Source: Aplysia californica
Lineage: Eukaryota
Direction of reading: 5' to 3'
DNA: 64,000 nucleotides
NCBI RefSeq assembly: GCF_000002075.1
Contig: NW_004797776.1
Coordinates: 30,203-94,202 of the forward strand
Position numbers and translations under genes: made by a program. How positions within the stretch are numbered: position 1 is the stretch's first letter; the number at the start of each line of letters is the position of its first letter. Below, in pieces: positions 1-64,000 of the stretch. The notes beneath the pieces were generated by a model that saw only the letters and a program-made list of their open reading frames with translations, ran no database searches and had not been told where the DNA came from.

Positions 1-101
1 TGTGGTGTTATATTTTTGTTGTAAAACCCCAAAAAATAAAATAAAGGCCTCAAATGAAGCCCAAGGGGAAAAAAACAACAACAAAAAACAAACAAGACAA
101 G

Positions 102-2859
102 ATGAGCGCCGCTGTAGTTCTCGTCCTCTTCTCCGTCCTGACTGCGACACAAGCGTGCGGTCAGTACCTTTTGGAAAACTAGAATTTTAACATGCAGTTA
201 AGAGGTCCGTTTACAGAATAGAGTTTACCGAAAGAAAAGTATAGAATTATGTTAGTGTTGAGTTGCCAATATCTTTTCAAAGTTGTTTGAAAAAAAGGTG
301 GCTGGAAGTACACCAATTTTTAGATAGAGGGGAAATTGGTCAAATGCTATGTCGTCTACTGTTTTACTAACTTCAGCAGTGCCACTAAGACGGTTAGCAC
401 AACGCAGAGTCTTGCTATTTGGAACTGACAGAATGGTATAATAATATCACATCATGAAAAGCTGGGGGTCAAATTGCAAAATACTGACAACTTGCTTCTT
501 CACACTAAAGCTGTTTGCTTTTCTTTCTCATAATAAAAAAAATATGAATACGTCTTGGTTGAAAAAAATATAGAAATTTGTAAAATAAATAATATAGATC
601 ATTGCATGTTACCTCTTCATTTCATGCCAAAATTAATTTGATGTTTTTGTTTTTCTGTTGCCCCTCCACCTCTATTGCTCTCCACATTTTTAACTCCCTA
701 GAGGGTCCGGACGTGTGCAATGTAATCAGGATGGAAAGTTGGAGCTACGAGTACTCCGAGAAGATTGTGGAAAACGCCACATGGGTCCTCAACATGACGG
801 TCGTAGATCGGCAGTCCGCGACTGAGTGTACCCTGGGTGAATCCTTCGGATACCAGAAAGCTACCCTGTGGGTGAATCATGGCTGTCGAGCTGCTTTCAA
901 AGTTTGTTATCTCCCAGGTAAGTTTTAGTAAGTTTTATTACACTTGCGACATAATGTAATAAGTGCGGAGTATTGTTATAAGAGAATTAACTAACCCGCC
1001 AGAAAGTAGAAGACGACAGATGTTTGTTAGGAAAGATGCAAACCACACAAGATCACCACCTGCCAACAACCCACATGTCTCCGGTAAGAACACTTGATTC
1101 GTTGTGATTAGCAAAATGTAAGGTGCTTGACGAAGCTTATTTTATTTCTTCAAAAGGCTTTGTTCACTTTTCTTTCCCAGCAACGTTTCCTAATTAATGT
1201 TCATTAGTTGAGAAAAATATAGATTATGCCGGACCTTTTCAAGAAATGTTAACGTCGTTCAGAGAATGTGTAGTTCGTTATCCTCGTCATTTCTGACTCC
1301 CCAGTGAGGTCGACCAAGTGCAAAGTACTTACGATGGAAAGTTTGAACTATGAGTACGCCGAGCAGAAGGTGAAGAAGGCTGCACTGTTCATCAACATGA
1401 CCGTTGAAGATCAGCAGTCCGAGGCCAGTTGCGATCTGGATAAATCCTTCGGCTTCGACAATCAGAAATCCATAGTGTGGGTGAATTATGGCTGTCGTGC
1501 CGACTTCAATGTCTGTTATATGAAAGGTAGGTTTGAGATGTTAGTTAATTAAGCAAACACCTTCACAGGATGTGAGGCAACTCGCTGGAACTGAGAATAT
1601 ATCGTAGTTTGGACATTTAGAATTTTTGCTACCAACTGGGTATTCCGCGCTTTAGATTTCGAAAAAAAATATTTAGAAGCGAGGTTTTAGTGCGAAAGAT
1701 TTCTTAAATTTGAAAAATGCAAACTGAGAAATGTATTCAGTTTCAACATGACTTGCATGTATTTGCACAGATTATTAATTTGTCTTAGGGCGAAAACAAA
1801 GAGAACGCCGATTTCGGAGACTGACTCAGTAAGCGCCGATAGGTATAAAAGTTCCCTTATGATTTCCAACTTGCCCCACATACAGCTGGCAGACTGCTGG
1901 AGGCTTTAAGAACCGATCGGCGTTGTCGGCTTTATCGGTATCCAAACTACGTTCTTATTACGCCGAAAAACTGGGAAGGGCGTCTCGCTGTCAACTCGTG
2001 ACCTCAGTGATTTCTTGTCCTATTTCCATTTTTTAATAGTAAAACGTGATTTCTTCTAAAGCTCACTCTTTGTTGTGAACTGCTTTCACAGTTATTAAAA
2101 ATGGAGAAATGGAGATGCGACAAGAAAGCACTGAGGTCGCGAACTCATGCCGTCTCACCGTCGCCCACTCGGGTTGAGCAGTTTGCGTGACGTCACCGGA
2201 CTGGACAGGGGACAATTTTAAATGGCCATTTCAGAGGTGGAGCTTCACGGTAGACGAAAACTAATTACATTTTTTAAAATCAGCGTCTTCAAATTAGGGT
2301 GGCAGCCGAGCAGAATTACATTTTAGGCTATATTTTAGGAATTTCGAGTTTTTTTATCCCCATATATTAAATGCTTCATAAATACCAGCTGTGGGGTTTT
2401 TTTTCTTTCTTATATCTAGATCTTGGCTTCAGGCGCCCTCAATGTCTGGCGCCTGTCCGCGTCGATCTTCAGCCGCTTAAGTTTCAGCGTTCTCTATTGT
2501 TATCGCCCTTAGATTGCTTAGATCCGCACTATCTTGGCTCGCACTATCATCTTCAGCACATGGTCGTTGTGTTTACTAAACAGCACAAGTTCACAAATAA
2601 AACGACTTTGTAAAGTTTAAAAACAGAACGACTGAAATTCGATGGCTGGAGTGTAAACACGGAAGTAAAAAAGCACTAAAAGGGGGAGGGGGTTCCAGAT
2701 GGGCAGGGGAAATAATTCGTCCATCTTCCGAAACCTTGAGAACTTAAGACAATGGGAATACAAATGCTAAAGAACGTCATACAATTGTCCCTATTTGCAA
2801 AAAATAAAAGATGAATATTATGTCAGAATTCAAAGTAAAATATTAAATGGGTTTAGGAA

Positions 2860-2914
<55 letters not shown>

Positions 2915-3831
2915 GATAGCATTTGTATAGCGCATATCCCCGCTCAACAGCAGGCTCTGTGCGCTTTACACAATATTATTACCCCAGCAGACCATAGAAC
3001 ACTCCGAAACATTCTCAGCTTCCCGAGAAGCATACAGTGCAAGCAGCCGATTAAGCGCTCAAACACTAACAAACTGACAATATCTTTCGCTGTCTATAGC
3101 CGGATATCCATTCCCACCTGGGTGAAGTGAGGAAAATTCGTGTAAAGTGCCTTTCCCAAGGACACAACGTCGGGCCCCTGACGGGATTCGAACCCACGAC
3201 CTTACGGTTGCGAGTCCGAGAGCCTAACCACTAGGCCACCGACGCCATAAATGGACATTACGTGGGTTTTTTTCTTGTGGGGCTGGGGAGAACACCTATA
3301 CGTGTAAACAAACCAGAGTGCCCAGACTCTTGTTGTGGCTTCTAGTGAAAATCTGGGAGAACATCAGAGCAGCGCACTTTTGGGGGAAAATATCAAAGCC
3401 GCGCACTTTTTTACGATGTCGATACAATTAGATTGCTGGTTACCAAAACAAAGTAGCCTACCATACAACCATTTAAGTTCCCTCAGCGTTTTTGCTTTTG
3501 TTTTGTTTTTTCTTTCAATGAGCTATGGACCAGATATCAGTTAGATTTTGTATTGAATGAATAGGCTTTTGTGGTATAGAAACATTATCTACACTTCCGT
3601 GTGTGGTTTCCAGGCATCAGCAGCACCACTACGGTAAACGTGAGCAGCTGGAACTACCAGCACGCCACCAAGATGCTCTCCTCCGCCTCCTGCATCTACT
3701 CCATGCAAGTGGCCAAGCAACAGTCCACAGCTGCCTGCACTTTCGGAACCTCTTTTGGTTTTGTGGGCAATACCATGTGGGTCAACGATGGATGCAGAGC
3801 TGACTTTAGCGTTGACTACTATACCGCTTAA
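102..3831 (+). CDS. Secreted egg-lectin-like protein (Aplysia ADEL/AKL type, three DUF3011-like repeats), copy 1, 237 aa; exons 102-159, 702-917, 1305-1526, 3614-3831
   Basis: Manual splicing with GT/AG sites and all-phase-1 introns gives a 714-nt ORF: MSAAVVLVLFSVLTATQAC-EGPDVCNVIRMESWSYEYSEK...WVNHGCRAAF...WVNYGCRADF...WVNDGCRADFSVDYYTA*. Each repeat has QSxxxCxxGxSFG...WVxxGCRAxF. The sequence closely matches my recollection of the Aplysia dactylomela egg lectin. Confidence 0.9.
2858..3247 (-). mobile_element. tRNA-derived SINE (CORE/Deu-Nin-like central region) in lectin intron 3; paralogous copy at ~9996-10335
   Basis: Reverse complement of the 62621-62962 element. Has A box TGGCCTAGTGG, B box GGTTCGAATCC and a (TAT)n tail. 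Confidence 0.8.
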
Positions 3832-6800
3832 TTAAGGTTTCTCAAAGCTGTCGTATTCCAATTCCATTGACAAGTTTTGCTGTCATATACATTGTATTCC
3901 ATTGAAAGTTTTGCTGTCATAATATATTCCATTGACAACGTTTGTTTGTTGGGTTGGTTTTTTTTTGCATTAAAAATATAGGAAACAAATCCGTGTATGG
4001 TGTTTGTATTTGTTTTCGTTTTCTTCCGTTTACTTACACTCAAGCAATGATAGTGTCTTTTTTGAGGCAGGATAACACATTAAAAAGTTGCATAAATATT
4101 TTTTAAATTCACTTTTACTTACTCACTTTCATCTGTAAACGGTTAAAACAAGGTTTTTAGAAAATCACTGTTTAACCTTCCCAGTTCTTTGCATGTGGGT
4201 TTTCTAATGTCAAATGACCAACAAAACCTAAACGCTCATTAATGGTTACCTCAAGTTCAGGCGCGTTTTCTTAAATGTCGGCACAAAATCCACCAACGTC
4301 GCGCTAAATTATAATATGACGAAATCTCATTTATTAAGTATGTTCAGATTAGAAACGCTGCTTAAAATACACCAACGAAACTTGCCACATTTCAAATTTT
4401 CCTTTCTAAAGACGAGCCAAATTTGGAAAAGAGAACCAACTTTCAAAAACCATTGTCACTAAAAGTTTTGATCATCACACGAAAATAATTTCCCTGCAAT
4501 TCACCCATACAACAGATATTTCTGTTTAAATGGCCATACTATGAACGGTTCCCACGTGAATCTTGTAAGCTTTGAGCGAGACTATACTTCGTTGTGTTTC
4601 TTCTCGCTTCCATCTCGGCCTGGCTCATTTTGAGATTAGATGTGTTACACGGGAATAACAAACACAAAGAGCAAAGATAAAGACCATAGATGTTTGACAG
4701 GAAATGAGCTAACCACACCAGGGCACTCGCCAACCACCCACTCTCTGTCTTCAAGATCCCGAGACCATTAGGATAGTGCACACAGATTAACTTTATCAGC
4801 TTTGCGTCGAATGATTTGAGTGATACAATTAGTCGAGCATGCACATGGAGAAATCAGAGGGATGCCAAATCCTTTTGTCATGTTTAAGAATTTTGTTTTG
4901 TTCACAGGCCTACATTTTTGTATTTCAAATACATTCTTGGAATATAACATGCATATAATATGCATTAAAAAACACAAAAAACAACAACCTAGGACCAGAA
5001 AATTTTTTCCCTGTGTACATGAGGGACTGTACATAAACTTGGTTCACACAATATGGTGTCATTTATTTTTTGTTTTTAGTAAGCGTTTTAAAGTTCTTGC
5101 AACAAAATCAGGCCATATGTGCTGAAGACTAGAGGTGTTACAAGCAAGTAACAAATACAAAAAAGAAAAGTTGAGGACAATAGATGTTAGGAAAGAAGGA
5201 GCAATCCGTACCAGCACACCCGCTAACCACCCACTAATTAATGTCACGCGACCAGCTTTTAGTGGAATGATCCGAGTGATACATACTTGCTGAATCCACC
5301 TGGTAAGAGCCAAGGCCCACATACTCCGCTTGCGTACGCTTGCGTACTCACAAAGTGTGTATGGAAGTGTTCAACCTTTTATTTCTATATTACCTGGGCC
5401 CACTGCGGGCGACACGCTTCCTCACGCTTACGTGAAAAACGTAAGACGTCTGGCAGTGGCAGGTCAAATATTTTCCGTACGCGCTGTGGCTTCACCGACA
5501 CTGATTTCGTTGATTGTCTTTTGTTTTCCCACTTTACCTTTAACATTAAATTAATGCCACTTGTCTTTGATGATCTCAGTATTCTCAGTCTTCAGACTGA
5601 TTTTTTTTTTTTTTTTTTTTTGGGGGGGGGGGTTGTTTTGTTTCTTCGTTTGACATGTTGATTTAAGAACAGTCAATAAATCAACATCATTGTTAATTAT
5701 TGAATTTGTTATTCTGAATTTCAATAGTCGTTTTGTTATTAATTTATTTTTGCTCACATTTTTCAAAGTAAACAAATGTGCCTGAAAAGAACACGCTCTG
5801 TGGGAGACATAGAGTGGACTCTTACTTAAATGACGGATACGGTAGAGACCTTTTACGTAGGTCATATACTACAATGACAACAGCGAAAAAAAAGAACAAC
5901 AACAACAGCAGCAACAGCAGCAGCAGCAGCAGCAATATCTTACATCAGTGTAGCTGTCAGCCTTTCAATTGGTGGAATGGCCTTCTTCCAGTTCGTATTC
6001 TGTTTTTTAATATGTAGTCCACATAATTCCAAAAGGCTTTGGAAGCTTGCCTTCGTCATGCGAAACTAATATGCAAAGCATGGTTCGTTACCATCAAGAA
6101 TTTGGTGCAACATTCTAAATTCTCCTGCTTTGCCTCGTTCTTTGCATATGGGATGTACCCAGAATCGGCGGTGACCTTGCATATACCTCCTCTTCAACCA
6201 CCACCATTTAAAAAAAAAAAAAATTCTGCTTCATTGCGCCATTTCTCTAGATCTAGGTCTGGTGCGCAAAAAAGAATTGACATACGTGTGAGGACGCTGT
6301 GGACATGGGCTACCCGCTACGTTAATGTACGCAATTTGTGATGAAGCGTGATAAAGTGTGAGTGCTGACGCTGTGGACCCCGGCTCTAACATAATGGTCA
6401 CTGTTAAATCCAGCATAAAATAACATTATACTAATACATTTTTCTAAAAAGCTTTTATAGCCTACTTATAAAGAGAAAATATCAGATATCAAAACTGGAC
6501 GCTACCATTAAACCTCCTTCATACTATCTCATAAGTCCACTTCCAATGGGAATCCCAAACTGCCTCAAACAACCTGTATGTTCAAAGCTTGAAGGCAGAT
6601 TCACCCGGGTTATCAGCATATATAATTATTATATTTATCTAGAATGACACCAACAGAGCCGATAGTGCGCCCTGTATACGTCGGCCACGGTACAGAATCA
6701 CACTAAATAATTTTGTGAGGCATCATGGTGAAATCAGGCGCTCGTTAAAACAATAAAATCGAAGAAACAGACATTTTTCCCCCTCAAGTTTGGCAATTTT

Positions 6801-7211
6801 TGTCGAATTTTTATATCTTTTGGACTCAACACATTACACGTCCATAAAACTACTTTTCCGTGTGAATTTTACTGAACAACTTTGGTTATAACACAAAATA
6901 TGTAAATTTTCAGTTTTCAAGGACTCTCAAGCTATAGAAGTTACAAAACCTTGGCGACCATTTTCTCGCANNNNNNNNNNNNNNNNNNNNNNNNNNNNNN
7001 NNNNNNNNNNNNNNNNNNNNNNNNNNNNNNNNNNNNNNNNNNNNNNNNNNNNNNNNNNNNNNNNNNNNNNAAAGAGGGGGACACTAATGAGCCCCAGAGT
7101 GGATGACTCTTGTGGTGTTATGTTTTTGTTGTAAAACCCCAACAAATAAAATAAAGGCTCAAATAAAGCCCAAGGGGAAAAAAACAACAACAAAAAAACA
7201 AACAAGACAAG

Positions 7212-10200
7212 ATGAGCGCCGCTGTAGTTCTCGTCCTCTTCTCCGTCCTGACTGCGACACAAGCGTGCGGTCAGAACCTTTTGGAAAACTAGAATTTTAA
7301 CATGCAGTTAAGAGGTCCGTTTACAGAATAGAGTTTACCGAAAGAAAAGTATAGAATTATGTTTTTGTTGAGTTGCCAATATCTTTTCAAAGTTGTTTGA
7401 AAAAAAGGTGGCTGGAAGTACACCAATTTTTAGATAGAGGGGAAATTGGTCAAATGCTATGTCGTCTACTGTTTTACTAACTTCAGCAGTGCCACTAAGA
7501 CGGTTAGCACAACGCAGAGTCTTGCTATTTGGAACTGACAGAATGGTATAATAATATCACATCATGAAAAGCTGGGGGTCAAATTGCAAAATACTGACAA
7601 CTTGCTTCTTCACACTAAAGCTGTTTGCTTTTCTTTCTCATAATAAAAAAAAATATGAATACGTCTTGGTTGAAAAAAAAATAGAAATTTGTAAAATAAA
7701 TAATATAGATCATTGCATGTTACCTCTTCGTTTCATGCCAAAATTAATTTGATGTTTTTGTTTTTCTGTTGCCCCTCCACCTCTATTGCTCTCCACATTT
7801 TTAACTCCCTAGAGGGTCCGGACGTGTGCAATGTAATCAGGATGGAAAGTTGGAGCTACGAGTACTCCGAGAAGATTGTGGAAAACACCACATGGGTCCT
7901 CAACATGACGGTCGTAGATCGGCAGTCCGCGACTGAGTGTACCCTGGGTGAATCCTTCGGATACCAGAAAGCTACCCTGTGGGTGAATCACGGCTGTCGA
8001 GCTGCTTTCAAAGTTTGTTATCTCCCAGGTAAGTTTTAGTAAGTTTTATTACACTTGCGACATAATGTTATAAGTGCCGAATATTGTTATAAGAGAATTA
8101 ACTAACCCGCCAGAAAGTAGAGGACGACAGATGTTTGTTAGGAAAGGTGCAAACCACACAAGATCACCACCTGCCAACAACCCACATGTCTCCGGTAAGA
8201 ACACTTGATTCGTTATGATAAGCAAAATGTAAGGTGCTTGACTAAGCTTATTTTATTTCTTCAAAAGGCTCTGTTCACTTTTCTTTCCCAGCAACGTTTC
8301 CTAATTAATGTTCATTAGTTGAGAAAAATATAGATTGTGCCGGACCTTTTCAAGAAATGTTAACGTCGTTCAGAGAATGTGTAGTTCGTTATCCTCGTCA
8401 TTTCTGACTCCCCAGTGAGGTCGACCAAGTGCAAAGTACTTAGGATGGAAAGTTTGAACTATGAGTACGCCGAGCAGAAGGTGAAGAAGGCTGCACTGTT
8501 CATCAACATGACCGTTGAAGATCAGCAGTCCGAGGCCAGTTGCGATCTGGATAAATCCTTCGGCTTCGACAATCAGAAATCCATTGTGTGGGTGAATTAT
8601 GGCTGTCGTGCCGAATTCAATGTCTGTTATATGAAAGGTAGGTTTGAGACGTTAGTTAATTAAGCAAACACCTTCACAGGATGTGAGGCAACTCGCTGGA
8701 ACTGAGAATATATCGTAGTTTGGACATTTAGAATTTTTGCTACCAACTGGGTATTCCGCGCTTTAGATTTCGAAAAAAAATATTTAGAAGCGAGGTTTTA
8801 GTGCGAAAGATTTCTTAAATTTGAAAAGTGCAAACTGAGAAATGTATTCAGTTTCAACATGACTTGCATGTATTTGCACAGATTATTAATTTGTCTTAGG
8901 GCGAAAACAAAGAGAACGCCGATTTCGGAGACTGACTCAGTAAGCGCCGATAGGTATAAAAGTTCCCTTATGATTTCCAACTTGCCCCACATACAGCTGG
9001 CAGACTGCTGGAGGCTTTAAGAACCGATCGGCGTTGTCGGCTTTATCGGTATCCAAACTACGTTCTTATTACGCCGAAAAACTGGGAAGGGCGTCTCGCT
9101 GTCAACTCGTGACCTCAGTGATTTCTTGTCCTATCTCCATTTTTTAATAGTAAAACGTGACTTCTTCTAAAGCTCACTCTTTGTTGTGAACTGCTTTCAC
9201 AGTTATTAAAAATGGAGAAATGGAGATGCGACAAGAAAGCACTGAGGTCGCGAACTCATGCCGTCTCACCGTCGCCCACTCGGGTTGAGCAGTTTGCGTG
9301 ACGTCACCTGACTGGACAGGGGACAATTTTAAATGGCCATTTCAGAGTTGGAGCTTCACGGTAGACGAAAACTAATTACATTTTTTAAATCAGCGTCTTC
9401 AAATTAGGGTGGCAGCCGAGCAGAATTACATTTTAGGCAATATTTTAGGAATTTCGAGTTTTTTTTATCCCCATATATTAAATGCTTCATAAATACCAGC
9501 TGTGGGGTTTTTTTCTTTCTTATATCTAGATCTTGGCTTCAGGCGCCCTCAATGTCTGGCGCCTGTCCGCGTCGATCTTCAGCCGCTTAAGTTTCAGCGT
9601 TCTCTATGTTATCGCCCTTAGATTGCTTAGATCCGCACTATCTTGGCTCGCACTATCATCTTCAGCACATGGTCGTTGTGTTTACTAAACAGCACATGGT
9701 CGTTGTGTTTACTAAACAGCACAAGTTCACAAATAAAACGACTTTGTAAAGTTTAAAAACAGAACGACTGAAATTCGATGGCTGGAGTGTAAACACGGAA
9801 GTAAAAAAGCACTAAAAGGGGGAGGGGGTTCCAGATGGGCAGGGGAAATTATTCGTCCATCTTCCGAAACCTTGAGAACTTAAGAAAATGGGAATACAAA
9901 TGCTAAAGAATGTCATTCAATTGTCCCTATTTGCAAAAAAAATAAAAGATGAATATTATGTCAGAATTCAAAGTAAAATATTAAATGGGTTTAGGAAAAT
10001 AATAATAATAATAATAATAATAGATAGCATTTGTAGAGCGCATATCCCCGCTCAACAGCAGGCTCTTTGCGCTTTACACTATATTATTACCCCAGCAGAC
10101 CATAGAACACTCCGAAACATTCTCAGCTTCCCGAGAAGCATACAGTGCAAGCAGCCGATTAAGCGCTCAAACACTAACAAACTGACAATATCTTTCGCTG

Positions 10201-10938
10201 TCTATAGCCGGATATCCATTCCCACCTGGGTGAAGTGAGGAAAATTCGTGTAAAGTGCCTTTCCCAAGGACACAACGTCGGGCCCCTGACGGGATTCGAA
10301 CCCACGACCTTACGGTTGCGAGTCCGAGAGCCTAACCACTAGGCCACCGACGCCATAAATGGACATTACGTGGGTTTTTTCTTGTGGGGGTAGGGAGAAC
10401 ACCTATATGTGTAAACAAACCAGAGTGCCCAGACTCTTGTTGTGGCTTCTAGTGAAAATCTGGGAGAACATCAGAGCAGCGCACTTTTGGGGGAAAATAT
10501 CAAAGCCGCGCACTTTTTTACGATATCGATACAATTAGATTGCTGGTTACCAAAACAAAGTAGCCTACCATACAACCATTTAAGTTCCCTCAGCGTTTTT
10601 GCTTTTGTTTTGTTTTTTCTTTCAATGAGCTATGGACCAGATATCAGTTAGATTTTGTATTGAATGAATAGGCTTTTCAGGTATAGAAAAATTATCTACA
10701 CTTCCATGTGTGGTTTCCAGGCATCAGCAGCACCACTACGGTAAACGTGAGCAGCTGGAACTACCAGCACGCCACCAAGATGCTCTCCTCCGCCTCCTGC
10801 ATCTACTCCATGCAAGTGGCCAAGCAACAGTCCACAGCTGCCTGCACTTTCGGAACCTCTTTTGGTTTTGTGGGCAATACCATGTGGGTCAACGATGGAT
10901 GCAGAGCTGACTTTAGCGTTGACTACTATACCGCTTAA
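7212..10938 (+). CDS. Egg-lectin-like protein, copy 2, 237 aa; exons 7212-7269, 7813-8028, 8416-8637, 10721-10938
   Basis: Near-identical duplicate of copy 1 (offset ~7110). Three amino acid differences seen: ENAT>ENTT, LTME>LRME, RADF>RAEF. Splice sites intact; exon 1 donor is GTCAGA. Confidence 0.88.
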
Positions 10939-13814
10939 TTAAGGTTTCTCAAAGCTGTCGTATTCCAATTCCATTGACAAGTTTTGCTGTCATATACATT
11001 GTATTCCATTGAAAGTTTGGCTGTCATAATATATTCCATTGACAACGTTTGTTTGTTGGGTTTGGCGGGGTTTTTTTTTGCATTAAAAATATAGGAAACA
11101 AATCCGTGTATGGTGTTTGTATTTGTTTTCGTTTTCTTCCGTTTACTTACACTCAAGCAATGATAGTGTCTTTTTTAGGCAGGATAACACATTAAGAAGT
11201 TGTATAAATATTTTTAAAATTCACTTTTACTTACTCACTTTCATCTGTAAACGGTTAAAACAAGGTTTTTAGAAAATCACTGTTTAACCTTCCCAGTTCT
11301 TTGCATGTGGGTTTTCTAATGTCAAATGACCAACAAAACCTAAACGCTCATTAATGGTTACCTCAAGTTCAGGCGCGTTTTCTTAAATGTCGGCACAAAA
11401 TCCACCAACGTCGCGCTAAATTATAATATGACGAAATCTCATTTATTAAGTATGTTCAGATTAGAAACGCTGCTTAAAATACACCAACGAAACTTGCCAC
11501 ATTTCAAATTTTCCTTTCTAAAGACGAGCCAAATTTGGAAAAGAGAACCAACTTTCAAAAACCATTGTCACTAGAAGTTTTGATCATCACACGAAAATAA
11601 TGTCCCTGCAATTCACCCATACAACAGATATGTCTGTTTAAATGGCCATACTATGAATGTTGTAAGCTTTGAGCGAGACTATACTTCGTTGTGTTTCTTC
11701 TCGCTTCCATCTCGGCCTGGCTCATTTTGAGATTAGAGGTGTTACACGGGAATAACAAACACAAAGAGCAAAGATAAAGACCATAGATGTTTGACAGGAA
11801 ATGAGCTAACCACACCAGGGCACTCGCCAACCACCCACTCTCTGTCTTCAAGATCCCGAGACCATTAGGATAGTGCACACAGATTAACTTTATCAGCTTT
11901 GCGTCGAGTGATTTGAGTGATACAATTAGTCGAGCATGCACATGGAGAAATCAGAGGGATGCCAAATCCTTTTGTCATGTTTAAGAATTTTGTTTTGTTC
12001 ACAGGCCTACATTTTTGTATTCCAAATACATTCTTGGAATATACATGCATATATGCATTAAAAAAACCCAAAAAAACAACAACCTAGGACCAGAAAATCG
12101 TTTCCCTGTGTACATGAGGGACTGTACATAAACTTGGTTCACACAATATGATGTCATTTATTTTTTGTTTTTAGTAAGCATTTTAAAGTTCTTGCAACAA
12201 AATCAGGCCATATGTGCTGAAGACTAGAGGTGTTACAAGCAAGTAACAAATGCAAAAAAGAAAAGTTGAGGACAATAGATGTTAGGAAAGAAGGAGCAAT
12301 CCGTACCAGCACACCCGCTAACCACCCACTAATTAATGTCACGCGACCAGCTTTTAGTGGAATGATCCGAGTGATACATACTTGCTGAATCCACCTGGTA
12401 AGAGCCAAGGCCCACATACTCCGCTTGCGTACGCTTGCGTACTCACAAAGTGTGTATGGAAGTGTTCAACCTTTTATTTCTATATTACCTGGGCCCACTG
12501 CGGGCGACACGCTTCCTCACGCTTACGTGAAAAACGTATGACGTCTGGCAGTGTCAGGTCAAACATTTTCCGTACGCGCTGTGGCTTCACCGACACTGAT
12601 TTCGTTGATTGTCTTTTGTTTTCCCACTTTACCTTTAACATTAAATTAATGCCACTTGTCTTTGATGATCTCAGTATTCTCAGTCTCCAGACTGATTTTT
12701 TTTTTTTTTTTTTTTTGGGGGGGGGGGTTGTTTTGTTTCTTCGTTTGACATGTTGATTTAAGAACAGTCAATAAATTAACATCATTGTTAATTATTGAAT
12801 TTGTTATTCTGAATTTCAATAGTCGTTTTGTTATTTGTTTATTTTTGCTCACATTTTTCAAAGTAAACAAATGTGCCTGAAAAGAACACGCTCTGTGGGA
12901 GACACAGAGTGGACTCTTACTTAAATGACGGATACGGTAGAGACCTTTTACGTAGGTCATATACTACAATGACAACAGCGAAAAAAAAAAAGAACAACAA
13001 CAGCAGAAACAACAGCAACAGCAACAGCAGCAACAATATCTTACATCAGTGTAGCTGTCAGCCTTTCCATTGGTGGAATGGCCTTCTTCCAGTTCGTATT
13101 CTGTTTTTTAATATGTAGTCCACATAATTCCAAAAGGCTTTGGAAGCTTGCCTTCGTCATGCGAAACTAATATGCAAAGCATGTTTCGTTATCATCAAGA
13201 ATTTGGTGCAACATTCTAAATTCTCCTGCTTTGCCTCGTTCTTTGCATATGGGATGTACCCAGAATCGGCGGTTACCTTGCATATTATACCTCCTCTTCA
13301 ACCACCACCATTAAAAAAAAAAAATTCTGCTTCATTGTGCCATTTCTCTAGATCTAGGTCTGGTGCGCAAAAAAGAATTGACATACGTGTGAGGACGCTG
13401 TGGACATGGGCTACCCGCTACGTTAATGTACGCAATTTGTGATGAAGCGTGATAAAGTGTGAGTGCTGACGCTGTGGACCCCGGCTCTAACATAATGGTC
13501 ACTGTTAAATCCAGCATAAAATAACATTATACTAATACATTTTTCTAAAAAGCTTTTATAGCCTACTTATAAAGAGAAAATATCAGATATCAAAACTGGA
13601 CGCTACCATTAAACTTCCTTCATACTATCTCATAAGTCCACTTCCAATGGGAATCCCAAACTGCCTCAAACAACCTGTATGTTCAAAGCTTGAAGGCAGA
13701 TTCACCCGGGTTATCAGCATATATAATTATTATATTTATCTAGAATGACACCAACAGAGCCGATAGTGCGCCCTGTATACGTCGGCCACGGTACAGAATC
13801 ACACTAAATAATTT

Positions 13815-14224
13815 TGTGAGGCATCATGGTGAAATCAGGCGCTCGTTAAAACAATAAAATCGAAGAAACAGACATTTTCCCCCTCAAGTTTGGCAATTTT
13901 TGTCGAATTTTTATATCTTTTGGACTCAACACATTACACGTCCATAAAACTACTTTTTCGTGTGAATTTTACTGAACAACTTTGGTTATAACACAAAATA
14001 TGTAAATTTTCAGTTTTCAAGGACTCTCAAGCTATAGAAGTTACAAAACCTTGACGACCATTTTCTCGCATTTCTTTTTTACCTCAGAAAACAGGTTAAC
14101 CCCAATCAAGACAGATGGGTATTTTCTTCACCGAAAAAAAGGACAAATAAACAAGCGCTACGGATATACCAATAACTCCACATTCCCATAAAATGACGAG
14201 CGCCTGATTCCACCGCGTCATGAT
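13815..14224. mobile_element. ~410-bp MITE-like repeat family; other copies at 6714-6970 (cut by gap), 17982-18394, 43729-44156 (inverted) and 55931-56358
   Basis: Imperfect terminal inverted repeats around AATCAGGCGCTCGT...ACGAGCGCCTGATT, with shared internal sequence in five copies. Confidence 0.7.
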
Positions 14225-14258
14225 AAATGTGTTGATGCTATTGTAGAGATGCAGACGT

Positions 14259-14735
14259 GGGCTCGCGTCGGCGGTCTTGGGGTAGCTAGGGTGCTCGCCT
14301 CTCATTCAATAATAGGTTCCGGGTTCAAATCCTGACAGCGACGAGAAAATTAGAGAAATTTCTCCGTTCACCTCCTTTCTTGCTCTCTAATTATGTTCTA
14401 TAGTCTGCTTTTGTCTCCACTTCCCCCCTCCCCCTCTTCTGGGCTCCTGAATCTTTCTGCAGCCTTTCAACTGCTACTCATTAATTCTCCTTTGTGCTGT
14501 CTTTCCGCAACACCCCTGATCTTAGGGTACATAAGATCGAACATGTAGCCTTCTCGGGTAAGGGTGAAAATGAAAAATTTTGGAGGTCCTGTGTGCAAGT
14601 CCTAAAACCGGGAAGAGTGGGCTGAAGCCGCCTCCCGGTCAAAATTAAAATATTAATTCCTACCAAACTGAACATGTTTAATGTGTGCCTCGCGCTCATA
14701 TGACCTTATGCGGTGGCGAGCGCCGTAAAACAATT
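14259..14735 (+). mobile_element. tRNA-derived MetaSINE-like element; related copies at ~18430-18915, 21622-21800 (-), 23886-24037, 31270-31670 and 53760-54005
   Basis: B-box-like GGTTCAAATCC. Across the family, a central GAGGTCCCGTGTG / GCACGTTAAAGATCCC / AAGAGTAGG segment resembles the Meta domain. 3' tail is GCGCTCATATGACC...GAGCGCCGTAAAAC. Confidence 0.65.
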
Positions 14736-14844
14736 TTTAAAAAATAAAAAATAAAAAAACAAAAATACAGATGGCAGAAAGTAAATTTGATCGCCACTTG
14801 CCACTTACACTTGTCAAATATTGCTAGCTTATTTTGGGAAAATG

Positions 14845-14845
14845 G

Positions 14846-14895
<50 letters not shown>

Positions 14896-15942
14896 GCTGT
14901 TGTTGTTATCATCCAGCAACAGCTGGGCTCTCGCCTTTCTGTCCAATGCCATGCAGTGATAAGTGCAGGTTTGCTGCAGTTGCAGTAAAGTTCCATAGAG
15001 TGTGTTGTTAATGTTAGGTCTCGGAGGGAGAAGGGTAGTCTGATGTTATTTAGGGCCGAGCAGTGGAACAGGTGATGATCCACAGTCTCATATGCACAGT
15101 CACACAAGGGGCACATTGGGGGAAGTTCCGGGTTTATTCTGTTCAGGTGGGAGTTGAGCTGTATAATATGTTCTGTTCTAGTTCGTAGGCGGAAGATCGA
15201 GGTCTGTTTCTTTCTCTGTATGTGGTTGATATTGTCATTCCTTTTTGTTGTGGTCATATGTTTGAAAACTGCTGTGTCTGTCTTTCCCAGGGCCCATCTG
15301 TTCATCCAATCTTGTTTGTTGTTGCTTTTAATTTGTTTAGCAGTGTTGTAAGAAGTTGGAATGTTGGGTTGTTCCTGTCTCGATCTCCGTTTGGCAAGTG
15401 TGTCTGCTCTGTCATTTCCAGGTATGTTTGAGTGTCCGGGGACCCACTGCACTACTAGGTTGGTGCCACAGAATGTTATAAGATGATGGGAGCCAAACGG
15501 TATATTTTGAGTCAAATCTCGGTTTAGATGATGGTCATTTTCTACGGCTTGTAAGACTGATAGTGAGTCAGTGAAAATCACAATACTCTGTGCTTTTCCA
15601 GGATGAGTGTCAAAAACTATGCGGAGATTGTACAGTGCTGTTTTAATTGCCATCATTTCTGCATCGTAGTTTCTGCATTTCTCTCCACAGGCTGCAGAGA
15701 CCTCATTGGAACTTCCATCTGGGTACTGTATTAGTATTCCATATCCGGCTTTGGTTGTGCATTTGAATGCTGAGCCGTCCGTATAGACGTGTATCCACTC
15801 ATCTGAATAGCTGTCGATTGTTTGATGTGATGCAAGCATCAGCGTCACTGGGTCTGAAGATTTGGTGCTATTGTCTCTGAGAGATGTTGTAATGATAGGC
15901 TTTTTTAAAAAGAAAAGTGGGGAGGGATGTTTTGGTTGACTG
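14845..15942 (-). mobile_element. 3' fragment of an RNase H-containing non-LTR retrotransposon (I/Ingi group)
   Basis: Translates to VYTDGSA...YDAEMMAI...IFTDSLSVLQA...QWVPGHSNIPGNDRADTLAK (RNase H) and a C-terminal CPLCDCAYETVDHHLFHC motif, followed by a (CAA)n tail. Confidence 0.9.
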
Positions 15943-16230
15943 TATGTATGTATAGTATAAGGTTTTACGGCGCTCGCAACTGCTAAGGTCATATGAGCGC
16001 GCGAAACACAAGTTGTTNNNNNNNNNNNNNNNNNNNNNNNNNNNNNNNNNNNNNNNNNNNNNNNNNNNNNNNNNNNNNNNNNNNNNNNNNNNNNNNNNNN
16101 NNNNNNNNNNNNNNNNNTGGATGGCTCTTGTGGTGTTATGTTTTTGTTGTAAAACCCCAAAAAATAAAATAAAGGCTCAAATGAAGCCCAAGGGAAAAAA
16201 CAAAAAGCAAAAAAAACAAAACAAGACAAG

Positions 16231-17593
16231 ATGAGCGCCGCTGTAGTTCTCGTCCTCTTCTCCGTCCTGACTGCGACACAAGCGTGCGGTCAGTACCTTT
16301 TGGAAAACTAGAATTTTAACATGCAGTTAAGAGGTCCGTTTACAGAATAGAGTTTACCGAAAGAAAAGTATAGAATTATGTTAGTGTTGAGTTGCCAATA
16401 TCTTTTCAAAGTTGTTTGAAAAAAAGGTGGCTGGAAGTACACCAATTTTTAGCTACTGTTTTACTAACTTCAGCAGTGCCACTAAGACGGTTAGCACAAC
16501 GCAGAGTCTTGCTATTTGGAACTGACAGAATGGTATAATAATATCACATCATGAAAAGCTGGGGGTCAAATTGCAAAAGGGAGGGGGGACAAAGACAAAA
16601 TACTGACAACTTGCTTCTTCACACTAAAGCTGTTTGCTTTTCTTTCTCATAATAAAAAAAATATGAATACGTCTTGGTTGAAAAAAAATTAGAAATTTGT
16701 AAAATAAATAATATAGATCATTGCATGTTACCTCTTCATTTCATGCCAAAATTAATTTGATGTTTTTGTTTTTCTGTTGCCCCTCCACCTCTATTGCTCT
16801 CCACATTTCTAACTCCCTAGAGGGTCCGGACGTGTGCAATGTAATCAGGATGGAAAGTTGGAGCTACGAGTACTCCGAGAAGATTGTGGAAAACGCCACA
16901 TGGGTCCTCAACATGACGGTCGTAGATCGGCAGTCCGCGACTGAGTGTACCCTGGGTGAATCCTTCGGATACCAGAAAGCTACCCTGTGGGTGAATCACG
17001 GCTGTCGAGCTGCTTTCAAAGTTTGTTATCTCCCAGGTAAGTTTTAGTAAGTTTTATTACACTTGCGACATAATGTTATAAGTGCCGAATATTGTTATAA
17101 GAGAATTAACTAACCCGCCAGAAAGTAGAGGACGACAGATGTTTGTTAGGAAAGGTGCAAACCACACAAGATCACCACCTGCCAACAACCCACATGTCTC
17201 CGGTAAGAACACTTGATTCGTTGTGATAAGCAAAATGTAAGGTGCTTGACGAAGCTTATTTTATTTCTTCAAAAGGCTCTGTTCACTTTTCTTTCCTAGC
17301 AACGTTTCCTAATTAATGTTCATTAGTTGAGAAAAATATAGATTGTGCCGGACCTTTTCAAGAAATGTTAACGTCGTTCAGAGAATGTGTAGTTCGTTAT
17401 CCTCGTCATTTCTGACTCCCCAGTGAGGTCGACCAAGTGCAAAGTACTTACGATGGAAAGTTTGAACTATGAGTACGCCGAACAGAAGGTGAAGAAGGCT
17501 GCACTGTTCATCAACATGACCGTTGAAGATCAGCAGTCCGAGGCCAGTTGCGATCTGGATAAATCCTTCGGCTTCGACAACCCGCTACGTTAA
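16231..17593 (+). pseudogene. Egg-lectin-like gene, copy 3, truncated; exons 16231-16288, 16821-17036, 17424-17593
   Basis: Exon 3 breaks at 17580 (TTCGACAA|CCCGCTACG) and joins sequence equal to copy-1 position ~6313. The reading frame ends FGFDNPLR*, and exon 4 is absent. Confidence 0.82.
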
Positions 17594-19142
17594 TGTACGC
17601 AATTTGTGATGAAGCGTGATAAAGTGTGAGTGCTGACGCTGTGGACCCCGGCTCTAACATAATGGTCACTGTTAAATCCAGCATAAAATAACATTATACT
17701 AATACATTTTTCTAAAAAGCTTTTATAGCCTACTTATAAAGAGAAAATATCAGATATCAAAACTGGACGCTACCATTAAACTTCCTTCATACTATCTCAT
17801 AAGTCCACTTCCAATGGGAATCCCAAACTGCCTCAAACAACCTGTATGTTCAAAGCTTGAAGGCAGATTCACCCGGGTTATCAGCATATATAATTATTAT
17901 ATTTATCTAGAATGACACCAACAGAGCCGATAGTGCGCCCTGTATACGTCGGCCACGGTACAGAATCAGACTAAATAATTTTGTGAGGCATCATGGTGAA
18001 ATCAGGCGCTCGTTAAAACAATAAAATCGAAGAAACAGACATTTTTCCCCCTCAAGTTTGGCAATTTGTGTCGAATTTTTATATCTTTTGGACTCAACAC
18101 ATTACACGTCCATAAAACTACTTTTCCGTGTGAATTTTACTGAACAACTTTGGTTATAACACAAAATATGTAAATTTTCAGTTTTCAAGGACTCTCAAGC
18201 TATAGAAGTTACAAAACCTTGACGACCATTTTCTCGCATTTCTTTTTTACCTCAGAAAACAGGTTAACCCCAATCAAGACAGATGGGTATTTTCTTCACC
18301 GAAAAAAAAGGACAAATAAACAAGCGCTACGGATATACCAATAACTCCACATTCCCATAAAATGACGAGCGCCTGATTCCACCGCGTCATGATAAATGTG
18401 TTGATGCTATTGTAGAGATGCAGACGTGGGCTCGCGTCGTGGTCTTGGGGTAGCTAGGGTGCTCGCCTCTCATTCAATAATAGGTTCCAGGTTCAAATCC
18501 TGACAGCGACGAGAAAATTAGAGAAATTTCTCCGTTCACCTCCTTTCTTGCTCTCTAATTATGTTCTATAGTCTGCTTTTGTCTCCACTTTCTCCCCCAC
18601 CCCCCACCCCCCTCTTCTGGGCTCCTGAATTTTTCTGCAGCCTTTCAACTGCTACTCATTAATTCTCCTTTGTGCTGTCTTTCCGCAACACCCCTGATCT
18701 TAGGGTACGTAAGATCGAACATGTAGCCTTCTCGGGTAAGGGTGAAAATGAAAAATTTTGGAGGTCCCGTGTGCAAGTCCTAAAACCGGGAAGAGTGGGC
18801 TGAAGCCGCCTCTCGGGGCAAAATTAAAAAATTAATTCCTACCAAACTGAACATGTTTAATGTGTGCCGCGCGCTCATATGACCTTATGCGGTGGCGAGC
18901 GCCGTAAAACAATTTAAAAACAATAAAAAATTAAAAAACAAAAATACAGATGACTGATAGTAAATATGATCGCCACTTGCCACTTACACTTATCAAATAT
19001 TGCTAGNNNNNNNNNNNNNNNNNNNNNNNNNNNNNNNNNNNNNNNNNNNNNNNNNNNNNNNNNNNNNNNNNNNNNNNNNNNNNNNNNNNNNNNNNNNNNN
19101 NNNNNNNNNNNNNNNNNNNNNNNNNNNNNNNNNNNNNNNNNN

Positions 19143-22100
19143 TGGGCTCTCGCCCTTCTGTCCAATGCCATGCAGTGATAAGTGCAGGTTTGCTGCAGTT
19201 GCAGTAAAGTTCCATAGAGTGTGTTGTCAATGTTAGGTCTCGGAGGGAGAAGGGTAGTCTGATGTTATTTAGGGCCGAGCAGTGAAACAGGTGATGATCC
19301 ACAGTCTCATATTATGCACAGTCACACAAGGGACCCATTGGGGGAAGTTCCGGGTTTATTCTGTTCAGGTGGGAGTTGAGCGGTATATGTTCTGTTCGTA
19401 GTTCGTAGGCGGAAGATTGAGGTCTGTTTCTTTCTCTGTATGTGGTTGATATTGTCATTCCTTTTTGTTGTGGTCATATGTTTGAAAACTGCTGTGTCTG
19501 TCTATCAAAGGGCCCATCTGTTCATCCAATATTGTTTGTTGTTGCTTTTAATTTGTTTTGCAGTGTTGTAAGAAGTTGGAATGTTGGGTTGTTCCTGTCT
19601 CGATCTCCGTTTGGCAAGTGTGTCTGCTCTGTCATTTCCAGGTATGTTTGAGTGTCCGGGGACCCACTGCGCTACTAGGTTGGTGCCACAGAATGTTATA
19701 AGATGATGGGAGCCAAACGGTATATTTTGAGTCAAATCTCGGTTTAGATGATGGTCATTTTCTACGGCTTGTAAGACTGATAGTGAGTCAGTGAAAATCA
19801 CAATACTCTGTGCTTTTCCAGGATGAGTGTCAAAAACCATGCGGAGATTGTACAGTGCTGTTTCAATTGCCATCATTTCTGCATCGTAGTTGCTGCATTT
19901 CTCTCAACAGGCTGCAGAGACCTCATTGGAACTTCCATCTGGGTACTGTATTAGTATTCCATATCCGGCTTTGGTTGAGCATTTGAATGCTGAGCCGTCC
20001 GTATAGACGTGTATCCACTCATCTGAATAGCTGTCGATTGTTTGATGTGATGCAAGCATCAGCGTCACTGGGTCTGAAGATTTTGTGCTATTGTCTCTGA
20101 GCGATGTTGTAATGATAGGCTTTTTAAAAGAAAAGTGGGGAGGGATGTTTTGGTTGACTGTTTTGTTGAATTCGTTTCTTTGGTTTCCATGTTTCTACTA
20201 ATTTCCTGTTTGGGGGGTTGGGGCACATTCTTATAGTTCTTTCATGTAGCTCAAAAACTACTTCTGCGGATTCCCTGGGGTTCAACATTTGAAAGGATTT
20301 TGCACGCGGCGGTAGGTGTGGATCTCGTGCCACCATTTAAAACAACGAAGGGCATCGTTTTGGACCTTGTCAAGGGTGTTGCAAGTAGTTGTATTGCACA
20401 TAGTGAGTAAGCTGTCGCTGTATTCCAGAGAAGATCGGACATAACCAAGGTATAGAGCTCTCAGAGTTTGTTTGTCTGATCCCCATAAACTGCTTGCGAG
20501 TTTCTTAAAAAGTTGGAGCCCTTTTATTTGTGCCTTTTTCCTTATGTTCTCCACTTGGCTTTTCATGGACAGACTATGGTCAAGTTTGTCTCCTACGTTA
20601 GGTTGGATGTTCTTCTTTGTGGACATTTTCATTTCCTATCTTTAGTTTGAGATTTTCTTTGGCTGCTTTTTGGCTCTTCGTAAAGATGGTGTATACTGTT
20701 TTCGTGCAGGTTATTTTAAGTTTCCATTTCTGACAGTAATTGTGGAGCCTCTTGAGGTCTTCATTTAATTCCCTGCTTCTACAATCGTGCTGTGATGTGT
20801 CTACCAGAGAGCAAAATCATCGGCATAAATCATAAAGAGTCTTTTCTGATTTTAGCACGTTCGCTACATCATTAAAGAAGATCTAATCAGGAACAAAGTG
20901 CAACTCAGACAGGAACGTTGAAGAAAGCGTTCCTCGAGTACTTCTCTTGACGAGTGGGCATTGCTTGCCTTGGTTTCAATTTTTCGATCCGACAGGAAGA
21001 ACTGGATCCATTTGTAAAGTTTGCCATGTATCCCGAGGTCCATCGTTTTCATGAGTAGGCCTTTTCTCCACACTCTGTCGTACGTCTGTTGGATGGAGAT
21101 CTACAAAGATGGCGACAGTGTGTTTAGTCTCCTGAAATCCATCCTGGATGTTTTGACTCAGTTTAAAACGTTGATCTTCTGTGTTGCTGTCTTTTCTGAA
21201 ACCTGTTTGGTGTGGGTTTAAGCTGTTACTGTTAGTGTTTTCCAGGTACCAGTAGAGGCGGTTGTTCACCATTCTTTCAGCAATCTTACCGATACATGAT
21301 GTTAATGAGATAGGTCGGTAGCTTTGCGCTTCTCCAGCTGGTTTCCCCTTTTTTAGGAGCGGTATAATCTGGGCGATCCTCCATGCCTTTGGTATTCCAC
21401 TCGTTCTCCACGTGGTGTTTATCAGGGAAAGAAGAACTTCTTTTCCTTTATCACCAAGGTTGCAGAGCATTTCGTTGCGCATTTTATCTGGTCCTGGTGC
21501 TGTCTTTTCCTTTAGCTTTTTGAGGGCCTGACTGAGTTCCATCATCATGCTATAATATGATCCTCTTCAAAAAGCGAGTTGTTCACAGTAGGGGCTTTTT
21601 CTTTGTTTGTATTTTGTAAAGTGTTTTACGGCGCTCGCAACTGCGTAAGGTCATATGAGCGCGCGGGACACATCTAATATTTTCAGTTGGTAGGAAATTT
21701 TTGAATTTAGCCCGGGTGGCGGCCGAAGCCTACTCTTATCGATTTTAGACCACCAAAGGATCTTTAACGTGCGCAACTTGCACACGGGCCCCCCGAGATT
21801 TTTCGCCCTGCTTTTTCTTTATGCTCAGCCCTATTTATGAGGAGTCTCCTCGGTTAGTCTGTCTCAACTGTCTGCCCTGTTTACAGAGGCGAAAAACCGT
21901 TTAAAATGTTTGGCTTTCTTCTGGTCTTCAGTGATGGTGCTGCCAAAGGAAAAAAAGGTTTGGGGTTGCTTTTTTTGTCTTTCATCCGAGAGGTTGCTGA
22001 CAAGGGACCAAGCCTTTGTTCCATTGTGGCGAAGGTCAAGATCTTTGCAGGTTTGAGTCCATTTCTCTTTTTTGGCTTTTTTTACAGTCACTTTCACCTG

Positions 22101-23590
22101 AGCGCATGTCTTGTTGTAGTGTATTTTGTTTATTGGTGATCGTGATTTTTCAAATGACTGTCTGGCTTTCTCTCTTTCTGCCACAGCAGTCTGGATTTCT
22201 TCACTCCCAAAACGGTTTGAAATTTCTTCGGCATCCCCGTGGAATATGCTGAGATTCAGCTTTAAGAATATTTTTGGGGACTTGTTCATTAAAAAGATCA
22301 GCATCTTCTGTTTCTGCTATGCTAGAGAGCAATTCGTCCGAGATCTTTTCGTATTCTGCCCAGTTGGCTTTCTTAAAAATCCTTTGAGTCCTCTGAGGGT
22401 GGTTCAATGCAGGTAGGGAGGTGATCTGTATAACGATAGGCCTGTGATCACTTCCTATGTCATCAATCACTTCGATGCGACAGGAGTTTTTAATGTCGGG
22501 TGAGCAGATGGTGAGATCAGGCCGGCTGAGAGTCAAGTGGGCTCTGTGAAGTAAGGTAGGGGTTGAGTTGACATCTTGTAACACAGATAGGTTGCTGGTT
22601 TCGCACAGCTCCTCAATCGTTCGGCCTGTGCCGTTATAGTGGACGTAGCCCCTGTTGTTACTGGAACATAAAACAAAGATTTTACACTACTAACCTTCTG
22701 TCACAGGAATTAGCCAAACCTGTTCCTCTGCTCTGTGTTGTGATTCCTTCCGCAGCTTTGGGGCCCCGATGCGTTGGATTGGAATCTCACACTTCACGCA
22801 CAACTGAACCGAGGCTCTAACTACCCTTTTCACAACCTATACTGTCAGCAGGCCTCCTCTGCCTTGATACAACTCTCTCCTCTCAAAGTCCCACCAGTGT
22901 AACTCAGACTTTTATACAACTAGCAAACAATACTACTGAACACAGACTCACACTTTGCTCACTCTCACACTTTCAGCCAAACAATATAATAGGCTAGGCC
23001 TAACCCCCTGCCACAACCAAAAACAACCAAATACACCACAGCCCCATTCAGGAGTGGCCATTGAAGTCACCCGCATAAATGGTTTTTCTCATAGTAGGCT
23101 GCTTGCAGATCAGACAAGTCGCATGTTGTTTGGGGGGGGGGGGGGGGCTGTAAACATTGTAAAGTGTGTACTTCCTACCAATGTGCCATATGGTGGCCTT
23201 CTGGGAATCTGTCGGTTGGGCAGATGATAAGTGTACGACATCTTCCTGAATATCGTTTCGCAGGTTAAGTGACTACACCGCGGCATCATGTTCATGTACA
23301 GGCGTAACTGGTGCATCCTGTGAGGTCCAGGTCTGTACCTTAGTGTAGGGTTTCTTGAAAGAGGCCAACATGAAACTGCCTGTCCTTCAGGACTTTGAGG
23401 AGTTCTGTTTTCTTGTTCCTCAAACCACAGATGTTGAGTTGCAAGAGGTTGAGGGTTGTAATTGGCTCCCTTCTCACGCCGAGAAATTTTCCGTGCTGAA
23501 TTAGCACTGTTTCTGCGTGTATCACCAGTATAAGTAGCTGACTTGTTGCTCAGAGCAGCCCGGTGATTGCGCTGCCTGGAGCGGACCTTG
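19143..23590 (-). mobile_element. Near full-length, degenerate APE-RT-RNase H non-LTR retrotransposon (I/Ingi group)
   Basis: APE motifs QLNICGL...FQET, GDFNGHS and SDHRP; RT motifs APGPD, YRPISLTSCIGK, QTGFR and YADD (~20816-20827); RNase H at ~19.5-20.0 kb. Many stops and frameshifts. Confidence 0.9.
22653..23040. mobile_element. Solo LTR (388 bp) inserted in the LINE endonuclease domain
   Basis: TG...CA termini and a perfect 5-bp target-site duplication GCCCC (22648-22652, 23041-23045). Removing it rejoins GDFNGHS.EWG|YVHYNGTG. Confidence 0.75.
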
Positions 23591-24134
23591 TTTAAGGGGG
23601 GTGGGGAGGGTACACCTGAACGCTTTCTCGCTTATTACAGCACCAAATTTTACCAAATTTCACACATATAACAAGCATAGTAAGGAATCTTAAAATCCGC
23701 AATCAAATTTGAGAAAAAAGTTGCGTTTCCATGGATATGGCGGCCATATTGGATTTTGTAGACATGTCTTACGTAATGAATACCGCACTTATTGCTCATT
23801 GAAATTCATCGTTTTTTTGTTGGGTTTTTTTGCATACGTGGAAATTTGTCTTTTGTATTATCCTAAACGAATTAGAATTTTTTAATGCACGTTAAAGATC
23901 CCATGATGGTTTAAAATCGATGAGAGTAGGCTTCGGCCGCCACCCGGGCAAAATTCAAAATTTCCTACCAACTGAAAATGTTTAATGCGTCCCGCGTGCT
24001 CATATGATCTTAAGCAGTTGCGAGCGCCGTAAAACACTTAGATCTACCCCCAAAAAAGGTGGGAAAAAGAAATGTATGTATTTTAAAAGAAAACTGGTAA
24101 AATTGTTAATACTACATGTATGCATTTAAAACCC

Positions 24135-24577
24135 GGTTGCAGTGTGATGGTGAGGGGTTGAATATCTTTCAACCACAGAACCTATTCGCACATTTTCAAC
24201 ACTGCGGTCGACACCAACGAGTACCAGTCAGAATGTTCTCCGGACGTGGTTCCCTTCTTTCAAACACATAGACGTATGCACACATTCCAGCAAAGACAAT
24301 GCACGCCCACACATTGTAAAGGTGCAATATCTACAGCACAAAAAGTGAATATTTTGCCATTGCCAGCCTACTCACCACACGTGTCACCCAAGGGCCTGAG
24401 AGTGAGCTTCCAAAACGACATTAACACCGCACAACTACTAGGACAAGCTTTGATTCAAGAGTAGAATAGACTGCCACAACAATTACTTTTTTTTTAAAGA
24501 GAAAAGAAAAACTGACCATCAATGAACGGAACATGCTAGGCTTGCATTATTGCTAAGGACGACAATACCCGCTACTG
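24135..24577 (+). mobile_element. Tc1/mariner transposase remnant
   Basis: Frameshifted SVMV.G.IS...VVPF...FQQ.DNARPH...VNILPLPAYSP.VSP...CIIAKDDNTRY*, typical of the Tc1 DDE C-terminus. Confidence 0.7.
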
Positions 24578-25174
24578 ACGTGAAATTATGAAATCAAGCC
24601 GGTGTCACCATGAAACATGATCAAGAAAAAAAAGGTAATTCACTGCTTGACATACTTTGAAGTTTGTCTGTGTAAAATTTTGTTTTTATACATGTATGTT
24701 GAATAATAAGAACAACACAGGCTTAGAACTCTCTAACTTCCTAAATGGAAAGTATCTATTACCGATGTGTACATGTATACATCTCTTTTACAAATCTCGA
24801 TGAGTGGGTACAACATCTGCCCCAAATGGGATTATGCCGAGGTATGAACTCTTGCGGGCCTCAAACGACACAGGCCGTCCGTGGGATATGCGATCCAAAG
24901 GCCACCCTTGAGGCCGCCTTGAGTGAGGCGACCCTGGCCAAAGGCACACACACAGCACAGGCTGGGACTGTGTATACCTAGTGCATACCAACGTGGCAAC
25001 AAATCACAAGTCTAACAATAGGTCTATATTTCAAAATATTTGAAAAAGAAGCAAAAGAGGCTTTAGTCCAAAACGTGGCTTCTCCATAGGTCTAAAGACA
25101 CAAACATCAACTTGCTTTGTGAATTGGTGTATTATTTTTCAGACTACAGGAATTATTTACGTTAGTTTTATTGC

Positions 25175-25405
25175 TTTAGTAAGGTTTTACGGTGCTCGTA
25201 ACTGCATAAGGTCATATATGAGCGCCAAGGGGTGGACGTCAACAGAGAAGTCCAAATGGGGAATCAGGCTCACTCTGCTCATCTCTCTAGCCTCAACAGC
25301 ACAAAGTCCGCTTCGACTATCAAGGCACCCCAGAAATAGCAGTTCACAAGAGATTGACAAACATACAAAAGAAGTAGAGGAAAAATGTCGACAGTAAGGA
25401 TGAGG
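25175..25405 (-). mobile_element. SINE-like repeat family; related segments at ~28805-28930 and 29890-30020
   Basis: Repeated sequence that shares the GCGCTCATA...GACCTTATGCAGTTACGAGCAC.GTAAAAC tail. Confidence 0.55.
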
Positions 25406-26100
25406 AAAGAAAAAGTAGCAGTTCCCCCTATGCTGTTTCGGCAAAGTATGAGCATGGCATTGATAATTCAGCCCATTTACAATTCTACTGTGCATAGGAA
25501 CATATTAATATCTCATCCGTTTGAATTTTAATTGATGTAGTCACAACATATAGACGCGTTACCAGGTAAACATGAGAGATGTAAATCTTTACATTTGAGA
25601 CTGATGAAGAGGAGGAGAAATAGGATTGATCTAGATCCTGAGACCAAGAACTGGATAAATAAAAAAGGGCATGTCTCGTTGAATTAAGAGACTTTTATCA
25701 TCAGTCAAAAGGTTGACCACTCTTTGCTCAGTATAAGTTGTGGTCTTCAGCCCATATTAAGTAAAGACTGATCTCTGAAAAGATACCCAGATGCCACGTC
25801 AGTTCATTTCAAAGTAAGAGGAAACCGTTTTGCTGACTGTGGGCCTGACCATGAGTCACTGTAGATTTTTCACCCTGATTATTTGGCTGAGATCCTTTTC
25901 TTTTAAAATCCTGAATTTTCCTTGCTCCCAAACACCAGACTCTTAGGCATCTACTGTAGTAGAAAGAAGAATACCACACGTAACTGTTGTACATCTACCC
26001 AAACAAAAAAAACTGGCATACATACAAATATACATAAATTTGTGAGTACATCATAACAACAAAAGAGAACTTTTCAAACAAATGTTAAAACAATTCCACT

Positions 26101-26106
26101 TTTATT
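26101..26106 (-). promoter_or_regulatory. Candidate SELENOF polyadenylation signal AATAAA (3' UTR about 1.7 kb)
   Basis: TTTATT on the + strand, downstream of the SECIS and followed by T/GT-rich sequence on the minus strand. Confidence 0.45.
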
Positions 26107-27213
26107 CCGAAAAACAACCAACCAGTCACTAATATTATTTAAATTTTGGCATCCAACGCAAATATTCAAATAAAGTTCAAGTTCAAGAACACTTTCACAC
26201 TTCCCAGCAGTACATATTCCTGATTATGCACTCAAAAAATATGTATCTATATAAATCTGAACTTTCTTGACTCATACTCATACAAGGTGGATTTGAGAAA
26301 ATACATTATACCAAAGTGCAATTCGAGTATGTACAGCGTTTTCCAAAATGAGAGAGTCTGAGAATGGGGGTCTGAAAGCACAGACAAGATATGAATAATA
26401 TAATGCCCTGGCAAACTCTGACCTGTACTCTATAACATACTGGGAGGTTTTCTTGCTCTCATTAAAAAAAAAAAACGTTCCTCAAGTATAAAAACTTAAC
26501 AAATCAAACACCAACGTTTTTTAATCGTGATCAAGTGATCCAAGTAGGAAAATGGAAGCTCATTAAGTATGTCAGAAGACACTTGTACATTCATCTACAC
26601 CACCATAAAGATATACAACAGGAAACACACTCACTCTCATAAAACAATCATCACTTGACGACCTCAAAGACCATAAATCATAAGAAACACTATCTAGCTG
26701 TTCCCTGCAATGTCTTGCCCATGTGATACCCCTCTATGTCACATGGTGGGCTACACAAATATGATAGCATCCAACGTACAAAGCAGATCTTACAATTTAA
26801 TGTCTAGCATTTAAGGTGTCGAACTCACACAAAGATCATTGGCTGGAATTCTGGAAGGGATGGAAAGGACTGTGTACCCCCTAAAGGGAACGATACCCTG
26901 TCTTCCTCGGTTCACCCAGATGCTAATGACAACTTTGAAATCATCAGAGACAGGAATTAAGAAAATTACTGCTGTAAGCACCTGATGGCAGCCACATTTC
27001 TTGTCCTTCTAGGGAGAGAAGACAAAACTGAATAAACAAGACTGCCAAGGAAGTTACTGTGAAGTGTTCTTTTTCTCTTAAAAGTCTTCCATTGAGAGGG
27101 GGACAAGACTAACAAACATCACTTTCACATGAAGTCTCTGTAGCTTTCACATGCATACAGCCAAGCACTCAAGTCAGAGTAGACTCAGTCACGTCAGGAG
27201 TTGTGTGTAACTC

Positions 27214-27290
27214 TCAAGACCTGTAGAAAACTATCAGTTCAGACACACCAACAGGTTTATTGCCCGAACGTCATCGGTACAGAATCTTGA
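27214..27290 (-). promoter_or_regulatory. SECIS element in the SELENOF 3' UTR
   Basis: Minus strand reads TCAAGATTCTGTA ccg ATGAC GTTCGGGCA ATAAA CCTGTTGG TG TGTCTGAAC TGAT agttttc TACAGGTCTTGA. This gives helix I, the AUGA/UGA non-Watson-Crick core, a 9-bp paired run in helix II (two G-U pairs), apical AAA and a possible form-II mini-helix. Confidence 0.9.
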
Positions 27291-27818
27291 AGCTCTTCCC
27301 TCTGACTGCAGTCGACAAGTCGTAAATGAAGACATTAATCTTACTCTCCTCCACAAAGTATAATGAAATGAAAAAAGAGAATTTCACTGAATTTCAACAA
27401 AATGGGAAAACAATCTAAGTGACTGAATGAAGAAAACAATACGAACTAAAAATAACATTAGGAAATTACACTGAAAACATTACAAAAAATCCAAGTACTT
27501 CAACAAGTGTCTCATTAAAAAACCAGTCCACTGCAGTCAGGGCACGCAAAAGGAAAATGAAAAAATTAGTTTCAACATGTTCCACACTATCCAGACTTTT
27601 ATCTAAAAATTTTGAATTTCACGCTTGTTTTCATTTAATACCAAAAAACAATAACCTAAAAAAAAAAGGCCAACTAAAAACCCATCAAGAAAATAATAAT
27701 TCCTTTAAAAAGTTTCAAATGTGTCTTTGTACGCGGATATGTAAAAAAAGACAAAACCATCTTCATTTTCCTTTTGTTCTCCTGGTCGCACATGAGTGTG
27801 CATGTGCTGTCGGGCGAC

Positions 27819-27997
27819 CTAGTTCTGGAGGTGCTCTTGGAAGAACTCCTCGACAGAGTCGGTGTTCCATTTGTCGATTCCCAGTGTCTCAACGACCTCG
27901 TGGTTCTTGTCCAGCAGCTTGATCACCGGATCGGCGCCACGCACATAGCGCACCGTCAGACCGGGGAACTGCTTGACACGGTCACTCTTCACGAATG
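27819..27997 (-). CDS. SELENOF: SELENOF exon 4 (thioredoxin-like C-terminus)
   Basis: AFVKSD...YVRGADPVIKLLD...WNTDSVEEF, TAG stop. Confidence 0.95.
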
Positions 27998-30900
27998 CTG
28001 TCGGAGGAAATAAAGATTATTATCAACTACGGTGTCTGAGGTCACAGGTCAACTAGGAGCAAATTTTTGGGGGAGATGACAAGTCTATACAAGTCAAACT
28101 CGGAGATGATGATGGGTTTTTATGTATCAGAAGAGCGCTTGTGAACTGGCTATGACATCTCCCCCACCTCCCGTTGTGAGCCGTATGCCGTGTCTCCATA
28201 TGAATGGTCGGCCTTAGAAACACATTCATATGTTGAGGCAAAAGGATGTAAAGGTGTGCTGCTCTCTCCCTCTTTTCCCGTCCCTTCCTTTCTTTCACCT
28301 CACCTCCTGTTACAAGGTTGCTTTGTCTCATTCTGTCCCTACCTCTGTTTCCCTTCACATCCGGGATGCTCCATTAGCTCAGTTGGTATCAGGTGGAATT
28401 TGGAGAAGATGACCCTGGTTCAAAACCCCAATGATTCTTTCTGAAATTAGCTTGTTTTTTGGAGTTCTTAAGGATTTCGACAAATTTGGCTCAGTCCTCT
28501 AGGAGATGGATGATAAATTCAGAGGTCCCGCCTTCCAAATAACCCCATAGTGTTGAAAAGGGCGTAAACCTATGCAATCTACCATTGCTTCTACCTTCAC
28601 CTCCCTTCGATCGTCTCTGTCTTGTGCTCTCATGTATTATATTACACTTAATTAGTAACAGCATGAAATGGACAAAGCTGATGGGGTGAGCAAATTTCAC
28701 AGAACAACAGAACAGACTTGAAGAACAGCCACACAAACGCAACAGAACAGAGTTTCAGTTTTCTTCTTATTCTTACTACCCATTACGCCATCTGGCGTTT
28801 CAGTTTTAGTAAGGTTTTACAGTGCTCGTAACTGCATAAGGCAAGGTCATATTAGCGCCATGGGGTAGATGTCAACAGAGAACTCCAAACGGGAAATCAG
28901 GATTACTCTGCTCACTTCTCTAGCCTCAACATAGGTAGCGTAAACACGGCCTTGCGGGCACTCGCGGCCTTCCGACCGCGTGGTATCAGTGAAATCGGGA
29001 TAATTCCGATCGCTGTTTCTTTGCTCTTTCACNNNNNNNNNNNNNNNNNNNNNNNNNNNNNNNNNNNNNNNNNNNNNNNNNNNNNNNNNNNNNNNNNNNN
29101 NNNNNNNNNNNNNNNNNNNNNNNNNNNNNNNNNNNNNNNNNNNNNNNNNNNNNNNNNNNNNNNNNNNNNNNNNNNNNNNNNNNNNNNNNNNNNNNNNNNN
29201 NNNNNNNNNNNNNNNNNNNNNNNNNNNNNNNNNNNNNNNNNNNNNNNNNNNNNNNNNNNNNNNNNNNNNNNNNNNNNNNNNNNNNNNNNNNNNNNNNNNN
29301 NNNNNNNNNNNNNNNNNNNNNNNNNNNNNNNNNNNNNNNNNNNNNNNNNNNNNNNNNNNNNNNNNNNNNNNNNNNNNNNNNNNNNNNNNNNNNNNNNNNN
29401 NNNNNNNNNNNNNNNNNNNNNNNNNNNNNNNNNNNNNNNNNNNNNNNNNNNNNNNNNNNNNNNNNNNNNNNNNNNNNNNNNNNNNNNNNNNNNNNNNNNN
29501 NNNNNNNNNNNNNNNNNNNNNNNNNNNNNNNNNNNNNNNNNNNNNNNNNNNNNNNNNNNNNNNNNNNNNNNNNNNNNNNNNNNNNNNNNNNNNNNNNNNN
29601 NNNNNNNNNNNNNNNNNNNNNNNNNNNNNNNNNNNNNNNNNNNNNNNNNNNNNNNNNNNNNNNNNNNNNNNNNNNNNNNNNNNNNNNNNNNNNNNNNNNN
29701 NNNNNNNNNNNNNNNNNNNNNNNNNNNNNNNNNNNNNNNNNNNNNNNNNNNNNNNNNNNNNNNNNNNNNNNNNNNNNNNNNNNNNNNNNNNNNNNNNNNN
29801 NNNNNNNNNNNNNNNNNNNNNNNNNNTGCTCAGCGGATATAGGCCTTTCAAATGAAACTGATAAATTTGGCATACAACTACTTTGAAAATTTAGTTTCTG
29901 GTACCTACTCAACAGCACAAAGTCTGCTTTGACTATCATGGCACCCCGGAAATAGCAATTCACAAGAAGAGTGACAAACATACGAAAGAAGTAGAGGAAA
30001 TATGATGATAGTAAGGATGAGGAACACACACATGGGAGCTGAGACACAAAAAAAAACCTTGTCTTACAGGCTAATGAGGAGATCAATAGAAGTATCGTCA
30101 CATGAATAATAAGGAGTGCTTCTTTTACTCTCACTATTTTTCTTGTTTTACTACGAGTTTTATTGTACTTGCACTGCAATTAGCTCATATAGTGCCAAAG
30201 ATTAGAGGTGTTACTAAAGAGTCACATACACAGAAAAGGAGGAGGAGAGATGAGGACGATAGATATTTGACAGAAAATAAGGAGCAAACCACACCAGAAC
30301 ACCCACCAAGCACCCAATCTCTTTCTTCATGCAAATATGTGCACATGGACTATGTTAATGGATCAATAATAGGAATAGGGAAAATAGTTGTGCATAAAAA
30401 CCAATAAATCTGTCGGTCACTTTGACACAAAAGGTTAGAACCATTTGTCCTAGCCAGTGAGCCTCAGTTACTAAATGATCTTCAGTGCGATATTAAACTT
30501 ACCCTGGACTTGTGGGAATCGACCCAATTTTCATCCGCACACAGCTAACTCAGCAAAGGGGTATTTCTGAGGGAACAGAAAGAAACTCAATGAGAAAAAG
30601 CACTTGGAAAGTGCAGGGAGAGGTAGGAAATCAATAGCAGCCAAGTAAAAGTGAAGTTAAAGCCTACATTTTGATCGTTTTTCACTGACAACATTTTTAC
30701 ACTTCCTACTATCAGTAATTAGTATCACAGAGGCTACCACAAAATCATCAATGCGACAACTGCCTCCAAGAGGTAAGAACAAATGGCTTAAACAAAGGAA
30801 ATTACCCAGTTTACATACAGTATAAATGAAAAAGTTAATCCAAAGAAATGAAGAGAAATCCTGTAACAAGAAAGAGAGAAGGAATCCACTCGGCTCAAGT

Positions 30901-33900
30901 CTTCTACATCCCTTACAGAGGGAGTCGTTAGCAATTACAGGGCTGAGAATGGCATTCCACAAATTTTGAATTCTTCCAGTCATGAAGAAGAATAAAAAGT
31001 ACTCGATTGAATGGTACCAGCCGACACAAAGATGTGCACGCATCTCGGTTTTGTCCAGCGAGCAAATAAAAAACTTCTAAAATTATTATTGTCTTTTATT
31101 CAATTCGTTTTTTTATTCTTACTACAATATATCATTATAATACGAAACTCGGAAAAAAGGCGGAAGAGGCATTCGGACGAGCGAACGGCGGTGTTGCAAT
31201 GAGCGGACAATTCTCAGCCCTGAATTAAAAGCATTACTGTAACCATCTCTACAAGGAATAAAATACTGTCTCAGGGGCTCCTGTCGTCTACAGGTATGAT
31301 GCTCGTTTCTTATTCAGAAGATCCTGGGTTTGAAACCTGACAGCAACGAAAAAACTGTCTTCTCTAAAATTTTCTCCTTTCACCTGTTCTGCTTTCTGCT
31401 TTCATCTCAATTTTCTTACCCCATTCCTAGCTTCCTCCTTTACTCAAAACTTTTCATACTGTTGTACCTACTTCAGGCTCCTTCTTACTACTGTCTTTCA
31501 GCCACATCCATGATCTTAAAGCAGGTAAGATCAAACACGTCCCCTTCTCGGATTAGGGAAAAAAATCTTTAGCGGTCCCGAGTGTAAGTTGCGCACGTCA
31601 AAGATCCCTTGGTAGTCCTAAACTCAATAAGAGTAGGTTTAAGTGGCCAGTCAGGCAAAATTCAAAATTAATACTTAACAAGACAGAAAATACTTTAGTC
31701 AATATAAAAATATACTATAGTACCTTCGAAAAATGATTGTGGCTGCCTGAAGGCAAGGAACCCTATGAAGAAGGAAAGTTACAAGTAATAATCAGTCGCA
31801 CTGCAGGTTGAAGAACCAGCACTCGACTACCCCTGAGATAAAGCAGGGGAATGCAAAGAAAAAGAAGAAATACTGATTCCTTCATGGTACATGCTCCTTT
31901 TCTTTCATTTTATTACTGTATGCACTGGGCCATGTTCTAAATGTTCTACATGACCTATTTGTAATTAGCAGGACTTCAAAAATAAAAATAAAAACAAGGC
32001 TCACAGTAATCCCAGCTTCCTCCTCCTTATCTTTCTGGCAACACTCTAAACAGTCGAGCTTGATGGCACCCAAGTTGAAGTCGTCCATCTTCAGGCATGT
32101 TGAACACATAAGGTTGTTGGTGAAGCCTTTCAAGGAACATTCTCGCACAAAGTCAAGACTACAATCTCCAACATACACCTGAGAATAAGATGGAACAGAA
32201 AACGTAACACAGTACTCAATAAAGAGGAAAATAAATGCTTACACTCTTAGCTATCAACTTAAAAAAACAAACTTATTTATTGTGTTTTTAAAAAAATTAA
32301 GAAAGAATTTGTAACAATAGACAACACACCTGGTCCACATCCGACAATTGCATCTCCTTTCTACACCTCATGGTATTATAAGCAAACAGAAAAAATAAAG
32401 TAAAAGTGAGTAAACTGAAGGGGACAAATTGCACACCACAAATGTTGCGTTATCAGACTATCATCGACAAATTTCTCAGTGGTAACGAAAGCGAAAGTAG
32501 ACCTTGATTTTCCCGATCGAGCCTCAGGGTCACATACATTTCCGCCTACCGCCATAGCCGCCTGTTTGCATTTAAATGTACTGTCGGACGGGGAAAAGCT
32601 GAACGAATAATATTATCACAATGTGATTTAAAGAATATCTAGAATCTAGATCTAGAGTCTAGATGAGCCATTGCCAAAACGTGGGGAAAAACACACACAT
32701 CTCACATTAGTGTGCATAAAATGTGATGCATTAGTATTTATTCCTCCAAAACATATACACACGTCAAATATAGGATGTAGAACCTGCATTAGCAGTTTCA
32801 GACCCCTTGTCAGCTTTGCAATCTTGAGTTTGTAAATTTTGTGCCAAAAATGTTCGTTTTTTAGTGATTCCTGGAGTGTCATTTTGAGCACACCAATGCA
32901 AACTTCCAAGAATGTCCAAAATTTAGTATTTTTGGTTGTGTTTTTTTTATGTGTGCTTTGATTCTATGTTATTTGTCATTGAGAAAGGTTAACTTGCTCA
33001 AGAAATCGGTTTATTTGTTTGCAAATAGACGAACAATTCGGATTACTTGTGCGTCTGTCGTGTCGTCACGGACTAGGTGTTTCAGAAAACACCATTATTT
33101 TTCAGTAGAATCACCGTAGCTGGTTAAATCTCTTTGCCTATCGTCGTTTATTCAATACTTCAAAAGCCGCGATGTGCGAAAGGAACATCGGGTTCCTAGA
33201 TCTACGATTTCGGTCGGCTGTTTAACATTCGCCGTTATTGTCGTCAATTTGCGACGTGCCGAAGTCCGAATTTCGCCCACTTTTGTTTTGAACGGGTTAT
33301 CAAAAGTGCCCGGATATAATTGTTCTCTTGAGTGACTTCCCCTTACCCGCGTCCCGAGAACAACGGAAGCAACGGGGGAAACAGAAAAACGAAAGTAGTC
33401 ATTGCCTTCAGCGTCCGGTGACGCACAAGAATTTTGCGTTGAATGTGATGTATTGGGCTGTTTTGCGTGTTTTTAGGCTACTCTGTTGAATATTTTAGTG
33501 AAATTGCGGTGCTTACACTGGATTCCTGGAACAAGAGTGTGATGTGTGAACAAACTTCGAGAGATGGATCATTTCTGTGGTTATAGATTTAGCTTTTGTG
33601 CTCAGTGATGACGTTTGGGGTGTCGTCATGCAGCCGTACAAGACTGACTAACGTACAAGAAATTACATTGTCCTAAGAGCAAACATTTTTTAAGTAATGT
33701 GTGCTCTCTTTACTCAAACATATAAACAAACATGTCCTTGTTTATCTGTCTAACTCAAAAATACACATGTTCTTTGTTGGTATGATATACCTTTTTCCAA
33801 TACATTGTGTCATTGTGTCATCATTGTTATGTACAAGTAATATTTTTCATAATTGCTAATATCAATAAGTTTTCAACATATATTTCATGCATGCAAGATT

Positions 33901-36850
33901 CATTTAGAAGCAAAATACGCCTTTATTGATCTGTGTATCTCTTAGTGCAAATTTGTTCTTTGTAGGCATGATTTTACCTTTTCCCAGTATGTTTTGTCAT
34001 CACTGTTATGTACGAGTACTGTTTGTCATAATTAGCCACATAATTGTGATCGTCCACTGTCTTTGATATGACCTGGTATCTGTTTCAAAGCAAAAGAAAC
34101 CTCTCCTGTTTTTTTGTTTATTTTTAAAGTGCGCTTTTATCTCTGGAGGCAAGACTTTTGTCTTTTCCTGTACATTGTGTCATCATTGGTACAAGTCATG
34201 TTTGTCATCACTGTTATGTACAAGTCAGCTCCATTGATTTTGTGCTTTTGCCTCATATTAGTTAAAAAATTGTTTTACACATGTGTTTTTCTGGTACTGA
34301 GGCTTTGATAACTGTATTTGTACAGCCTTTCACTATTGTGATGTGTTGTCAATGATAATGTCCAATGTGTATCCTTTCTTGTACATAACAATGATGACAT
34401 GTTCTGTGCACTGCGTCATTGTTACAAAGCTTGCCATTCACATTACCATTATGAATGGAGTTCATAGTGTACAAAGTGTTTGTTTACTAAACAAATGGAA
34501 TTTAAAGTCTATAATTTGCCTTGCTGCTTATCTGTTTTTGTCATCACTGTTACATACAAGAAATACAGTAGTTGCCAAACCAATAAACCCATATCTCCAA
34601 AACCGTACATCTCCTTGCTCTGATACTCTAGGAATATGAGCACTAAATGTCAATCTGTGACTGACAGAAAAGAGAGTCAAATTGGTAAGAAAAATTTTTT
34701 TGCACCACTGAGTCTCAAGGGAGTCTCACGTTTCGGCAATTGCTCAGATAGATCTCTATGGAAGTGGCTTTCCTCACCCGAGGTGAGAATAAAAATACGA
34801 TCGACCTCTCAACCCGGGTGAGACTTGCCACCGTTGGCTATTCTCACCCGGTGTGAAACAAGACCTGTTTTTCCTAATTTCTGAATACTGTCTATTGGTG
34901 TGGATGATCAAATTGATCAAAGCAAAGAAAAAATTACGTATTATAGCACAAAAGTAAGCTACTTTGATCGTCTACAAAGATGCTATGGCTATTTCACTTT
35001 TCGAATCGAGCCGAACTACGCGGGTCACCATTTTGTTTTGCTCAGAAGTTCTCGCAAGATCTACTCCTCCCCTCTTCTCTCTCTCTGTCTCTTTCCGAAT
35101 CTGTCTATCGGTGTGGACGATCAAATTGACAAAAAGAAAGCTTAAAAATGATGTTAAAACACAAAAGTAAATTAATTTGGTCGTCCACAAAGATGCTACG
35201 GCTATTTAACTTTTCGAATCGAGCCAAACTACGCGGGTCACCATTTTGTTTTTCCCGGAAGTTCTCGCGCTTCCTCACTCTCTGTCTCTCTCTCTCCACT
35301 GCCCAAAGACAAAATTGCACGCTTTTAGGCTAGGCTAACAGTAGAAATGGAACGTTTGTTCACGCCACGGAATTCTACAATTCTGTTATAATTATATCAC
35401 AGTGTAGAATTCTGTGGTTCATGGTGAACGCAAAACTGGTTGGCCTCGCCTGCGCTATTCTCACCCGGACCCAGGGCCAGGGTGTGAGAATAGGCCGTCA
35501 TTATTCGGGCTCGAGTCCGAATAACATTTTTTTCATATATTCGGACTCGAGTCCGAATAAGAAAAAATGTTTTTCGGACACGGGTCCGGAGAAAAGGAAG
35601 TGTCTTCGTTCTATAGATCTAACGTTCAGTGCTTCCAATTTTCCACCATTTTTTAGTTTCCCCAACACCTTGTCTGCCGATCCGATGCCCACCGCCTCAT
35701 TGATACGCCCCCCCACCATGTTTCCTACTTTCTTTGTTGTAGAAAAAGGTAAAATTGAAGATAAGCAGATCTCCTGGCACCTGCATATTATGAGCTGTGT
35801 AAAAAAAAAAAGACCGATTCGTTCAAATACACAAGCCTGTGTCATCTCGATTGTTTACCAAGAAAAAGTTGTGTTGCTGTGTAGAGCCGAGCATACGGCA
35901 ACTTTTGATTCCATAGACCAGCTCACAATTCATTACGTAGATCTACGTCAAGACTAGCTTATTATTGTAATAATGATCAGTTTCCGGGGGGGGGGGGGGG
36001 ATGATAGCAAAATCGATAGCATCCCCCCCTCCCCTTTCCCGACACGCACACACAGCCGCATGTGTGCAGGCCGTCCATCCGACCCCGACACACACTAACG
36101 AGCCATCTTTAATTGCTCTGATGACCTCTTGACAAATAAACATTTATTAAACATTTATTAGTCTAAGCGCTGTAACTTTTCAGGCTGGCCTCAAATTCAT
36201 CATAAGATAAAAACTCGGCTCCGTCACAACTTAACGCCATTTTGCCCGAAGTGATCCCAGTCTCTACCCAGCCTGAGGCTGAGGCGAGTCACGAGTGAGG
36301 CAGGACAGGAAGCTGGAGTCACAAGTCACAGGAAGTCAGAAGTGATGTCATGCTGGACAAGAATCAGAGTCCGAATAACATTTTTTCATATTCGGACTCG
36401 AGTCCGAATAGTCACTTCGGCTTCGGTGAGAATAGAGGTGGCCTGCTGGCCTAGATCTAGATCTATAGATCTAGAATTATATATTAGATCTAGATCTAGC
36501 ACTCAGCGGAAACCTAGACTGCAGCGTTGACACCTCAAACAAATGTAAACTCTGAAAAATATCTAGCAGGAATTTAAACTAAAATGCTGCGGTTGCAGAT
36601 TAGCTGAAGGTAGTGAAGATGCCGTGACAAGATTTGAAGATGACGTGTCGTCGCCGACAGCGCCACACAAGTTTGTTCTTACATTAATTAACTGGTTTCC
36701 CGGTACTACTTTAATCTAAAAACAAATACTTTTTCACATCAAATGGGGGATACAACATAAAAGACCGCCATGACTAATTATAATTTGCACATGTCATGTT
36801 CTCACCATAAACATTAGCAGAAAGGATACAAGTTGTATCCAATCCGCCAT
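27819..36850 (-). CDS. SELENOF: Selenoprotein F (15 kDa selenoprotein, Sep15), 153 aa including Sec; exons 36850-36806, 32178-32005, 30566-30503, 27997-27819
   Basis: The spliced 462-nt ORF reads MADWIQLVSFLLMFM|VYVGDCSLDFVRECSLKGFTNNLMCSTC...CLECCQKDKEEEAGIT|KYPFAELAVCGUKLGRFPQVQ|AFVKSDRVKQFPGLTVRYVRGADPVIKLLD...WNTDSVEEFFQEHLQN*. It has canonical GT/AG sites, consistent phases (0,0,1), a signal peptide, a Cys-rich region and the CGU motif. Confidence 0.95.
30503..30566 (-). CDS. SELENOF: SELENOF exon 3 with the Sec codon TGA at 30533-30531
   Basis: KYPFAELAVCG(TGA)KLGRFPQVQ; CAG acceptor and GTAAG donor. Confidence 0.95.
32005..32178 (-). CDS. SELENOF: SELENOF exon 2 (Cys-rich region, UGGT-binding in mammals)
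   Basis: CAG acceptor and GTGAG donor; EC..KGFTNNLMCSTC...CLECCQ. Confidence 0.93.
36806..36850 (-). CDS. SELENOF: SELENOF exon 1 (signal peptide)
   Basis: CCAAGATGG start context, MADWIQLVSFLLMFM, GTGAG donor, phase 0. Confidence 0.8.
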
Positions 36851-37400
36851 CTTGGCAGAATTTAGTAGTCGATAAATGTACAATTAACGTCAACAAACCA
36901 GGTTTCCTTTGGTGGAAAGCTTCGTTCTTTAAACGATTCAGCTTATTTAATGTAATAATAAAAAGAAACGCACACTAGCGAAACATCAAACTAGTTCAAC
37001 AGTTAGGATAAATCATTATGTATGTAACTTCACCTGAAGCCAAATGCTCCTCAGAAATTAAATTTTTTTTTATTGGGCCTAATTATTATATAGATCTAGA
37101 TATCTAGATCTAGTTAAAGAGGATTTTCAGCCCCAAAGAAAGAAACACTTTACCAACAAGCAATCTAAATATTATTATTGTTTTTAATTTGGCTATGGGT
37201 GTCTACTCTATTATACGGGAATGCTGATAATAATAATTAGAGATTCTGAAAATAAAATAGAAGCAACTGAAAGGCAGGAAGATTCCTTGGAAGGAGGAGG
37301 AGTCAAATGAGGTGGCGAACTGAGTCAAGAAGCTCGCGAGTAGGCCTACTGCTCATTTGAAAAAGAGACAAAGGAGTTGTTTTTTTTCTTCCCCACACGC
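36851..37400. promoter_or_regulatory. Putative bidirectional promoter shared by SELENOF (-) and MAN1B1 (+)
   Basis: The SELENOF ATG at 36850 lies in a YY1-like CAAGATGGCGG. A strong + strand donor GAG|GTAAGT near 37575 suggests a non-coding MAN1B1 first exon. Transcription starts cannot be seen directly. Confidence 0.5.
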
Positions 37401-37406
37401 GACGCT

Positions 37407-37474
37407 TGTTGTTGTTGTTGTTTCTTCTTCTTCTTCTTCTTCTTCTTCTTCTTCTTCTTCTTCTTCTTCTTCTT
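37407..37474. repeat. (TTG)n(TTC)n microsatellite
   Basis: Read directly from the sequence. Confidence 0.9.
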
Positions 37475-38442
37475 TCGTGTTATAGTCTCTGGCCTCTGGT
37501 TGCACCAGAGCAAGCTGATTGCACTTTTGCATCCTCTCAGGGAAAAGCAAAAAGTACACATAAATTCCAAGGGAGGTAAGTTGTCACTTGTCAGGAGTTT
37601 CTCAAGTCTCGAAGAAGAGGGCTGGAACTTGTAAAATAGGCCTAAAATATTGCACTGCGTTGCCCAGAAACGTAGAGGTGAAACATCTGTTTGTTCATTG
37701 TTTTAGTAAACTGTGCTTAGACTTAGACGAGTTAACCACCGTGGACATTCTGTAGTGAAAGTGTATCGCTCATCTTTCAAATTGGTGCTTAACCAATTAA
37801 AACAAAAATTCTGCATCTTGAGTCTTGAGTCTTGAACTTGAAGTGAAGACGGCGATTTTGTAGTTTCGTTCGTTAAAGTCAAGAGTAGGGGGGACCTACA
37901 CACCTAATAAAAATATGGGGGGGGGGGGGGGTTCAGCTGGGCATGCCCCGTTTAACTGTATTTCAACCATATAATTTGATGGCTTGCAATTAGTATTGGT
38001 ATAAAATTCTCTCGTTTGCGGCGCATCAAACATTGTTTGTATCAGCATGTACAGCGAAAACACATACTAATCGCTGGGGCCAAACCAGATTATCCCTGCA
38101 TTTATAACTCAACTGTAACTTAAGTATGACAGTGCTCGAAACTAAAGTGGTTTCCAACTATTGTAATAGTATGCCTGATAAATGCATGGTCCACTTTAAC
38201 TTTAAAAAAGCATGCTGGCAGCACAGAACTAAATTTTTCTAATTATTATCGGATAATTATTATGTAGTCGCTTGTAAGTGACATAAAGTGCATATCAATT
38301 TGAATCATGAGGATATTGCTTGCAGATTAAAATCTAAGTTTTTAAAGTGGGGCGGGGGGGGGGGGGGGGGGCATCACGAGGATTTGATCTCCCATCCTTC
38401 TACCCCTCTCACATATATACACATACACTCAATCATGTGTAT

Positions 38443-38450
38443 GCACACGC

Positions 38451-38488
<38 letters not shown>

Positions 38489-38491
38489 ACA
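38443..38491. repeat. (CA)n microsatellite
   Basis: Read directly from the sequence. Confidence 0.9.
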
Positions 38492-39283
38492 CCAAGTCCT
38501 TATTACGGGAAGGGGTGAAGCTGTTACATCGGAAAGTGCAACATAGGCAGGGTCAGCTGTAAATGGAGCCGATTCTCAGTCGCAGTGTTTGCACTTGAAG
38601 GGAGGTTGTGTTGCTCTTGGTGAGAGGGTGTGAACTGCACTCCTGTCCTGTACTGTAAGTCTAGTAGTGTATTTTAAAAAAACCCTCAAACAGCTATTGT
38701 GAGGGAATTGAACAAGAGAAAATGGATGCACCCCACTGAATTTACTGTACATAGGCCATTCTCATTGTTCACACTGTTTTGGAAACATCAAAAAATCTTT
38801 TTGCAGACAATATTTTTCAATGAAGGTTGCTGTTGAAGGAAAAGGTTATTATGCTCTTAACTAGGGTAGGCACCACGACTCGCACCCCCCCCCCCCCCTT
38901 CCCAAATCGTGATTTGCGATTGCTACGACAGTGCGCGTTTGATGTTTGCAAGCGTTTGACGAAATGACTGTCTCCATTCAACCTTGTGGATTTAGGGTGC
39001 ACGACATGACTGCACGGTGTGATTTAACCAATTCAATACAGCTACACCACTGTCAAACTTTCAGGAGCTTGTGATTCAATTTCATTTCTACTTAAAATAT
39101 TCTGTAGTCTAGTTATATAATACATTTTTGCTTTTTCAGGGTTTTTTCTGTTCCAAATCTGTAGGGTAACAACTGATTTCCAAGAAAATATTAGCACTGC
39201 GATGTTCATAAATTTGTCCTTCTTACAGATACTGTCGCCCTTGAAAAAAGAGCTGGGTTGGATGGAGTGTGGTATTTATTCTC

Positions 39284-51300: not shown

Positions 51301-54300
51301 ACACCCTTATCCTTTTTGCTGACCACCGATTATTATTTTTTAAAATTCTTTGTAAGATTCTAAATGAAATTAGTTTGTAGATTTTTTTTTTAAATATCCG
51401 CCTACAAATAATCTTTAGTTGTTGTTTTTTTTAAGTTTTTCTTTTTCATTTTCAGGTACGCTGGGTTATTTTCCCCCTCAATATGTGGACGTAGGAATCA
51501 TTTCAAAATTTGATTTATTTTCATGCTTTCTAAAATTATTAGCTTGTTTATCTGATTTTCATGTATTGAGTTGCTTCCTTTCAGGTAGTTGTGCACAGAC
51601 TATATTATGACTAGTTTTTTAAATTTTAATTCAACTATGTTCCTATTATCAAAAACACATGTTGTTTTACTTTTCAAGCAAAGTTGTTCATCCTGTGAGG
51701 GGTTTGCTCTTTTGGTCACACACAGAACTTATCTGCAGGACTTTTGAGTTTTTTGTATTATGTTTCTACCTCTTATGTTATTAGGGTGCTGTGTTGTGTT
51801 CTGCACTGTCTGTTTCTTTTCAGTTGTCCAACTTAATTTTTGCTGCTTGGTCCTAGCTATATATACCTTAATATATTGTAGACTATTGATTTATTACCTT
51901 CTTTAATAAATTATGCTTGTTTTTGGCCTCGCAAGATTAGCTGAGCCTGTCTTGGAGTGGGTGGATTGTTAATTGTTAAGGATAGTCTTGTATAAAGTTT
52001 TACTTCTACATGGAAGTCAAGTAATAGGGGAGGGGGGGTGCTTCGTTATGATCATTCCACGCTCTACAGCATGCTCGATGCGTGTTACATTTATTATTAC
52101 CCCAGCAGACCCTCTGAAACATTCTCAGCTTCCCGGGGAAACATATAGCGTGAGCTGCAGATATCTTGAGCTCACTCACTAACAAACTGACAAGATCTTT
52201 CGCTGACTATAGCTGGGTTCCTATTCCCACCTGGGTGTAGTGAGGAAAATTCATGTAGAGTGCCGTTTCCCAAGGACACAATGTCAGGTTCTTGGCGGGA
52301 TTCTTATTCACAATCTTGTGGTTACGATTCCGAGAGCCTAATCATTAGTCCACTGATGCCACTACAGCTTTAGTGGAATGACACCCAAATGTCGCCAATT
52401 CTTTTTTGTGATATGTTGGTCTTGGCTCTGATCTAGAAAAAAGTAAACACTCAAATATCCACATGGATGTTTGGTGGGTGCTCTGGTGTGGTTTGCTCCT
52501 TCTTTTTGTGTTTGTTACTCTCTTGTAACACCTCTAATCTTTGGCAGTTATTTGACCTAACTTTGTTGCAAGTGCCATAAGACGTTTACTAAAACAATAA
52601 AACAAATCCAACTAAACCAATAAAACAAATTTCCATTATGTCGGGCCTGCCTTCAAAATAATTTGTTCTGGTGCCTAGCAAGAACCTCCTTGGAAGTGCA
52701 GAGGTTTAATAGAGCAGTTTACCACTTGCACACATATTTTTTTATCCTGAATAAAAAACAGAAGGTGTCATTCTTATTGCCAGTAAAAGGGATAGTAGAT
52801 TGTTACAGGGTATCAGTGGTGGCTTCTGTTTCTTTGCTATCTGCTGTTTCTTTCTTTCTGTTTTGTCCCTTTCCCTGCACTTAATAGCCAGGTTTATATT
52901 GAAGTATTTATCTTTTGCTTAAGTGATATCGGACTAGAAGGTGTGGGTTGTTGGCAGGTGCTCTGATGTGGTCCGTGCCTTCTTTCGTACCAAACATTTA
53001 TCGTCCTTATCTCTCCTTCTTTTATTTGTATGTTACTATCTAGATCGAGTAACACCTGTAATCTTTGGCACTTATATGACTTAATTGTGTTGCAAGTGGC
53101 ATAAAACTCTTATTAAACTTAACTAAGGCCAGAAGTTAAATGCTCAGGGGTTTGTTTTTTTCTTGACTTGGTTTATTCAGTGATTTTATTTGTTTGTGTT
53201 TTGCAGCTACCACCTGTGGATGAGCACAGCCTCAAGTATGACTACTTTGGCGGTAAGTGATGCTTTATCCCTTTGGGCTCTAGGCATGGGTACACCAGTT
53301 GTGTTTAAAACTGACTGTATGCCAAGCCACAGGTACAGCGGTGAGCTAGCCGTATCCCCAGCCCGGCCCACCTTGGACAAAACGCACATTGGAAACTGTG
53401 TTTACTACTGAGGACGTTATTGGTTATTTTGAAGATCTTTTTGAACAAGATGCTCACAGGTAATGACAAGAACTACAGCGAGTGGGATATGGAATGTGAT
53501 TCTGATGATCACATGAATGTTGGTAATATATTGCTCAGGAGCTCAGGCAGAGGGGCATAGTAGCCTCAGGAAGTGGAGGCTCAAAGGGTTACGGCTTTAT
53601 GGAAAAATGAAAACAAAAACATCGATGTAGGCCTACTATTTTCTGTCACAATGACCCCCCTCTCTGTTCTGTGATACCAGAGGCCAAATGTAGAGTGGAA
53701 ATCAACATGGAAGTCTCACCTTTTGGAGTACAATGCTTTGTTGAGAATTTTGCTGACTTTCTACTGCTACGCCTCGGCTCATTCTTACTGCTGTCTTTCA
53801 GCCACATCCCTGATCCCATGGTAGGTAAGATCTAACACCTATGCTTCTCGGATAAGGGCAAAAAATCTTGGAGGTCTCGTGTGCACGTTAAAGATCCCTT
53901 GGTGGTCCCAAAATCAGTAAGAGTAGCCTTTACTGAAAAAGTTAAATTTACCCCTGGTGCTCGTACGATCTTAATCTTATGCAGTAGCGAGCGCTGTAAA
54001 ACACTTACCAAAACAAACATTTGTTGAGAATGGTGTTTTTCTCATGCTGTATCTTGCTGACATATCTTCGTTCTGGGTCAGAGTGGGTGGTTGGCAGGTG
54101 CACTGGTGTGGCTTGCTCCTTCTTTCCGATCAAACATCTATCATCCTGGTCTGTCTCCATTCATTTTTCTTTGTGTTTGTTACTTTCTTGTAACACCTCT
54201 TATCTTCGGAACTTATATGACCTTATTGTGATGCAAGTGCAGTAAAACTCTTACTTAAAGTGAAAACTAACGTCGGAAGCTGAAAATAGAGACCAAACCT

Positions 54301-57300
54301 AAATTTGATGTCCCTTTTCTTATATATTGCAAGTCTGTGTCGTTACTTCTCTCTTGCTGCAGGCCAGAAGCAGAACGACAAGCAGCTACAGATCATCGCC
54401 GCATTCCGCCACGCCTGGCAGGCGTACAAGAAGTACGCATGGGGTCACGATGAACTGCACCCGATCAGCAAGACGTCTTCGGAGTGGTTCGGCACCGGCC
54501 TCACTCTGGTAGACTCATTGGACACTCTGGTCATTATGGGACTCAAGGAGGGTGAGTTGTTTGAAGGGGCCAGAGAGAGAGGTTGATGGAAGGGGAGATA
54601 GTTAAGATTGGAATGAGAAAGGGGGTGAGGAGGCTTAGAGAAGGATGGAGGGGGACCATGAGAAAGATTTTGAGAAGAGGGCAGTGAACAAAACAAAGAA
54701 ACCTGAGAAAGATATGGGAGAGTGGGGTGGTGAGAGAAAGAGAAATGAGAGAGAGAGAGGGGAGAAAGTAGGGAAAGGAGAATGAAAGAGAAGAGGGAGG
54801 AGAACAGGCCTGCCTATTTGTCCCGGTTTTCCCGGAACGTTCCGTTTTTTCACCAATTTCGAGGCCTTGTCCCAGTGTCCCGTTTTCGCTACACCTCGTC
54901 CCCTGTTTCCGTCGATCTCAAGACGGCTGCAAAAATATCCCGTGATTATTTCGTTTCCGTGCAGCGGATGAAGCATAGTTTTTATTTCGCCGAAAATCAA
55001 TAAACCCTGCTTCATGTTTAGTTGCCAGAAGAGTGCGGATAGCCAACTTGGGACAAATTTTGGCCTTCCACGCTATTCTTATCTGGCGACACAATGTTTT
55101 TTTATTCGGCCTCGACTTTTTTTTGGGTCTTTTTCGATTCGGCATCAATATTGTTTCTGTATCTGACTTTCTATCTTCACTTCATCGTACAGCACAGCAT
55201 CTTTGTGATTTGGACCGCGTGCGACGCATCAACAACCAGCTTTCCTAAGATCTAGACCTAGATTATTTCTGCTTTTCTGCTAATTTCTTGATTACTTTCG
55301 ATATATAGGATTGTTATCCATAATGAAGCGCGCTGCCAGTGGATATACCGGTAATGAAAAGAAGAAAGTTTTGTTACATTTTGTCCTGTCCCTTTTTTAG
55401 ATCAAATGTCCCTGTTTTTGGCTCTAGACTAGGAGTCCCTAATTCAGGAAAAGTGGACTAGACAGGCCTGGGAGAAACAAGTGTGGAGAATATTATTTTA
55501 CTTATGTTTTAAAACAGTGGAGTCGGCAACAGAGCATGGTTAAATTGAAAAACTGACAAAAGGAACGAAAATAAAAACCCTTACTTTTTTCTTTTCTATT
55601 TAAATAACCTTTCTAAACCGAAAACCCAGCTAAACCAAAGAAAATCTGGCGGTCCCACAAATTTCGGTTTAATCAGAATCCACTGTACTTGGTTATTTCC
55701 CTTTGGCTTTGATTGTGATTACTTTCAACTCCCAAATCTCTGTTTTAATTAATCTGTGCAAAATTGCTTCCCTTCAACTATGAGATCTACTGTGATGTTT
55801 TGTCTCTGCCTTTTTTTTTCTTTTATCGTTCTTTGTCTTTACTCTTATGATGCCCCACTTTCGAAATGACCTGTTTATTGTAACTGTTTTGTGCTTCCTA
55901 TAGCACAATTCAGATAAAGACTCAAAAAAATGTGAGGCATTGTGGTGAAATCAGGCGCTCGTCAAAATAACAAAATTGGAGAGACAGGCATTTTTCCGTT
56001 AGTTTGAAAATTTTTATAGAATTTTTATTCTTTGGCTTAACCTCTTTGATGTCAATATAAAAATACATTTCCATATGAATTTTACTGAAAAAATGTTGAT
56101 CTAAGTTACAAAATATGTCATTTTTCTGTTTTCAAAGACTTTTAGCTATTGGACTTACCAAACTTTGGTGGCTATTTTCTCGCAAATTTCACCCCTGAAA
56201 CCAGGCTACCTCACTTTCTTCTATCGCAAATATCTTGAGTTCTGATAGATGGATATTTATTTCTTTGAAAGCAAGGCAAATAAGTCAGCTTTCAGATGAT
56301 ACCAATAACTCCACATGCCAAAAAATTGACGAGCGCCTGATTCCAACGCATCGTGACACCAATAGTTTTTTCAGGTAAGTACTTTTCTCTTATCATTTGT
56401 GTGCCAAGGCGAGTGCCCCACTATTAAGCCTCTTATGCAGGTGACTTATTTGTGTTTTGTAAAGCATCATTCTCTTACAAAAAGAAAAATTCAAGGTGTT
56501 GCAAAGGTGCTGTCTACTCTTTCAGAGTACGAGGAGGCAAAAGAATGGGTGGCAGAACGCCTTACATTCAATGTGGACAGATACGTAAACCTCTTTGAGA
56601 TCTCCATACGTAACCTGGGCTCCCTGCTTGCTACTTACCATCTGACTGGAGACGAGATCATGAAGGAAAAGGCGGTGAGTGGGAGGGCAAGGCAGTTTTT
56701 TCCTTGTTTTTCCTCTTATGAATTTGATAACATAGGTCTCAAGTGGGTACTACTTAATGATTTTCAATCACAACTGAATATAATATTGCCTGTGAAAATT
56801 ATGGTTAATGCAGTTGGAATTCTTGTTAATCTTCCTGCAATCCCCAAAGTTTCAAAATTGTTTCTCTGATCAATCTTCCAGGCCCACTCTATATCTGACT
56901 AAAGCATGGCATGTTTCTGGCTAACAATTTTGTCATTTGTCTTCACCTGACAATAAAGCACATTCTGAGCTGGCTTTCGCCAGACTGTAGGAGATCGGTG
57001 ATGGCTGTCTTGTTTTGATTTGACTTTTGATTTGATAATCATACATCAATGGAGAAAGGGTTTTTAACTCATTCGCTACGCCGAGCCGTGGGGGTCGGCG
57101 CGGCTAGAGTGCCGTCAGTACGTTCAATTTTAGCTTGGTTTCTATTCCAATCCACATATCCATGTTAAAATAAAGGTCATAATACAAAGTTGACTTCCGG
57201 GTCAAGTGTTTCCACCGAAATTCGGAGTTTTGATTCAGCTTTGAAACACGATTTCGAAGTTTATGCGACATTGTTTTATCGTGAAGCCCAAATTATAGCC

Positions 57301-60300
57301 AGACACCAGTCTTTGTACTTTTACACAACAAAATGTATCATTATTTTGCTCACTAAAGAAGTGTAGGACTCTTCTTATAATATTGATACTACTGGACTCC
57401 AATTGCCAGTGCACTGTAATTGAGAAATCAATATTTTTGAGTGCTAGATCCAGGCCAAGACCTAAATAGTCAAAATATTTTATTCCTCCCCAAAATCACT
57501 ACTTTTTGGTGAATTTACTCAAAAAGTACCATCCAAGACATGTATAGGTTTATTCCAAATGCAATTCTGAATAATTCCATATAAGATACGAGTGTTTTTT
57601 TCTGTTTGGGGCCCTTTTTTCAAAATTATTTTTTTTTTTTTTTTTTTTCAATATCGGAGGTTATGATCCAAATGTACAAATATTATGGAATGTATGTAAA
57701 TAACTGCTCATTTTTCAATATTTTCCTGTTCTATATACAGTTATGGTTATTTTGATGTATAATTTGACTAGGTGCAAACATATTTTTTGAGTTTCAACTG
57801 AGATTATAAGTTTTTTGTTTTCAAATTTTATCCACAGCCAATCACAATTGTGTTGCATAATCGCCTCTTACAGGAACCAAAGTTGAACAATACTCAAATA
57901 AACAATACAGATGTATTCTACAAACCATACTGAAAATGTTGGTATATAATATGTTGATATTTATTTGAATTTATGGCCCCCAAGACCTGTGAACTGCGCA
58001 CTAGTCATCATCTCATTTCGCCCTCCCGAAAAAAATTCGTCCACAAGCCGAAAATAATATGTAGTGAATGAGTTAAAACCGGAATAATAATACTGCTGAC
58101 AATGATAGCGGTTTGTCTGTTTTAAATTTAAGACTAAGAGAGACATATTTACAACTTGACGGTCATTTAGTTTGTGGAAAAAGCAACACAGATGGACTGG
58201 AAGTCTATAGAGGAATGGAAAAGAGGTTGGACGAAAAACCTTTTGAATACCTCTAGGGTAAGGCTTTACGCTAGTACAGGGGTCATCAAGCTGCGGCTTG
58301 CAGGCCAGATCTGGCCTGTGGGGTCAGTTCATGGCCTGTCATGTGGGAAAGAAAGCATAGAGTATGGGTTTATTATATGCTCTTGCTTTTTCCACATACT
58401 AAATGGCCATCATGATGTAGATGTGTTTCTCTTCAACTCGAAGTAAAATACACAATCATTGTCAGCAGTAATCTGGTAGATCTCTGTTACTGGAAAAATA
58501 CTTCCCCCAGAGTCTGTGAAGTAATAACTCCACCTATCAGTAAAATGGCACATGCATCTCCATCAGCTGTGACTGCGTGAGTATGCAGAACTAGATCTAG
58601 GCCTTGCATCAGTGCTCTTTTCACAATCATCATCCGAATCATGAATTCCCATCAACTGTTGCACATCAAAATCATCCTCAGTTGAGATATTTGACTGATG
58701 ATCTTCAACGTCACTTTCAGGAATGGGAAATAACTCAAAACAGATTTCGCCCTGAAGGACCAGGCAACTCATCGTCAGATACATCACTCATCTTGCTTCT
58801 TCAAAACCACCTGCTCTCTCAATTCAGTTTTCAAAATGTTCTACTGTGCAAGCAAACTTTAACACAGCTATTTCCCCTGACTCAGGCAGCAGTACATAAT
58901 GATAACTGGAGTCAATTCAAAGCAGCGGTTTTCAGCAGTATAGGACTCTAAGGCAGCAGCGGATAGCAGCGGTATAGGACACTAAAGGTTACACTAGTTT
59001 TGGGATCTCTACATTAGTAGAAAAAAATACAGTGGCACATCGACTTTTTTAAGCCAGCTTGAATTCTGCGTTAGTAAAAATACAGTGGCGCATCCTTGAT
59101 GTTATTTCTACAGATTGACCTGGGCACCCGCCTCCTCCCCGCCTTCAACCACAATTCCAAGATTCCGTTCTCCGACGTAAACCTGGCTCATGGTGTGGCT
59201 AAGGCCCCTCGCTGGGGGCCGGACAGCAGCACCTCAGAGGTCACCACCATACAGCTGGAGTTCAGAGACCTCAGCAAGGTCTCCGGCGACAAAAGGTTCG
59301 AGGTGAGTCTTCAGGCACCAGTATGAAATGTGTCAAATTTTGCACACCTCAATTATTAGCAATGTCGCATTTTGTTGTCAATCTTTTCATATACAACTTT
59401 AATGCAATAATGCTGTCATTTCTTGCCAGAATATTAGAGAAATTATTAGATAAGTGTAACGGAGGTGCCACTTTTGAACTGTACCTCCATTGTATGAGAC
59501 TTTCTATTGCTTTATCTCAGCACTGAATGACCATTATCTTGCCAATGTGCATTGTCTTACTTAAATTTTGTTCTATTTTATGAGCTTATTGCATACCTGC
59601 CAACCCTACAGAAAAATCGATAGATCACTGACTTTTTGTCAAACTACTGATACACCGATTTTGAGAGATAACCCAACTTCGTGATTCTGCAGGGTGATTG
59701 CCAAGCCCCGGGAATTACCCAGAAATTTGAGGAAATCTGTAAATTGCCCCGAGAAAATTCTTAAAAGTTATCGAATATTTGAAAACCAAATCAGATAACG
59801 ATCATTTTTGCCGGACGCAATTATGATATTCATTCGGCTTTCCTCGGGCCGAAGGTACATTTCATCTAGCGAACAGGCGGCTATTGTGGCAAGCGGAAGT
59901 ATATGTGTAATACTGAGGTTTGGTCGGGAAAATCAAGATTTACATTCGCTTTCGTTACCACCCAGAAATTTGCTGGTAGTAGTTTGATAACACAACATTA
60001 AGGCCGGTCCCAGAGTGGCTCTGTAGGTCTGACCTGTAGCTCGCCAAGCGCACGCAGTCTGCGTGTCAGCACAGACGCACTGTGCGTTGGCTTCTGTATT
60101 TGAGTGAGCGCCCTCTGCGTGTCTGCACAGCCGCACTAGGCTAGAAGCACACAGGCCTACGAATGTAAACAAACAGTCGAAACTAGGTCAACCTTTCGAT
60201 TCGAAATTTTAATGTAGGATATTGTGCATTTCTTGGGATTTTGTGGTCTAGTGTTGATGCTAGTATCAATATCTAATAGTAAAGCATCTAATAATACTTC

Positions 60301-63191
60301 TTGCTGATTTTGATGATCTGTGAAGAATTTCAGGCGAGAATAAACACGAAGCGAGGCTGCGTGCGACTCATGTCCGAAGTGTTTTACAACACTGTTGAGT
60401 AGCATGTCTGAAGCGTCCTGCAGCTCAGCGGACAACAGACAGACCATACAGCGACGCTGCTCAGGCACACGATAATGTATATGTTCATTTGTGCGGTGTG
60501 AGCTAGGTGAGCTACAGGTCAGACCTACAGAGCCACTCTGGGACCGGTCTAATTGTAACATGTAGGTTGTGTATGACAAACGCTGTTTCCCCCTGAAAAT
60601 ATCAATATTTGTCCTCTGCTGTCACTTGTGTAAAAAATAAAATAAAGTTATAGTTATGCAAGCATCTTGTCGGGCTCGCCATCGTGACCGGTCAGTGGAC
60701 CTGCGCGTTCCATCACATTGTGAGTACCGGAAATTGTAGGGGTCACCTAAGTTCATTAAAAGTCTGAGCGCTGCGAAGTATAGAAGTCCGGGAGGGGGGG
60801 AGGGGGGATTATTGTTTTTTTTTTAAAGATACACTCGGGGGAGGGGGGAGGGGGATTGAAAGCATCACCAGGGGACAAAAGCTGAACTTGGAAGCAAATA
60901 GTAGTATTCTAAATTTTGATTACTACTGGATCTAGAACTCTCTGCAAAATGCGCGTTGGTGCAGGCCTTGTATGTAATTGGGATCCGTCGTATTCTTACC
61001 TTGTAAACTCTGCAGAGGCAAAGGGCCAAGGCTAGGCCTAGGTCATCCAAGGCCGCCCTTTTCTTCGCCTTTTCTTCTTTGTTTCTATTCTTTTTTTTTT
61101 TTTGGGGGGGGGGGGGTTCATGTGCATGTATGAATAGGACAGGAACGACACCAACTACTCTACTATAGGGTAAATGCATCTGGAAGTTTTCATATTTGTC
61201 TTTTTTTTTGTTTGTTCTTTGTCATTTTCTACATTTGTTTGAAGTCGCAAATACATTCATGCATATTTGATGTTGGTCAAAATATTGATACGGGTCCGCA
61301 ATTAAGTATGCGGCAAGTGGTAATATAGCCTACCACAGATTTTTTAGGTCAGGTGAAGATTTTTGGACAAAAATTTGTTTCAGCTACAGATTTTGGCCCA
61401 GGCAATGTTGGCAGGTGTGTTATTGCATGTCATAGATAATGTTCTAGATTCACTTTATATTGTGGATATTTCAAACTTTACCTTGTTCTTTAATCTTGCA
61501 ATAACTCTGTTTATTTGTCTTTTTGTTCTTGGGTGGTTGGAGGATGCCATTGGTAGGTCCTGCTTCTTTACTATCCCTCTTTTATGCCGGTCTTTCTTTT
61601 TGGCTTTTTCCTGCATACTGTCATTGTGTTGATGTGGTAGTCTTTATTGGAACTCAAACTTGTCTGTCTGTTGTGGCAGCGCGCTGTCCACGAGGTCTCC
61701 ATGCACGTACATGATCTGCCCAAGACGGAAGGTCTTGTCCCCATCTTCATCAGCGCCAATTCCGGAGACTTTCGTGCATCTGGCACGATCACGCTGGGTG
61801 CCCGCGGAGATAGCTACTACGAGTATCTCCTCAAGCAGTGGGTTCAGAGTGGGAAGAGACTGACAGTGTGAGTTATTGTTAGGTGTGTTTGGCACGTGTG
61901 TTTTACGTCTCAATCAACGCTCTTCAACATTATTTTGTTGAGCAGTTCAAGTTTGCCTTTGGCCTTTGTTTTATAATAGAGTAATCCAATCTTCAGATTT
62001 TCCATTCTCGGAAACCTTGGGATGTGGGTGGTTGGCGGGTGCTCTAGTGTGGTTTGCTGCTGCTTGTTTCCCATCAAGCACTATTGTCTTTATCTCCCCT
62101 CCTTCTTTTTTATGTTTGTTACTCTCTTGTAACACCTCTAAGCTTCTGGCGCTCATATAACCGTATGCAGTTACGAGCGCTGTAAAACTTCTACTAAAAC
62201 AAACCTTGGGATACAGTGTAATGAAGGACTTTTGTTGGATGTTAGGATTCTGTGTGCATAAATCTCTTGTTCATGTTTTCTCAGTCCGTTTTGTATTTTG
62301 GTAGAGAGGGGCATAAATATTTCCTCTTTTAGACTAATACCTAAAGTTAGCTGGAGGCTGTAAATAATCCATTATCTCCCGATTGGTTGGATATCATTCT
62401 TATGCCCCACCTGTCTGGTGACATGTTTTGTTCAGGCTTTGTTTTGTTCTGCATTCTTTTGTGCCTATCTGTTGACTGAGGGTCAAATCTATGAGAAAAA
62501 ACCTCAAGCCTGCTTTCTGAAACCCAACAGTGTGAGTGCCTTCTTTGAAATAACTTATTTTTGTCTTGTCCAGATTTGCATTTTACACTTTTTTTTAAAA
62601 GTTCTTTGTGGGATATAAGTGGCGTCGGTGGCCTAGTGGTTAGGCTCTCGGACTCGCAACCGTAAGGTCGTGGGTTTGAATCCCGTCAAGGGCCCGACGT
62701 TGTGTCCTTGGGAAAGGCACTTTACACGAATTTTCCTCACTTCACCCAGGTGGGAATGGGTACCCGGCTATAGACAGCGAAAGATCTTGTCAGTTTGTTA
62801 GTGTTTGAGCGCTTAATCGGCTGCTTGCACTGTATGCTTCCCGGGAAGCTGAGAATGTTTCGGAGTGTTCTATGGTCTGCTGGGGTAATAATATAGTGTA
62901 AAGCGCATAGAGCCTGCTGCTGAGTGGGGATATGCGCTATACAAATGCTATCTATTATCTATTATAAGTAAGCAGGAAATTAAGCAAAAAAGTTAATCCT
63001 TTTTTTTTCTACTTTTATGCTATTGTCAAAAAACGGACAAACTGTAAGTCGATTCTTCTTTTTCCAGATTCAAAGACGATTTTGAGGAAAGTGTACGCGG
63101 TATGAAGAACAAACTGCTCCGACGATCGGAGCCCAACAAACTTCTTTTTATTGGAGAACTGCTGAATGGGAGAAACTTCAGTCCAAAGATG
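39284..63191 (+). CDS. MAN1B1: ER mannosyl-oligosaccharide 1,2-alpha-mannosidase (GH47), 3'-partial; exons 39284-39379, 44379-44600, 45400-45459, (46002-46034 uncertain), 53207-53252, 54363-54551, 56526-56674, 59114-59302, 61680-61867, 63068-63191
   Basis: Phase-consistent GT/AG exons. Cytosolic tail ...SLLRSWRRLSSLQR precedes a type II TM helix. GH47 motifs: AFRHAWQAYKKYAWGHDELHP, GLTLVDSLDTL, VNLFEISIRNLGSLL, SSTSEVTTIQLEF, TLGARGDSYYEYLLKQW and FSPKM. Confidence 0.93.
39649..42817 (-). mobile_element. Degenerate Sola1-like DNA transposon (3.17 kb) in a MAN1B1 intron
   Basis: ~30-bp TIR CGCTAGCCGC(G/A)TGATTCAACCGTCTAAGTG with AWWT-type flanks (AAAT/ATAT). Minus-strand transposase remnants include PRNDQCDVC, CMDFEDVL, FIIYSDGCTH and EKGHTQIEVDSTHS. 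Confidence 0.75.
43205..43529 (-). mobile_element. Non-autonomous Helitron
   Basis: Homologous to 47905-48229; 5' TC and 3' CTAG on the minus strand. Confidence 0.65.
44379..44600 (+). CDS. MAN1B1: MAN1B1 transmembrane exon
   Basis: SWRRLSSLQRLICGVLFICTVIIIFYALP... Confidence 0.85.
44630..44968 (-). mobile_element. tRNA-derived SINE, diverged copy; another diverged copy at ~52050-52362
   Basis: Homology to 62621-62962. Confidence 0.7.
45204..45331. repeat. 34-bp minisatellite, about 3.8 copies
   Basis: Unit TTTTATTTGCAAGTCGAATGTCTTCCCAGCAATG. Confidence 0.9.
45400..45459 (+). CDS. MAN1B1: MAN1B1 stem exon
   Basis: Polypyrimidine/TAG acceptor, AREDIAKDQQKQEEGNREQM, GTGAG donor, phase 0/0. 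Confidence 0.7.
46780..47097 (-). mobile_element. tRNA-derived SINE, 5'-truncated young copy
   Basis: Near-identical to 62621-62962 but lacking the first ~30 nt. Confidence 0.8.
47905..48229 (-). mobile_element. Non-autonomous Helitron
   Basis: Minus strand begins A|TCTATATAT and ends with hairpin CCGTTC-ATC-GAACGG, a short spacer, then CTAG|T. It is inserted in an AT dinucleotide. Confidence 0.8.
48538..50769 (+). mobile_element. Degenerate piggyBac transposon with transposase remnant at ~49434-50545
   Basis: TTAA target duplication on both sides, TIR CCCTCTAGTGCCCA, and subterminal GTGCCATATCTGGCAC repeats. Protein motifs: LHFVSN, V(H)EIMVSFKGR, FADNHFSS, YNKHMGGVDLFD and a C-terminal Cys cluster. 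Confidence 0.9.
48838..49076. mobile_element. MITE nested in the piggyBac element
   Basis: ~34-bp TIR TGTGAAGCGTGCTGAC(G/A)AAATGAGTTACTTCTCG. Confidence 0.75.
53207..53252 (+). CDS. MAN1B1: MAN1B1 stem exon
   Basis: LPPVDEHSLKYDYFG, GTAAGT donor; supplies the required phase 0 to 1 change. Confidence 0.75.
54080..54252 (+). mobile_element. Short interspersed repeat family; relatives at ~4625-4745 (-), 5085-5232 (-), 30120-30315 (-), 52470-52600, 52940-53110 and 62022-62190
   Basis: Shared GGGTGGTTGGC.GGTGC.CTGGTGTGG..TGCTCCTT...TTGTAACACCTCT...GTAAAAC. Confidence 0.65.
54363..54551 (+). CDS. MAN1B1: MAN1B1 catalytic-domain exon
   Basis: AAFRHAWQAYKKYAWGHDELHPIS...DSLDTL. Confidence 0.95.
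54805..55470. mobile_element. Non-autonomous TIR DNA transposon (hAT-like) with 6-bp TSD
   Basis: TIR CAGGCCTG(C/T)CTA; GGAGAA duplicated on both flanks. Confidence 0.7.
56526..56674 (+). CDS. MAN1B1: MAN1B1 catalytic-domain exon
   Basis: YEEAKEWV...VNLFEISIRNLGSLLATYHL. Confidence 0.95.
57068..58072. mobile_element. TTAA-specific (piggyBac-like) non-autonomous element
   Basis: TTAA|CTCATTCGCTAC ... GTAGTGAATGAG|TTAA. Confidence 0.75.
59114..59302 (+). CDS. MAN1B1: MAN1B1 catalytic-domain exon
   Basis: DLGTRLLPAF...SSTSEVTTIQLEFRDLS. Confidence 0.95.
59592..61419. mobile_element. Non-autonomous TIR DNA transposon (hAT-like) with 6-bp TSD
   Basis: TIR CA(T/C)ACCTGCCAAC; TTATTG duplicated at 59586-59591 and 61420-61425. 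Confidence 0.75.
60002..60549. mobile_element. PIF/Harbinger-like MITE nested in the 59592-61419 element
   Basis: ~41-bp TIR G(G/A)CCGGTCCCAGAGTGGCTCTGTAGGTCTGACCTGTAGCTC; TAA target duplication. Confidence 0.8.
61680..61867 (+). CDS. MAN1B1: MAN1B1 catalytic-domain exon
   Basis: GLVPIFI...TLGARGDSYYEYLLKQW. Confidence 0.95.
62621..62962 (+). mobile_element. Full-length tRNA-derived SINE (Arg-like head; CORE/Deu-Nin-like body)
   Basis: A box TGGCCTAGTGG, B box GGTTTGAATCC, body TGTGTCCTTGGGAAAGGCACTT...CACCCAGGTGGGAATGGGTACC, and candidate TSD TATAAGT. Confidence 0.82.
63068..63191 (+). CDS. MAN1B1: MAN1B1 catalytic-domain exon
   Basis: FKDDFEESVRGMKNKLLRRSEPNKLLFIGEL...FSPKM, GTAAGT donor. 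Confidence 0.93.
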
Positions 63192-63315
63192 GTAAGTTGC
63201 TGGATGTCTCATGTAGTGCTGTGCATTTGTGTCATGTTGGGCTCATCATTCAAACAACTATGTTCAGTTCCTGTCTTTGCCAGGTTGTGTGTCGTACTCC
63301 TTGTAAAGGCCTTAA

Positions 63316-64000
63316 CCCTTAAAACCCTGAATTCTTTTTTTTCATACCTCCCTAGAATCCTGAATTAAAATTGAGATACTAGAAAAAATTTGGTTGGTTC
63401 ATTGTTTTGTTTACTGTGTTTTTAATTGTTGTTAGATTTTACTGAAGTTGTGAAAATGTTATTTATATGTGAATGCACAGTCTGGACAAAAGGGGAAAAG
63501 GTTAAAACACTGGTTTTTAGGACCAACTCTATGAGTTGAGTCTTGTGTGTGATCCCCGACTCCACTTCAGTCAAAGTATCATTAGACCCAGCCGTAAATC
63601 TAGCCTCTGGTAGCTTTAGTGGTGATCCCCTGCCAATTCCACTATCGTCAAAATCATCATCGATGTTATGCAGAACATAGCAATTGTCTTCAACGGTCAT
63701 ATTTATCGATATATCCGACTGGGAGATCATTATTGGGGTCTGATTAGGATTAAAAATGTCAAAAATTTTGCGGCCTGATGGGCCTGGCAGCGAAAAGTGA
63801 CTAATTTTTCTTAAAAACTCGCAAAATTTCCAAACTTTCGGTGTAGAACTGCTCTCATGACATTATCGGTACTTTCTGCTCGCGACAGAGTCATCTGGAG
63901 TTACATCCCCTGTTTCTAGCACTGGGAATTAAACGATAAAGTTGACCAGCAGTTACCAGCGGTATAGGAAAATACGGCGTCAGCGGTTACCAGCGGTATA
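63316..64000. mobile_element. Probable piggyBac-like element end, running off the window
   Basis: TTAA|CCC terminus, an acidic minus-strand ORF fragment, and CAGCGGTATAGG repeats also seen at ~58930-58980. The second TIR is not in the window. Confidence 0.4.

What the first reader, a model, noticed from the sequence alone, without database searches (positions are those of the whole stretch)
27214..30566. Hidden selenoprotein: in-frame TGA in a 64-nt exon plus a well-formed SECIS about 530 nt after the stop
Seen in the sequence: the CG-TGA-K exon, phase-consistent splicing, and a SECIS hairpin with the AUGA/UGA core and apical AAA. Established knowledge: Sep15/SELENOF uses a CxU redox motif and needs a 3' UTR SECIS. 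The ORF track shows only one of the four exons, and automated pipelines often truncate such genes.
Basis: partly seen in the sequence, partly recalled or inferred. Interest (0 to 1): 0.7.

Follow-up and report, generated by a model that had tools for sequence, protein, structure and literature searches.

The report
Sea-slug selenoprotein F (Sep15) gene
This is an ordinary, spliced and expressed four-exon selenoprotein F gene of a sea slug, whose internal UGA codon is very likely read as selenocysteine through a hairpin in its 3' UTR to make a protein predicted to help fold glycoproteins in the endoplasmic reticulum.

Summary
Confirmed, but ordinary. The minus strand holds a single-copy, four-exon SELENOF (Sep15) gene (36850 to 27819; 153 codons; TGA at codon 85 in C-G-U-K). 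All three junctions occur in a transcript contig, and two further contigs carry the TGA. Poly(A) tails map to 26081-26088, so the SECIS (27282-27221) lies inside a 1.7-kb 3' UTR. The SECIS scores 28.6 bits in Rfam, below the 35-bit cut-off, but is the only rule-based hit in the window (7 of 1000 shuffled UTRs give one). tRNA-Sec, SepSecS, eEFSec and UGGT-like genes are in the genome. Selenium incorporation itself is inferred, not shown. A neighbour matches an Aplysia californica protein at 100%. Sel15 is already reported from the mollusc Lottia, and this scan noted Sep15/SelM genes on other DNA before. Side findings: the AAUAAA in the SECIS loop shows no sign of use as a poly(A) signal; the UGA lies only 28 nt before the last junction; all 7 named mollusc records lack the CxU motif; the gene stands head to head with ER mannosidase I, a neighbourhood apparently kept in two other heterobranchs.

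The parts
36806..36850 (-). Coding exon 1 (45 nt, ATG at 36850): hydrophobic N-terminus, likely signal peptide
   Evidence: Junction to exon 2 (intron 4627 nt) in a contig of run X10; aligns with N-termini of P0006, P0012, P0014. A hydrophobicity scan alone ranked it only 9th of 136 candidates.
32005..32178 (-). Exon 2 (174 nt): Cys-rich domain with six conserved Cys (29, 40, 43, 58, 61, 62), predicted UGGT-binding part
   Evidence: in X10 contig with 0 differences; single match in the genome
30503..30566 (-). Exon 3 (64 nt) with C83-G84-U85; in-frame TGA at 30533-30531
   Evidence: both junctions in RNA; TGA in contigs of X4 and X11
27819..27997 (-). Coding part of exon 4: rest of the thioredoxin-like Sep15 domain, TAG stop, no KDEL-type tail
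   Evidence: PF08806 72.7 bits; PDB 2A4H Sep15 68.8 bits against 2A2P SelM 19.2 bits
26085..27818 (-). 3' UTR, 1734 nt
   Evidence: One contig of X11 covers 25930-27998 without a break; poly(A) tails at its end; length
27214..27292 (-). SECIS element with apical mini-stem (type II-like); an AAUAAA hexamer (27261-27256) forms its apical AAA
   Evidence: no variant listed within it in the contigs of X4 and X11
26081..26106 (-). Main poly(A) signal AATAAA (26106-26101) and cleavage sites 26088, 26085, 26081
   Evidence: Untemplated tails of about 50 nt in 76 of 484 laid reads (X21) and 49 of 375 (X22), among the rows shown

Best explanation
The four exons are spliced into a polyadenylated mRNA that keeps both the in-frame UGA and the 3' UTR SECIS hairpin, so the UGA is likely recoded as selenocysteine to give a 153-residue selenoprotein F that is predicted to work as a thiol-disulfide oxidoreductase in the endoplasmic reticulum. 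Shown: gene structure, splicing, the UGA in transcripts, a poly(A) site beyond the SECIS, and tRNA-Sec, SepSecS and eEFSec genes in the genome. Inferred from the family: SBP2 binds the SECIS core, and eEFSec delivers Sec-tRNA to UGA85. The signal peptide then sends the protein into the ER, where the Cys-rich domain holds it on UGGT. There the C83-x-U85 centre reduces or rearranges disulfides of misfolded glycoproteins.
For: Exon phases close into one frame with a single internal TGA. That TGA lies in the column where 37 of 72 relatives have Cys, 20 have W (unnamed records, likely TGA read through by another code), 1 has R and 14 lack the motif. All three junctions are in one run's contigs, and the exon 3-4 junction is in 4, 5 and 2 raw reads of three runs. 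TGA is in contigs of two further studies. The SECIS is the best Rfam match and the only rule-based hit in the window. Poly(A) tails lie about 1130 nt beyond the SECIS. The genome holds tRNA-Sec with a TCA anticodon (79 bits), SepSecS, eEFSec and a UGGT-type catalytic domain. The gene is single-copy. Family features are from passages of PMC6266307.
Against: The SECIS is below Rfam's gathering score (28.6 against 35), and the 62-nt span alone folds only modestly better than shuffles (z -1.72). My rule-based scan was written after I had seen the element. None of the 72 relatives retrieved carries a U, so Sec in relatives is read from W, from gaps and from the literature. No protein-level evidence of readthrough, ER location or UGGT binding was obtained. 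SBP2 and PSTK were not searched.
Confidence: 0.96

Rival explanations
1. The TGA is a true stop: the gene is a pseudogene or makes only an 84-residue Cys-rich fragment, and the hairpin is chance.
For: SECIS under Rfam's cut-off; no direct test of readthrough.
Against: The frame stays open and conserved after the TGA (up to 93% identity over exon 4). It is the only copy in the genome. The TGA lies exactly in the redox column. The machinery is present. A chance SECIS arises in 7 of 1000 shuffled UTRs.
Confidence: 0.015
2. The functional mRNA avoids the UGA by skipping or shortening exon 3, as public gene models of other molluscs suggest, or carries a Cys codon (assembly error).
For: All 7 named mollusc records retrieved lack the CxU motif.
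Against: Those models break in different ways, which fits annotation error (a known pattern: passages of PMC12822975). Skipping 64 nt would shift the frame. No exon 2-4 joint is among the joints shown (28 joints were not shown). Contigs of X4 and X11 carry TGA.
Confidence: 0.01
3. It is a selenoprotein of the same Pfam family but SELENOM or SELENOE (Fep15), not SELENOF.
For: PF08806 covers both Sep15 and SelM. No tree with SelM sequences was built.
Against: Sep15 68.8 bits against SelM 19.2 bits. It has CxU rather than CxxU, a Cys-rich domain and no KDEL-type tail. The named relatives that carry a family name are called selenoprotein F, 15 kDa selenoprotein or, in one case, Sep15/SelM.
Confidence: 0.015

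Closest known systems
SELENOF / Sep15 (human 15-kDa selenoprotein; Drosophila Sep15 structure PDB 2A4H; Pfam PF08806)
   Same: Signal peptide, Cys-rich domain, CxU in a thioredoxin-like domain, no ER-retention tail and a 3' UTR SECIS (features from PMC6266307 passages; met here).
   Different: Four coding exons here, against five in the human gene (recalled, not checked). The UGA ends 28 nt before the last junction, under the 50-55-nt rule, whereas human SEP15 is a predicted NMD target (PMC4911915 passages). The insect orthologues retrieved have Cys in place of Sec.
Lottia gigantea Sel15 (Jiang et al. 2012, PMC3473315)
   Same: A single molluscan Sel15 selenoprotein gene (Table 1 passage).
   Different: Other gastropod lineage. 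I did not see its sequence or exon structure (supplement not read).
SELENOM (PDB 2A2P)
   Same: Same Pfam domain; ER selenoprotein.
   Different: Only 19.2 bits. SelM has CxxU, lacks the Cys-rich domain and has a retention tail (recalled).

Membership tests
SELENOF (Sep15) | Sep15/SelM thioredoxin-like domain, closer to Sep15 than to SelM | tested here: met
   PF08806 72.7 bits; 68.8 against 19.2 bits
SELENOF (Sep15) | CxU redox motif with in-frame UGA in the spliced mRNA | tested here: met
SELENOF (Sep15) | N-terminal Cys-rich domain | tested here: met
   Six Cys in exon 2, conserved in the aligned relatives that cover the region
SELENOF (Sep15) | N-terminal signal peptide, no C-terminal ER-retention signal | tested here: met
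   Hydrophobic exon 1 (8-residue mean hydropathy 2.79) and no KDEL-type end; no dedicated signal-peptide predictor was available
SELENOF (Sep15) | Binding to UGGT and ER location | not tested
   A UGGT-type catalytic domain gene exists in the genome; binding itself was not examined
Eukaryotic SECIS-dependent selenoprotein gene | SECIS with AUGA/GA core, helix II and apical AA in the 3' UTR of the same mRNA | tested here: met
   inside the polyadenylated UTR; score is under Rfam's gathering cut-off
Eukaryotic SECIS-dependent selenoprotein gene | Sec machinery in the genome | tested here: met
   tRNA-Sec, SepSecS, eEFSec; SBP2, PSTK and SPS2 not searched
Eukaryotic SECIS-dependent selenoprotein gene | Selenocysteine in the protein | not testable with these tools
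   Needs 75Se labelling, mass spectrometry or a reporter
SELENOM | CxxU motif, no Cys-rich domain, retention tail (recalled) | tested here: not met
   CxU, Cys-rich exon and no such tail; weak match to 2A2P

The most novel reading that the evidence does not exclude
SELENOF and ER alpha-1,2-mannosidase I stand head to head and share a bidirectional promoter that heterobranch gastropods have kept. The refolding arm (UGGT-SELENOF) and the degradation arm (mannose trimming) of glycoprotein quality control would then be co-regulated as a linked pair. Basis: the start codons lie 2434 nt apart and diverge. The two genes have consecutive accessions on same-length contigs in Bulinus and Plakobranchus, but lie on different contigs in Candidula and Mizuhopecten (2 of 4). 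Orientation in those species, transcription starts and co-expression are untested, and plain inherited gene order explains the data as well.
Probability: 0.15. Interest if true: 0.4.

Novelty: new member of a known kind. Interest (0 to 1): 0.17.

Why it matters
Modestly. It gives a correct, RNA-supported model of SELENOF in a neurobiology model mollusc, where GenBank-type models of 7 of 7 named molluscan relatives lack the catalytic CxU motif. Two details are testable: an AAUAAA inside the SECIS loop that shows no sign of use for cleavage, and a UGA placed so that the exon-junction rule would not mark the mRNA for decay. It opens no new biology unless the link with ER mannosidase I proves functional.

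Tried and rejected
(1) AAUAAA in the SECIS loop as a poly(A) signal that would cut the SECIS: sense depth is 0 over 27260-27769 in both raw runs, against 110-180 at 26070-26239, and no tail is shown there (51 loose-end rows not shown, one study only). Not supported. The ATTAAA at 27639 is likewise unsupported. (2) A recoding stem-loop (SRE) after the UGA: 16 windows folded, best z -1.28; exon-3 piece z -0.66. Not supported. (3) A second copy or paralogue: one match each for PF08806 (1 of 4 candidates scored) and for exon 2; an intron-split SELENOM could be missed. (4) A public record of this very protein: none among 72 and 2 hits. No retrieved record bears U, so this does not show that the gene is unannotated; RefSeq status is unknown. 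(5) The index search listed no holder on record as RNA; the evidence comes from the lays. (6) A weak Pfam match of exon 3 to a conotoxin family (E 0.027, under cut-off) was taken as chance. (7) Literature: 'selenoprotein + gastropod + SECIS' gave 0 papers; 'Aplysia + selenoprotein + selenocysteine' 11 papers, none on this gene by title or abstract start among the 9 listed; 'SELENOF + MAN1B1' 2 unrelated papers by listing; the SECIS/AAUAAA search listed 7 of 8 papers, none opened. PMC1769511 passages gave nothing on SEP15 exon structure. (8) No structure or complex prediction was run: the fold is settled by the PDB match.

Full report
Observation. The minus strand carries a 64-nt exon at 30566-30503 between a pyrimidine-rich AG acceptor and a GTAAGT donor. 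It reads C-G-TGA-K with the TGA at 30533-30531. A hairpin at 27292-27214 has AUGA at 27274, a matching 3' UGA, a 9-bp helix and an apical AAA with a small mini-stem. Rfam's SECIS_1 model is the best of 5 matches in 25000-33000, at 28.6 bits and E 0.022, below the family cut-off of 35. Folding z-scores are -3.37 (79 nt), -1.72 (62 nt) and -3.36 (39 nt). A SECISearch-like rule of my own, written after seeing the element, hits only this site on both strands of the window, and 7 of 1000 shuffled UTRs.

The gene. Four coding exons close into one frame: 36850-36806 (45 nt), 32178-32005 (174), 30566-30503 (64) and 27997-27819 (179), with GT-AG introns of 4627, 1438 and 2505 nt. The frame has 153 codons and one internal TGA, at codon 85. 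Exon 1 ranked only 9th of 136 candidates in a hydrophobicity scan, but it is fixed by a transcript junction and by the N-termini of relatives. Exon 4 matches PF08806 at 72.7 bits, and Drosophila Sep15 (2A4H) at 68.8 bits against 19.2 for SelM. The gene is single-copy by two genome searches. Intron 3 contains a stretch of N that cannot be read, but transcripts join exon 3 directly to exon 4.

RNA. Of 24 runs listed I laid 6. Contigs of X10 show all three junctions, and raw reads of X21, X22 and X23 show the exon 3-4 junction 4, 5 and 2 times. Contigs of X4 and X11, from two other studies, continue from exon 4 into exon 3, and the 30 letters shown end with the TGA. The contig runs are only guessed to be RNA, but spliced junctions make that reading safe. 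The raw runs look like 3'-end libraries (inferred from their profile). Reads pile on the sense strand at 26070-26409. Untemplated tails appear at 26088, 26085 and 26081, 13-20 nt after AATAAA 26106-26101, in 76 of 484 and 49 of 375 laid reads among the rows shown. The SECIS is therefore inside a 1734-nt 3' UTR. A second pile at 27770-28024 holds about 6% of the summed depth of the main one in both runs. It ends at an A-rich purine run with no poly(A) hexamer just before it. Internal priming is the likelier cause; a minor SECIS-less isoform is not excluded.

Relatives and machinery. Among 72 relatives of exon 4, the column of the TGA holds Cys in 37, W in 20 and R in 1, and the motif is missing in 14; none bears U. 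The W records are all unnamed and likely reflect TGA read through under another code (inference). All 7 named mollusc records lack the motif and break in different ways around it, the pattern described for selenoprotein misannotation (PMC12822975, passages). The genome has tRNA-Sec (79 bits, anticodon TCA), SepSecS, eEFSec and a UGGT-type catalytic domain. An exon of the neighbouring gene matches an Aplysia californica protein at 100%, which names the likely species.

Mechanism. Shown: structure, splicing, UGA and SECIS on one polyadenylated mRNA, and machinery in the genome. Inferred from the family (PMC6266307, passages): SECIS-directed insertion of Sec at codon 85, entry into the ER by the signal peptide, retention through the Cys-rich domain on UGGT, and thiol-disulfide exchange by the CxU centre on misfolded glycoproteins. 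I put this at 0.96. The rivals (true stop, exon skipping or Cys codon, SELENOM/E identity) share the rest.

Differences from the human gene. The UGA ends 28 nt before the last junction, so the 50-55-nt rule would not mark this mRNA for decay. Human SEP15 is a predicted NMD target, although it did not respond to selenium in that study (PMC4911915, passages). That the human gene has a further intron is recalled, not checked. The apical AAA is part of an AAUAAA (27261-27256), yet sense reads are absent over 27260-27769 in both raw runs. In those samples it shows no sign of use as a poly(A) signal; sequestration in the hairpin is a guess. No recoding stem-loop was found after the UGA.

Neighbourhood. 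An ER alpha-1,2-mannosidase gene (GH47) starts at 39284 on the plus strand, 2434 nt from the SELENOF start codon and diverging from it. The two genes have consecutive accessions on same-length contigs in Bulinus truncatus and Plakobranchus ocellatus, but lie on different contigs in Candidula and Mizuhopecten (2 of 4). Both act in glycoprotein quality control (established knowledge), but kept gene order among related gastropods needs no function, and no transcription start was mapped.

Novelty. Sel15 is reported once in each of five invertebrates, including the mollusc Lottia, and twice in amphioxus (PMC3473315, Table 1 passage; supplement not read, it may bear on exon structure). Searches showed no paper on this gene in this species, by listing only. 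Whether RefSeq annotates it could not be determined. This scan has no note at this place and has noted Sep15/SelM genes in other genomes (AI notes, not tested). Verdict: real, correctly read, a new or simply unlisted member of a well-known family; interest 0.17.

Noticed in passing
window 39284-63245 (+), runs on beyond the matched part: ER mannosyl-oligosaccharide 1,2-alpha-mannosidase (GH47, MAN1B1-like) gene, head to head with SELENOF; adjacent accessions in Bulinus and Plakobranchus, not in Candidula or Mizuhopecten.
   Followed up: partly
window 37320-37585 (+): Possible untranslated first exon of the mannosidase gene: a GTAAGT donor near 37578 and a CTCGCGAG palindrome near 37334, 500-700 nt from the SELENOF start codon; read by eye only.
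   Followed up: no
window 27261-27256 (-): AAUAAA forms the apical AAA of the SECIS; no 3' ends seen there.
   Followed up: yes
window 27770-28024 (-): Minor pile of sense 3'-type reads, about 6% of the main pile, ending at an A-rich run just after the stop; internal priming or a SECIS-less isoform.
   Followed up: partly
window 1-19000: A unit of about 7.1 kb repeated two to three times at 93-100% in most 300-nt blocks, carrying DUF3011 exons at 593, 1274, 7704, 8385 and 16712: a recent tandem gene array, or an assembly duplication.
   Followed up: partly
window 14829-16289 and 19003-22686 (-): Broken LINE-type retrotransposon pieces: endonuclease, reverse transcriptase and RNase H matches.
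   Followed up: no
window 50015-50536 (+): Weak DDE_Tnp_1_7 transposase fragment, under the cut-off, in an intron of the mannosidase gene.
   Followed up: no
window 25300-25510, 28850-29030, 29830-30320: An abundant interspersed repeat, present in RNA on both strands, downstream of the gene and in intron 3.
   Followed up: no
G000:C194:133384-133557 and 135472-135645 (-): The last part of the eEFSec fourth domain matches twice with the same score, 2.1 kb apart: a duplicated exon or an assembly duplication.
   Followed up: no
L002:1501-1586 (-): tRNA-Sec gene with TCA anticodon, the one strong match of 22.
   Followed up: yes
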